64,000 nt of DNA from Macrostomum lignano (lineage: Eukaryota): contig NIVC01000794.1 in NCBI GenBank assembly GCA_002269645.1, positions 104,008-168,007 of the forward strand. The letters are read 5' to 3'. Shown piece by piece: positions 1-64,000 of the stretch. How positions within the stretch are numbered: position 1 is the first letter of the stretch; each line of letters begins with the position of its first letter. Both the position numbers and the translations under genes were made by a program. Below the pieces are notes generated by a model that did not search any database, was not told the DNA's origin, and worked only from the letters and a program-made list of their open reading frames with translations.

Positions 1-424
1 GCCGGATTTCTACATGGTGGGTTTTCCGTGACTGGACTGTCTAGGGGGAAGTAGTTAGAATTTTTTATGTATGTGTATTTAATTTTATGTGTATTCGTAC
101 TCTGGCGGTGGTGGCACCATAGATCATGTATATTATCTATGGGTTGTGCCAACCACACAGTTACTCGAAATAAAGGCAGGGCGCATGCCAGTAAGAAGTT
201 TCTTGCTGGCGCTAACGCTAACCCACGTCTTACACTGTCGCCCAGCTTGACCAGGTCAAAGGAGTTCGTATCAAACCAATCGAGCATCGATTCTGCCCAA
301 CTCTGTATTACATGTGAGAATCAATGAGCGAAGAGCCTCAAGAAATGTATCATATTGATCATTTTGGAGCCACCGCACGCACCAACAGACTGAGGCATTA
401 TGCACAACTCGCACATATTGATAT

Positions 425-517
425 TGTTGACGCCAGCATGCTCCAATAAAATACCCAGCATATGAAAAAATATGTGCGAAATGCTCCAAGCCGAATCACT
501 TTGCTGCCGTCTGTCGG
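425..517 (+). pseudogene. Degenerate Gypsy gag zinc-knuckle remnant
   Basis: 452-517 translates to YPAYEKICAKCSKPNHFAAVCR, matching the CCHC knuckle CPAYGKKCSKCQKRNHFAAVCR of the Gypsy at 25-29 kb; an in-frame stop lies just upstream. Confidence 0.6.
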
Positions 518-1106
518 CATATTCGGCTACCCACACAATTAAGGCTGGGAACCTCCTTGTCCTTTCACAGGAGCAGTCTAGCGGTGAAATTATTCACATT
601 GAAGCATTACAAGGCACTATCGGATTGGATTGAACTATATTACACAGAGCAGCTGGCAGGTTAATGAATGCAAAAGGCGACGAAGTCGTGTTTAAAAGTC
701 CGCTATCCCTTGACAACCGCTATCCCTCTCTGAGCTGACCAAGATACCAGATAAAACTCAGCTAAACGCTCAAGTTGCAAAGCGCGATCGTGACCTGGAG
801 GAGTTGTCTTGAGACCACCATCTGGGGCCTATTTCATAAAGCACTTTTAGAACAAATTACAAGTGACAAGTGACGATTCCGCAAAATAATGCGTAAAAAC
901 AGCTACAACTTGACAAATCGACAAGTTACAAGTGACAAATGACAAGCGAAATTTTACAAATTACAAGCGCTTCTTTGGGGTTTTCATCCATAGACATGCA
1001 CTAAGCTGGATGCTTCTGTGTGAAAATACTTCTTCTTGTCTTGTGTTTTTGACAAGTCGCTGTGACTCTTGTAGCTTTTATCAAATCGTTTCCTTATGTG
1101 TTTTTT

Positions 1107-2000
1107 ATGTCCGATAGCGAAGACGAAGAATTAAAGCTCCTAGTGGCTCTAGAACCAGCGCAAATAGCTTTTAAAGAAAGAATCTACTTTCAGCCTCGGG
1201 GCCTTTACTTTTCCGAACGCTTCCGTCTCCGAATGGATCAGGTGGAGACTCTTTTTACAAACTATCGGTCCGGTGACTGAACATGGTACGCTCAGGAACA
1301 AAGCCCTTACATCTCAAGAGCAACTTTTGAGCACTTAAAGATTTCTGGCTTGTGGTAGCTTCTATTACGTCGTTGGAGACGCACATGGAGTTTTGAAGGC
1401 TACGATCTGTAGAACTGTTCGACGAGTTATATCGGCCTTGAACGAACAGTTTTTTGACCGGCTTGTTTGCTGGCTAGTCACGAATCAACAAATAATTCAA
1501 GTTGCGTTAGACTTTCATCGAATTGGTGGAATGCCGAGCGCTGCCGGCTGCGTTGACGGAACACTCATTTCAGATTGTTGCTCCAACAACCGATGAGGAT
1601 AAGTACGTGGACAGGCATGGAAATTACTCCATCAACTGCATGGTAGTCGCAGGCCCTAACAACCAGGCCTTCTATTTGTCTGCGCGATGGCCTGAACGCT
1701 TGAATGACAAGCGCGTGCTGAATATTAGCCCATTATCGCATTTGGCGGTGGCTGGCGCCCCTTTCCAAACGCCATTCTCCTCGGAGACAGTGGCTATGGA
1801 CTGAAGGAATGGCTCTTCACTCCAATATGAGGGGCAAATCTCGCAGAGGCAGTCCAAATTCAACGTTGTGCACGCAAAGACACGAAGACTTGTGGAATGT
1901 TTTTTTCGGAATTTTGAAGCGTTCAGCCCGCACACCTGATATGAATTCTCTCCTATAATTTCAAGGACTTTATTGTCCACAGCTGTTGGCATCAATTCCC
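1107..2000 (+). pseudogene. Harbinger DDE transposase (HARBI1-like), frameshifted
   Basis: Motifs across frames: GCVDGTLI, YSINCMVVAGP, SARWP, ILLGDSGYGLKEWLFTP, HAKTRRLVECFF; several frameshifts and stops. Confidence 0.85.
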
Positions 2001-2139
2001 TGCCACCTGCAATGCCAGTTTTGTTCCTTTTGTCTCGCTTCTTCTAAAAGACGGAAATGTAAGGAGGGCAACAATAAGATCACTGCAATCACTGCAATAA
2101 GATCACGGTAATTTGAGCTGATTCAGGCACAAAGTTGTA

Positions 2140-2262
2140 GCCCATTGTTGCACACCTTCAAACTTTCCTGCAACTTTTCTGCTTGTCCTTTTCCATCAAT
2201 GTGCTGGTGAACTTTCCGAACAAAACTTCCCCATCGGTCTTCGCTTCGTCTTTGTCTTTCAT
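2140..2262 (-). pseudogene. Possible Myb/SANT-like accessory gene remnant of the Harbinger
   Basis: Minus strand reads EVLFGKFTSTLMEKDKQK, resembling Harbinger Myb/SANT proteins, convergent with the transposase; short and broken. Confidence 0.4.
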
Positions 2263-2991
2263 TACAGTAAATAAAGTATTACAGACCGAGAAGAACACGG
2301 AGGCCGTTTTCCAAGCAAATTCGTCAAAGCAAAGCAAGACATAAATCCTAAAATTTTGGTCTGTTGTCTAAAGGCTGGATTGATTTCATAAGGTGGTTCA
2401 ACCATTGATACAAAAGAGTTATTTTTAACTAGTGACGCGCGATGTTTATAAAACCAAAATCGTTGATGACGACTGACACTTGTCACTTGTCACTTGTCAT
2501 TTGTCGACTTGTCACTTGTAGCTTTTTATGGAATCGACCCCTGTTCGGAATCCAAGAGCTACCTGCGATCATACCATTGAATTAAGTAAGACTTAGCTTC
2601 TTTAATTGCTAGTTTATTTTCAGTGCAGCAAGCATAGCATATTGAAAACAGAACTAGTGCTAACCAGTTAGCACACCAGTTATCCAACCAACTGTTGCAT
2701 ATGAGCCGTGTAGATGTAATACGCTCGTATAATCTTTGTATGTTTTTCAGCGTCCTCGGCCTTTCTCTGCCATAGGAACCAAAAGAACAGACAGAGATCG
2801 TACTTAATCTACAGATATTGGAAGCGACTGGGAGTGGGAGTGAGGTATTCGTCAAAAGCGGGGATGTGGGGGCGCAGCCCCCAACATTTAGCCATAGACA
2901 TAAAAATTAAAGTAAAAGATTCGATGCTTAAATTAAAAGCGAGAAAGGAAAGGTTTGGGCAGCTAGAGAAAATCAGAGAGAACTGAGAATC

Positions 2992-4272
2992 ATGGAACAC
3001 GACTTGGAACTCGCTTTCGACTGGTTGAATGACATTGAATTGAGAGAAAACGAGGCTTCTAGATTTGCTTTACTGTCCGATAACGAGGTTGCTGAAAGGA
3101 TTTACGCTGCTGCGCCGGAATCGACACGCCGGAAGGAACGATGGGCACTAAAGCTATTTGACGACTGGTTTCAGGAGAGGCAAACCAAACTGCTTCATGG
3201 AGACGCCTGCGGTCTATCTGTGTTTAAGGAGCGTTCCGAATGGGGAAAATCGGATTGGAACTATTTACTAAAGACCTTCCTGTTCGAGGTTAGAAAAACT
3301 GACGGTACCAAGTATAACTCGAACAGTCTGAGAGATATGTTTAACATGTTGCAGCGATACGTACATTTTGGACTTGGCACTAACTGGAATCTATGGAAAG
3401 ATGATGATTTTCTGGGTGCTCGAAGAGCGCTTGATGCTGCGATGAAGGAGACGACCAAGGAGGGCAACGTTGCTGGAAAGTTTGCTTCTGACCCGATTCC
3501 GTTCGACATGGAAAAAGATCTATGGGTTAAGAAACTCCTTGGTACAGGCGATCCCAAGACTCTGGTGTATACGCTCGTGTTCTATATCGGAAAAAACTTC
3601 GCCATACGTGGTGGTACAGAGCTGCACAGTCTAAAGAGAGGCAAAGAGATTTGCTTGGAACTACACGATGGCCAGGAAATTTTGGTCTACAGAGAGGAGC
3701 GGAGCACGAAAACCAACAACGCTGGGATCAGAAGCAAGAATCGTCCTGTGAAGGTTTTCATGGCTTCGCACACCCCAGATCATGAGCGCTGCCTTCCGTG
3801 CATCTATAAAATCTACGACGGCTACCGACCGGAGCAATGTAAGCACGAGAACCTCTTTCTGACTTGGTTTCGAAGTGAGTCTGCCATTAAGAGCGGCAGA
3901 TGGTACCAGAATGAACCTATCGGCCGGCATACTCTCGACTCTATTGTGGCGAATATCACCAAGCCCGTGTCTACGGATGGTAAACTCTCAAACCAGTCTC
4001 TAAGGAAGACTTGTGCCAGCACGTTGCATCAGGCTGGACTGGCTAGGGACGATATAGCCCGCGTCACTGGACATTCGTCCAACGCAATTCAGACGTACAT
4101 ACGGCTAGACGTCCAGGACCATTCGCGTATGAGCTACGCTCTACACGCCGGAGGAGCCGTGGAGTCCAACGGGCGGACCAATGAGCAAGATGTCGTGTCT
4201 GAGGGTACTACCAAGAAGATGCGCATGACTGTCCACGGTGACACCAACACCGTAGAAATCATGTTCGAGTGA
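2992..4272 (+). CDS. YR1: Crypton-type (DUF3504-like) tyrosine recombinase, open reading frame intact
   Basis: 426-aa intronless ORF with FAIRGGTE (catalytic R), NQSLRKT (HxxR position with Q instead of H), VTGH and IQTY (nucleophile Y); flanked by CCATAGAC at 2892 and 4443. Confidence 0.85.
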   Translation: MEHDLELAFDWLNDIELRENEASRFALLSDNEVAERIYAAAPESTRRKERWALKLFDDWFQERQTKLLHGDACGLSVFKERSEWGKSDWNYLLKTFLFEVRKTDGTKYNSNSLRDMFNMLQRYVHFGLGTNWNLWKDDDFLGARRALDAAMKETTKEGNVAGKFASDPIPFDMEKDLWVKKLLGTGDPKTLVYTLVFYIGKNFAIRGGTELHSLKRGKEICLELHDGQEILVYREERSTKTNNAGIRSKNRPVKVFMASHTPDHERCLPCIYKIYDGYRPEQCKHENLFLTWFRSESAIKSGRWYQNEPIGRHTLDSIVANITKPVSTDGKLSNQSLRKTCASTLHQAGLARDDIARVTGHSSNAIQTYIRLDVQDHSRMSYALHAGGAVESNGRTNEQDVVSEGTTKKMRMTVHGDTNTVEIMFE

Positions 4273-4376
4273 ATCGGCAAGAATGAATCGGTCGTTACTG
4301 CTGTTGATAGTTTATACATCTAATGGACTAACTAACAAATTATAGTCGTTCTAAAATGTTCTCAGGCCTTGTTCTT

Positions 4377-4402
4377 AGGCCTGTTAACCGGTTAACAGGC
4401 CT
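4377..4402. repeat. Perfect 26-bp palindrome downstream of YR1
   Basis: AGGCCTGTTAACCGGTTAACAGGCCT is its own reverse complement. Confidence 0.95.
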
Positions 4403-4719
4403 CGTTTTGAGTTCTCAGGCTTCGTTTTTTAGTGAGGTTTGGCCATAGACTATCGTTCCACTAGAAAAGAAGGAATTTAGTGTGAACCGTCATATCTGTA
4501 GGTTAAGTATAAGTTCTTTCTGTTTCCGAACCGAGTTCTCAGCCAGGGGGTTGGACCAGAGAAGTGAAGAAAACGGAAAGAATATATTTCCCAATCGTTT
4601 GGTCGGTCCATATGAGCCGACTGTAGTACCGTGAGATGTCTATGGTCAAGACTGCTACTTAGTGGAATTTAAGACGAAAATTTAATTTTTCAAGCACATA
4701 CTTAAATCAATTGACAAGC

Positions 4720-5985
4720 ATGGAGACTTTCGATTTTGATCTCAGGATCGACTTTGAGCCCATTGACTTTGCGACAATCGAGGAAGTATTGGATGCTACG
4801 GGAGCGCATCCAAATTGTCCTTGTCGCTTCTTTGTCCAGCTATTTGCGGCCTTTCTTCTCAACAGTCGAAAAGGCTGATGGCTCTGCCTATAGCTGCAGT
4901 ACTCTCGTCTGCATGAGGGCCGCTATTCATCGGTTCATACTTGGTATTCGGCGCATGCCCATTATTGGTAACCCAGAGTTCGTTGATTTTGACAAGACGT
5001 TCAAGGCCGCTCTAACATTCTCTCTGAAACAACCAGTTTCTGTGGTTGATGGTGAGCGTGGATATCGCACAATTGAGAAGGACTACTTGGAGAAGCTTCA
5101 CGTCTATTTCGACAGGGCAAATCCAAAGATGCTTCAACAGGTGTTCTTTCTCATCGCTTTCCATTTTGGATTCAGAGGTCGAGAGTGGTTCCGATCTCTA
5201 AAAAAGGAGGACATCATCGTGAGGTACCGTGACGGAGAAGTGGGATGCATCGATCAAATAAAGGGTAAACATGAGAAGAATGTTTCAGCCAAGTGTGTCG
5301 ACACCAGAAAGGAGATCGGAATATTTCCAGTGAGTGATAAGGCCGTCTGTCCGGTCCAGGCAGTGCTACTTTACCTATGAAGCTGCCAGAGGAAAATTCA
5401 AGCCTCTTCCCAAAGCCACGAGCCAAGTGGAATGACGACGGTTGGTACTGCAAGAAGGAAGTCCTTGGCAAGAATAGCCTAGCTGAACTTATGAAAGTCA
5501 TCTCCACTGAGGCTGGCCTCTCGCGGCAGTATACCAACCATTATATCCGATCGACAACGGTCACCACTTTATGTGAACCAGGATTCCCGATGGAAAATAT
5601 TCCGGCTGTTTCCGGACACAAGAAGACAGAGAGCGTGGTTCGTTACACTAAGCGGATTTCCATTGATCATAAGCGTTCGCTCTCAACAGCAATGACTTCC
5701 AGCCTGCGTGGAATCGAAACGCATTTGGAAGTTATCCTGAAGAAGCGCGCCGCTATTGGACAGGTGACTGTTCCGTCTGTAATGCACTACCTCAGTGGTT
5801 CAGTCGACACCGTCTTCTGTTTTGAGCGACCATCAACGGGAGCCGACTATTGTGCTGGAGAGGAACGGGGCAAATTGCTCGATTTATCTGTAAGAATGGC
5901 GACGTCTCTTGTTAATCTGAAAGAACTGAACTTGACTCTATGTTTCATGTACTCTGTTCCATGTTTTTGTTTCCATAATCCATAG
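4720..5985 (+). pseudogene. YR2: Crypton-type tyrosine recombinase, frameshifted
   Basis: ATG at 4720; motifs FHFGFRGREW, TNHYIRST and VSGHKKTESVVRY lie in three frames (shifts near 4830 and 5377); AATAAA at 5987. Confidence 0.85.
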
Positions 5986-6067
5986 AAATAAAGACTTTCC
6001 GTGACAATATTTGCGTTCTCCGGGATTTTATTTGGTAATATTCAATAATATCCCGTAAAGTCTTTAT

Positions 6068-6366
6068 GTCTATGGTTTATACGAGATTACACATGCCTTT
6101 TTCGGGAGTTATTTTCATAAATCCCTCAAAAGGCATGTTTAATCTGATACATAAATAAATTGATGATTTTCCGAGCCGATAATTATATTAACTGCCCGGA
6201 ATTTGCGGGCAGTTATTGCAGTTTAAACCATAGACATATATGCTTCACTTATTTTGCATAAATTTGTGAAAGAAGAAACGAGAAGTATCAGATTAAACAT
6301 GCCTTTTGAGGGAGTTATTTGTATTTTTTTGTAGAAGGCATGTTTAATCTCGTATAAACCATAGAC
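6068..6366. mobile_element. MITE-like foldback unit bounded by GTCTATGG...CCATAGAC
   Basis: 6068-6150 pairs with about 6280-6366 (GTCTATGGTTTATACGAGATTA...CCCTCAAAAGGCATGTTTAATCTGATAC); central hairpin TAACTGCCCG/CGGGCAGTTA; no coding content. Confidence 0.75.
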
Positions 6367-6561
6367 TAGACTCCGGGATTATATCGGATAATATCCCGGA
6401 GTTGTAATATAATCCCGCAAAATACAAAAACAATTGTCTATGTCAAAATGCCAAGTGACTAAGAATCGGGGTCGAGGGGGTGCATAGCTCGCTGTGGGAG
6501 TGTTGGGGCGGAGCCCTCACATATAAGCAGCACTGAAAATAATTATCTATGGTCAAAACTG

Positions 6562-7506
6562 ATGTCTGTTTCTAAAAGGCCACGCGTCAGGAGACTGGGT
6601 CTGACTTTCATTTACCTGTTGAATTTGAGAGTATATCGAAAGGCTTTGCGATGCGGCGATCGACTTCTGAACCCACTCGTGGATTACTCTAGAGATTTTA
6701 TCGGCAACATCGAACCGAACATTCTACCGGCTGATTTCGTGGAGTCACGCGCTGGTGGAGATATTCGAGATCATGAGTGGCTGGCGGCTGAGATGGATAA
6801 ATATCAAGAAGATGTACAGCTACAAGACCTATACGGGATGGAGCTTTTGGAGGCCCCGTTAATCGAAAAGGACGGAGAAAATGGATCGATGGACGGCGGC
6901 ATGGAAGGTGTCAAACGTTTTGCTGTAGTCGACAGTTTTGCCGCTCTGAACAAGTCTGTCCGTCCGAAAGGCACCAACAATCGGAACAATTGGGCCCTGC
7001 GACTTTCCCAGGAATGGGTGAGCTCACGTGTCAGTGAGATAGGCACGAAACCCATCGTTGAGTTCAGCTGTGAGGAAATCAACACGATTTTTGGACGTTG
7101 CATCGACGAAGCGCGGAAGGTCAATGGTGAGCATTATCCTAGAGGGTCATTAGTATCGATAGCCGCAGGACTTAATGCGGTCATTTGAGAGGTCCAGCCG
7201 ACAGTAGATCTTTTTAAGTCGATGGAGCTACGGCCATTAAGAGACTCGTTAGACGCCGCGATGAAACTTTCAACTGCCTTCACTGGTACTTCACTGAACA
7301 CTAAGCCGGCTGGAATTCTCAGTGTTACTGACGAAGAGAAAATATGGCGATCAGGAGTTCTCGGCTTGGATAATCCGGACTGTTTGACCAAGACGCGCTT
7401 CTTTCTGAATGGGCTCCACTTCGCCCTACGTGGAGGTGAGGAGCATTCGAATCTGCTGTTTTCGCAGATAAGAATTGAAATTCGCGACAACGAAGAGTGT
7501 CTTGTT
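6562..7506 (+). pseudogene. YR3: DUF3504-type recombinase, 3'-truncated by an insertion
   Basis: Homologous to YR1 (NWALRL..EW, ARKVNGEHYP, LDAAMK, VLGLDNP, LHFALRGGEEH); stop at 7186-7188; similarity ends at the 8-bp TSD at 7499-7506. Confidence 0.8.
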
Positions 7507-8050
7507 CATGGATGAAGGAATAGAAAGGATCGCTCATCTGAAAACGAGTCTATGGCCAAAACCTACTAAAAATTGGGATATTCCCCCCCCCACGAATTTT
7601 ATTGGCTGCTGGAATTTAATATACCTTTTCAACTTCGGATTCGTCAAAAGTGAGTTCAAATTCGTCAGCGTATGCAAAACTATATGCCGCTCAAGGGGAA
7701 GAGAATGAGTGTCTAAGTCATTTTTAGAGAGTGACTTCGAATTCGTCTAAGTAAGTGAAATTCGTCAGTGCAAATACAGCCTGATCAGAAAGTGTTTGCT
7801 TTGTCCATGGTAAGAAAAGAAGATGTCTATGGTAAGTTTAAGTAAGAAAGTGAGTGAAGTTCGTCTGTGGAAAAGTAACCCAATTTCTTGAAATCTTCAT
7901 TTCATGCTTTGATTGTTGTCAGAGATGCCCTACATGACAACAAACAGCCAATGTAACGCACAAAGTCCCGTCAAGCCGACGACTGATTGCCTGCATTGTC
8001 ACAGCAGGAGCAGCAGGAAAATCTGCAACAAGCTTTTGCTGCATTTCTTA

Positions 8051-8419
8051 GGGGGCCGTAGCCCAGCGGTAGCGCAGCTGCTCTGGTGTGCCAGCGACCC
8101 AGGCTCGATTCCAAGTGCAGTCACATTAATTTGGGGCTGAATAGGAATCTCGGCTTGGCTCTGCTCGTGCGATTAACGGCCTTGAGAGCCAACCCCCCAA
8201 GGCGCAGTGAAGTGTGTGTACATGCCTAACGATAATATAAAGTTTGGGCCGCTGTACACTCCTGTGTGAGTGTGTGCCTGCGTACGTATCCGCGCGCTTG
8301 TATGCCTGCTCAGGGGAGTCGGCGGAATGGGCAGTAATGCCTCTCGCCGGTTGTGTGCCTATGTCGCTTAAAGTGCGCCAGGGTGCACACAACCCCCCTG
8401 CCTCTAATAAAAATAAAAT
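8051..8419 (+). mobile_element. tRNA-derived SINE inside the Tc1-like element
   Basis: GGGGCCGTAGCCCAGCGGTAG (A-box-like) and GGCTCGATTCC (B-box-like) head; ends in AATAAAAATAAAA. Confidence 0.6.
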
Positions 8420-8684
8420 GCTGCATTTCTTTGAGGGTCACAGTCGGCTTCTCTTCCACATACCTCGTCAACGCCCCGAGCATCTCCTCAGAAAACTTTA
8501 GTCTCACTGCACCTCCTCGCGCGTTAAGATCAATCCTACCCTCATCAACATATCTCCTGATGATGTCACTAGCAGTTGTCATCTTGATATCTAGTTCAAT
8601 TGCGAGTTGTCTCCAGTCTTGTCCTTGTTGAAAACATCGCACGAGTCTAGAGCGATCCACAGACGAAATTCTCATGTAGGGCAT
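8420..8684 (-). pseudogene. Tc1/IS630-type transposase N-terminal HTH fragment
   Basis: MPYMRISSVDRSRLVRCFQQGQDWRQLAIELDIKMTTASDIIRRYVDEGRIDLNARGGAVRLKF...PTVTLKEMQ is a paired-like HTH with the RGG linker; no DDE domain follows. Confidence 0.7.
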
Positions 8685-9639
8685 CTCTGACAACAATCAA
8701 AGCATGAAATGAAGATTTCAAGAAATTGGGTTACTTTTCCACAGACGAACTTCACTCACTTTCTTACTTAAACTTACCATAAAAATCTTCTTTTCTTACC
8801 ATGGATAAAGCAAACACTTTTTCTGATCAGGCTGTATTTGCACGGACGAATTTCACTTACTTAGACGAATTCGAAGTCACTTTCTCTAAAAATTTACCCT
8901 TGAGCGCTATATAGTTTTGCATACGTTGACGAATTTGAACTCACTTTTGACGAATCCGAAGTTGAAAAGGTATAATAGTCCCCCCCTAAGTTCTTACTGG
9001 CTGAAGCTTGTACGAGGGGGAAATTCCTAAGTCACGATTAGCATGCATACTATGTAGGCTGTAGTAGAATAAACATAGATAACCTTTTTTCTTGTTTTAA
9101 ACGCTAATTTCTTTCCCCTAAGCCGTCATGGCCCAGAGGAAGAAAGCAGTTAGAGATGTCTAGCCAACGTACATGCATCAAATAGCTCTGTTTTTGTTCT
9201 GTGTTAAGTTGTTTTCGTCTAAAGCTGGATAGCCAAGCGCTACTGCGCTGCTCAGAACAGCTCGTCTAAGATTGGTGACAGAAATGAGGACGGCAGCAAG
9301 GTTAGTTTTTTTTACTTTCCTATTAAGTCAAGCCAGCAGCTCTCCATTTGGCTATCGAGCATAAATACTAGTCCAAAGTTTACGCCAAGGCGAAATACTG
9401 AGCTGTGCGACGAATATTTTTCTCCAGACTCATGATCGTTGTTATCTCAAGGGAAAAAGAAAAAAACTTAACCCTGTCGCAATACCAGTGCAATACCCAG
9501 CTACGCCGCAGCTTCCAGCTTCAATCCCGCCTCAAGATGCTTTTTCCTCAAGTTCCTCACTTTTTTGCTAACTAGCCCCTCACTTCTTTAAAGTTCAATC
9601 GCTTTATGCTTAGTTGTCTTGTTTCTTAATTTTTGCAGT

Positions 9640-9947
9640 AATAATTTAATAATTGATTACACCTGCCCCAATTGGACCAGATGTGCAACCGACAGCTCAG
9701 TCGCAGCTATTCTGCGGCGCATCTGAAGGCTGCGTACGGCTGTTAAGTCTAAGGACTGATGGGGTCGCCACACACACCCTTAATTACCCCAGCTAATGCT
9801 GGCACCCATTTTACAGCTGGGTGAACTGAAGCAATGCAGAGTTAAGCGTCTTGCTCAAGGACACAAATTGTTCCAGTGGGATCGGGAATCGAAACCCCGA
9901 CCTTCAAGTCGTGAGTCCGACGCTCTGACCACTAGGCTACAACCCCC
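9640..9947 (-). mobile_element. tRNA-derived SINE with a CORE-like central domain
   Basis: Minus strand: GTAGCCTAGTGG (A box), GGTTTCGATTCCC (B box), then GTGTCCTTGAGCAAGACGCTTAAC...CAGCTGTAAAATGGG resembling the MIR/CORE consensus; short ATT-rich tail. Confidence 0.7.
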
Positions 9948-10639
9948 GTTAATTTTTGCAACAAATTGTTATTTGTTTCAATCACTGCATCCTTCAATTC
10001 CTCTACATAATCAGTCAAGTTTATACAAAATCAGTCTAAAATCAGTCTACTATATATACAAAAAATACAAACTGCTGGTCTATCAAGAGGCAAAATTTGT
10101 TTATCAGGCAAAAGAGCGCAAATGTAATGTCTGGCCATGTAACTTGTATGGCTTTAAAATAGTGCATTCTTTCCCTATGCGCGTTAATCCGTGACTTTGG
10201 AATTCCCCCCCCCCCGCGTACAAGCTTCAGCCAGTAAAAACTTAGGGGGGGGACTATTATTAAATTCCAGCAGCCAATAAAATTCATGGGGGGGGAATAT
10301 CCCAATTTTTAGTAGGTTTTGGCCATAGACTCGTTTTCAGATGAGCGATCCTTTCTATTCCTTCATCCATGGTCTTGTTATCGTAAGCTATCGTAAGATA
10401 TCGTAAGATAACAGCATAAGCTGTTATCGTTGCAATGATGGATTGACACTAACTATTGAGTGCTGTTAACGTCTATGCACTCGTGCGCTACGCATTGTAC
10501 GAACGCGAAATTATTCTCTCTCGTGGCCATAGACCCGTTATCTGCACGCTTTTCGGGTATCACCGATAGACATATATCTATATAACTTTTAAGAGCGTTT
10601 GAAGTTTAAGAAGAACCCAGAAATCACGCGATCTACAAC

Positions 10640-11453
10640 TTGACCATGGAGCTACCGACTAAGCTTGTCTACTATATAGACTACAAGAAACTGCCAGGAG
10701 AAGCCATTTCTGGAATGTCATCATCACAGATTGACATTCTCCTTCAACAGCAAACCGAGGAGCGGTTTATGGAAAAGCAAATGGACGAGCGTCTGGTCGA
10801 GCAACCGTCAAATGGAGATGGCGAGATTTTGTTGCTGCCCGAGGATATTGACCTGGATGACATGTTCGACTGCGTGCCCAGCGTTGAAGACCTCGAAAAA
10901 GCTATCAAAGACCTAGAAGTGTCGCGAGTAACAATACCAGACGACAGACGGATCAGTACGTCAAAAGGCTCTTGGCCTTCATGGAATCGAATCCACGAAC
11001 TCGAAGAAGAATTCAAACTGGTATTGCGCTTCGCAAGCGCTTGGTGTGAACACCCTAGCAACCATGATGACCCAGATATCGGAGGCTGCCAGTTTGAGTA
11101 AGCGCTACACGGCCCATTTTGTCCGTCCGACTGTCATCAAGGAGTTTTCTGATGCTGGTTACTCGAATGCCGATATCTGTAAAGTGGCTGGTCACAAACA
11201 GGTGAAAACAGTCGAACGGTACCTGCAATTCGGAAGTCGACACACATCCGAGATGCGGGCCATGTGCAGCGCACTGCATTCATCGCTGCATGGAGCTAAC
11301 TCATCCATGGGCGGCACAAATCGAATGGAGACGTCTATGCCAGCAGAGCGCGCTGTGGCCAACAGCGGCAACCATGCCGAGCTACGACAGGTCACCTTGA
11401 CACTCAACTTTCATGGAAACGTGAGTGGGTGCACCTTTAATTCGCCAAAATGA
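10640..11453 (+). pseudogene. YR4: internally deleted relative of YR6
   Basis: N-terminal part similar to YR6 (frameshifted), joined to ISEAASLSKRYTAHFVRPT...VAGHKQVKTVERYLQFGSR...SGCTF; the central region with the first catalytic Arg (RGRE) is missing. Confidence 0.85.
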
Positions 11454-11716
11454 CGGTACCTTTTTTACATCTACTTTAAAATGGACAATACTGCAAAAGT
11501 GACACAGGCCTCTCATACAGTTCTTTGCAGTACTGTTGTTTCGTTAAATTGTTACTTAAAATATACACACACGCCGACAAACCATGTTAAAGTTTAGCCA
11601 TCTAGACATAAATTATCTGCACGCTTTTTTATTATCAGCACGCTTTTTGTATAGATTGCCTATAGGATTTTACCATAGACATAGGCATTATCTGCACGCT
11701 TGAGCGTTGCACAATG

Positions 11717-12048
11717 GTAGATTAAGTCTATGGTTTCAGACTTGGATAATGATCACAGTATTACCAATTATATTTGGTAATACTAAAAAGCGTTAATCAA
11801 TTATATTAATTAAGTAATTACCAATTAACCATTAACCATTAACTGTATTCTAAAAAATTGTCTATGGTCCGATTACGAAGACACTGTAGCGTTACTTAAT
11901 GGCGTGGCTTAATGGCGTTACATAATGATCAACCGAAAACGCTAGTCTATATGATAATGCGATTATGTCTATGGTTCAGAATTAAATAATGATCAACCAC
12001 TTGTGACTGTGATCATTATCCAAGTCTGAAACCATAGACTTAATCTAC
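11717..12048. mobile_element. Second foldback unit built on the GTCTATGG/CCATAGAC site
   Basis: GTAGATTAAGTCTATGGTTTCAGACTTGGATAATGATCACAGT at 11717 is the reverse complement of about 12006-12048; two more GTCTATGG copies lie inside (11860, 11967). Confidence 0.75.
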
Positions 12049-12206
12049 TAGTGTCTTCGTACCATAGATATTGGCTCGGCAGTGAGCAGGGTCAAGGGAC
12101 CATAGAAAATTTTTAAGAATACAGTTCTCTAAAAGAAAAGCTCTACCATGAAGTCTGTTAGGAAGTTAAGAAATAGAAGCAAGAAGCGAGAGAAATCGAA
12201 TTAAAA

Positions 12207-12780
12207 ATGCCTCTTATCAACTGGAAAAATCTACCGGTCGACAGTTTAGACGGCATCTCGTCTACTGAACTAGATTTCTGAGTGAACTGAGCGCCGTGAA
12301 CCACAGTTCCGATGAAATTCTTGGAGATTTTATCGACTAACTGTCTAAAATCGAGACGGCTGATGAGGCCGCTGCGGTTTCTAGTGTCGAGCTTCCAGAA
12401 CTATCTGATTTACCCAGTGCGATGGATGTTGTCGAACTGGAATCACTGCCGAGCACTACACGAGAACACATGTTTCTGTATGGCAAAATGTTCGTGGAGT
12501 TTTTAAAGAAGGATGGTGCTGTGGATGTGAGCTGTTCGACGTTATCTCGCACGCAAGCGTGACAGAACCCTCAGGAAGGTTGCTACCGCTGTTAGTGACA
12601 ATTTGGCCCCACCAACCGAGGCGACTACGAGTGCAACCACTAGTGCAACAGTCACGCAGCAAGCTCAAGTTGACATGCAAAGTGTGCAACAGCCGATGTT
12701 TGCCAACTGCCTCTTCGATGGGTGCACGTTCAAGCTTTGCTATATCCTTGATCTGTTTCCTGTTAAAGTTCTTGTTGCTT
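12207..12780 (+). pseudogene. YR5: heavily deleted YR remnant (N-terminus plus C-terminal tail only)
   Basis: MPLINWKNLPVDSLDGISSTELD aligns with YR4 YYIDYKKLPGEAISGMSSSQID; DLPSAMDVVELESLPSTTREHMFLYGKMFVEFLK aligns with the YR6 N-terminus; tail MFANCLFDGCTF resembles the YR4/YR6 GCTF tail; no catalytic motifs; AATAAA at 12786. Confidence 0.65.
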
Positions 12781-13162
12781 AAATTAATAAAAACAGTGAA
12801 TTTCTCGCTCATAATCTATGGCAATTTATCGTGACTTAACAGCTTCATTAAAAAATGCATTAAAAAACGATAGTCTATATGATAATGTAAGATTACTACT
12901 AGGCTAACTCATGCGATAATAGTCTTGGCTCGAGTGCGCGAAGCGCACGAGTGCCATAGACTATTATCGCACTCGAAAGTATATCGGGCATTTTGTCCCA
13001 TGACTGAGCGTGCGTTGAAAAAATTCTTCGTCACAGCACTGTACTTTATTATCTGCACGCTTTTTGTTCCTGCAGCTAGGAGTTCCTACCATAGACATTT
13101 TCTTAGTGACCATAGACAATTTCTTGCTATGCACAAGCTTCTGATCGTGAGTTTGGCCCCAT

Positions 13163-14626
13163 ATGGATTCATTATTTCCTAACGGCATGAGAAGCGGCAT
13201 GACGGCCGGTAAGATCTCCCACCATTTGGAGTGGGCCGACGTTGAGAAGCTTGTGGACGAGCAGTTACGTCTCCAAGCAACTAGTGTGAACGACAACGAG
13301 GAGCTGAGCCGCCTATTCGACTCCATCCCTGATTTGAACGACGACTTGGCCTCGATCGACCTTGACGCATCAATCCGGGCGCTGGAGCAAGAGACCGATG
13401 TAAAATCGTCTAAGAAGCATGAGGCTCAATACGTCGCGAAATTTCGCGATTTCTTGGCCAAGTATCCGCACCTGCGCGTCGATTTGGACACCTCGCAACC
13501 TGAGGAGCTGAGCGTTGGCCTACGCTACTTTTACGGCACTCTTCGCAAGACTGATGACCAGCCGTATGCTCCTAGCAGCCTCGTGTGCATTCGCGCTGCC
13601 TTGTTCCGCTACCTGATGAAGAACCGGGGCATCAACATCATTTCCGATGGTCGGTTCTACTCTGCAAATCAAATGCTGAAGGCCGGTGGGCGTCTTTTCT
13701 TTGCCCGCGGTGGCCGCGTGGACCACTTCCAGGCCATGGAGCCATCGGACCTACAGAAACTGGGTGACTACTTCGAACGGAGCACTCACACTCGCCTTCT
13801 GCATGAGACGTACTACAACGTCGTCTTCTACTTCGGCACCCGTGGTCGAGAGTGGTTGAGGGATTTGCGGGTGGACAGCTTCGAGTTCGACAAGGCCCCC
13901 GACGGTCGCGAGATCGTTCGCCTTCGAGAGAAGCGGGTGAAGAATGTCGCCAGGGACTTGGGCCGTGCCGCTAGCGACAATGTCAAGGAGGCTGTGATGA
14001 CTGTGTCTCCTGTAAAGTGCCCGGTCGAGTGCCTCCGACTTTACCTCCTGAAGAGAAGTGCGTCAATTCCTAGCTCTTCATCTTGTGGCGAAAAGGCGTC
14101 CGATGACGTGGAGTTCTTCCTGAAGCCGAAGGTTAGTGGTTTCGAGAAGGGGATGTGGTTTTCGCCCAAGCAGCCTATTGGCGTTAATGGCTTTGCCGAG
14201 CTCTTCCCACGCATTTGCGAGGCAGCCAGCTTGAGCCGGCGCTACACTGCGCACTGCGTTCGGTCCACCATCATCAAGGAGCTCTCCGTGGCCGGCCATT
14301 CAGTATCCGACATTTGCAAGGTCACGGGGCACAAGGCCACGGCCTCTGTCGAGCGGTACCTTCGATTCGGGTCACGCCGCGTTGGCGAGATGCAGGACAT
14401 GTGCTCGTCGTTGAACACGGCGATGCACGCGAACCAGGTGGCCTGCGTCGATAAGGAGGTTTCGGCGCTTCTGTGCAAGGTCCCGCGACGGGCCGTGGCG
14501 AATACGGACGATCCTGTTGCTCGTGTGATCGCGGAGCCCCCAACCACCAATACTACTGGGCCTGTACCGCAGGTTGTATTTAATTTCAGTGGTCCCGTCA
14601 CCGGCTGCACGTTTGGACGCATCTAA
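13163..14626 (+). CDS. YR6: intact Crypton-type tyrosine recombinase
   Basis: 487-aa intronless ORF with a full catalytic set: FGTRGREW (R), TAHCVRST (HxxR), VTGH, VERY (Y); AATAAA at 14723; GCCATAGACT direct repeats at 12953 and 14867. Confidence 0.9.
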   Translation: MDSLFPNGMRSGMTAGKISHHLEWADVEKLVDEQLRLQATSVNDNEELSRLFDSIPDLNDDLASIDLDASIRALEQETDVKSSKKHEAQYVAKFRDFLAKYPHLRVDLDTSQPEELSVGLRYFYGTLRKTDDQPYAPSSLVCIRAALFRYLMKNRGINIISDGRFYSANQMLKAGGRLFFARGGRVDHFQAMEPSDLQKLGDYFERSTHTRLLHETYYNVVFYFGTRGREWLRDLRVDSFEFDKAPDGREIVRLREKRVKNVARDLGRAASDNVKEAVMTVSPVKCPVECLRLYLLKRSASIPSSSSCGEKASDDVEFFLKPKVSGFEKGMWFSPKQPIGVNGFAELFPRICEAASLSRRYTAHCVRSTIIKELSVAGHSVSDICKVTGHKATASVERYLRFGSRRVGEMQDMCSSLNTAMHANQVACVDKEVSALLCKVPRRAVANTDDPVARVIAEPPTTNTTGPVPQVVFNFSGPVTGCTFGRI

Positions 14627-14768
14627 GATCTTCGTCGACCTTTCTGCTGTCATCTGTTTTACTGCTGACTTTTTGTTTCTGTGCATCGGTGTTAAATTCT
14701 GCTGTGTTTTCCCCCTTTTTTTAATAAACGTTGCTTGCAAACTGCTGTTTTTTGTGGTGCTGTACGCT

Positions 14769-14845
14769 ATTATCTGCACGCTTTTTCATTATCTGCACGC
14801 TTTTTCATTATCTGCACGCTTTTTTCATTATCTGCACGCTTTTTT
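14769..14845 (+). repeat. Four tandem copies of ATTATCTGCACGCTTTT(T)C
   Basis: Direct reading; the same motif occurs at 10538, 11612, 11631, 11687, 13048 and 14882 (two of these are variants). Confidence 0.9.
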
Positions 14846-15759
14846 GGCTACGCCGCATAGGGTTGGGCCATAGACTGTAATATTAATGCACGCTTTTTGG
14901 ACCAAAAACGCACGCTCAGTCATGGGACAATAAGTATTATTCTACTTTTGTTCTGACGATAACTGTGCTCACCAGTTACATATTGTTACCGTTCAAGTTT
15001 TATCATATTGAATGTTTAATGACTATGGGCACAACCAACTGACAACGAAGATATAAACAGACAAATATAATCCCTGAAAACACATAGATTATTGTGTCCT
15101 ATACCATCCTGCATCTCTGAATATACTACCGGAAGGCATAAAATCTATGGTTTATAAGAGATAACGTTTATTAGTAAATAAGTATTAACATTAGACTTAG
15201 ATGATAAGGGGAGACAACTTTCGTCGTAGACAATACTGTAATGAGCGAGAATATTCTAGAAGGGAAACAACTAATGATAGAACTTATAGAACAGTTGGAG
15301 CATTCGCTCAGTTTTTTCACAGGGCCTAATGGCTGAAACTTGGGGAATTAAACGAAACCAGAAATAATTCGCTCTGGAAAGCAACTTTGTCGTAGGTTTT
15401 GTTGTAGGACACTTACTCGCACCGACCATACTAAAATTGAGGTGTTAGCACGAATTCAAATTAATAAGTAAGTCTATAGAATGCGGGAGGTCAGACTTGA
15501 ATGACGAAGCTCAAAATTGTTACTTAGACTTGCCTGTTTGATTTTCTATCAATTGCTCTATACTAGTAATAACTGACACGTCATTTCTGTGCACAGATGA
15601 TTTCTGTATTTGGTTACGCAAAGCCTGTGCACACACCATAGAAACATAAAACAGTTGGCTCCGTCACGAATGACTGAATCATAGCACACTTATGATGTCG
15701 ATTTTTTAAAGTTTCCTGCAACCAAACTTTGCTTAAGTAGTGAATTACTAAAACAAAAA

Positions 15760-16160
15760 GTGGCGATCCTTCGACCGTAACCCCCGTAAATTCCAAAAAC
15801 GCAATTTTTAAACTAAAAATTATTTTTCAAGTAAATTTATCTTACTATCTTTCACGATAAAGTAAAAAAGCTGGTTTTAAGTAAATTTGTTTGAATAATT
15901 AATATATAAAGTTTATTCAAGGCACTAAGCCCGGTCAATCAGACACGATTGGCTTGTCAACAATTAAAAGTACAGTGAAAGTACAATGATTACCGTACGA
16001 AAATCAAAATAAAATGGTATTATATTTAAACAAATTTACTTTAAAATAAACTTATTTTATTTCAGGATGAAAGATGATACCTTAAACTTACTTGAAAAAT
16101 CATTTTAGTGGAAAAATTCATTTTTGGAATTTACGGGCGGGGGTACGTAAGGATTGCCCA
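15760..16160. mobile_element. AT-rich MITE with long imperfect TIRs
   Basis: About 15776-15905 (CCCCCGTAAATTCCAAAAA...TTTTTCAAGTAA...GTAAATTTGTTT) pairs with about 16018-16148; TSD not resolved. Confidence 0.6.
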
Positions 16161-16627
16161 AAAAGTAACCATATATTGCTTCTACCGGTATGCATATTCG
16201 TCAATATCTCACTTTCTGTCGCTGTCAAATGGTTGTAAAATCATTAAAAATCCCGACAATCCCAAAGTGAAACTTACTTGATTCAGCAAAAATCGTCGAA
16301 TAAAATTTTCTTTGGTTTAGATGCGGCTCTGACACTGAGCTCCCTTCTTCCTTACTTTCCAGCAAGTACGGTGCGGACTTCCAGCTATACGCCCCTCACT
16401 CTAACTGGCTATTAAATTTTCTCTTAGTTTAACAAACAAATCACAGAGAGCCCCGTATTCTTCGTGCAGCAACCGGCTTTATTGTCTATGGCCAGCTGGT
16501 GGGGACGATAAAGGGCGAGAAAAAGCGGATCGATATTCCTGGTGGGGTTTGGGGGTTGGCTGTGGGCTCTAGCTGAAATCTCATTGGCTCTCGTCTCAGG
16601 GTCCCAGCTTTCTAACCCCCCCCCCAG

Positions 16628-17015
16628 GGGGGTGTTGCATAGAATCGACAAATCGAAGTTTACAAGTGACAAGTTGACAAATTACAAGTAAACCGTGAAG
16701 TCCGTTGCATAGACGCTTTACAAACGACAAGCATCTGACAAGTGACAAGTGACAAGTTACAAGTTACAAGTCCCGTTACAAGTGGTTTGTTGCATAGAAT
16801 GTATAACTTGACAAGTTTTTCTGCTATTCGCGAGTGACAAGTTGCGTAGTAAATTCTGACCCCGCGAGCTTACTTAAAACTTACAAGCTGTCAAAGTCTT
16901 TGGCCCAAGTTTGACTGACTCAGCGTTATGTTCTATGACGAGTCGTCCGATGAGGATTCCGACGCATCTGCGCCCGGCAATAAACGACCGCGTACATTCA
17001 AGGACAGGATCATGA
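16628..17015 (+). mobile_element. 5' end fragment of a second Harbinger-like element
   Basis: Preceded by CAG (CWG); GGGGGTGTTGCATAGAA start, ACAAGT(G/T) subterminal repeats like the 825-2540 element, then MFYDESSDEDSD...RPRTFKDR resembling a Harbinger transposase N-terminus; no 3' end found. Confidence 0.6.
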
Positions 17016-17102
17016 TCACCCCCTCCCTAGGAATCGCAGAACGCTTAGGAAACTGCATGGCTCGTCCCAGTTTTTTTATAGTTCTTTCCTTACGACAACT
17101 AT

Positions 17103-17340
17103 ACACTCAGCAAGACGTTAAAGTTACCACCCCGAAACCAGTGGTCAACAAGTGGCAGCTTTAATCCAACTCTAGCCATCCCGCTCCACTCTACTCACCA
17201 GCCTAATTGCATTTCCCACAATTGAAATGAGAACCGCTAGCGTGGCGAGAGTTGCGTCACTTGGGGCTGGGATCTGAGAAAATTTGACCCCCACTGGTTT
17301 CTGGGGAGGAAACTTTAACATCTTGCTGAGCAGTGAGTAT
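17103..17340. mobile_element. About 240-bp MITE
   Basis: CACTCAGCAAGACGTTAAAGTTACCACCCCGAAACCAGTGG pairs with CCACTGGTTTCTGGGGAGGAAACTTTAACATCTTGCTGAGCAGTG; TA-rich flanks. Confidence 0.6.
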
Positions 17341-18241
17341 ATATCTACATGTAAATAATTTTTTTAAGTAAATAAACTAACTTGTAGAAAAACTACAATT
17401 ACTTGCTTTTTGCTCCTAACAAAACCCTCAAAAGCTTGAGTAATCAAATACAGACGTTGCAAAAAAGAAAGTTTAATTATGTGTACATCAAATTAAAATA
17501 AACATTGCTTTCTCAAACATTGCTGACAATAAACTTGGACCAAGTCAAAGTCATAGTCGCAAAGTCATAGTCGAGATGGTTTTTATTGAAGAATGCGAGC
17601 GTAAATGTATGAAAAGTAACCCTGTTTTCCTGCTTCATTCCTTTTTGAAGACGAAAACCTGTCTCTTTGAAGCAAGAGTGCTCAGTCTGTTCATATTACA
17701 TCAGGCTTTCAATACCGCAGGCGCCTCTGTCTACCGACGCGGTCACCGCGGCTTGTCGCTCGCCTTTGGAAGTCATCGGCTACGTCATCCAAACACATTT
17801 GGCAATGTCCGCTGTTGGGGTGCAGTCGCGGCTGGTTAAATAGCTTTGTGAAAGGCATCCTCAGGTGTCACAGCCTCAACAACCAGTCAGAGTTCGTAAT
17901 TAATATTATGGAGATTAAGCTTCACTTTTAGGTGCTAATTCTAAAAATGCTAACTAACTAACTAACTAAATAAGTAATGAGGCGCCTCAGCCATTGAACA
18001 GGCTCTTACGCCACTAGGAATGAATTAGGATCCAGGTTGGGAGTGTACTAATGTACACTAGGTTTCTAAGCTAGGCTAAGAGAGACTGTGGCCATCAAGC
18101 CGAGCAGGCGACACCAGTCGGGCTGAGGGCGGGCCCTACCCCCTTACCGTCGGGGCTAATTCTAACAATGCTGTTTTGGCTGCCTTATAAAGTGTCCCTC
18201 AAGTTTAACTCAAACTTGAAAATTTTTGTCAATAAAAAAGG

Positions 18242-19385
18242 CCAGTCCGACTGTCACACAGATGGTCACTCCAACAACAAGTCCGACTGTCACACAGATG
18301 GTCACTCCAACAACAATTCCGACTGTCACACAGATGGTCACTCCGACAACAATTCCGACTGTCACACAGATGGTCACTCCGACAACAATTCCGACTGTCA
18401 CACAGATGGTCACTCCGACAACAATTCCGACTGTCACACAGATGGTCACTGCAACAACCAGTCCGACTGTCACACAGATGGTCACTCCAACAACCAGTCC
18501 GACTGTGACACAGATGGTCACTCCAACAACCAGTCCGACTGTCACACATATGGTTACTCCAACAACCAGTCCGACTGTCACACATATGGTTACTCCAACA
18601 ACCAGTCCGACTGCCACACATATGGTTACTCCAACAACCAGTCCGACTGTCACACATATGGTCACTCTAACAACCAGTCCAACTGTCACACAGATGGTCA
18701 CTCCGACAACAATTCCGACTGTGACACATATGGTCACTCCAACAACCAGTCCGACTGTCACACATATGGTTACTCCAACAACCAGTCCGACTGTCACACA
18801 TATGGTCACTCCAACAACCAGTCCGACTGTGACACAGATGGTCACTCCAACAACCAGTCCGACTGTCACACAGATGGTCACTCCATCAACCAGTCCGACT
18901 GTCACACATATGGTTACTCCAACAACCAGTCCGACTGTCACACATATGGTCACTCCAACAACAATTCCGACTGTCACACAGATGGTCACTCCGACAACAA
19001 TTCCGACTGTCACACAGATGGTCACTCCGACAACAATTCCGACTGTCACAGATGGTCACTCCAACAACAATTCCGACTGTCACACAGATGGTCACTCCGA
19101 CAACAATTCCGACTGTCACACAGATGGTCACTCCAACAACAATTCCGACTGTCACACAGATGGTCACTGCAACAACCAGTCCGACTGTCACACAGATGGT
19201 CACTCCAACAACAATTCCGACTGTCACACAGATGGTCACTCCAACAACCAGTCCGACTGTCACACATATGGTTACTCCAACAACCAGTCCGACTGTCACA
19301 CATATGGTCACTCCAACAACCAGTCTGACTGTCACACAGATGGTCACTCCAACAACCAGTCCGATTGTCACACAGATGGTCACAC
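18242..19385. repeat. 36-bp minisatellite, about 31 copies
   Basis: Unit CCAGTCCGACTGTCACACAGATGGTCACTCCAACAA with variants; one 2-bp deletion near 19050. Confidence 0.95.
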
Positions 19386-19997
19386 TAAAAGCAATCCTGT
19401 CACACGCAACAGGCACCGCAATAATCGCTGCCAACTCGCTCCACCACTGGCGGACCTCGAACAACCCTCAGCGGTCTTTGCTCAATGGCTGAGGCTTCAT
19501 AGCTAAATAAGTAAACAATGAAAACTGCAACCAGAAGCAGCAAATTTTGTTGCAGCATTTTTCTTGCTGCTCTCTGAAGTGCCAAGTTTCAAAGAATTCA
19601 ACAGAATTTTCTTGTCGCATTTTCAAGTTTATCGCACTGCCCCCAGCTGCTGCAGGGCGATGCAGCTCGATAGAGAAAAAAGCACTTTCTCGATGCCAAG
19701 CTCTTTCCCAAGATTAGGACTTCAACGACAGTACAAAAGGTGGTCTTTTGTACGATCCGACATGTGTATTTTATACTTTACAAAGGTGAAAGGTGACTCG
19801 TTGTGCCAGTGAGTGGGAAAGCAGTTGTTATAGCAATCATAAAAACGGACAAGTAAAAGCGCTCTCTCCGACTTGAAAGTAATTTATTGATTTCTTTACT
19901 TTCCCCGATGTTTCCCGATGTTTCCCGAGTCATCGATGAATTATCAATGTCGAATTGCAAGCTCGTCAAGGCAGGCAGCTGGTTGCTGAGGCCTCCG

Positions 19998-22900
19998 TTA
20001 CTGCAGCTTCAGGGTCACCCGGTGCAGCTCGGGCAGCAGGCGGACTCCGGGCACGGAGAAGATGGACGCCGCTGACGAGGTTGAAAATGAGAGACAGAAA
20101 CATTGTTTCTCTTGTGAGATGAATTTGAGATCTGATAAAGTTTTTTGCTGCGGATTTTTTGCACGCACTGGCAAAAGCGTGTCTGCGTACTTTTGTCACA
20201 GTAGTGCAGAGGCACAAGCGTGTCTGTGTACTTTTGTCACAGTAGTGCAGAGGCACAAGCGTGTCTGTGTACTTTTGTCACAGTAGTGCAGAGGCACAAG
20301 CGTGTCTGCGTACTTTTGTCACAGTAGTGCAGAGGCACAAGCGTGTCTGCGTACTTTTGTCACAGTAGTGCAGAGGCACAAGCGTGTCTGTGTACTTTTG
20401 TCACAGTAGTGCAGAGGCACAAGCGTGTCTGCGTACTTTTGTCACAGTAGTGCAGAGGCACAGGCGTGTCTGTGTACTTTTGTCACAGTAGTGCAGAGGC
20501 ACAAGCGCAAGCTTTAGCTGGTACAAGAGCACGGGAAAAACTGCTAAGCTCTGGCAAAAGCGAGAAATTTTGCATGTTTCCTTCCCCTCAGACTCGTCAT
20601 CATGCTGTGCTCAGTCAGTCTCAGCCTGCCTGTCTCCTTCCCCTCAGACTCCATCATGCTGTGCTCAGTCAGTCTCAGCCCGCCTGTAACTATGTAACAC
20701 CTCTAACTATGCACCTCTGTCATTGTGCACCTCTGTCACTGCGCACCTCTGTCACTGCGCACCTCTGTCACTATGCATGTTATTGTGCACCTCTGTCACT
20801 GCGCACCTCTGTCACTGCGCACCTCTGTCACTGCGCACCTCTGTCACTATGCATGTCATTGTGCACCTCTGTCACTGCCGCAACTCTGTCACTATGCACC
20901 TCAGCCGCTACTTAAAAATGTACTGCAAAACAATGAGCTCCCGTCTCGGCAATGTCCTTTTCAGAAAATTCTAGCCTTCAATTAAACTTTCTTTAACTTT
21001 GAAGTGCTTATTGACTACCAGCGGTCCTTGTCGCGATGAAATCAAGAGAGCAGTGCCCAGTGCTCACCGGGGTCCAGGCACACCAGCTCTGCCGGCAGGC
21101 TATGAAAGAAGGCGTGTCGAAGCGCGGCCGCCGCCGTCAGCCGCCTCTGCGGCCGCAGCTGCAGGCAGGCCAGCGCCAGGGCCTCGGCATGCGCCACGGA
21201 TTGAAGCCGCGGTGCCGACTGCCGCAGGCGGTGGGCCACCCGGGCGTCCGGGGCGGACTGCTCCGGCCGGCCCGTTACCTGAGTATCAGGGGTCAAGTCC
21301 GGTTAAGACAAGTCCAAGTACTTTCTCTCTTAGGTCCAAGTTCTAATCAATGAGACCAAAGTCAGGCCGGGTCAGGCCGGGTCAGGCCGGGTCAGGCCGG
21401 GTCAGGCCGGGTCAGGCCGGGTCAGGCCGGGTCAGGCCGGGTCAGGCCGGGTCAGGCCGGGTCAGGCCGGGTCAGGCCGGGTCAGGCCGGGTCAGGCCGG
21501 GTCAGGCCGAGTCAGGCCGGGTCAGGCCGGGTCAGGCCGGGTCAGGCCATACAACCAGCCTCCGTCATCGCAGCGCCTCACCCTGAAGATCTCCTCCAGC
21601 TGGTCCTCAGCGCTGTGCGCCCCCGGGAACAGAGCGGCCCCGGACAGCATTTCGGCGTGGATGCAGCCGACGGCCCACATGTCCAGCGAGGCGGAGTATC
21701 GAGTGCCACCCAGCAGCACCTCGGGCGGACGATACCACAGCGTGACGATCTCGGAGCTGTAGCTGCGGCTCGGCACCGTCTGAGCCCTGGCCAGGCCGAA
21801 GTCGGCCAGCTTGAGCTCCCCGATAGCCGAGATGAGGAGATTTTGCGGCTTCAAATCCCGGTGCAGTATGCGCCTGCGGTGGCAGAACTCGAGGCCTCGG
21901 AGCAGTTGGAATAAAAATAGCTGGGCAGGAGGTCATCAGATTTTGGAGATTGATTTGGATTTAGATGTGTCAAATAGATGCAGTATATCACTAGATGGTT
22001 CAATAGATGCAGCAGGTCCCTGGGTGTGTCTATAGATGCAGCAGGTCCCTGGGTGTTTCTATAGATGCAGCAGGTCCCTGGGTGTGTCTATAGATGCAGC
22101 AGGTCCCTGGGTGTTTCTATCGATGCAGCAGGTCCCTGGGTGTGTCTATAGATGCAGCAGGTCCCTGGGTGTGTCTATAGATGCAGCAGGTCCCTGGGTG
22201 TGTCTATAGATGCAGCAGGTCCCTGGGTGTGTCTATAGATGCAGCAGGTCCCTGGGTGTGTCTATAGATGCAGCAGGTCCCTGGGTGTGTCTATAGATGC
22301 AGTAGGTCCCTGGGTGTGTCTATAGATGCAGCAGGTCCCTGGGTGTGTCTATAGATGCAGCAGGTCCCTGGGTGTGTCTATAGATGCAGCAGGTCCCTGG
22401 GTGTGTCTATAGATGCAGTAGGTCCCTGGGTGTGTCTATAGATGCAGTAGGTCCCTGGGTGTGTCTATAGATGCAGCAGGTCCCTGGGTGTGTCTATAGA
22501 TGCAGTAGGTCCCTGGGTGTGTCTATAGATGCAGCAGGTCCCTGGGTGTGTCTATAGATGCAGTAGGTCCCTGGGTGTGTCTATAGATGCAGCAGGTCCC
22601 TGGGTGTGTCTATAGATGCAGCAGGTCCCTGGGTGTGTCTATAGATGCAGCAGGTCCCTGGGTGTGTCTATAGATGCAGCAGGTCCCTGGGTGTGTCTAT
22701 AGATGCAGTAGGTCCCTGGGTGTGTCTATGGATGCAGTAGGTCCCTGGGTGTGTCTATAGATGCAGTAGGTCCCTAATACGAGTAGCTGTGTCGCTAGCT
22801 TGGATTATACAGACACTAGATCAGTCCTATGTCTATTTTTGTCTATTATAAAATGATAGTACAGTTAGGCCGTACCTTTGCGTTGTGGGCCCTGAGCCCT

Positions 22901-23847
22901 CCGGAGTGCTTCTCCAGGTATTTGCTGAGGTCCTGCGGCTGCATTCGTACAGTCGGGGTTGTGTTGTGTTGCTGCTTGCATTAATTTGAGATCGTCAACA
23001 GGGCAATAAAGTTATTAAACCCACTCACCACGTATTCGAACACGAAGGTCAAATTCATCTCCGTGTGTATGATGTCGTGCAGTGTGACTATGTTTGCGTG
23101 CTTTAAGCCTTTCAGCAGGGAGGCTGGAATAAAAAAAATCCCCATAGTTACTGAGACACTACTTGAGGCAGGCTCTAGCAAGTAGCAAATGCGGCGCGTT
23201 TTGCCTATTTTTTCTCACCTTCCCTGATGGCAGTGAACGGAGCGCCCTCCTCGCGTTGCAGTCGAATGTCTTTCAGAGCCACTATTGAGTTGTTCACTCT
23301 TGAATGCAGATGGGAGTGCAGATTACAATTATCGCTAACACATTACAAAGCTCCCGAGTTCGAGTCGGCGGCGCGGCCACTCTTGGATGGGGAATCATAC
23401 AAGAGAGGTCAAGGGGTCATCTGCCCCATCCCGTGGAAATAAGGGGAGGGTCACGTTTCCTGGAAAATCCACGCCTGCGGCGCTAAAATGGAGCTAAAAT
23501 ATTATGGTCAGTGGGGCTCGTGCCGCCCCAGTCACCAGCCAAGGCAAAGCTTTCAGCGGGCACCCACCGAGACACGCCTTTAAAGACGGTGGCGTAGCTG
23601 CCCTCGCCAAGCACCTCCAGCCGCTGGTACGAGTCCGACCTGCCGAATCCGCAGCACTCGCCGCCTCCGCAGTCAAGGGCGGACCTGGGTCGGCGGACGG
23701 CCGCAGTCTTCTGCTTCTGCGCGGCGGCATTGCTGCCTGAGGCAGCCTCGGGTGATGCCGGCTGAATGGTGACAGCTGACGCAGCTGCGGCTGCCACGCT
23801 GCCGGCTGAGCGGTGCCGGCGGAGCGGCTGGCCGAGGCGGGCGAAAG
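19998..23847 (-). CDS. CDK14: PFTAIRE cyclin-dependent kinase (CDK14/15, Eip63E-like), seven exons
   Basis: GT-AG, phase-consistent exons: 23847-23568 ([21 protein letters not shown]), 23298-23219 ([21 protein letters not shown]), 23123-23029 ([15 protein letters not shown]), 22938-22876, 21920-21582 ([25 protein letters not shown]), 21278-21068, 20071-19998 ([13 protein letters not shown]...TAA). Confidence 0.92.
20177..20504. repeat. 41-bp minisatellite, 8 copies (CDK14 last intron)
   Basis: Unit GCGTGTCTG(C/T)GTACTTTTGTCACAGTAGTGCAGAGGCACAA. Confidence 0.95.
20712..20895. repeat. About 16-bp GCACCTCTGTCACT repeat
   Basis: Direct reading. Confidence 0.85.
21360..21548. repeat. 10-bp (GTCAGGCCGG)n, about 19 copies, intronic
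   Basis: Direct reading. Confidence 0.95.
22002..22775. repeat. 29-bp minisatellite, about 26 copies, intronic
   Basis: Unit TAGATGCAG(C/T)AGGTCCCTGGGTGTGTCTA. Confidence 0.95.
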
Positions 23848-23989
23848 CTGCGGTGAATTGAAGAGTTGTACACTGGGATTCCCGGAATTTTCAGAGAGGA
23901 TGTTAGGGATTCCTAGGGAATCCATGAATTGTGGATTCTTAGCCTTCTAGGGAATTCCCGGGCGATTTTTGAGCGGGGGTTCCCTTGAT

Positions 23990-24370
23990 AATTCTTGACT
24001 GGGAATTCCCTTGAAGATTCTTGACTAGGGATTTCCTGGATGATTATTGACTGGGGATTCCCCTGACGATTCTTGACTGGGGGTTCCCTTGATGATTAAT
24101 TACTGGGGATTTCCTTGTTGATTCTTGACTGGGGATTCCCTTGTTGATTCTTGACTGGGGATTCCCTTGTTGATTCTTGACTGGGGATTCCCTTGATGAT
24201 TATTGACTGGGAATTCCCCTGATAATTATTGACTGGGGATTCCCCTGACGATTCTTGACTGGGGATTCCCCTAATGATTCTTGACTGGGAATTCCCTTGA
24301 TGATTCTTGACTGGGGATTTCCTGGATGATTATTGACTGCGGATTCCCATAGGAATTATTGATTGGGGAT
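23990..24370. repeat. About 24-bp degenerate minisatellite
   Basis: Unit similar to TTCTTGACTGGGGATTCCCTTGATGA. Confidence 0.85.
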
Positions 24371-24818
24371 TCCCCTGTTGACTGGGTGGGTTGATGGGAG
24401 TTCCTTGAGTGTATATCCTGGGAGTTATTCGTGTTGCTGAGTATTCAATGACTGATTGTTCTTGTGATTCTCTAAGTTAAGCTAGGTATTCCCTAGGTGC
24501 CCCTGAAAATTCCCCTCATATATTTTTGGAATATCCTGGGTAATACCGGGTAAGTTCCAGAGCTTCCGTATCGATCATTTTAAAATTGCGTGAGCGAGAA
24601 CAGCTCAGGCCTCTCGTACCGCAGCATATTGGGATTATTATAAGCTTTGGGATGCAGGCCTCGAGTGCACTGCAATCAATCAGGTGGCAGCAGCCGAAGA
24701 AACAAGAAGGGACAGCAGGAAGCACAGAAAGTTCCACTTCAATTCGGCAGCAGAAATTCGAGACTCAGATAGATTTGGATCATTTCCCGCCTGGCCAAGC
24801 TGAGGTAAGACTGCCCTC

Positions 24819-29699
<4,881 letters not shown>

Positions 29700-29702
<3 letters not shown>

Positions 29703-32700
29703 GCTTGCTCATGCTGCACCTACCTTCTAGCGGTAGCAAGCACAGACCGCACGCCTCGACAAAAAGAGAGCAGCAAATGCAAAGGAGGCCAAAACAGATG
29801 TAAAAATCTGCAGCGGCTGATGCACTCTAACATCAAAAACTCATTGTCAAAGAGCGGTGACGTGGAGTGGAACCCGGGGCCCGAAGACCTGGCCCAAAAG
29901 GAGACGATAACAAAAAATAAATGCAGGCGAGGAAAGCAAGAATGGTCACCAGAAAAGAGAAAACAGGACCGCGAAAGTAAAAGAACACGACGGAAGAAAA
30001 TCAGAACCGAAAACCTAAGGAAAGAACCGACAGAGAAGGTACAAATAGTGACCTGGAACCTACAGAAGATGTCGCTAAGAGAAAACAACCGAAGGAAACT
30101 ACGAGAAGTGGCGGCTTACTGCAACAAAAGGCACTGGAACATAGTACTGGTGTCAGAAATAACGGCAGAACAACCCGGAATGATATGGATGGGAGAAGGA
30201 AAAAATGGCGTGGTCATAATCCACTCGAAGAGAGCAGCAATACTCCTAGGACGCCAATGGAGACAACAGTGGATGGGCCAAGGACATCAACGATTTTTCG
30301 GCGAAAGAACGGTCACGGTCAAAGTCAACAACTTACATCTAACAGCATGTTACACCCACTTATGGAAAGACGGACCGGAAGTGATGGAAGACTACAGAAA
30401 GGAACTAGAAGAATCAATGAGGAAATGCAAAACTAATGAATGGCTACTAATCGGTGGAGATCACAACATGTAAGTTGGAAAGAACGAACAGGAAAAATGG
30501 GAACCAGGAACCTGTGGCAGATTCAGCCTAAACAAAACCAACGAAGCAGGCAACGACTTCCTGGCTTGGTGCCAACACCATGGGCTAGCCTGGACAAACT
30601 CGTTCTACATGATGCCCCGCAGAGACACATGGTACCATAGAGGACACAAGAAGTGGCACGAAATAGACGGCTTCATCACCAGACGAACCCAAAGAATGAA
30701 GCTAATTCAAGCGATGGAGACAATCGAACAGGATAGCTTCTCCGACCATTGACCGAAGCTCGTGCACATCAAAGGAAATAAACCACCGAAACCGGTGCGG
30801 CGAAACAACCGCCCGCGCAACGTATGCTACGAAAAGCTTAAGATTCCGGAGATAGCCAAAGAATACGAAGCAAGAACAGCAGAAGAAACAGAAAGACGGC
30901 AAGGAGAGACGACATGGGACTAAATGAACGAAACGCTGCGCAAATCAGCAGAAATAGTCTGCGGCATCAAAGAGAAACCAATGGAGTCTCCCTGGCTGAT
31001 AGGCAAAGAAAACGAGATGACGCAATATCTTCAACGGATATCATCCTGGGTACAAGAGGCGAGGCAAACTGAGAACAACCGAGACTCAAACCGAGAGACG
31101 TACGAACGGGCCAGAGAGGAGCTAAAGAAAGTGAAGAAAGAATATAAGAAAAAGAAGAAACAATGGGAACGAGAATACTGGCAAGAGATTATCACCCAAG
31201 CGAACGAAGCGCAACAACGAAACGACATGGGCATGATGTATAAAACATTAAAGAAGCTCGGATTGAGGGATGCAAAACCGCTGCACCGAGCGAGATGCAT
31301 ACCCCGAAGTGAAAAAACACTTCATGAAAGTGTCTGAAGAGAGATATGAGAACGACATACAGGAGATCCAGGAAGCCATGGACCAGATACCAGACCGAAG
31401 AGAATGTGAACACATACGAGCAGCAGCCGAAGCGCTGAACGAAGAAATCACCAACGACGAAGTCCTTCAGAGAATGGACTAAGATCCAGGACGGCGCACC
31501 CGGAGAAGATGGGATAAGAATCTGTTATATCAGACAAGCTGACCCACAGACAAAGCAAGAGGTCGCCAACCTGATCAAAAAAATGTTTATCACCCCACAT
31601 GACGAATGAGAAGAATGTCTAAAAAGCGGTCTGGTGATCCCACTATTCAAAAAAGGAGACCACACCAACCTGAGTAACTATAGAGGAATCTGCCTCCTAT
31701 CGATGGAATCGAGGATTCTCGCCCGCGTCCTAGCGACACGACTACGCACGTGGGCGGAAGAAACCGGTCTCCTGGATGAAAACCAACAGGGTTTTAGAAC
31801 CGAGCGATCGACGGCAGACGCCGCCCAAATCTTCATCCGGATCAACGAAGAGGTCCAGAATGCCTACCTAGCAGCAGGCGAACCAGCACCGACACCCCAA
31901 GATCCTGTCGCCACGCTCCTGGACATCACCAAAGCCTACCCTAGAGTGAATAAACCACTCCTGTAGACAATGCTAACCAAGTACGGATTAAACGGGAGAA
32001 TGTTGCGCACCCTGAAGGGACTGCACGAAGGCACCTCCTACGAAATAAGAGGGAAAACCTTATGCAGCACGCCATGGCTACCCGAACGCGGACTGAGAGA
32101 AGGGTGCGCGACATCTCCGACGCTGTTCAACATATATCACGCAACCACCATGAGAATGGCGCACCAAAAACGACTTGCGGCGGCAAGACTGCAAAACCAG
32201 GAACCCGTGGGAATCGAATGGCAATGGATCCCAGGGTGCTCAGTCCCACCCCAGAAGGTAGAAAGAGCAAGGGACAGCACAGCAAGGACCGACTTCACCA
32301 TCACGGAATCACTCTTCGCGGACGACACCACTTTGTGCGGACGCAGAGAAGAGATGCAACTGGCGAGGGACACGACAGTCCAATGCATGGCAACATTCGA
32401 GGAAAAATGCCACCCAGACAAAGAGGAACACCTGAAATTCGGAAAAAGTGAGGCGAACGAAATCAGAATGCTAGGCAGCTACATTGGCCGCAGCTATGAC
32501 CTGAAGCAACGAGCCCAACGAATGAGAAAGGCCGGTTACGTGGTCCAACGGAGATTAAAACACTCCAGAGACATCGAGAACAGAGACAAGAGGAGAAGTG
32601 CCCAAGATGCGGAGACATCCTAAACAACAAGGCCAGCGAGACGAACCACCTTAAGATCTGCAAAGGCGCCCCGAAAGGGACTTGCCCGTACTGTCTCCAG

Positions 32701-32940
32701 CCCAGGAGCGCCAGCAACATGGCGAGGCACATACGCACCTGTGCACAGTACAATGACCTACAAACAGGGTACGAACAAGAGGAAGAGAACCAAGACGCCG
32801 ACACGACGGACAGGCCTGAACCAACCGACGCACCGAGAAGAGCGAAGATTGCTTGCCCAGGTTGCAACAAGAGCATCTCGAAGACAAATATAGCAAGACA
32901 CCGAAAAGTCTGCACCGCGGAACCGACTCAAAACCAATGA
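29700..32940 (+). mobile_element. Degraded non-LTR retrotransposon (APE + RT, RTE/Ingi-like) with 2A peptide and C-terminal zinc fingers
   Basis: APE motifs IVTWN, VSEI, GGDHN, SDH; RT motifs PLFKKGD, NYRGICLLS, QQGFR, LDITKAY, GLREGCATSPTLFN, LFADD; CPYC..RHIRTC and CPGC..RHRKVC; many stops and frameshifts; part of the RT C-terminus appears deleted. Confidence 0.9.
29859..29882 (+). other. 2A-like StopGo motif DVEWNPGP
   Basis: In frame with the LINE ORF (SKSGDVEWNPGP); matches the D(V/I)ExNPGP consensus. Confidence 0.85.
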
Positions 32941-33332
32941 GTGACATGCCTCTTAGGAGGTCGAATGGCCCTACAAGGACAAGGACAGTGGATTGAAGAG
33001 TAAAGGTTTCGTACTGATTGTACGTCTGTACTTTTACTTATACTCGTGCTTCGCCTAGTGGACCTGCCACCCTCCGCGCCTCACGCCACCTTTTCTCACC
33101 GCCTCCATATTGATTTGTTATAACGTACATTGCAAGTCATGCACACTTACAACCCCCCGCTAAAGCCTGTGTCAACACCGCCATATATTATATTGAGAAT
33201 AAATATACCTAGCTCAAGAGTAGACTGCGCGACCCCCTTCTTTGGATTTTGTTGTCTAGCTACAATCGCAAGTGCAAGGCTAGCCGCCAAGTGCTGAGTT
33301 CTCAGTTCTTAAGAATCTCTTGTTAACAGACA

Positions 33333-33559
<227 letters not shown>

Positions 33560-33588
33560 AACTCGCCGTGACCTAGATAGCCACTTAC

Positions 33589-33727
33589 TGATCCGCAGTC
33601 GTAGCAGCTGCTGCTGCCTCTCTGCAGCTCGTCCCACGTCGCCGCCTCCGTCTCTCCCCATAACCCGATGGCAGGAGCTGCGATCCGCTGAACGACTTCG
33701 ATTCGTGCCGATGCCGGCGTCCAGAGT
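33589..33727 (-). CDS. Candidate upstream CDK14 exon
   Basis: TTTCTCCAG acceptor and A/GTAAGT donor; 139 bp, phase 0 to 1, joins exon 23847 in frame (..QQQLLRLRI-T-FARLG..). Confidence 0.55.
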
Positions 33728-35434
33728 CTGGAGAAAGTGCAAGCGGTCGGACTAAACAAAGTTGCCCCCGTCGCCATCCAATTTGAATTGGATCAAATTG
33801 AAGCTTCCCAGCGCTTAAAGTGGATTTATTTTACAAAAAACTCCCAGACCCCCTGACGAGCGCCGCCACCACCAACAACTGCGGGCCACCGGAGCCTCTC
33901 GAGGCCACCCCCAGGGGAGCCGCCCGAATGCAAATGCATCTGGCGGGCCGAAAATCGCCCCAGGAGCGGGCACAGCGGGCGGCGGGGGAAGGGGAGAGAC
34001 GGCCAGTTGCGAATGCCCGCCACCTTATTTCATATCGGACATGGCAACTGTTGCCATTGGGGGTCGCGGGCGGATAGATGATGAAAGTCCGAAGCGGCTG
34101 GAAGTCCCGCCATCGACAGCCTCCTCTGAGGCTGCTCCCCCCCGCCCGCCTTCGGTCGCGCACTTCAGCGCGGATAAACGTCGCGCGCCCTTGAAGCAAA
34201 GAAAAATTCTAAGCGAGACGACAAGGGCGGCCCGGCTTAATTACGGACGCGTCGGGGGGGGGGGCTTTTACTCTTCGCTGGACAGAGGGGATCAGGACCT
34301 GCATAATGTCCCGATCCCACTGGACCGCCGGCCCCCTGGCCTCGGGCGAAAGTCCAACACCCCCGGAGCCTGGCGTAGATTTCTTGCATGGGATTTTTCT
34401 AAATCTAGAATGGGATTCTGTTGTGGCAAGGAGATAACGCTGTCTCTTACGAATCGAGCGGCTTTCATTTCTTTTTTGTTAATCCTTCGGTGATAAAAAT
34501 GACATTTGGGATTTTCGAATGCGATTTTTAGCGTCATCAGCCATTTTTTATCTTCTTAGGTCTTGTTAGTATCTTATGCCTGAATGTATTTTGTTGTGAC
34601 TTGCTTGCAGACTGGCGTTCTGTGCCTGCTTGGTTACTTGGTTTCCTTACTCTGGATGCTGTCCCTTGGGGTGGGGCGGATTTCAGATATGGTGAGGGTC
34701 AGGTATGGTGGGTGTCAGATATGGTGGGCGTCAAATATGGTGGGTGTCAGATATGGTGAGTGTCAGATATGGTGGGTGTCAGATATGGTGGGCGTCAAAT
34801 ATGGTGGGTGTCAGATATGGTGGGCGTCAAATATGGTGAGTGTCAGATATGGTGGGCGTCAGATATGGTGGGGTGTCAGATATGATGTCTGTCAGATATG
34901 ATGTCTGTCAGATATGATGTCTATCAGATATGATGAGTGTCAGATATGGTGAGTGTCAGATATGGTGAGTGTCAGATATGATGTCTGTCAGATATGATGA
35001 GTGTCAGATATGGTGAGTGTCAGATATGGTGGGTGGCAGATATGGTGAGTGTCAGATATGGTGGGGGTCAGATATGGTGGGTGTCAGATATGGTGGGGGT
35101 CAGATATGGTGAGTGTCAGATATGGTGGTTGTCAGATATGGTGGGTGTCAGACATGGTGGGTGTCAGATGGTGTCTGTCAGATATGGTGGGCGTCAGATA
35201 TGGTGGGGTGTCAGATATGATGTCTGTCAGATATGATGAGTGTCAGATATGGTGAGTGTCAGATATGATGAGTGTCAGATATGGTGAGTGTCAGATATGA
35301 TGAGTGTCAGATATGATGAGTGTCAGATATGATGAGTGTCAGATATGATGAGTGTCAGGTATGGTGAGTGTCAGATATGATGAGTGTCAGATATGGTGAG
35401 TGTCAGGTATGGTGGGCGTCAGATATGATGGGGT

Positions 35435-37951
35435 CACGGACTACTTAATTGTCGTTTATATAGGACGCAACACGCACGATTCGTGTAATTTTTTTTGGAG
35501 GCTGAATTTCCCTTAGCGTATACTATAGATTTAGCAGGGCATTGAAATGTTTTTATCATAGAATGCAGATCTTTTTAGTTTTTAGAGTGTTTTTTGTTTT
35601 TGTCCCATTTTTTATCAATACATAATTTCCGTCTAGCTTAGTACTGTTTAGAAATGTATTGTTTATACATAGCTAGCCTAACCTAATTTAAATTAGAATT
35701 TGTATGTAGACCATAGGAGGCATAGGCCATCTATGCAAGTATACTTTTTGGAAATTTATCAACATTTGCTAGTCAGGGCCCACTGCTACTACCCTGGCGA
35801 TGATAAAATATAATGTAGCTATTTGTTATTACAGCATAGGGGCCTGAAGTATTTCATTATTAAACTATTAGGCATAGGCCTATACGGTCTATACCTACAT
35901 TATCTAGGTATAGGGCCTAGCTAACTATTGTATATCATTACCATTGGCATTAGTTGGTATTCTTGGTAAACCTATAAGCTATCTCTTCTATCTATTATTG
36001 ACTATCTATAAATATTTTTTTAGAAATTTTAAATAATTTGGATTATCTAATCTATACTTTAATAAGATTTAATAAGACTTTAATAAGACTATACTTTAGG
36101 GTATAGCCAGCTAGGCTTAGACTAAGATAATTTATAAAATATAGGCCTATTAATATAAGTATTTAACTTTATGTATTCTATTCTTATTAATCATTTTACT
36201 GGTAAACCTATATATTTTTTATGACTGATGTCAGTCTATTTATAATTATAGCCCTATGCTTCAAATATATATACTGCATTAATATTTTTGCTACAGAACT
36301 TATAGATATTTATGTTTTTAAGAACTTACTCATCTTATATTCTTTCAGAGGCATATAGGGCCTAAATTGTTTTAATCAGTTTTTCTGTTAATATATAGAA
36401 ATTCAATGGCGGCACAGTATCTCTGGTTAAGGGGGGGGGCAGCAGTTAGATGGTCACCCATGGAAGTATTGTATTCAGATGTCACAAAATATCCACTTTC
36501 AATTAAACTTACTTAATTAATAAATTCAATTTATCTCACTTCCAATTTAAATGTCATGCTAGGTATGAATAATATTATAAGTATTTACTTGTTTTATTTA
36601 GGTTGTGTATCATTAAGTATTCATGCTATGCAGCTATTTTCCTTATCCTTTTCAGGTGACTTTCAATTGGATGGTCTGGAGAAAGAATTCTCTATCTATA
36701 GGCAAGGCCATGGAGGTTGCTATTTTGTATACATGGAACAAATACTCGAGTGGTTGGCTTCCTCACAAACAAGTGTACACACATCTTAAGGAGGATGCTC
36801 CAGAACTGTTGTGACAATGAAGTGTCCAAGGCTGAGCTGTTACAACTGTCACTGTACTGCTGTTACAACAAGTAGCTAGTCCATATGGCACCTGCGAGAC
36901 TCTCTAAAAGGAGGTGTCAATTGTCTGTATAGATTTCTGCAAAGCTTTTAACTTCATCAGCCAGGTGGCTATTGTAATGCTTCTCCTGCAGCATGGAGTT
37001 CAGTTCTTTTGTATAGCTACTGTCCAGATGATCATGGACCTCTATAGTTTGTCCAAGACTTTAGTCTATATTTACCTACTACACCTGATCATTTGCCACC
37101 AACTCGTGTCCAGGTGCAAGATTGTGCACTTTATCCTCATTTCTATTTGTTATTCTTATTGACTACATGCATTTCATTCGGCTGGCTTTGCATGATGAAG
37201 ACCACTATGAGTGGTGCCTTGCCAGAACTGCGTACCGTTAGTTTTTTGATGCAATGTTATAGCAAGTTGTCTTGATACAATAGATCATTTTGTTGTAAAA
37301 TATTTCGTTGTACGCTTTTGTTGGATACTGTTTAAACTGCATGTTTTCGCATTTGCTTTCTACAAGAAACCTGCTAGCTATCTTATACCACTTTGATATA
37401 TACTTTTTGCATACATTTTAAAAAGGCCAATAATATTAATATGGCATAAAATATTGAATGGCTACTAAGACTCAAAATTCGTGTTCTTAAAATCTTTCGT
37501 CTTAGTTCGTCTTGACTCTATTTATCCGATACGATTGGCGCAGAATCAGTGGTATCTGTTATATGTCTGTACATCTTGCGATAGGTTTTCTTATGACCAG
37601 GTCAAAAAGGTCCGCTTCACAGTAACAATGAACAGCTAAAAGAATCACTTAAAATAAGTGCTATATCAAAATGAAGAGCTATATTTTGTGCTACAAATGC
37701 CGCACGTCGAGACTCGAAACTCACCAGAAAAAGTTAGTTTTCGTCGCTTAAAACTAATTTCTAAGGTTTCTGCATCGTTTTAATCATGCATTACATATGT
37801 TACATGAACAAGGACTAAATTATTTGTATCATGTGAAAAAACTACACTTCGGCGAGTTTCTGGAGTCGAGCTACATAAAATTGAATATTCAGCCTCCAAT
37901 AAAATTTGCACGTTTTGCGCGTGTCGCGTCCTTCTACTTAAGTAGTCCGTG
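35435..37951. mobile_element. Non-autonomous DNA transposon with 8-bp TSD (P- or hAT-like)
   Basis: TIR CACGGACTACTTAA...TTAAGTAGTCCGTG with further subterminal pairing (GGAGGCTGAAT); GATGGGGT duplicated at 35427-35434 and 37952-37959; AT-rich interior. Confidence 0.85.
36914..37000 (+). pseudogene. Old LINE reverse transcriptase fragment
   Basis: IVCIDFCKAFNFISQVAIVMLLLQHGV resembles the RT motif FxDFxKAFDSV...L..YG. Confidence 0.45.
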
Positions 37952-38944
37952 GATGGGGTGTCAGATATGGTAGGTGTCAGATATGGTGAGTGTCAGACAT
38001 GGTGGGTGTCAGACATAGTGGGTGTCATGGTGTCAGTCAGATATGGTGGGTGTCAGATATGATGTCTGTCAGATATGATGAGTGTCAGGTATGGTGGGCG
38101 TCAGATATGATGGGGTGTCAGATATGGTGAGTGTCAGGTATGGTGGGTGGCAGATATGGTGGGGGTCGCTTTCTGATATGGTGGGTTTCAGGGCAAGGAG
38201 GATTGTCAGGGCAGGGACAGGGTGTCAGGGCAGGGACAGGGTGTCAGGGCAGTGACAGGGTGTCAGGGCAGGGACAGGGTGTCAGGGTTTATCGCAATGA
38301 ATTTTCGGCAACAATGCGCCGACATGTATAGAAAGAAGCCACTTTAAAGCCTGAACGGCGCAAGAAGAGCTAAAAGGATGCACACAGCTTCAATGCGAAG
38401 TTTTCCAATTAAAAAATAGAATTCTAAACTTTGGAGTGATTTGAACTGGCGGTCGTCATGCGCGGTTTGGCAACTGCGCAGCTGCTTGACTGCGCAGTCC
38501 GCGCGCATGCCAAGACTCTGAGAGCTCTGAGGACTTCAAGGGCCCCGCCATGCATCCAGCCGGAATCCCCGGTCTGCCCGATGCAGTTTGGGATTTTTTT
38601 CTCTTTCTCCGACTACGAGCTATTTCATCAAAGCTGTCTGCCATCCCTGGTTTCTGGGGGCCGATCAAAGCTGGGGAGAAAATCCCCATATTTTGGGGAT
38701 TTCTGTCGGCCTGCGCAAAGGGGCGCCGCGGCCATTCATCATCGAGTCCCTCTCTTCCTCGCGGACTTTTTTGTCTCGGTGGCGCTTTTTTGTCTGTCTG
38801 TTTGTCACTTCTAGGAGACAGAGGGCGCGGGGACAGACAGATCTCTACTTTTCCTGGGGCGGCAGAGTTTAGTTGAATGGCAGTGGGGAGTCTGGGACTG
38901 GGGAGCTCTCATCGCTTGAAGCATGGAAAATGGCTTTCTCTGAT

Positions 38945-39800
38945 CTCCCTCTCCGCTCCTCTCCCTCCTCTCATTATCTCTATCCCCTCCCCATCTCTCC
39001 TCTCCCATCTCTCCTCTCCCATCTCTCCTCTCCACATCTCTCCTCTCCCATCTCTCCTCTCCACATCTCTCCTCTCCCCATCTCTCCCCTCCCTATCTTT
39101 CCTCTCCCCATCTCTCCTCTCCCCATCTCTCCCCTCCCCATCTCTCCTCTCCACATATCTCCTCTCCCCATCTCTCCTCTCCCCATCTCTCCTCTCCCCA
39201 TCTCTCCTCTCCACATCTCTCCCCTCCCCATCTCTCCCCTCCCATCTCTCCTCTCCCCATCTCTCCTCTCCCCATCTCTCCCCTCCCATCTCTCCTCTCC
39301 CCATCTCTCCTCTCCCCATCTCTCCCCTCCCCATCTCTCCCCTCCCCATCTCTCCTCTCCCCATCTCTCCTCTCCCCATCTCTCCCCTCCCCATCTCTCC
39401 TCTCCCCATCTTTCCTCTCCCCATCTCTCCCCTCCCCATCTCTCCTCTCCCCATCTTTCCTCTCCTATCTATCCTCTCCCCATCTCTCCCCTCCCCATCT
39501 CTCCTCTCCCCATCTCTCCCCTCCCCATCTCTCCCCTCCCCATCTCTCCTCTCCCCATCTCTCCTCTCCCCATCTCTCCCCTCCCCATCTCTCCTCTCCC
39601 CATCTTTCCTCTCCTATCTATCCTCTCCCCATCTCTCCCCTCCCCATCTCTCCTCTCCCCATCTCTCCCCTCCCATCTCTCCTCTCCCCATCTCTCCTCT
39701 CCTATCTATCCTCTCCCCATCTCTCCTCTCCCCATCTCTCCTCTCCCCATCTCTCCCCTCCCCATCCCTCCTCTCCCCATCTCTCCTCTCTCTATCTCTA
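38945..39800. repeat. Pyrimidine-rich about 15-bp minisatellite (TCTCCTCTCCCCATC)n
   Basis: Direct reading. Confidence 0.95.
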
Positions 39801-41060
39801 CTATCCGTGACTCTCATCTCCCTACCTTTATTTTCCTTGTCTCTCAGCTCTCTTCCCTAATCTATCCTTATTTGCAGTTCATCTCTCCACCTCATTTCTT
39901 TCCTCACCTTAGCAGTCCAATTACAGAATCAGCATTTCCAGACCGCACCACCAGCAACTGCTTTCTACCGTGAGCCAAGCATTCCAGAAAATCAAGTCCA
40001 GCATTATTCTATCATTATTATTTCTATAATTGTGGAGCCCATGGAGACTGGGAGTGTCGGGAGAGGGGCTGCTTTGGAATCCGACACCCACCGATGTGCT
40101 ACAAGCCACCGCAGTGCAGTAAACTGCTGCTGAAAATGTTCCAATTTCGAACCCTCCTTCATCCCCGGAGGGTAAGGACACCCAAGAAGTACTAGATATT
40201 TGGATTGGAAATCCATTTGCACGGCGAAATTCGTTCAAAAGTACAGGTGGTAAGAGTAGCTAACTCTGGAGAGTTGTGAAAATTTATTTTAAGGTAGATT
40301 CATGGGCAAGACAAAAATTTTCCGTTTTTACAGAGCTAAGTTGACATTTTTCAATTGGAAATTCTTCAGAGGTTTCACAACCATTTAAATGTGGTACAGA
40401 AATTTACGTAGTACTTTTTAGATGACGAAGCATTTATCTATCTTAAAACAGTTATAGTTGCTCACGCCGCATACCCAGACAGTTCATCATCTGCCCTCTA
40501 GTGTGCTGTGGCACTGGTGTCCGATTATTACATTGTTTGAATGCTGGGACTTCAGAACATGAGTAATGGCCAATTAAGTGCTAAAAAACTGAAATTTCCC
40601 TACTTTCCTTATGGATTCAAATATAAATGAAGCCTCAAAAATCTCGTTGAATAAATGACAGTTTTAGGCTCAACTCTTTCAAACCTCCTGCCCGTAAAGC
40701 CTCTCCCCTCTTCCTCTCTCACCTCCGCATCCTTCACTCATCTATTCTATCTCCTTTCCTCTCTCATCGCAGCCAACAGCTAGATTCTTAATCTACCGAC
40801 CCCTGTGTTAAGGGGTTCTGTTACCAGTCCAGATCTCCACTCCCAGGGGCCCTCGGTCTGACCTGCCGTGCTTCTTGAAAACAGCAGGCTTTGGTCCAAT
40901 CTCGTCCCCACCCCTCCCTCTCCCCTCACACTATTAATTTTGGCGTGTGCGTAAAGAGAAGGGCTGGTGGGGGCGGGCGGAAACGGGCAGTATCCGGTGC
41001 TGATGGGGTTCCGTGGGGAGGCGGGCTTATAATAAGCACTTTGCTGGCGGCCGGGCTTAC

Positions 41061-41158
41061 AGATTTGCGCCGCCGCTCGAAATCGTCTGGAGGGGCCGCC
41101 GCCGCCGCCTCCGCTGATGAAAAGTGCGCGCTGGGTCTGGCAGCCGCGGACGGAGCAG
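41061..41158 (-). CDS. Candidate upstream CDK14 exon
   Basis: CTCTATTTCAG acceptor and T/GTAAGC donor; 98 bp, phase 1 to 0, open (APSAAARPSAHFSSAEAAAAAPPDDFERRRKS); links the 42475 and 33727 exons in frame. Confidence 0.5.
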
Positions 41159-41284
41159 CTGAAATAGAGAGATGATGGGGCCTGATGGAGTCTGGAGTGC
41201 CAGCTGCATGCGGAACCCGCTTTTTGCTATGGAGAAATCAATTTCTGTAGAAGCAAATCTGCTCCTGCGTCCGTCAGTCTGTTT

Positions 41285-41930
41285 TTCTTAGGTCTGTCTT
41301 TGTGTCTGTCATAGTGTCTGTCATAGTGTCTGTCTTTGTGTCTGTCATAGTGTCTGTCTTAGTGTCTGTCATAGTGTCTGTCTTAGTGTCTGTCATAGTG
41401 TCTGTCTTAGTGTCTGTCTTAGTGTCTGTCATAGTGTCTGTCTTAGTGTCTGTCTTAGTGTCTGTCATAGTGTCTCATAGTGTCTGTCTTAGTGTCTGTC
41501 ATAGTTTCTGTCATAGTGTCTGTCTTAGTGTCTGTCATAGTGTCTGTCATAGTGTCTGTCATAGTGTCTATCATAGTGTCTGTCATAGTTTCTGTCATAG
41601 TGTCTGTCATAGTGTCTATCATAGTTTCTGTCATAGTTTCTGTCTTAGTGTCTGTCATAGTGTCTGTCTTAGTGTCTCATAGTGTCTGTCATAGTGTCTA
41701 TCATAGTGTCTGTCATAGTGTCTGTCATAGTGTCTGTCATAGTGTCTGTCATAGTGTCTATCATAGTGTCTGTCATAGTTTCTGTCATAGTGTCTGTCAT
41801 AGTGTCTGTCATAGGTCTGTCATAGTGTCTGTCATAGTTTCTGTCATAGTGTCTGTCATAGTGTCTGTCATAGTGTCTGTCTTAGTGTCTGTCATAGTGT
41901 CTGTCTTAGTGTCTGTCATAGTGTCTGTCT
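41285..41930. repeat. 12-bp (GTGTCTGTCATA)n minisatellite
   Basis: Direct reading. Confidence 0.95.
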
Positions 41931-42474
41931 AAATTCCCTCACCCAGTTTCGATATCGAGACTCGAATCCGGGACCGCAGCTGCTTCAGCCGGCCCAGTGA
42001 GTTCAATGCGTGCTCCGGTCCGCCGAAGTCGCCGACTGAAACGCGGAGAAAGCAGTGCGCGAAGATTTCCTGTCTGTCGGTCTGTACAGAAATATCAATA
42101 TTTTGCTAAAAAGCCAGTCAGTCAGCCAGGGCTCTTTACTCCCTACACCGCTGATGGCTTCCAGTCGCTGCGGAAACCCTCGGAGATTCGGTGCAGCATG
42201 GATTGTTCGGTAAACACATTGGGGGCTTGGCCTGCTAGCTGTCACATGATATGATTTGTGTTATCGGGTCACAGAGTTGCGGGCGTATTGCTAGCAGTTC
42301 CTGTATCTGTGTGACAGGCCCGCAGAATTTATGGCCTTGTATATAGGCAGATTTTCAGCCACGGGTAACATTTCATTGCAGGTCCTCTAGCTGTCCTGCC
42401 ATGCCTAAGATGCGAGTGGAGAATAGTTATACTGCCTTTCCAATAACTATTCGCCAGTAACCATGGCAACGCAC

Positions 42475-42784
42475 CCAGTTCCGGCTCGGCCAGCGGCGCC
42501 TGCTGCCAGAGGTCGCCATGCTCGGCGCTGCGGTAGGACGAGTCCGCCGCAGGATCGACGGCGCCGCAGCCCAGCAACTGGGACTCGTCAGCTGACCGCA
42601 GCATCCGCCCGCTGCCGTCGTTGTTTGCTAAATTTTTGCCGTCAGGCGCAGCCGTCGTGGCCAAGGCGGAGGCGGACAGCAGGTCGCTGGACGGCCGGCA
42701 CTTGCGAGCGGAGGCGGTCGTCGTTGTTGGCAGATTGCATCGCCGGCCAGCCGACGGCTGCATCGGCGTGGCGCGACCGGCCGA
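42475..42784 (-). CDS. Candidate 5'-most CDK14 coding exon in this window
   Basis: GC-rich open frame with in-frame ATG at 42763, possible TTTCAG acceptor at 42785, and G/GTGCGT phase-1 donor at 42474. Confidence 0.45.
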
Positions 42785-44240
42785 CTGAAATTTGGCGTCG
42801 GCACGGGGCACTTCGAGTTTGGCTTCAAAACAGAGGCACTCACTTTATAAGAAAAGACTGTATTTCGCCCGCCTTGACTCTAGTAGATGGAACTAATTTT
42901 ATAAGCTATTTCTGTCTCAATGGTTCACTCGGATTTGATCAAGCATATGTTATTTTCAATGTTGAAAATCTCTTATAAAGAATTACATGCTTTGAAAATG
43001 CTTAGGTATTTGAACTATAAAAAAAGTATGTGTCTGCGAGTATCTTTAAAGTTTAAAAATTATTTTCTTTGCTTTTATTTTTTGCTATTCTTAAACAATA
43101 TATATTTAAATTTTAACATTCACGAAATTGGATTAAAATTAAAGTAGTTTTATTTTTAAATGACTATTTAATATGGAAGATATTTTTTATAGGAAAAAAA
43201 TAAAAAAATAAAATAAATTTCGTGCTACTGACTTCGAGAGAATGCTGTTGTTTATGAGAAAATCTAATTTGACAAATGCTTTTTTCAAATGCTGGATAGC
43301 ATGCCATTTTAAAAAATAGCATGCCATTTTTTATTTTTAAAAATAAAGTATAAAATTTGATCATAGACATTGGTGAAAATCTTAAAGCTTTATGCAGTTA
43401 AGGGAAAATCAAACTCATTTCTGTATTCCTGCAATTATACTACTGCTCTGTCTTACCGTTTTCAAAGAAAAAAGCAAAAGTGAATTTCACGCCAGATTCA
43501 ATTTTAAAAAAGCAATGAAAAATAAATAAAAAGCAATTTTTTAAAAGTGTGATCAGATTTCTCTGGGTCCATGTTTAAATTTAATTTAAATAGGCTACGT
43601 CATTTCAGCGATGGGCCGGATCGCGCAGTCGCCGCAAACTTATTTTATGAGTTTAAATTAGTAACATTTATATTACCGACTATCTTTTAAACAAAAATTA
43701 AGACAAACTCTCTTTGTTTGTGAAACATAGTCTGTATTTCGCTTTCTAAATTCTTAATTACAGTTGTTTTTAAATACTTCCTGTAAATAGTGACTCCTAC
43801 ATGTCAGCCTCTAGCGTGAGAACAGTCAAGACTTACTAGGATAACGCATACTATGTATTCCTACCTTTTACTATTAATTTCTAAAAACTAAATTCTTTGT
43901 GTCAGCTAGCTAACGGTTAAAATGATTTTTTCCTTCCAAACTCGTATCTGTAAAGTTATTTTTTCTGATTTGTGCCAAGGATTGAGGACCACTTATATTA
44001 TACAGTGTACTATAGCGATCCTTGGATTTTTATACTGTCGGATGATGGAAGAATTTGTATTTGTTCTACGCGATTCTTTCATTCATATATAGCTGAAATT
44101 ATTTTACTTCTTAGAAAAAATTTATGGATTTTTATGTCTGTGCAGGATATAATAGCGCATGATTGACCTACAAATGCATAGTTGGCATGTCATATGCTTC
44201 TAACATCATCATGTACATCCGCAATTTGCGATGTTTGTGA

Positions 44241-44539
44241 CAGGCACATCGCCACCGGGGGACAGCAATGCTTTGTTCCCCCTCCACCCCCCCCCCTTGT
44301 GACCCGTTGTGGTAATCAATAATTTTTCTTCAGGGCGCCAAAATATAGCACCTTCGGCGCCAAAATGAGTGCCTGTGGCGCAAAAACGAGTGCCTGCGGC
44401 GCCAAAATGAGTACCCGGGGCGCCAAAATGAGCGCTGACAACTCGATTCTCGAAATAATGGAAATGCAGGAATTTAGTCATGTACATGTTGAATTCTTGG
44501 CTTTGTCCCCGCCACCATAAATCCATGGCGACGCCCCTG
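44241..44539. mobile_element. Possible MITE (CAGGGGCGTCGCCA-type ends)
   Basis: Right end TGGCGACGCCCCTG; left end CAGGCACATCGCCA matches 11/14; internal GGCGCCAAAA repeats; no clean TSD. Confidence 0.4.
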
Positions 44540-45226
44540 CTAGGTGATATATTAAGGAATTGTAGCCAATAGAAAAAAAGCGTTCAAAATTCAAAATTCA
44601 GTTTAAGTATTCAGAATTAGAGTTTTGCCAATGGCAGTGTGCCGGCAAAATATGAAAAACCAAACAAGGATCTGCACGAAGATTTCTGAGCGAGCTTGAG
44701 ACATTCAAATTTAGCGCACCAGATTGCTGGCAGGTCTTTGTCCCGTCCACAGTACGGACAAATCTATCTATTCATTGTGTTGTCTTTGCTCTCTCTCTCG
44801 CCCAAATTGGGATTTCTTCCCTCGGGATTTCGATTATAGAAGCCGTTTCAAATGAAACTGAGGCTTCTCTTCTCCGTCATCCCATCATGCTGATTCGCCG
44901 AGCGTTGCCAAGGGGAAGCGAGGGAATCGCTGTTGAACAATCGGGGGAAGCCAAGTGAGGCAAACAGCGGCTGCTTGTCCCCGGAGAGTCGGGTGGATCG
45001 CACCTGCTGAAGAATGAATGCTGCTCGAGAGCGGACTAATTGAATGCTTGTTACGGCCAGGGCGATAGGCGGGCAGTGAGTTAATAGGAAGAAGTTGGAG
45101 GCGTTGAGTTGAGCAGCCAGCATGAAACCTGTTGAGAGTGGGCGATTGGCACGCGGCCAAGTTGCTCTCCTTTGCAACTAGCAACAATGTCCGTGGAATC
45201 ACTGGTCCTTTAGGTGGATTTCTTTG

Positions 45227-45540
<314 letters not shown>

Positions 45541-46530
45541 TGTCTACCTGTCTATATATATTAAATACCAAACTACATAAACCTAAATAAAGTCAGTTCA
45601 GTTTTTACAATGAAATTATATTGATCAGTGAAACTGCTTGTGCATAGTATATATAGTTCGTACATATAACGAGTGCAACAGCTATGTAACAAAAACAGGT
45701 CACAATAATCTTGCGCTCAAAACGATATACAGACGCAAAGTAGACAGTTAAATGATCGCATGCCATTAAAATAAGCCAGAAGCAGCACAAAATGCAAGCG
45801 AGAAGAACTGAACTGTACACAGATTTGTCATGGATTGGGCTGGCCAAGGTGAGCTAATTAGTGCTAATAACGCGCACAATTATCAGCACAGCTAAACAAC
45901 AATGTAAGAAAAAAACAACCACAGGAAAAATAACTCTTAGCATATAAACTGTCCAAAAGTCCAAAAGTTGCTTGCAGTGTCAGGACTTCGGATCGAATGA
46001 TTGCCCGCGGGGCGCGTGCAGGTGCATCGGCAGGCGGGCAGGTGAGTCATGCGCAACCTTAAATTGCAGGTGAGAAATGCGGAATTCTTTGCAGCGCTGT
46101 GAATGCTCAATTAGCACTTCAATAGCCTCGCGATTGTTTAATCTGCAGCGTCTCTATAGCCGTGATTTGCGCGGCTCCTCACTAATGCTGTATGATTTAG
46201 CTTACTATTGTATTGCTTTCTGACTGGCCAAGACAGTTGCTATGGTCAACCATCTGCCCATCTGCTTTATTTGTCCTTATGGTTTGTTTGATTCTTGTTA
46301 CTCACCTGCAACGAATATTTACAGCTTCAATAGGAGCCTATTAGTGGCATCAGAGTGCATGGCGCTGCATCACCCGACCCTGCAGCCTCCCTACAGGGCC
46401 GGCCACGTGGACCAGGCGCTGCGGTGAGCGGCAGATGAGGGTGTGCAGCCCATCGACGGATGCTGATGAGCGGAGAACACCAGCGGCTCTGCAATGTAGC
46501 GGATGGAATGGCTTTTGTATGCATCATGCC

Positions 46531-47844
46531 TCACACTGCCTCCTCTAGCACCCCCACTGTCTCCTCTGGCGCCCCCACTGTCTCCTCTGGCGCCCCCACT
46601 GTCTCCTCTGGCGCCCCCACTGTCTCCTCTGGCGCCCCCATTGTCTCCTCTGGCGCCCCCACTGTCTCCTCTGGCGCCCCCACTGTCTCCTCTGGCGCCC
46701 CCACTGTCTCCTCTGGCGCCCTCACTGTCTCCTCTGGCGCCCTCACTGTCTCCTCTGGCGCCCTCACTGTCTCCTCTGGCGCCCCCACGGTCTCCTCTGG
46801 CGCCCCCACTGTCTCCTCTGGCGCCCCCACTGTCTCCTCTGGCGCCCCCACTGTCTCCTCTGGCGCCCCCACTGTCTCCTCTGGCGCCCCCACTGTCTCC
46901 TCTGGCGCCCTCACTGTCTCCTCTGGCGCCCTCACTGTCTCCTCTGGCGCCCTCACTGTCTCCTCTGGCGCCCCCACGGTCTCCTCTGGCGCCCCCACTG
47001 TCTCCCTGACTCTCCCAACAGTCTCTTTCGCGCAGTCTGCACCGCAGCTTCCCCGCTCACCTCCGTAAAACCCGTCGCTGCCGTAGCAGCCGCTGCTGCT
47101 GCCGCTGTAGCCTCCGCCGCAACCGACGCTGCCGCTGCTGCCAGCGGAGCAGCCGCACTGCCGCATGGGAGACGGCGACTCCGGCTCCTCCGACAGGCGG
47201 AACCGGCCGCCATCGTCTTCGAACTCGTCGTCAACGAAGTCTTCGACGGCGGCGGCGGTGGCGGAGTTGTCCATCCGGGAATCGTCTTCCAGCAGCAGCC
47301 GCAGGTCCGGCAGGCAGTCGCTGTGCTGTGGCGGCTGCTGCGGCTGCTGCCAGGCGTTGCCATAGCAACAATCGGCGGCAGTCAACTCAGTCGGGCTACA
47401 ATTGGCGGAGACTGTGGCCACTTCGGCGGGTGCGGTGGCAGCAGCGGCGGCTGCGGCATCGTCGGCTCGAAGCAGAGCGGCCAGCTCGGCGATGTAGGCA
47501 GCCGCGGTGCGCAGAACCTGGACTTTGCTGAGCCGGCGTCGCTCCTTCGCGCTGCCGCCACCGCTGGGCACCGGCGAAGCAGCGGCCGCTGCTGCCGCTG
47601 CCGCCGCCGCGGCAGACGCCGACGCGGGCGGAAGGCTGGCCCGCAGCGCCGCGAAGGTGCGGTTGATGAGGCGGACTCGGTTCCGCTCGCGCTCGTTGCG
47701 CCTCTGCACCGTGCTGGTCTGCGGCTTCTGGGCGGCGAACTTGCCATTGACGAACTGCAGCTTCCGCCGGCACGGCTCGTTGGTGTAGGCGACCGTCACC
47801 CTGGCCGGCTGCTGCTGCTGCGGCTTCTTTCTGTCTAGGGCCAT
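46531..47844 (-). CDS. ASCL: Achaete-scute family bHLH transcription factor
   Basis: CRRKL motif, basic region VQRRNERERNRVRLINRTFAALR, Ala-rich loop, helix 2 LSKVQVLRTAAAYIAEL. The 3' end is uncertain: either the ORF runs through a 21-bp repeat or it splices at G/GTGAGC (47060). Confidence 0.9.
   Translation of the reverse strand: MALDRKKPQQQQPARVTVAYTNEPCRRKLQFVNGKFAAQKPQTSTVQRRNERERNRVRLINRTFAALRASLPPASASAAAAAAAAAAAASPVPSGGGSAKERRRLSKVQVLRTAAAYIAELAALLRADDAAAAAAATAPAEVATVSANCSPTELTAADCCYGNAWQQPQQPPQHSDCLPDLRLLLEDDSRMDNSATAAAVEDFVDDEFEDDGGRFRLSEEPESPSPMRQCGCSAGSSGSVGCGGGYSGSSSGCYGSDGFYGGERGSCGADCAKETVGRVRETVGAPEETVGAPEETVRAPEETVRAPEETVRAPEETVGAPEETVGAPEETVGAPEETVGAPEETVGAPEETVGAPEETVRAPEETVRAPEETVRAPEETVGAPEETVGAPEETVGAPEETMGAPEETVGAPEETVGAPEETVGAPEETVGVLEEAV
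46541..47005. repeat. 21-bp minisatellite (CTGTCTCCTCTGGCGCCCCCA)n
   Basis: About 21 copies; reads (ETVGAPE)n in the bHLH frame. Confidence 0.95.
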
Positions 47845-48261
47845 TGCTGCTTCTGTCTTGCTGGGTATCGGGGGCAGAGAAAGGAAACTTCAAGAATTGG
47901 AGCTGTGGGGGAGTTTTCCGGTCAGCCTCTGCTTTTATTTCCTTCTCTTATTTCTCCTGCTTGAGCTGGGAGTTTGCGCGCAGCCAATGGCAGGGTGAGC
48001 AGCGGGCCGGCTCTCATTGGCTCGCCACAGTCGGACAGCTCACTGGGGCCTTTCCGGATCGGAGCTCCGACTGGAGCCTTGATTTAACAATCTTCTGTTT
48101 ATTTTATCATGATTTGCGCATTCGAATGAAACTCTGCTGGTCCAAGTATTGCGCAACAGTCTAACAGAATCTGCCGTTTTCACTATTATGTATGGCTTTG
48201 ATTTGATCATCTTAGTCGGATCTGTGGACACTGGCGCGAGTCGGAATTACCAAAGGCCAAA

Positions 48262-48680
48262 AGTCAGAAGCGCGCACAGTCAGACCAGAAGCGCGCACAG
48301 TCAGACCAGAAGCGCGCACAGTCAGACCAGAAGCGCGCACAGTCAGACCGGAAGCGCGCACAGTCATATGAACAGCGAGCACAGTCAGACCAGAAGCGCG
48401 CACAGTCAGACCAGAAGCGCGCACAGTCAGACCAGAAGCGCGCACAGTCAGACCAGAAGCGCGCACAGTCAGACCAGAAGCGCGCACAGTCAGACCAGAA
48501 GCGCGCACAGTCAGACCAGAAGCGCGCACAGTCAGACCAGAAGCGCGCACAGTCAGACCAGAAGCGCGCACAGTCAGACCAGAAGCGCGCACAGTCAGAT
48601 CAGAAGCGCGCACAGTCAGACCAGAAGCGCGCACAGTCAGATCAGAAGCGCGCACAGTCAGACCAGAAGCGCGCTCAGTC
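48262..48680. repeat. 21-bp minisatellite (AGAAGCGCGCACAGTCAGACC)n
   Basis: About 19 copies, starting about 420 bp upstream of the bHLH start codon. Confidence 0.95.
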
Positions 48681-49249
48681 AGATTTAAAAGCCAGCGCCA
48701 TTTGGCACAGCCGCAAGCCTTGCAGAAGCTTCAAATCAGTCAAATCGGCGGCAAAATGACGGGGCAAATATTGACCAGAAATTCTGTGCAGAAACTGTCA
48801 GGCTGGGGACACGCGAGATGGCTTGGAAATCAGCGTGCGATTGAATTGGGGGGGGGGTGAGCTGCTCCGAATTGCATGATATCTTTCATAGGGTGGGGCA
48901 GACAGATTCCATTGTTTGCGGTGTCAAGATCTCCTATAACTTTCTCTCTTCTCTCGCACACATCCAACTTTTTGCTTTTGGAAGCAGAGATGATGCAATC
49001 AATAATAACAATGGACCGCGATGATATAAAAGGCGGCCACCGTTCGTGCTAAGGGCCACAGGGCTCAATTGGACTGCAAATATTGCACTGTACGTTGCGT
49101 CACCCGAGCCTGCACGCATGCAGGAGAGTGCTGGAGGGACTGGAGCTGGCATGGGCTGTCCATGGGCTCTGAAACTGAAAAAACTGAGCTGAGAAATGCA
49201 TGACGCATTGAGATTGCGAGACCTGAGAGTGAGAGATGACGGGTCAGAG

Positions 49250-49930
49250 GTGATGAGATTAAGGGGTGAGAAGGTGAGATGAAGAGGGTGAGAGTTGTGA
49301 GATGAAGGGGTGAGAGTTGTGAGATGAAGGGGTGAGAGACGTGAGATGAAGGATGAGGGGGGTAAGATTAAGGGGAAGAGAGCAGAGAGGGGAGAGATGA
49401 AGGGAGTGAGGGTGGTTAGATGAAGGGGGAGAGAGCAGAAAGGGAGAGAGAGGAGAGAGGGGTTAGATGAAGGGGGAGAGAGCAGAAAAGGAGAGAGAGG
49501 AGAGAGGGGTTAGATGAAGGGGGTGAGAGAGCAGAGAGGGAGAGAGAGGAGAGAGGGGTTAGATGAAGGGGGTGAGAGAGCAGAGAGGGGAGAGATGAAG
49601 GGAGTGAGGGGGGTTAGATGAAGGGGAGAGAGCAGAGAGGGAGAGAGAGGAGAGAGGGGTTAGATGAAGGGGGTGAGAGAGCAGAGAGGGGAGAGATGAA
49701 GGGAGTGAGGGTGGTTAGATGAAGGGGGAGAGAGCAGAGAGGGAGAGAGAGGAGAGAGGGGTTAGATGAAGGGGGTGAGAGAGCAGAGAGGGGAGAGATG
49801 AAGGGAGTGAGGGGGGTTAGATGAAGGGGAGAGAGCAGAGAGGGAGAGAGAGGAGAGAGGGGTTAGATGAAGGGGGTGAGAGAGCAGAGAGGGGAGAGAC
49901 AGAGAGAGGGGGGAGAGGGAGAGAGATTAG
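49250..49930. repeat. GA-rich higher-order minisatellite
   Basis: Recurring GGGGTTAGATGAAGGGG..GAGAGCAGAGAGGG units. Confidence 0.9.
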
Positions 49931-50984
49931 AGATTAGAGGTGAATATTTTGGGGGTATGTGAGACATTGCCGGAAGAAATAAGAAATATTAGAATAAAAT
50001 GAAATAAAATGAAGATTCTTGTGCTGAGAACCGGCCTTGGTTGTGCAAAGTTGCAGCCAAAATTTTCAATCTTCTGTATGAAACAAATGCAATCCATCAA
50101 AGTTTTCCCTGTTTTTGACTACGCTCGTATTTAAAGGATCATTTATCGGGCGTCTCAGTGAGCATGGAGTAGAGCCCTCCGCTAGTTGCTGCAGTTGCCA
50201 TGCGCCATTGGGGCCCAACGTGTCGAACCGGCATGGCGGCAGGCGCTGTGCTGGTGATGCGAAAGCAAACCGCAGCTTTGACTCTGCTCAGAACTCTGCT
50301 CAAAATTGAGCTCTTTACGACCGGGAGGAGGGCAGTCAGCCTGCACGCAGTGAGAATCTCCATAAAGCTTAATCGACTCAAAGTGTTTTTGAGTATCCGA
50401 GGCATTAATTAAGCCGGTAGCGACGTGGCATGCGAGACCAATAAAACTGAGCTCAGTTTTACAATCTGCTCCCCCGGTTGTCCTCAGGGTTGTCCTTAAA
50501 ACACATCCCCCAACACACCGGCCCTGACCCGAGGCCCCGGGTCATAAACCGGATGGATGGAGGGCTATTATGGAAATGAAAGTGGAGTGTTGGGCCGTGA
50601 GTGGGCGGGGCTCGAGCTCAGGAGCTGCTGCGCCGCAGCGGGTCAGATTCACATGGAAGCCACTCAATCAGTCAGTCAGTTCCTTGCACGGTCATTTTTT
50701 CTGACCTTTCCACACACTGCAGACTGTTATTAGCGGTTACCTGCGTTCTTCACCAGCATCACACCTTAAGTGTTTTTTCCTGTGCAGCTTCCAGTTAATC
50801 TGTTGCAAACTCCATTAAAGTAAAAGTTCTTCATCCATTTTTTATCTCTATAGCCAGTCTCACCCGTCTGCTCCATCTTAATTAATTACGAGTAACATAA
50901 TTACACTCCTACTCACCCTTTCTACCCTCTTGCTACCTTCGTTACACTCCTAATTACCCACTTTACCCTCCTCTATACAACAAT

Positions 50985-51225
50985 ACCCTCTTCTATACAA
51001 CATTTACCCTCCTCTATACAACAATACCCTCCTCTATACAACAATACCCTCCTCTATACAACATTTACCCTCCTCTATACAACAATACCCTCCTCTATAC
51101 AACATTTACCCTCCTCTATACAACATTTACTCTCCTCTATACAACAATACCCTCCTCTATACAACATTTACCCTCCTCTATACAACAATAACCTCCTCTA
51201 TACAACATTTACCTTCCTCTATGAA
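50985..51225. repeat. 20/21-bp minisatellite ACCCTCCTCTATACAACA(AT/TTT)
   Basis: Direct reading. Confidence 0.9.
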
Positions 51226-52306
51226 ACCTTTACCCTCCTCTAAACAATATTCACTAAATATTAGACACATCTCCCATTCTATCTTTTCTCTTCCATTTTT
51301 TGTGTCCGCCTCCATCAAGGTTTCCAATTCACTGAACAATTTATTCAGCCACCCAGGCCTCCGGGAGTTTGCCTACAGGTCACAGAAAGACAATATAATT
51401 TTGCCTGTTGCCCCCTAACAACAACTGCCATCCGATTGAGCAGGACAAAGCCAACTCAGGGGACTGTGAGCTCGTTTCGATAAAACTTCATTTTTATGCA
51501 CCCGAAGAAGGCAATGGGAACGATTAGACCAGCAGGGAGGGGTGGGGCAATTAAAAAATCAAGGATGGGCTACAGGCTTGAAATATGGGATACTGCGAGA
51601 CCCCTCCCCCGCTCAGAGTTATAAATGAAATTTGTGGCTGCAGAGCAGCATACCGGAGGGTGCTGCCATAGACTGCTGGGCTGTATAACAGATTAATTGG
51701 CAACTGCTTAACGACTTTGGCCTCAGCTGCCTCAGGACTCGGACTGCACGAGAATAATGTGACGGGAAGAATGAGGCTGAGTTCTCTAAGCCCCCCCCCC
51801 CGGGAAGGTCTTAAAACATTTTATCACCTTCTCCTGTTTCTCCAAGGAGCTGATCGGCGCCACACCGCCAGGATAAGCGAGGTGGCAATATTACAGTGGT
51901 AACCGAACTTCTTCTTGAGAAGAAGAAAACTCCCCTTCCAATGCTCCCCTGTTGAAACCCTTCAATCAGCGAAGTATCCCGAAGGTGCGAAGAGGTGTTT
52001 TTGTCCCCTCGAAGTCTGTCTGTCTGTCCCATAATTTTCTCACGCATTAACTCAGTTTTACACCGTGCAGCAGAAACTCCATTCTGCCTCTTCTAAAAGC
52101 AAATTGCTTTCACGATATTCTACAACAATTTTATCCCATGGTTACTCAAAATATTTGGAATCGAAATTGCTGCTTGCGAATGAAAGTTAATTATAGGCAA
52201 CAGAAAGCAGGGCCTGTGTTTGTAGACAGCGGAGAAAGTTTGTGTGAAAGTTATATGGCAACACAGCAAAACCGTTATGAGCACGAGTACGGTAACTAAG
52301 GAAGCC

Positions 52307-52620
52307 AATGCTGAGCTACTGAGGCAGCTAATGCTGAGCTACTGAGGCAGCTAATGCTGAGCTACTGAGGCAGCTAATGCTGAGCTAATGCTGAGCTACT
52401 GAGGCAGCTAATGCTGAGCTACTGAGGCAGCTAATGCTGAGCTAGTGAGGCAGCTAATGCTGAGCTACTGAGGCAGCTAATGCTGAGCTACTGAGGCAGC
52501 TAATGCTGAGCTAATGATAAGCTTCTGAGGCAGCTAATGCTGAGCTAATGCTGAGCTACGGAGGCAGCTAATGCTGAGCTAATGCTGAGCTAATGAGGCA
52601 GCTGATGCTGAGCTACTGAT
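52307..52620. repeat. 23-bp minisatellite GCTGAGCTACTGAGGCAGCTAAT
   Basis: Direct reading. Confidence 0.9.
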
Positions 52621-53264
52621 ACTAAGCCAAAGCTAATGCTGAGCAGTTTTGGCTGACTAGCTGGCTAAACCTGATCAGGCAAGTCACTCAATCCGATTTT
52701 CAAGCTCCCCGTGTCCCTTAAACTTCCAGGTCGCCTCAGAAGCATCTCCAGCTAAAGCACCTGATATTGGACAACACCAGAGACCCGTCCCCAGTCTCAG
52801 CAGTGGACAGCGGATGCCGGGCAGGCTGCACAGCAGGCAATGAACCCCTGAGCCTAATAACACTGCCACGGGGTTTCATTTTTCCTTCGCTTTTAATAAC
52901 GCTTCAGTGTGCTGTGATCTCCCAGCTCTTCTGCTTGGGATCTCTGAGACTCTCGACAGTTTTGAGCACGACCTTGCTCACTCTTTGATCCTTGGCACGT
53001 TGGCAAAAATTCAAAGCCAAGAAGAAGGACTCCAGCAATGATTAGTTTAATAGAAACGCAAAGAAAACTTTGTTTTGGCATTCTTCCGAAATTTCTTGTC
53101 TCTGCTTTTGCTGACGCAATGCGAGCTAAGCTGAAAAAGAGACGGGGCGATGCCGTTGAAACTTGTGCAAACACAAAGTGTTACGAAGCCCTGTTATTTA
53201 TTGGTATGGCATGAATGGCCTTTGGCTGTGCATTTTAAAGACATTTCTGCAAAGAATCCTATAA

Positions 53265-53580
53265 AGGATGGGATTCTTTGATTTGCAGAATGGGATTCTT
53301 TGATTTGCAGAATGGGATTCTTTGATTTGCAGAATGGGAGTCCTTGATTTGCAGAATGAGAGTCTTTGATTTGCAGAATGGGAGTCTTTGATTTGCAGAA
53401 TGAGAGTCTTTCATTTGCAGAATGAGAGTCTTTGATTTGCAGAATGGGAGTCTTTGATTTGCAGAATGAGAGTCTTTGATTTGCAGAATGGGAGTCTTTG
53501 ATTTGCAGAATGAGAGTCTTTCATTTGCAGAATGGGAGTCCTTGATTTGCAGAATGGGAGTCTTTGATTTGCAGAATGGG
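53265..53580. repeat. 22-bp minisatellite GTCTTTGATTTGCAGAATG(A/G)GA
   Basis: Direct reading. Confidence 0.9.
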
Positions 53581-54121
53581 AGAGTAGAAGGCATGAGGGG
53601 GCTTCTGGGACAAAATTTTTCACCTCCTCCATAATCCACCTAAATCCATCCATATTATCCCTGACAGAATCAGAAAAAAAAGGGGGGTCGCACCTGCTAA
53701 CAAAACGTCTTCCATAATCCACCTAAATCCTTCCATATTATCCCTGACAAAAAAAGAAAAAAAGGGGGGTCGCACCCGCTCACAAAACGTCCTCCATAAT
53801 CCCATTAAATCTATCTATATTATCCCCGACAGAATCTTGAAAAAGGGGAGGGGTTGCACTTGATCCGAAAACTTTAATCCCATTAAATCCATCCATATTA
53901 TGACTGACAGAATATGGGAATATGGGTCCACTGACACCTGTTATGCTCACTGACACTGACATAATCCACTGACATCCACCCATAGCATCTTCGAAACAAT
54001 CAGAAAATAATCTGCATTCTTCTCCCCACATTCAATCCGCAACGTGAAACCAGATCCCTAAGACTTTAAATCATCAGCGCAGGGTCCTTACCCTTTGAAA
54101 AAAATTAAATTTTCAATAAAA

Positions 54122-54361
54122 ATGTTTCCAGTTGTCTCTCCAGGTTCTTATTACAAAACGCACGAGCCTAATTACAAGAGTAAGTACCGATGCAAACTTG
54201 AATGCAGCGAGTACATGAGAAAATATTGGCCCGATGTTGATATCAATGTCCCTAATATTAATCAAGCTCTCCAAAGACACTGGTTTCATAAGTATGGAGT
54301 AACCTATGTAAAAGATTACGACAGCTACTATAACTTTGCAGAAATCATTAGGCAATTGTGA
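54122..54361 (+). CDS. Small hypothetical Polinton protein
   Basis: 79-aa Tyr/Trp-rich ORF converging on the penton gene; no recognisable motif. Confidence 0.4.
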   Translation: MFPVVSPGSYYKTHEPNYKSKYRCKLECSEYMRKYWPDVDINVPNINQALQRHWFHKYGVTYVKDYDSYYNFAEIIRQL

Positions 54362-54365
54362 TTTC

Positions 54366-55229
54366 TCACATTCTCTCAATGATTAACGTCAATACAAACT
54401 CTTCCCCATTAAAATCAACGCCCATCCCATCTTCAGTCTCAAACTGAAGCACAATCTCGTGAATCTCCTTATTACTCAATACAACTCTTTTCACTGGATT
54501 TGGTTTCTCTACCACCATCTGTCCTCCAGCTACAGAGTTGGAGATGTTGTACAAAATATTAGTTCGCTTTCCCTTAAATACCCAATCAAGACTGAGATTA
54601 GTTCTGATTAGAATATTCAAACCCTTTACAATGTCTGCTATATTGGGTGCTAAGAACAAACCGCGTACACTTTCCCGGGCCATGCTAACGGCCCCCGATG
54701 CTTGAGTGACAGTCCGCGCTGTGGATTCTGCCTTATAAACTTTCTTCACGAATCCCAATTCCCTATACCAAGTGTCATCTTTAAACTCAACCTCCGCATC
54801 TTTGTGAACTTGCATGACCACTCTCATTACAGTGAGATCATAGGTTAGTTTAACAGGGAACAGTTTCTTCTCTGGCTTACTCATATCAGGTGTCTCAAAA
54901 TGGCCTCTTTTAGTAAAGACGTTTTCTAGAAAGTAATTGTAGGTATCCACACTTTGCGTGCTCACAGGGAATACCACAGGTTCTGCTGCTGCACCTTTCC
55001 ATTTGTAATAAAACTTATTATTTGCTGCCGTCACATTGGGAACGTTTGACCAACCAGTGAAGTCGTTAAGATAGACATGGTAATTAGCACCTGGATCCAG
55101 GCTAATCGCCTGCTCTAATTTTTGAACAAATATCCCGTTTGAGTCATTAATCCGCCCAGTTATTGTAATAGGAATGCTCTCCTTGGAGTGCGAAATAATA
55201 TTGTTTAGTCTTTCGGCTATAGCTTCCAT
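54366..55229 (-). CDS. Minor capsid protein (penton)
   Basis: Intact ORF; C-terminal ILIRTNL...NILYNI..SVAGGQMVVEKP...IHEIVLQFETEDGMGVDFNGEEFVLTLII follows the Polinton penton pattern; adjacent to the MCP. Confidence 0.75.
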   Translation of the reverse strand: MEAIAERLNNIISHSKESIPITITGRINDSNGIFVQKLEQAISLDPGANYHVYLNDFTGWSNVPNVTAANNKFYYKWKGAAAEPVVFPVSTQSVDTYNYFLENVFTKRGHFETPDMSKPEKKLFPVKLTYDLTVMRVVMQVHKDAEVEFKDDTWYRELGFVKKVYKAESTARTVTQASGAVSMARESVRGLFLAPNIADIVKGLNILIRTNLSLDWVFKGKRTNILYNISNSVAGGQMVVEKPNPVKRVVLSNKEIHEIVLQFETEDGMGVDFNGEEFVLTLIIERM

Positions 55230-55254
55230 TTTTTTCACCCACAAAAAAAAATAT

Positions 55255-56540
55255 TTAAACTTTACTGGATGAATTGTTGATCATGTTAAGCTTCACCTTC
55301 CTCTCAAATGCATAGATAATGTACAGGTCCACGGGTGTTGCGACAGTCCTCTCAATGTTAGTCACGATATTCACAGGGCTGTTATCAGTAGGCATTTGTC
55401 TGGCAGACACATCAGCGCCAAACATTGGATATAGAGTTCCATATTGAAGAGCAGTGATAGCAATTCCATTGTTCTCTTTCACAGCCAAGTCGACCAACTC
55501 GCTGTAAAATTTGCTAATCTTGTTCTGACTGAAATCTCCATTTTGTGGCAGTGCAGGGTAAAGATTATCACTGATTTCATGCTGAATGGACCGCACGTCT
55601 CCATGCATGTAGCGTATAATGCTATTTGGGTTTCTCATGTTAATAATAATATACCGTGGATTGCTGCATGATCCCTCTTTAATGCAGATGTTTGTTCTAG
55701 TTTCGTTTCGCTCATCTCGACACATGTAGGCCGTGTATGCAACATCAATGTCCTTCTCTATTGCCTTAAGATAATCCGCTTTTAGTGCAGTCTTTGGCTC
55801 AATGACTTCCAAATACAGCTCGATTCCGGTTAGCTTCACCTCCATCCTTGTGTGATCCGCCCCAGTCCACAACACTCTACTGCGATCATCTCTAGTCATC
55901 CTAAAGGTGTAGCTAAAGTTACTAGTCAGTCGATTAAATGTATTACAGAATCCACTCATGAATCTCAGTGGTACAAATACATCAACAGACCGATACAGCG
56001 GGTTTTAGCAGCATCATCTGCACCTTGCAATGCATAGTTGTATCTCTTCTTCCTCTTTTTATAGCCACTGTCATTGGTGTCTCCTTCTTTTTCATCTGCG
56101 ATAAAACCCGCACCACTTCCCAACTGAATAAAATCAGGATTCTCGATCAAACAATGAGCGTCATAGACAATTCCAAAGTTGGCGATTCGCTCCAACTCAG
56201 TGCTCCCATTCGATACACTAAACTCCTTGAACATGTACGCCCAAAAGTTACTGATCAGAGCCACATCCGCATCATGCTTGTCAACGTTAGCACGAGCCGC
56301 ATCCGCACCACCCTTTGTCTTGAATTGAAATGTCATATGGAAGCCGCTCTTAAGACTGTGCACACTAACCAAAGACGAACATCCATTGTATGTAAATGTC
56401 AGTGTTTGGCCAGGACCAAGATTAGTTTCATTCTGATTTTCCTGACTGGGAACTCTTACCTGAGTCGCTTTGATTGTGCTATCATCACTCAAAATAGGCT
56501 TGTTAATTTTGTAGAAAACTGGTGTCAGTGGGTCGTTCAT
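55255..56540 (-). pseudogene. Major capsid protein (double jelly-roll type), one frameshift
   Basis: NFWAYMFKEFSVSNGSTELERIANFG, then after a shift near 56000 VFVPLRFMSGFC, NPRYIII, YPALPQNGDF, YPMFGADVS. Confidence 0.8.
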
Positions 56541-56570
56541 TTTTTAACTAAAAATAAAATAAAATAAGAA

Positions 56571-57785
56571 ATGAAGCGAAAAAGTACACAGCAGATATCT
56601 GAATTGGAGAAGCTAGCACAAGCAGAGAAACGAGTTACCGGGCTAATAAATAAGGAGCAACAATCCTACAATGAGTTTGTCCAAGCAGCCACAGAGTTTC
56701 ATAAGCCCGGGTATGGAGAAGCTAAGAAAAATATTGATCAGGTCAAAGAAACTATCGACGACATACAGGAAACCCAAGTGCAAAAGGTTTTGGGCAAAAT
56801 TCCAGAAGCACCACAGATACAGCCGCAACCACAACAACCACAACCACAACAGCAACTAAAAGTGACAGATAACATTTTTGGACCAGTAGAGCGTGTCGAA
56901 CATGATGGGAAATATGTATTTGGAATAAGTATGTGGAGAAAAAACATTTATAATGAACCAGTGGAATATTATATCGACATAAATAAGGAAAATATTTCTG
57001 TTGTCAAAGGTTTAGAAGCTATGAAAATTCCTTTCACAGACACCTTACTGACTTTTATGACCAAGAACCAAGAGAAAATCTCGGAGAAGCAGCTAAAGAA
57101 CTACAGAGATCTAGTGACTTTTGCTCTTGCTAGAGATATAGAAATACTAAAGGCCCCAGAAGTCCTGAGACTTATGTATGATAACGGTGTCAACCTGACT
57201 AAATTCAAAAAGTACAAGCACTTTAAACAATGGTTTGGTTTGCCAGATCAGGGGGAAGTCATTGATCAGATGAAATATCTAGAACAACAGCAACAACAAC
57301 AACAGCAACAACAACAACCACAACCACAGCAGCAACATTTCACAGAAGAACAAGTACTCAGTCAACTCGAGCAGTTAGACCCTTTGAAAGTAGCTGAATA
57401 TAAGAAACAAAACCCAACAGACTGGCAACGCTTAGAACAACACTCTCCAGATCGAATGAATAGAATCAATCAAAGAGTTTTCACACCTCAACAAAGACAG
57501 GCACCACATGACAGTTCCATCTCTGAAAGTGAGCAGTCTTTTGCATCACCTCCCCAGCAGCTACAAGCCCAACCAACTCCACAACCCCAAGACCAACCGC
57601 CCTCAACTGGAAAAGGAATTTCTGAAATCTACAAGCGAGTAGCGGTTCTTCTAGGAGCGGCAAAGACCGGAATGAAAGATGAAAATAGAAAAGAATTTGT
57701 CAACATCCTCAATAAAATGCTTGAGAGAAAATACATCGATAAGAGGGCGAGAGAGCTTCTGCTTTCGCGGTTCAACAAAAAATAA
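56571..57785 (+). CDS. Conserved Polinton-type protein, Gln-rich
   Basis: 404-aa intact ORF; C-terminal EIYKRVAVLLGAAKTG...EFVNILNKML resembles the RLxLLxAxxxAGN..E..IL motif of Polinton accessory proteins. Confidence 0.6.
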   Translation: MKRKSTQQISELEKLAQAEKRVTGLINKEQQSYNEFVQAATEFHKPGYGEAKKNIDQVKETIDDIQETQVQKVLGKIPEAPQIQPQPQQPQPQQQLKVTDNIFGPVERVEHDGKYVFGISMWRKNIYNEPVEYYIDINKENISVVKGLEAMKIPFTDTLLTFMTKNQEKISEKQLKNYRDLVTFALARDIEILKAPEVLRLMYDNGVNLTKFKKYKHFKQWFGLPDQGEVIDQMKYLEQQQQQQQQQQQPQPQQQHFTEEQVLSQLEQLDPLKVAEYKKQNPTDWQRLEQHSPDRMNRINQRVFTPQQRQAPHDSSISESEQSFASPPQQLQAQPTPQPQDQPPSTGKGISEIYKRVAVLLGAAKTGMKDENRKEFVNILNKMLERKYIDKRARELLLSRFNKK

Positions 57786-57802
57786 ATATCTATTTAAAAA
57801 AG

Positions 57803-58191
57803 ATGCCAATTATTTTCGAAAAAGACATTGACAAATACTATGACAAAGAGGAACTTAATCTTATTAAACGCGGATCTGGACTTTTCCCTGCAGGCCACTA
57901 TCCAAGAAAAGAGCGCTCGGGAATGGCCTTGCCGATTTGATCGCTCAGGGGGCTAAGATTTTTAAGGTCATTGGAGAGAACAAAGAGAACATCAAGAACG
58001 TTGCCGAAGCGGCTGGCAGTGTAGCCACAGCAGCCAAAAAGATAAAGGATACTGTAACACCTAAACAAGAGATTCAACCTCCACTGGCCCCGCTGGCCCC
58101 GCTGGCCCCAAACCCAGACAGTGTGGACCCTGCAGTCTATGAGAAGATGAGAGCAAGCATTAAAAAAGGAAGTGGTTTCAAATTTGACTAA
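57803..58191 (+). pseudogene. Small basic GSG-motif protein (putative virion core protein), frameshifted
   Basis: KRGSGLF near the N-terminus, GLADLIAQG helix after a 1-nt shift, and KKGSGF at the C-terminus. Confidence 0.5.
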
Positions 58192-58254
58192 AGGTACTTT
58201 CCGAGGGTACAAGACATGTAAGAGTATAAGACTAGTCCCAAAATGACACATCTA

Positions 58255-58380
58255 AGTCCCAAAATGACACATCTAAGTCCCAAAATGACACATCTAAGTC
58301 CCAAAATGACACATCTAAGTCCCAAAATGACACATCTAAGTCCCAAAACGACACATTCAAGTCCCGAAATGACACATCTT
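58255..58380. repeat. 21-bp intergenic tandem repeat AGTCCCAAAATGACACATCTA, about 6 copies
   Basis: Direct reading; immediately upstream of the ATPase gene. Confidence 0.9.
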
Positions 58381-58424
58381 CTAAATGATTTATTATTTAA
58401 CTTTTTTTTCAATCATAGAAAAAA

Positions 58425-59224
58425 ATGGACTTCTCAAACGACTTCAATCCTCACTGGACGCGTAATCAGATTAAGTTTTCTCATCACGAGTCAATCCCGA
58501 GTCACTTCAGATGCATTGTTGTTGGTTCATCAGGTTCAGGTAAAACATTCAGAGTCTTTAACATGCTTCTTAGACCTGGCTTTATCGACTATGACACTCT
58601 GCACATCTACTCTCCCACACTGTATCAAGATGAGTATAAAATGCTGATTTCTGGATTGCAAAACAAACTGAACAAAGAGGACATTATTCAATGTTTTAAT
58701 AACCAAATGTGCCTTCCCAGTAACCCAGAAATTGTAGCTGCCGAATATGCAAAACACCTCAAAGACAATGAAAAATGGCAGAACATTAAAGTGTTCACCT
58801 ATGGAGATCCACAGGCTGATCCAAAGACCAAACTTCTACCCCAACCAGATGAGCTAGAAAAGGGAGAAAGCATTTGATCGTCTTTGATGATTGTATGACA
58901 GGCCCACAGAAGCAGATAGAAAACTATTTTACAAGAGGGCGACATAACAATTGTAATGTAATTTACATTGCACAGAACTGGTTCGAGCTCCCGAACAAAA
59001 CAATTCGTGGGAACTGCAATCTGATTCTCCTGTTTCCAACCATTCCACAGGACAGGTTAAAAAGATTTTACAATGAGGTCATTGCGCCTGCCTATTTCAT
59101 AAATCCAACAAAAAACTCAAGCAGAAAGATTTCACAAGAGGAATTCGTTAATCTTTGCTATGACAAGTGGAATCAGCCTTACCAGTTTGTGATTATCAGC
59201 AAAGAAAAAAGAACTGTAATTTAA
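58425..59224 (+). pseudogene. FtsK/A32-like packaging ATPase, one frameshift
   Basis: Walker A GSSGSGKT, Walker B LIVFDD and RGRHNNCNVIYIAQ; shift near 58865. Confidence 0.9.
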
Positions 59225-59240
59225 AATTTGCTATTAAAAG

Positions 59241-59983
59241 ATGTCAATAAACTTTGCAGGTGAATCCATTTCTGGCAACAGCGCTCTTACATCAGCTCAA
59301 ATATCCATCCTTGACAGGCGATATATCAACAGCGACGAAGAGATCCCAGAGATCAAACTGAATAAAAACAGACTGAAACAATTAGAGCGCTCCATGCACC
59401 AGTTGCAAATAAACATGGAAGATCTCAGGCTTAAAGTAGCCAGGCAGAAGTTTGAAAGTGATAAGCTTTATGTGCCGTTGTTAAACGAAACTAATGAACT
59501 TAGGTCAGAAATAACTTCGATAGTCTCGCAAATCAACGGTTTAAGAACAAATTTAGCATCGACAATTAATCTTCTGAGAAACTCCATTGATAGGCGGATG
59601 CGCATTCTTGAAGAAGGAGTTTTCACAAACACAGCTAAAGTGAATAATTTAGAAGAGTTCATGAACCAGTCAACACGTTGCATGATAGAATTAAAGAAAA
59701 CGTCGCAACCAACACAGGTAAAGTGAGGAATTTAGAAGAGTTCATGACTCAGTCAACAGCGTTGCATGATCAAATCAAAGTAAGAATTACTGCAAATAAA
59801 GTCTTTGTAGATTTAGTTTTTACCGAATGGCAGAAATCGGTGAGAAGAATCGGTCGTCTTGAACGCTTGCATAATCTCAAAAACATTGACGCTGAAGAGG
59901 CACCACAGACCACAAGGGAAACAAGTGATCCAACCGACTTGTTTGAGATCATGCGTAGAATGGAGCTCACAGATAATGAATAG
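59241..59983 (+). CDS. Coiled-coil Polinton protein, probably one gene split by a frameshift
   Basis: Heptad-rich overlapping ORFs 59241-59726 and 59678-59983 sharing an internal repeat (NTAKVNNLEEFMNQST / NTGKVRNLEEFMTQST). Confidence 0.5.
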
Positions 59984-60092
59984 GCAGATTCAGAGACCTG
60001 TTGCCGTCACTGCAGACGAAGCAATCAACCGTAAAACAAATCTAACCACCACCAACTAGTTGCCGATTTTTTTTAAAAAAATTCCCAAAAAA

Positions 60093-60760
60093 ATGGATGC
60101 TCAAAATTCTCTTTATGATCCGAACGCTCCCACAACACCTAGTGCACCTAGTGCACCCCAATATGAGCAACAAAAACTCTACCCGTCATTACTTGTAACT
60201 CTCAACAGTTTCGACTAGTGGAGATTCAAAAAATGCGCGATGATCTTGAAAAAAATATTTTCCACAACACAAAGAAAATTAAGCGCTATGACAACCACTG
60301 TAAATTTTTTGACTACAGCAATATGATTCTAGGATCTGTGTCTGTTCTATCTGGATCTGCTGCAGCTGTCTCAACGTTGCCAGTCATCACAGCCCCAATC
60401 GCAATCCCGCTCGGCTCTGTGGGTGCTGCATGTGGACTTATTTCAGCAATTACTGGAGCAGTAGCGCGAAACAGGCGAAAAAAACTAAAGCAGCTACAGG
60501 AGAAGCAAGTAAAAGAGAAAGGGGTGCACACTTCAATCATAGGGTACATTTCAAGGGCAATCGATGATAAGTTCATTTCAGAGGATGAGTTCAAAACCAT
60601 TCAGGATCTTTATGAACAATCAATTCGAATGAACTTGAACATGGTCGGTACTGATGACATGAGTCAGCTGAGAAATGAACTCGAGAAAGTTCTTCAACAT
60701 TATGTGGAAAGAAGGACAACGAGAAGGACAACGAGAAATCACCACAATGAACCCCTATGA
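60093..60760 (+). pseudogene. Putative membrane protein of Polinton type, frameshifted
   Basis: N-terminal PSAPSAP and LYPSL; after a shift near 60200, QQFRLVEIQK, a long hydrophobic hairpin (ILGSVSVLSGSAAAVSTLPVITAPIAIPLGSVGAACGLISAITGAV) and ISRAIDDKFISEDEF. Confidence 0.65.
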
Positions 60761-61153
60761 AACACAGCCAAGAATAATTTCCTTGTAGGTCTTTCGTGTT
60801 TTGGTCATTGCATACAAAACAGTCATGCACAGCTCACCGCAAATATCACTGCTAAGACCTTGGAGATAAAGTCTGAGCGATAAATTTTTTTATTATTTTT
60901 CCCTTCATATAATTTCTTAGCTCTTCTGGTACTGCCGTCCCATAGCTATCGAAGTAATAACACTTGTGCTTGCGATGGGATCAATCACCCAGCAAACCCA
61001 ATGAGATCCTGGCTTATCGGTGGTGTCAAAGTTCATGATGCCGCATTCTTTTCTTAGAGGAAAATCAGGCAGAGTGTCCCTCATAAATATTCCTCTAAAG
61101 TTTGGGATTTCCAGTTCGTTAGCCAAATCTTCAAGAAAGTTATTTGTCGTCAT
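60755..61153 (-). pseudogene. Adenain-like cysteine protease, one frameshift
   Basis: FRGIFMRD, GSHWVCW (His), YYFDSYG (Asp), LQGLSSDICGELC (Gln/Cys); shift near 60970. Confidence 0.85.
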
Positions 61154-61184
61154 TTTTTGAGTTTTATTAAACTTTCTCTCAAAC

Positions 61185-64000
61185 CTAAACCCAATATCCA
61201 CCTCCTAAACCTAACCTCCAGTGCCCGAACGGTAGACTGTTAATATTGTCATCAAAAATGAATCTCTTGTTATCTGCACCTGACAGTCCAATCTTCTTTT
61301 GCTGAATTGTGTGAATAATATGGTTTTTAGATTGTAGCTTTGAGAACTCATGTGATGTCTTTTTGTTGCAATTCAAGGCGTCTCTGTATTCAGCTTCATT
61401 AATTTCCTTCCTAACCACACGTTTCGGAATTCCCTTTGATTTTTTATTGGGTCTGACGACTCACATTTTATAAAATAGGACTTTGCTCTCAACCCAATGA
61501 ATTCAGTGATTATGTCACCAGCAATCTCGTCCTTCATTTTCCCAATCACTTTCTTGTTAGTGCGTCAAACACTTGATCACCATTCAGCGTCCTGCAAGAT
61601 TCGTCATACTCAGACAAGTCAAACAACTCTTTTTGCTGCAGCATGTCCTGATAAATGTCTTCTGTTTGAATGTCCATAATAAAACTGTCTGTGTCAGTGT
61701 ACAAGAGTTTCATTTTATCCTTGTACTGCTGCTTCATGCCATAGAAGAACTGGTACATCAGACGTTTTGATTCGTCGAGAACAGTGACACCTGTATAGAT
61801 CGGCTTGCGCAGCGTCACCTTGGTTTTGTAAAATATGATCACACCTAAGTAGCTATTAAAGATATGGAGTTCTTTGAATGTTGGCTTTGACATATTTGCC
61901 TGAATAACAGCAGGCTCTGATGAGGTAACAAGTTTCAGGTTTGTTCTTTTCCGCTCATTCTCAAGAGTCTTGCCATAGACAGAGTTGTTGGCCAACTTAA
62001 AGAGGTTCTTGTCAAAGTCGTTGGTTGCTTTGGTCCTAAACTGGGTGTTCTTATCAAATGTAGGGTTTCATCCACGCTTCCTCTGTAAATGTAAGAGCCC
62101 TGTGAACTTTGGTGACCGTGCAACCCAGTGAGATAAAATACTGAAGCAGTTTGTAATGGATTTTGTAACGTGTCTTGTTGTTTAGATTCTGTGTTAGTTT
62201 CTCTGTATGTTCTTTTTCTGTTCCTGACAGGTGCCAAGTTCCATTATTATCATTGGGAGTTTCGATTATTTTCGGGCACTTGATGTTCTCTGGGAAGGGT
62301 GGAAAGTCAGAGAAATAGTCGTGAAGCTCTGGTGGAATGTAAACATCAACCTCATAAATGGCAGCCAATGAAAAGTCCCATTTGAATTCTGATGAGGGTA
62401 GCCATCGAAAATCTCTAACTGGAAGATCTTGACTCATCGCCCACCCGTAGAGATTATTAGCGTCCAAGTAAGTAATGTAGTTTGAGGGCTTGCTCCTTAT
62501 TGTAAGATTCAATGTAGGGATTGTTTGCTTTTGCATACTGTTAACAAATTGAGATTCCCCCTCGCTTTGACGATTCGACAAAATTGTACATGTCAATGTC
62601 TGTAAGAAGTTCAATGTACCAATCTGGATCTTGATCCCATTTCATTTTAAGCAAAGATTCCCAGCTAGTGGCAGGCAGAGACACATAATGTGCTGGATCG
62701 AGGCCATATGCTGTGTACCAGGTGTCTCTGAAGGTTTCAAACACATCGCCAGCAGAAACACATCTGTGTAGAGGTAAAGCAGGTGATACTGGAAGAAGTT
62801 TTGACAATTAAAGTAATAGACATGCTTCGCGTGCTCATAGTCTTTGTCAGAGATTCCAGAGTCTGTTAGCTTTGAAAAGAACTTCTCTGTGGTGGTAAAC
62901 CTTCTTCAAATACGTGATACCCAGTAATATTTTCATAGGGGTAGAAGCCTTTGGTTCTCAGGAGTTTAAATGATTCATCAGTGTTGTTAATTTTACTTGC
63001 AAACATCTTTGTATATGTACATTGTTCATCTTTTAGATTCTTGCTTAGTTCGTCTAGACTGGCAGCTAGAAATTGATATGAATCCTTCAGTCTTATTTTA
63101 CCTGTACCCGAATTATCCTGTTTAATATCAACACACTTAAACTTCTCCTTGTTCTCTGCGATGCAATCAAGGTGTATGTCTGAATCATGCCGATTTTTTC
63201 AACTATTAAATGCATGTCATAGTTCTTTGCGTTGTGACAAAATATCGTTAGATCATGAATGTTCGATTTAGCTTTAGATTACAGGTGTTATGCGCTGCAC
63301 CTCTAAATTTCCCAGTAAAGTGGCAGTGGTCCCTAACGGTGGGGTTTTTAATATTAGTGCAAGTTAAATGTTTCCTGCAGATGTGGCAATGAGTTGCTGA
63401 TAGGAAATTACTTTCATCCTCCTCAGACATACTTATTGGAACAGGTTGAAGGGTGCTAATCACTTTTTGCAACTCTAACATTCTGGCAATAAACTGCTCC
63501 ACACACTGCTCTCCAAAGAAATAATTATACTCAACAAGTCCTTTTGTATTAATAAAGGCATACTGCACTGAATTGGGGATATGAGTTTGAGTTTGTTTTG
63601 AGTTGGAGTTTGTTTTTGAGTTGGAGTTTGTTTTTGAGTTTCTGGCACGATTGAGCATTCGAAATCAGCATATACAACAAATGGGAGCTTCTCCATCTTG
63701 TGATAGTTCTTAAACCGGAGATACTTCTCTTCAGCTGAAGGAAGAGAGCAGTTTGTCGGGTGATCCTCGCATGATAATTCATGCTCTGTTAGTTTTCAAA
63801 GCGTTCAGGCCACTGTAATGCTTAAGGCACAAGCGGCAGATGGCAACAGCCTCGTGATGATTATTCAACTGCTTGTGAATGAGTCTGAAAGATCTTTAAT
63901 CCAAACATAGTGAGCCTCCTCTAGTAATTACAATCACTAGAAGATCCACTTCAGTCCGCCTTTTCCCCTCGGATCTAAAACGTCTTTGCTACATCTGACC
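61185..64000 (-). pseudogene. Protein-primed family B DNA polymerase, multiple frameshifts, 5' end at or beyond the window edge
   Basis: VYADFEC, VRDHCHFTGKFRGAAH, KGFYPY, YLDANNLYGWAMSQ (motif A), ANNSVYGKT (motif B), YTDTDSF (motif C), DNKRF..SLPFGH. Confidence 0.92.

What the first reader, a model, noticed from the sequence alone, without database searches (positions are those of the whole stretch)
2892..14930. Head-to-tail array of six Crypton-type recombinase cassettes punctuated by one shared site: candidate integron/shufflon-like system in an animal genome
Seen: six intronless YR units, all on +, each bracketed by same-strand CCATAGAC or a close variant (2892 YR1 4443 YR2 5980/6228/6359 YR3 ... 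10527 YR4 11673; 12032-12100 YR5 12954-13110 YR6 14868). There are 19 exact copies of the 8-mer in about 12 kb against about 0.4 expected, none inside a YR ORF, and only about five in the other 52 kb by eye. Known: tyrosine recombinases integrate and excise circles at short core sites, Cryptons have short terminal direct repeats, and from memory TATGG termini were reported for CryptonS (needs checking). Inference: divergent YR elements have repeatedly integrated into a site that each integration regenerates, building an expandable and possibly rearranging cassette array. Exact element boundaries cannot be fixed from one sequence.
Basis: partly seen in the sequence, partly recalled or inferred. 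Interest (0 to 1): 0.92.

Follow-up and report, generated by a model that had tools for sequence, protein, structure and literature searches.

The report
Flatworm Crypton transposon cluster, shared motif
A 12-kb stretch of a flatworm genome (almost certainly Macrostomum lignano) holds six tyrosine-recombinase "Crypton" transposons, two intact and four decayed. All carry the same 8-base word near their ends, so this is a transposon nest with a probable recombinase-binding motif, not an integron- or shufflon-like system.

Summary
The enrichment is real. CCATAGAC occurs 24 times in the window against 1.5 expected, 19 of them in 2892-14930 and none inside a YR reading frame. However, 7 of the 19 are on the minus strand and 3 lie in an unrelated nested transposon.

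The six units are animal-type Crypton tyrosine recombinases (DUF3504/QRICH1 plus Phage_integrase). YR1 and YR6 are intact and keep the catalytic residues. YR2 is frameshifted, YR3 is truncated and split by a 2.9-kb TIR element, and YR4 and YR5 are internally deleted.

In a sister family of YR1, five ~99% identical M. lignano copies with unrelated flanks fix the ends. They show a 5-bp terminal direct repeat, TAGGT, and the motif lies inside the element near both ends. Three of the five insertion sites have no motif nearby.

The motif is conserved in position across three divergent Crypton lineages and in contigs from other samples. It is 27 times denser within 300 nt of YR genes than elsewhere.

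Best reading: it is a subterminal cis-element, probably recombinase-binding, and new copies land preferentially beside resident ones. Four right ends in the window read TAGG-N4-6-CCATAGAC. The integron/shufflon analogy fails. The "regenerated shared site" idea survives only in weakened form.

The parts
2839..4438 (+). YR1 Crypton unit. ORF 2992-4272 is intact at 426 aa. Its putative ends are marked by an 8-bp direct repeat, AGTGAGGT, at 2839-2846 and 4431-4438. An internal motif lies at 2892.
   Evidence: Pfam DUF3504 2.5e-19, Phage_integrase, QRICH1. Direct repeat found. Ends are inferred by analogy with the mapped sister family: 54% aa identity, ends TAGGT|ATACATTC and CTGTAGGT|. Catalytic R, K, R, H, Y are kept, with Q in place of the first His.
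4439..5974 (+). YR2 unit, decayed. Motifs at 4443 (+) and 4638 (-). Coding 4720-5985 is read in at least two frames.
   Evidence: tblastn: YR6 residues 100-310 match 4784-5422 in one frame, and residues 314-484 match 5392-5850 in another. Best match is P0004 at 35%.
5975..6153 (.). Short palindromic motif-bearing module: CCATAGAA at 5980, GTCTATGG at 6068, followed by a hairpin. A 97% identical copy lies inverted at a second locus.
   Evidence: blastn: window 5975-6127 = L004 11820-11668, 97.4% over 153 nt. Inverted repeats I12 and I16. The shared segment starts 5 nt outside the motif.
6287..7506 (+). YR3-type Crypton, 5' part. It holds a conserved hairpin, motif 6359 (+), variants at 6436 and 6545 (-), and ORF start 6562. 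It is truncated.
   Evidence: 78% nt identity to L004 6817-5616, where the ORF is intact (463 aa, 5034-6425 minus). Hairpin with 2 compensatory pairs. The same upstream layout occurs in contigs L009-L012 from other samples.
7507..10371 (.). Unrelated TIR transposon inserted in YR3. It has an 8-bp target duplication, GTCTTGTT (7499-7506 and 10372-10379), 115-nt terminal inverted repeats and an HTH ORF at 8310-8696 (-). A second element is nested at about 8980-10251. It carries 3 of the 19 motifs.
   Evidence: Inverted repeats I1-I4, I6, I8. Sequence read. HTH_23/HTH_32 hits. Homology to L004 stops exactly at 7506.
10523..11666 (+). YR4 unit, an internally deleted derivative of the YR6-type family. 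Motif at 10527, ORF remnants 10646-11453. The 3' end has 2 copies of ATTATCTGCACGCTTTTT, then TATAGGAT.
   Evidence: tblastn: residues 7-107 match 10655-10998 and residues 332-484 match 11001-11438; the middle is missing. Repeats D1/D2. Unit limits are inferred.
11667..13079 (+). Motif-rich inverted-repeat modules (11673-12126), then the YR5 remnant (about 12149-12780) and its 3' end (ATTATCTGCACGCTTTTT, then CTAGGAGT).
   Evidence: Eight exact motifs. Interleaved inverted repeats I5 and I14. Only weak, collinear protein similarity, E 0.03-0.07. 11628-11682 matches 13045-13098 at 77%.
13080..14860 (+). YR6 Crypton unit. ORF 13163-14626 is intact at 487 aa. Motifs at 13089 and 13110 lie upstream. 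Four copies of ATTATCTGCACGCTTTTT (14769-14844) and CATAGGGT lie at the 3' end. The next motif, at 14868, lies 4 nt beyond the inferred end.
   Evidence: Pfam hits. 97% aa identity to M. lignano A0A1I8GNC8. Catalytic R-K-H-R-H-Y intact. Tandem repeats. Unit limits are inferred from the TAGG-N4-6-motif pattern.
12993..14930 (.). A perfect 24-nt inverted repeat (12993-13016 and 14907-14930) brackets the YR6 unit. Its role is unresolved; it may be a palindromic host site.
   Evidence: I18. An analogous 24-nt pair flanks the YR1b copy in L004, at 9709-9732 and 11827-11850, and lies outside that element's mapped ends.
14958..15155 (+). Fragment of a YR3-type 3' end. Homology ends 5 nt after the variant motif ATCTATGG (15143-15150).
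   Evidence: Local alignment to L004 4985-4788, about 77%.

Best explanation
The region is a nest of at least six independently inserted Crypton DNA transposons from three or more divergent lineages, in a Macrostomum lignano-type genome. Two are potentially active and four are decayed or non-autonomous. Unrelated transposons are nested among them.

CCATAGAC (extended form TTTT-R-R-CCATAGAC-W) is a cis-element that all these lineages carry in their non-coding terminal regions, 1-3 copies 5' of the ORF and one 3' of it. It is most likely a binding site for the recombinase or an accessory factor that helps assemble the recombination complex, comparable to arm-type or subterminal sites. It is not the strand-exchange point. 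Strand exchange occurs at a short TAGGT-like core that ends up as a 5-bp terminal direct repeat.

Because resident copies offer ready-made binding sites, incoming circles tend to integrate next to them, often 4-6 nt 5' of a resident motif. This builds mostly head-to-tail clusters.

Shown: motif enrichment and conservation, recombinase identity, the ends and direct repeat of the sister family, and clustering.

Inferred: motif binding, circular intermediates, homing, and the exact ends of the units in this window.
For: Recombinase identity:
- Pfam DUF3504, QRICH1 and Phage_integrase hits.
- PDB profile hits to QRICH1, XerA, integrases, IntI4 and Cre.
- Invariant Arg, Lys, Arg, Gly and Tyr across the alignment; the two His positions are kept in YR6 and the YR3-type.
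- More than 650 animal homologues at E<1e-10.

Mobility and ends:
- At least 8 full-length copies of a 441-aa relative, grouped at 90% identity or more, lie on different M. lignano contigs.
- Five fetched copies are ~99% identical over about 1.8 kb and have unrelated flanks.
- Their common ends are TAGGT|ATACATTC... and ...CTGTAGGT|. TAGGT or a one-mismatch version flanks four copies, and GATGT flanks the fifth.

Motif is internal and conserved:
- In those copies the motifs sit 37-87 nt inside the left end (+) and 72 nt further in (-). A variant sits 71 nt before the right end.
- Motif positions are conserved between the window YR3, the L004 copy (78% nt) and contigs from other samples (67% aa), while the surrounding non-coding sequence diverges.
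- L001 (52% aa to YR6) has an inverted motif pair upstream of its ORF.
- Density is 4.26/kb within 300 nt of YR ORFs, 0 in 14.4 kb of ORF and 0.157/kb elsewhere.
- Motifs at both ends, and their retention in the deleted derivatives YR4 and YR5, fit cis-acting transposition sequences better than a promoter.

Clustering and homing:
- No other YR fragment occurs in 48 kb of flanks of L005-L008 or in window 17.5-64 kb. Six in 12 kb is therefore non-random.
- 2 of 5 YR1b insertions lie 57-100 nt from a pre-existing external motif. Background is roughly 1 motif per 15 kb.
- TAGG lies 4-6 nt 5' of the motif at the right ends of YR1, YR4, YR5 and YR6.
- Two homology breakpoints between loci fall 5 nt outside a motif, at window 5975 and 15155.
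Against: - No binding or recombination was measured, so the motif's function is inferred from position and conservation only.
- The ends of the units actually present in the window could not be mapped, because no second copy of YR1, YR2, YR4, YR5 or YR6 was retrievable. The unit limits given here rest on analogy.
- The AGTGAGGT repeat around YR1 is one of many chance 8-mer pairs in an untargeted search.
- TAGG upstream of the motif is seen in only 7 of 46 motif instances, against 7.4% background. It is significant only when position is taken into account, and that test was post hoc.
- The homing statistic rests on five insertions.
- YR1 and its active-looking sister family have Gln in place of the first catalytic His.
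- Motif-bearing satellites and the perfect 24-nt inverted repeat around YR6 are not explained.
Confidence: 0.6

Rival explanations
1. A composite site, TAGG-N4-6-CCATAGAC, is the shared attachment site of all these lineages. Each integration recombines a circle carrying that site with a resident one and regenerates it on both sides. Divergent elements therefore stack head-to-tail in one orientation, like tandem integrative elements at one bacterial att site.
For: - All six YR units and the 3' fragment at 14958-15155 are on +. The chance of that is about 0.02-0.03.
- The composite recurs at the right ends of YR1, YR4, YR5 and YR6, and in L004 at 6629-6653.
- In the YR6-type subarray, each junction has the same order: GCACGC repeats, TAGG, motif, GCACGC.
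- Two breakpoints lie 5 nt from a motif.
Against: - The only family with mapped ends recombines at TAGGT with no adjacent motif on either partner. It inserts at motif-free sites in 3 of 5 cases.
- Motifs occur on both strands and several times per unit.
- The L004 array has opposite orientations.
- YR4's left junction has no TAGG.
Confidence: 0.22
2. The motif is a promoter or transcription-factor site inherited by these elements, and the cluster is an ordinary repeat-rich graveyard.
For: - Motifs lie 16-280 nt upstream of each ATG.
- They are often next to TATA-like sequence, e.g. CCATAGACATATAAA in L001 and CCGATAGACATATATCTATATAA at 10563.
- The window is full of other transposons.
Against: - One motif is also conserved about 150-240 nt downstream of the stop codon.
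- Motifs are kept in non-coding modules and deleted derivatives.
- YR density in the cluster is far above that in about 95 kb of other M. lignano sequence examined.
- 2 of 5 insertions lie beside a resident motif.
Confidence: 0.12
3. It is an integron- or shufflon-like host system, or a tandemly duplicated family of domesticated DUF3504 genes that generates diversity by rearrangement.
For: - Interleaved inverted repeats at 11711-12126 could be footprints of inversions between inverted motifs.
- DUF3504 genes are known domesticated Cryptons (PMC3212892).
Against: - Four of six units are pseudogenes.
- Each unit has its own recombinase, and there are no cargo cassettes.
- Units are 21-44% identical, and the closest retrievable relatives of YR1 and YR3 lie at other loci.
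- Catalytic residues are retained, unlike in domesticated DUF3504 (PMC3212892).
- A sister family is present in at least 8 full-length copies at 90% identity or more on different contigs.
Confidence: 0.03

Closest known systems
Crypton DNA transposons, animal group (CryptonA-like; Kojima & Jurka 2011, PMC3212892)
   Same: - A single intronless ORF encodes a tyrosine recombinase related to DUF3504/QRICH1, with no second enzyme.
- Elements are about 1.8 kb, with no long terminal repeats.
- Autonomous copies coexist with internally deleted derivatives.
- Other transposons are nested inside copies.
   Different: - That paper found no terminal repeats in animal Cryptons. Here a sister family has a 5-bp terminal direct repeat (TAGGT), and all lineages share a subterminal 8-mer.
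- Clustering of divergent lineages into arrays was not found in the papers searched.
CryptonS / CryptonF of oomycetes, diatoms and fungi
   Same: - They have 4-6-bp terminal direct repeats, thought to be recombination substrates.
- Most CryptonS have TATGG termini. GTCTATGG contains TATGG.
   Different: - Here TATGG is not at the mapped termini; the terminal repeat is TAGGT.
- The proteins are of the animal DUF3504 type and have no C-terminal CryptonS or GCR1_C domain.
Vertebrate non-autonomous Cryptons with conserved termini (salmon Crypton-N1_SSa and Eulor5/6; PMC5753468)
   Same: Terminal non-coding sequence is conserved across very divergent Crypton lineages.
   Different: The sequences of those termini were not available here, so no comparison with CCATAGAC was possible.
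Tandem accretion of integrative elements at one att site, and arm-type sites of lambda-family integrases (prokaryotes; from general knowledge)
   Same: - Several recombinase-binding sites flank a short crossover core.
- Hybrid sites after integration can accept further elements, which gives same-orientation arrays.
   Different: This is a eukaryotic transposon, not tied to one chromosomal att site. It also inserts at motif-free sites. No binding data exist.
Integrons and shufflons
   Same: They share only a tyrosine recombinase and repeated short sites.
   Different: There is no single resident integrase with attI and a promoter, no promoterless cargo cassettes with attC, and no invertible segments inside a gene. 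Each unit is a selfish element with its own recombinase.

Membership tests
Crypton transposon | Encodes a tyrosine recombinase and no other transposition enzyme (no RT, no DDE transposase) | tested here: met
   The only ORFs in the units hit DUF3504, QRICH1 and Phage_integrase. The mapped 1.8-kb sister element holds just this ORF.
Crypton transposon | Catalytic residues of tyrosine recombinases retained (R...K...HxxR...H/W...Y) | tested here: met
   The alignment has invariant R, K, R, G and Y. YR6 and the YR3-type have both His. YR1 and YR1b have Q at the first His. The profile hits XerA, integrases, IntI4 and Cre over the C-terminal catalytic region.
Crypton transposon | Multiple copies with identical ends and unrelated flanks (mobility) | tested here: met
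   Met for the sister family of YR1 only: five ~99% identical copies with common ends and at least 8 full-length copies in the assembly. Not testable for the copies in the window itself.
Crypton transposon | No TIRs or LTRs; short (4-6 bp) terminal direct repeats | tested here: met
   The sister family has TAGGT or a one-mismatch version at both junctions in four copies and a two-mismatch version in the fifth, and no TIR. For window YR1, an 8-bp repeat AGTGAGGT lies at the analogous positions; this is an inference. The 24-nt inverted repeat around YR6 is unexplained.
Crypton transposon | Phylogenetic placement among named Crypton groups (A, I, F, S, V) | not testable with these tools
The DUF3504/QRICH1 signature and homologues in Lingula, fish and other animals point to the animal group.
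Integron | One integrase gene with adjacent attI and promoter, followed by promoterless cassettes each ending in a folded attC | tested here: not met
   Every unit has its own recombinase ORF or a remnant of one. There are no cargo genes.
Shufflon / invertible-segment system | A single recombinase inverts segments bounded by inverted sites within a target gene, producing alternative gene ends | tested here: not met
   There is no target gene, and inverted motif pairs lie in non-coding spacers. Interleaved inverted repeats at 11711-12126 are the only possible inversion footprint. No alternative arrangements were available to compare.
Domesticated DUF3504 gene (ZMYM/QRICH1/KCTD1 type) | Single-copy conserved host gene, catalytic tetrad mostly lost, fused to other domains | tested here: not met
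   The elements are multi-copy, catalytic residues are retained, there are no extra domains, and 4 of 6 local copies are decayed.

The most novel reading that the evidence does not exclude
Divergent Crypton lineages of Macrostomum share one compatible landing site (a TAGGT-like core 4-6 nt 5' of CCATAGAC). Their recombinases recognise it, and every integration regenerates it. Arrays therefore grow head-to-tail by accretion, and may rearrange through recombination between motif copies. This would be a eukaryotic counterpart of tandem integrative-element accretion. It would also be the first defined cis-site for animal Cryptons, and hence a source of animal-derived site-specific recombinase/site pairs.
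Probability: 0.22. Interest if true: 0.7.

Novelty: new member of a known kind. Interest (0 to 1): 0.4.

Why it matters
Cryptons are the least understood class of eukaryotic DNA transposons. No transposition has been reconstituted, and for animal Cryptons no terminal features were known (PMC3212892).

This locus and its relatives give three concrete handles:
- an apparently recent family with mapped ends and a 5-bp direct repeat;
- an 8-11-bp motif conserved across lineages and samples, which is a testable candidate recombinase-binding site;
- family-specific iterated motifs (ATTATCTGCACGCTTTTT and ATAATCCCGGAG).

Together these make the questions [quoted passage not shown] directly testable. 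The locus does not reveal a new kind of gene-shuffling system.

Tried and rejected
- **Exact look-up of window proteins.** Look-ups of YR6, YR1 and the 97% UniRef match found no contig. The ends of the window's own units could not be mapped, and the locus could not be compared between assemblies.
- **A classical recombinase site.** I searched for two inverted motifs around a 0-30-nt spacer. No tail-to-tail pair exists in any locus. The only head-to-head pairs are window 117-142 and L004 8936-8978.
- **The 2.9-kb block 7507-10371 as an inversion product of motif recombination.** Rejected, because it has an 8-bp target duplication and homology to the intact relative stops exactly at its edge.
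- **tRNA or other RNA gene as the array's target.** None found. The only hit is a weak tRNA-like match inside the nested element.
- **Untargeted search for terminal direct repeats.** It gives many chance 8-mers and cannot define unit ends on its own.
- **One YR3 element split by the YR4-YR6 block.** Short alignments at 10380-10445 are ambiguous, so this is left open.
- **Literature.** Searches for Cryptons in Macrostomum, Crypton arrays or Crypton terminal repeats after 2011 found nothing relevant in the held library.

Full report
**1. Observation**

CCATAGAC occurs 24 times on both strands of the 64-kb window, against 1.47 expected. No shuffle of 100 came near.

However, 12 are on + and 7 on -, so the claim of same-strand bracketing is only partly right.

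None lies inside a YR reading frame. Over 139 kb of M. lignano sequence examined here, the density is 4.26/kb within 300 nt of YR ORFs, zero in 14.4 kb of ORF and 0.157/kb elsewhere.

The exact 8-mer dominates over its one-mismatch variants. The flanks extend the consensus to T-rich-R-R-CCATAGAC-W.

**2. What the units are**

The organism is almost certainly Macrostomum lignano. YR6 is 97% identical to UniRef A0A1I8GNC8 of that species. A 54% relative of YR1 is annotated on M. lignano contigs.

YR1 (2992-4272) and YR6 (13163-14626) are intact. They hit DUF3504, QRICH1 and Phage_integrase. A profile of the family hits QRICH1, XerA, integrases, IntI4 and Cre in the PDB.

The Arg, Lys, Arg and Tyr positions and a Gly are invariant across the alignment. 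YR6 and the YR3-type keep both His, while YR1 and its sister family have Gln at the first His.

The state of the other four units:
- YR2 is read in two frames.
- YR3 matches an intact 463-aa relative only to about residue 271.
- YR4 keeps residues about 7-107 and 332-484 and lacks the middle.
- YR5 shows only weak, collinear similarity, E 0.03-0.07.

The units are 21-44% identical to each other. The closest relatives of YR1 and YR3 that I could retrieve lie at other loci. They are therefore separate insertions, not local duplicates.

The YR3-type protein has more than 650 homologues at E<1e-10 in many animals. This is the common animal Crypton lineage from which DUF3504 genes derive (PMC3212892).

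**3. Other material in the interval**

7507-10371 is an unrelated TIR element.
- It has 115-nt terminal inverted repeats and an 8-bp target duplication, GTCTTGTT.
- It carries an HTH ORF and a second element nested at about 8980-10251.
- Homology of YR3 to its relative stops exactly at 7506.
- It holds three of the 19 motifs.

Left of the array, about 830-2530 is a decayed Harbinger-like element (identification by eye).

**4. Mapping real element ends in a sister family**

The 441-aa relative of YR1 ("YR1b") exists in at least 8 full-length copies, grouped at 90% identity or more, on different M. lignano contigs. I fetched five.

They are ~99% identical from a common left end (GTATACATTCTCC...) to a common right end (...CTTTCTGTAGGTT), about 1.8 kb. 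Beyond these ends the flanks are unrelated.

Read with the junction shifted by the shared bases, the flanking pentamers are:

| Copy | Left / right |
|---|---|
| L006 | TAGGT / TACGT |
| L007 | TAGGT / TAGGT |
| L005 | TACGT / TAGGT |
| L008 | TAAGT / TAGGT |
| L004 | GATGT / TAGGT |

This is a Crypton-style 5-bp terminal direct repeat.

CCATAGAC is inside this element. One + copy lies 37-87 nt from the left end, and an inverted copy lies 72 nt further in, about 100 nt before the ATG. A variant, CCATAGAA, lies 71 nt before the right end.

Three of the five insertion sites have no motif within 900 nt. The other two (L004, L006) lie 57-100 nt from a pre-existing external motif. With roughly one motif per 15 kb of background, two in five is unlikely by chance, but n is small.

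For this family the crossover is therefore not in the 8-mer.

**5. The motif is a conserved cis-element**

L004 is a second array. It has 11 exact motifs in 6 kb around an intact YR3-type ORF (minus strand) and a YR1b copy (plus strand).

The window YR3 and the L004 copy are 78% identical in nucleotides. Contigs from other samples encode a 67% identical protein (L009-L012). All three share the same upstream order:
- a hairpin with two compensatory pairs;
- CTCRTATAAA-CCATAGAY;
- CTCCGGGATTAT palindromes;
- two inverted motifs before the ATG;
- one inverted motif about 150 nt after the stop codon.

L001 (52% aa to YR6) has an inverted motif pair upstream of its ORF.

Each lineage also has its own iterated motif:
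- ATTATCTGCACGCTTTTT in YR4, YR5 and YR6 and in L003;
- ATAATCCCGGAG in the YR3-type.

Copies at both ends, retention in the deleted derivatives and absence from coding sequence fit a transposition cis-element better than a promoter.

**6. Junctions in the window**

The right-hand ends of four units read TAGG-like, then 4-6 nt, then the motif:

| Unit | Junction sequence | Motif position |
|---|---|---|
| YR1 | AGTGAGGT-TTGG-CCATAGAC | 4443 |
| YR4 | TATAGGA-TTTTA-CCATAGAC | 11673 |
| YR5 | CTAGGAGT-TCCTA-CCATAGAC | 13089 |
| YR6 | CATAGGGT-TGGG-CCATAGAC | 14868 |

The same composite sits in the TIR of the nested element and at L004 6629-6653.

Given the mapped ...TAGGT right end of YR1b, these are probably Crypton right ends abutting a resident motif. 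YR1 also has AGTGAGGT at 2839-2846, the position expected for its left junction. In an untargeted search such 8-mer pairs are common, so this is supporting evidence only.

Two homology breakpoints between the window and L004 fall 5 nt outside a motif, at 5975 and 15155.

No further YR fragments occur in 48 kb of flanks of L005-L008 or in window 17.5-64 kb. Six in 12 kb is real clustering.

**7. Interpretation**

Most likely (0.6): this is a nest of Crypton transposons. Their shared subterminal motif binds the recombinase or an accessory factor. Strand exchange occurs at a TAGGT-like core, and incoming copies favour DNA that already carries motifs, which builds clusters.

It remains possible for the YR6-type subarray (0.22). 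It is contradicted by the only family with mapped ends and by the opposite orientations in L004.

A promoter-only role with a chance cluster is less likely (0.12). An integron, shufflon or host-gene reading is essentially excluded (0.03).

**8. Comparison with what is known**

These are Cryptons by every feature testable here.

Kojima and Jurka reported no terminal repeats in animal Cryptons, and TATGG termini in most CryptonS. A later paper notes conserved termini between salmon Cryptons and Eulor5/6.

I found no paper on Cryptons in Macrostomum or on Crypton arrays in the held library.

The finding is therefore a set of new Crypton families with a newly visible cis-motif and clustering behaviour. 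It is not a new kind of system.

**9. Limits**

- No second copy of the window's own units was retrievable, so their exact ends are inferred.
- No functional data exist.
- The perfect 24-nt inverted repeat around YR6, the interleaved inverted repeats at 11711-12126 and the motif-bearing satellites are unexplained.

Noticed in passing
window 12993-13016 / 14907-14930; L004 9709-9732 / 11827-11850: A perfect 24-nt inverted repeat brackets the YR6 unit. A 96% matching 24-nt pair brackets the YR1b copy in L004 and lies outside that element's mapped ends. This suggests insertion into palindromic host sequence or another element.
   Followed up: partly
window 11711-12126: Two inverted-repeat pairs are interleaved (A 11711-11759, B 11841-11889, A' 12006-12054, B' 12049-12126), and each arm holds a motif. 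Simple nested hairpins cannot give this order. It may be a footprint of inversion between inverted motifs.
   Followed up: partly
L005 9297-10348; L008 798-1422; window 22003-22775: Three unrelated satellites (83-, 31- and 29-bp units) each carry CCATAGAC or a one-mismatch version once per unit. That is unlikely by chance and is unexplained.
   Followed up: partly
L006 5587-5738 and 7573-7724: A 152-nt direct duplication (99%) flanks the YR1b copy. Each copy contains GTCTATGG, and the left one starts 6 nt after a CCATAGAC. It could be a pre-existing tandem repeat or a by-product of recombination.
   Followed up: partly
window 7507-10371: A TIR transposon with an 8-bp target duplication and termini CATGGATGAAGG..., which from memory look P- or hAT-like. 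It has long inverted arms, an HTH_23/HTH_32 ORF at 8310-8696 (-), an inner element at about 8980-10251 with 41-nt TIRs, and a weak tRNA-like Rfam hit at 9877-9946 (-). Part of its interior is also present in the L004 array (7898-8551, 80%).
   Followed up: partly
window ~830-2530 and 16640-16860: A decayed Harbinger/PIF-like element, identified by eye from the read sequence, with subterminal (ACAAGTG)n repeats. Related repeats recur at 16.6-16.9 kb, so the Crypton array lies between two such repeat blocks.
   Followed up: no
window 6064-6370; L004 6722-6830 and 11598-11731; L009 30-118: A conserved hairpin of about 70 nt lies immediately 5' of CTCRTATAAA-CCATAGAY in YR3-type elements. It shows two compensatory base-pair changes between samples.
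   Followed up: yes
window 54366-62614: A cluster of ORFs on both strands with almost no Pfam hits. One has a weak Pox_A32-like packaging-ATPase match (58425-58877). It may be a Polinton/Maverick- or virus-like insertion.
   Followed up: partly
window 25835-29095 (-), 29670-32623 (+), 46531-47844 (-): An LTR-retrotransposon pol ORF (protease, RT, RNase H, integrase), a LINE-like ORF region with no Pfam hit for the part tested, and a bHLH-domain ORF that runs into a coding minisatellite.
   Followed up: partly
window 18242-24381, 38873-39973, 45132-48688: Many long minisatellites with open frames in several phases and strong strand-composition skew. The window outside the array is highly repetitive.
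   Followed up: no
window YR1 residue ~334 (NQSLR); P0011 likewise: YR1 and the multi-copy sister family have Gln where other tyrosine recombinases have the first catalytic His (HxxR). Even so, the sister family looks recently mobile.
   Followed up: partly

Follow-up and report, generated by a model that had tools for sequence, protein, structure and literature searches.

One stretch of the Macrostomum lignano genome poses, in concrete form, the question of how animal Cryptons move. The window analysed here, 64,000 nucleotides of contig NIVC01000794.1 (assembly GCA_002269645.1, positions 104,008 to 168,007 of the forward strand), holds six tyrosine recombinase (YR) genes and two recurring words, an 8-mer (motif A) and a 16-mer (motif B), both taken from an earlier sequence-only reading of this DNA. 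What do these words do? We favor, with a probability of about 0.55, the view that together they form a docking site, loading the recombinase onto an element end predicted to recombine as a folded single strand.

On the evidence of their sequence, YR4, YR5 and YR6 are CryptonA (DUF3504) transposons, arranged head to tail as follows.

10434..11715, + strand: YR4 Crypton element, internally deleted, with AAT at both ends; copies elsewhere end at the same places
10434..10496, + strand: YR4 left hairpin, shortened (copy L078 has 104 nt), with the inner inverted triplet at its end
10527..10552, + strand: YR4 left A+B composite, spacer 2
10640..11453, + strand: YR4 recombinase gene, two remnants
11600..11646, + strand: damaged A, then two B copies (A-N4-B in 7 of 8 YR4 copies)
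11673..11702, + strand: A-N6-B composite, 40 nt inside the YR4 right end
11713..11715, + strand: AAT common to the YR4 right end and YR5 left end, very probably the crossover triplet
11713..12886, + strand: YR5 Crypton element, internally deleted, left end rearranged; A present, B array absent
12884..12886, + strand: AAT common to the YR5 right end and YR6 left end
12884..12994, + strand: YR6 left hairpin, GAA loop, one A in the 3' arm (3' arm and inner triplet damaged in this copy)
12995..13016, - strand: inner inverted copy of the YR6 right end
13048..13063, + strand: YR6 left B, single copy, followed by A at 13089 and 13110
13163..14626, + strand: YR6 gene, a 487-aa DUF3504-type tyrosine recombinase
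14769..14842, + strand: four tandem B copies downstream of YR6 (2-17 in other copies)
14868..14896, + strand: A-N6-B composite, 61 nt inside the YR6 right end
14907..14931, + strand: YR6 right end with terminal AAT; 22 nt complementary to 12995-13016

The 2048-nt YR6 element contains a single open reading frame, that of the YR, and neither a reverse transcriptase nor a DDE gene. Such a content, one DUF3504-type YR gene with its catalytic residues and no other gene, is that of CryptonA in the sections of Kojima and Jurka 2011 (PMC3212892) drawn on here, as are the absence of a true target-site duplication and the occurrence of non-autonomous deletion derivatives, represented in our material by many internally deleted copies that keep both ends. 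The same sections state that no terminal repeats were found in animal Cryptons; the elements described here do carry a 3-bp repeat in direct orientation, and besides it a hairpin of 105-130 nt, a copy of the right end that lies inverted near the left end, direct repeats in the subterminal region and the spaced composite.

The YR6 protein has R227, K260, H364, R367, H390 and Y399, and across 127 sequences the R-H-R-Y tetrad among these (R227, H364, R367, Y399) is nearly invariant and K260 invariant. YR6 matches Pfam DUF3504 at E 8.5e-6, below the cut-off, and YR1 at E 2.5e-19. The structure model of YR6 is Cre-like (pLDDT 86; Foldseek E 1e-9, the best folds being Cre) and closer to Cre than to IntI, with residues 1-77 modelled as helical and bearing 17 acidic against 6 basic residues. 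Lambda integrase uses arm-type sites together with host bending proteins, and the sites considered below resemble these in their phased spacing at a remove from the crossover and in the possible involvement of a host factor. In contrast to lambda, a separate N-terminal arm-binding domain is not evident in the YR6 model, whose N-terminal pLDDT is only 57-83. Because the model is Cre-like, with an acidic and helical N-terminus, the label 'arm-type' in the lambda sense, which the sequence-only reading had given to B, is unsupported.

Motif B occurs ten times in the window, always on the + strand (10537, 11612, 11631, 11687, 13048, 14769, 14788, 14807, 14827 and 14882), in agreement with the ten same-facing copies reported earlier. 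Its 14-letter core is found 8 times against 0.0003 expected, and its last 10 letters, with one mismatch allowed, 15 times against 4.8 in shuffles, a count that 0 of 100 shuffles reached. Exact A is present in 24 copies, 21 of them in the first 17 kb, on both strands; only 0.3 would be expected in those 17 kb, and the copies surround all six YR genes. Within the window B is found around YR4 and YR6 only, and YR1 and YR5 have A without a B array. The proposed restriction to one YR subfamily holds for the exact 16-mer; A is not special to YR4 and YR6. The two words are joined across a spacer of exactly 6 bases (A-N6-B) at 11673 and 14868, downstream of both YR4 and YR6 just as had been noticed. 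The same composite had also been placed at the upstream sites 10538 and 13048, where it is not found: the spacer at 10527 is 2, and the nearest A upstream of the B at 13048 lies 86 bases away, at 12954. At the YR4 left end, a spacer of 4 bases occurs in 4 of the 8 distinct left ends listed.

The spacing is kept in other YR6 and YR4 copies and also, with unrelated spacers, in other families. Exact B has 200 matches in the genome (control 0), and among the matches listed each of 20 clusters outside the window is matched by BLAST to the YR6 or YR4 element. The 6-base spacing is kept in 19 of 21 distinct YR6 right ends and 7 of 8 YR4 right ends; within YR6, where 18 of 21 spacers carry the identical six letters, this is conservation by descent. 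A relaxed composite occurs 714 times with a spacer of 6, tandem arrays included, against 50 times with a spacer of 7 and 38 with a spacer of 5, and 47 of the former and 35 of the latter fall in tandem arrays (three arrays each). Among the matches listed, the spacer-6 form comprises at least 19 different spacers on at least 48 contigs (control 0). In the fetched loci, the B core lies 18-21 nt downstream of A in 17 of 181 distinct A contexts, compared with a mean of 2 and a maximum of 5 for other windows. B itself, once called subfamily-specific, deserves that name only as the exact 16-mer; B variants still come after A in families whose proteins are as little as 37% identical.

The distance from A to the crossover also appears constrained. 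It measures 40, 40, 59, 61, 61, 68, 70, 70, 70 and 71 nt in ten families, and a Rayleigh phase test at periods of 10-10.5, leaving out two families in which A is reversed (54 and 70 nt), gives p values of 2e-5 to 4e-4, or 0.02-0.03 for the six unique values. Both the relaxed pattern and the 18-21 window were set once the families had been seen, and this post hoc choice, the tandem arrays within the 714 and the kinship of the families make the p-values optimistic; a fixed helical phase of sites away from the core was thus found among related families and post hoc. Loci chosen by motif alone gave A distances of 70 (a new family with 4 copies) and of 59 and 79 (single copies). Among 20 loci chosen by the composite alone, 6 are its tandem repeats without a YR gene and 3 are unexplained. 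B-like copies are restricted to element ends, with 0-1 in the interior of 8 elements; in 5 of 12 families one precedes AAT by 13-14 nt, and in 3 of 8 the half-site next to the left AAT is such a copy, the YR6 half-sites not being B-like. The composite, lying 40-70 bases in from the right ends of CryptonA elements, is a conserved site, and the claim that B is coupled to A at fixed spacing, as a repeated subterminal site, has been borne out. It probably serves as an accessory docking site.

The crossover itself can be placed, with near certainty, at the triplet AAT. Right flanks start with AAT in 18 of 21 YR6 insertions (3 have AGT; the inner site of L033 is excluded), 23 of 23 YR5 insertions and 6 of 8 YR4 insertions, and AAT precedes the left end in 17 of 18 cases for YR6 and 17 of 21 for YR5. 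For all three insertions tested, empty homologues carry a single AAT (8 empty sites of 9 candidates), and A is absent from the junction in all 8; L113 stopped short of the junction and yielded no empty site. AAT is thus present at both element ends and once at empty sites, 3 bp as against the 4-6 bp reported for CryptonA. A had been put forward as the shared crossover core, but it lies inside the element in all copies, with flanks that diverge 61 or 40 bases farther on, at AAT; since copies and empty sites place the crossover there, A is not the core. Where the two triplets differ (L044, L066, L048 and L077, by eye), AAT is at the left junction and AGT or AAC at the right. Element and target have only 3-4 bases in common, and no right flank contains the element's own spacer, except for one same-type neighbour in tandem. 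The ATTA score of the target flank at +5 is 111, against 73.7 +/- 6.5 (maximum 88), drawn from 61 of 67 flanks; insertions are scattered. CryptonF-1 of Chlamydomonas, in the sections of PMC9977147 used here, similarly pairs a short terminal motif with a near-identical target and rises in copy number; it differs in its 5-bp target, and those sections do not describe a hairpin or accessory sites.

The very termini are without an inverted repeat, but about 110 nt in from the left end the right-end sequence recurs in inverted form. All 8 families examined have a left-end inverted copy of the joined ends, forming a hairpin of 104-113 nt in seven families and 131 in one, with fold z of -9 to -17. 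What is conserved is shape and not sequence, with the crossover triplet within the stem in 8 of 8 families: stems are 0.87 identical within families and 0.36-0.40 between them (1 of 40320 permutations). On the strand with which the element starts, 2 extra bases follow AAT (3 in one family), making a fixed bulge. Isolated 2x2 mismatches in 7 families are GA/GA in 11 of 18 cases and never TC/TC (A.G 28, C.T 3); the YR4 copy, without a callable loop, was omitted from this strand-bias count, and the GA/GA pairs are in part descent from one ancestral motif. The computed top- and bottom-strand fold energies differ by only 0-5 kcal/mol. Among 15 YR6 left ends listed, 8 are shortened to 60-90 nt and 3 have the hairpin interior flipped. 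L037 and L039 have the same 5'-arm loss at two different loci, which suggests that an arm-deleted copy could still move. The only flanked relative from another organism, L181, has tandem YR genes and no strong hairpin, and exact A is absent by eye; a metagenome scan yielded 2 loci only, one without flanks.

These features recall integrons. In the sections of PMC5027507 and PMC4792948 drawn on here, attC and attI sites likewise recombine within a conserved triplet, AAC where the present elements have AAT; they also share a hairpin conserved in shape with an unpaired central region, and the formation of arrays, and attI1 has two direct repeats upstream of the core, like B upstream of AAT. The elements here differ from integrons in each having its own recombinase and scattered targets, and their use of a single strand is something we infer.

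The mechanism that we favor would run as follows. The recombinase itself would bind B, as IntI probably does the direct repeats of attI1, and A, common to all families, would be bound by a shared and probably host-encoded factor, kept on a single face of the helix with respect to the crossover. One element strand would fold, with the inner inverted copy pairing to both the right end and the beginning of the left end, and the recombinase would cut on the 5' side of AAT and swap a single strand with a target that reads T/C-AAT, then four bases, then a weak ATTA. Replication would resolve the junction, raising copy number and making targets of existing ends; from these two consequences head-to-tail arrays would follow. 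The 3-4-bp homology and the one-sided inheritance of triplets fit a single exchange resolved by replication. Single-strand recombination is known from integrons and CTX phage, and we lean toward folded single-strand exchange here.

A bolder and rather doubtful extension would make animal CryptonA elements self-mobile integron cassettes, with an attC-like left fold, an attI-like right end bearing accessory repeats, and a host protein that reads A. Different families would then stack and swap parts at the universal AAT, and the A-bound host protein would dock the recombinase at fixed spacing, an arrangement ancestral to QRICH1 docking. QRICH1, a domesticated Crypton protein, docks on DNA-bound zinc fingers.

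In the published Crypton model (PMC3212892 and PMC9977147, in the sections drawn on), a double-stranded circle recombines through two strand exchanges at a short core; on this view the composite would be accessory and the hairpin a cruciform, an invertible segment or a by-product. A circle has been detected for Starships, according to the portion of 10.64898/2026.09.21.753150 consulted, and the flipped hairpin interiors and the arm-deleted copies at two loci are in keeping with such a route. That said, the element-target homology falls short of an overlap of 6-8 bp, right flanks show no carried-over coupling sequence, and in a duplex neither the fixed bulge next to AAT nor the bias of GA/GA to one strand would have a role. 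A circle junction or same-family head-to-tail dimer has 0 matches in the assembly, and none was seen among the joints listed from Logan contigs of 4 runs, a result made uninformative by the loss of rare forms from contigs. We consider the duplex circle unlikely to be the route taken here.

It is more unlikely that the composite consists of two binding sites for host transcription factors, serving expression or silencing of the element, with no role in recombination. In several families the composite does also lie just 5' of the gene, and it has been multiplied into gene-less tandem arrays; the core of B would fit the metal-response consensus. Yet it is mostly 3' of the gene, is retained in non-autonomous copies and keeps a distance of 40, ~60 or ~70 nt from the crossover, and the B half-sites next to AAT in 3 of 8 families also argue against this role.

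In a DIRS-like scheme, the inner inverted copy would act as a splint that rejoins or rebuilds the ends of a linear single-stranded intermediate, and a duplex circle would integrate. The layout here is that of DIRS-1, where, in the sections of PMC7192593 used, an essential internal copy (the ICR) is complementary to both outer ends and junctions are trinucleotides. However, the elements here have no reverse transcriptase and no long terminal repeats, their copy adjoins the left end and is asymmetric, and the ICR is described in those sections as exactly complementary, in contrast to the conserved 2-base asymmetry found here; we regard this scheme as improbable.

Finally, the idea that A is a shared crossover core with B as a subfamily-specific arm-type site beside it is almost surely wrong, for although A surrounds all the YR genes, tied to B at fixed spacing, and CryptonS termini are mostly TATGG in the sections of PMC3212892 drawn on, the complement of the start of A, in 20 of the 21 right ends of YR6 A is internal to the element (deleted in the remaining one), flanks diverge at AAT, and the 8 empty sites have a single AAT and lack A at the junction.

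In the literature searched, no match to the intact word of motif A came up. To our knowledge, the pasting of a folded single strand into a three-letter target has not yet been demonstrated for animal transposons. Hairpins, subterminal composites and arrays were not found in the CryptonA papers listed by that search; such ends may be described in Repbase, in Goodwin 2003 or in the list of elements and termini that supplements PMC3212892. The locus offers an intact recombinase, exact ends, a target rule, a spaced accessory site and a hairpin covarying across eight families, and with these in hand the mechanism is directly testable. If single-strand recombination proves true, a reaction of integrons and CTX phage would extend to animals, and it would bear on the origin of the ZMYM, QRICH1 and KCTD1 regulators.

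Genome-wide counts, which cover a 764-Mb genome with the window at G000:C794:104008-168007, give 200 exact matches to B, the 15-16-base motif of the composite, seen for instance at 14769-14784, and the usual layout is one copy on the left and several on the right, 0.5-1.7 kb apart. Copies of YR6 are alike between two AAT triplets, at 12884 and 14929 in the window, beyond which their sequences diverge. AAT opens the right flank in 18 of 21 YR6, 23 of 23 YR5 and 6 of 8 YR4 insertions, and a single AAT lies between both flanks in the empty homologues of all three insertions tested (8 of 9 candidates). The AATs at 11713 and 12884 are joints common to YR4/YR5 and YR5/YR6. Since copy ends, empty sites and abutting elements all meet at AAT, the composite A-N6-B, 40 bases (YR4) and 61 bases (YR6) from the crossover, is internal to the element, and the 8-mer A, one copy of which spans 14868-14875, is not the crossover core that the sequence-only reading had made of it. 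YR1 has an AAG-type core.

These tyrosine recombinase (YR) elements belong to the CryptonA transposons; YR4 and YR5 have suffered deletions and represent two families distinct from that of YR6. Among UniRef proteins, one with 97% identity carries the label Macrostomum lignano. Further elements are stacked upstream.

2700-7550: YR1-YR3, three more Crypton elements
13163-14626: YR6 gene

YR6 retains R227, K260, H364, R367, H390 and Y399. Its profile matches (DUF3504, QRICH1, phage-integrase) are weak, and its structure model (pLDDT 86, 127-sequence alignment) is closest to Cre (E 1e-9), followed by integron integrase and QRICH1. Residues 1-77 are acidic and helical in this predicted model. The lambda arm-binding domain is unlike such an N-terminus, which argues against the earlier view of B as an arm-type site. 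Kojima and Jurka (PMC3212892) saw no terminal repeats in animal Cryptons, and a 2026 paper (PMC13465315) likewise describes Cryptons as without inverted repeats and with direct repeats of 4-6 bp. Eulor5/6 are human Crypton remnants (PMC5753468), and PMC4455052 supplies a classification table. A literature search, with Repbase and supplements outside its scope, found no paper on the features described here.

All ten B copies claimed within the window are present on the + strand, and the composites claimed at the YR4 and YR6 ends stand at 11673 and 14868, both far above chance. The two upstream cases do not have this form: the spacer at 10527 is 2 bases, and the 86 bases that precede 13048 are free of A. 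Other YR6 copies keep the six-base spacer in 19 of 21 right ends, a constancy that reflects descent, because 18 right ends have identical spacer letters. Five families named by ORF length (F484, F412, F516, F392 and F152) also have A and a B variant, separated by six bases of unrelated sequence; judged by those letters, shared descent does not explain the spacing across families. A relaxed pattern, composed after inspection of the families, matches 714 times genome-wide with spacer 6, 50 times with spacer 7 and 38 times with spacer 5; the latter two sets lie mostly in three tandem arrays each, and arrays are also among the 714.

The right-end A precedes the crossover by 40, 40, 59, 61, 61, 68, 70, 70, 70 and 71 bases in ten families. 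A Rayleigh test of these distances, which excludes two families with reversed A, places them on one helical face (p 2e-5 to 4e-4; 0.02-0.03 for unique values). Of twenty loci chosen by the composite only, four form a new non-autonomous family of 0.4 kb at distance 70, two are single copies (59 and 79), three are F516 or F516-like elements, two are remnants of other YR families, six are composite tandem repeats and three have no explanation. The tandem repeats are 41-46-bp arrays (L186, L187, L194, L195, L198, L201); others lie at G000:C1186:33778-35199 and C993:36132-36700, and none has a YR gene in the fetched stretches. In most YR6 copies the composite spacer and B start (14876-14885) repeat the first ten left-end bases (12887-12895), a repeat not seen in other families.

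The joined ends have an inverted copy 104-113 bases inside the left end (131 in YR1) in all eight families examined, and ends joined in silico fold into a single long hairpin (z -9 to -17). Stem match is 0.87 within families versus 0.36-0.40 between them (1 of 40320 permutations). Beyond AAT, the element-starting strand has two bases more than its partner, three in F516 and weakly in YR1; by eye, the new 0.4-kb family has the same 7-versus-5 layout. Across seven families, isolated 2x2 mismatches are GA/GA in 11 of 18 cases and never TC/TC, and A.G outnumbers C.T by 28 to 3, all on the GNA-loop strand. Flipped hairpin interiors, and one copy with both arms of the 7-base type, occur among L044, L049, L066 and L054; other hairpins hold foreign DNA or repeated segments (L031, L046, L052, L058, L062, L069; window 11757-11870), and L046 and L062 carry the same changes on both stem arms. 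The left end of this YR5 copy (11875-12050) has the opposite orientation to that of most others. At L171:3060-3170 a right end is attached to another family's hairpin, read from the inner triplet, which makes it either the other strand or an isomer that has been flipped.

In targets AAT is preceded by T or C, and a weak ATTA occupies +5 to +8 (score 111 versus 73.7 +/- 6.5); together they form a pseudo-palindrome of spacing 4, intermediate to the values for the folded strands, 5 and 3. Four insertions have unequal triplets, AAT at the left junction and AGT or AAC at the right, which places exchange at the triplet's 5' side. Another family's left end forms the right flank in 6 of 67 distinct flanks, a sample biased toward arrays. 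These facts fit a one-strand exchange like that of attC. The composite would load the recombination complex onto the right end, the recombinase would pair a folded single-stranded site with a duplex target over 3-4 bases of homology and exchange one strand, and replication would resolve the product. Folded strand, single exchange and replication would all be shared with attC, whose crossover lies in AAC (PMC5027507). Against this putative mechanism stand shortened left hairpins in 8 of 15 YR6 copies, identical arm loss at two loci, and computed energies that differ little between the two strands. Another organism's metagenome contig (L181:1-2600) also counts against it: its two related YR genes lie in tandem, separated by a stretch with a weak 15-bp inverted repeat, and it lacks a strong hairpin. 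A classical duplex circle is unlikely, and a transcriptional role of the composite more doubtful still. A DIRS-like splint is improbable, even though the essential internal complement of both ends in DIRS-1 (an excerpt of PMC7192593) is common to DIRS-1 and these elements.

YR1 is an intact element with abundant copies (640 candidates), and array order varies between loci, since YR3 directly follows YR1 at L126. Insertions nested in one another break up YR3 (7507-10371); among them is a remnant of a Tc1-like HTH sequence with long inverted repeats (8310-8696), and 7507-7621 recurs inverted at 10258-10371. A degenerate Harbinger-type DDE gene (857-2527) has repeated subterminal motifs, with similar motifs after the array (16660-16770); CDK (PFTAIRE-like) kinase-like exons with intronic tandem repeats were seen by eye on the - strand at 21600-23300. 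In a homologous array on C3526, additional insertions (L051:944-1301 and 2677-3950) occupy the left composite of YR4 and the YR5 left end, and L197 holds an F516 pair head to head in inverted orientation.

The first 17 kb of the window contain 21 copies of A, on both strands and near all six YR genes. Because A extends even to YR1, where B is absent and identity is about 25%, a common factor acting on A is the simpler reading of its putative binder. Host docking at A is a speculative idea prompted by QRICH1, a zinc-finger coregulator according to part of PMC13538652 and the title of PDB 9hjt. B-like copies occur only at element ends. In 5 of 12 families one of them precedes AAT by 13-14 bases, and in 3 of 8 B forms the half-site beside the left AAT. 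This pattern suggests that the recombinase itself prefers B and that the additional copies are accessory sites, comparable to the pair of direct repeats found upstream of the core in attI1 (PMC4792948). The supposed subfamily specificity of B survives for the exact 16-mer, common to YR4 and YR6 and absent from F484, but not for its variants, which follow A elsewhere. YR4 and YR6 proteins are 45% identical, F484 is 45-50% identical to both, and YR4 and YR6 are not sisters in the tree. One locus is a chimera whose left hairpin has a YR6 arm up to the loop and a YR4 arm from there on, followed by the YR4 body (L076:1540-1660), and another is a tandem with the YR6 left end attached to the YR4 right end (L072); together they suggest exchange between families.
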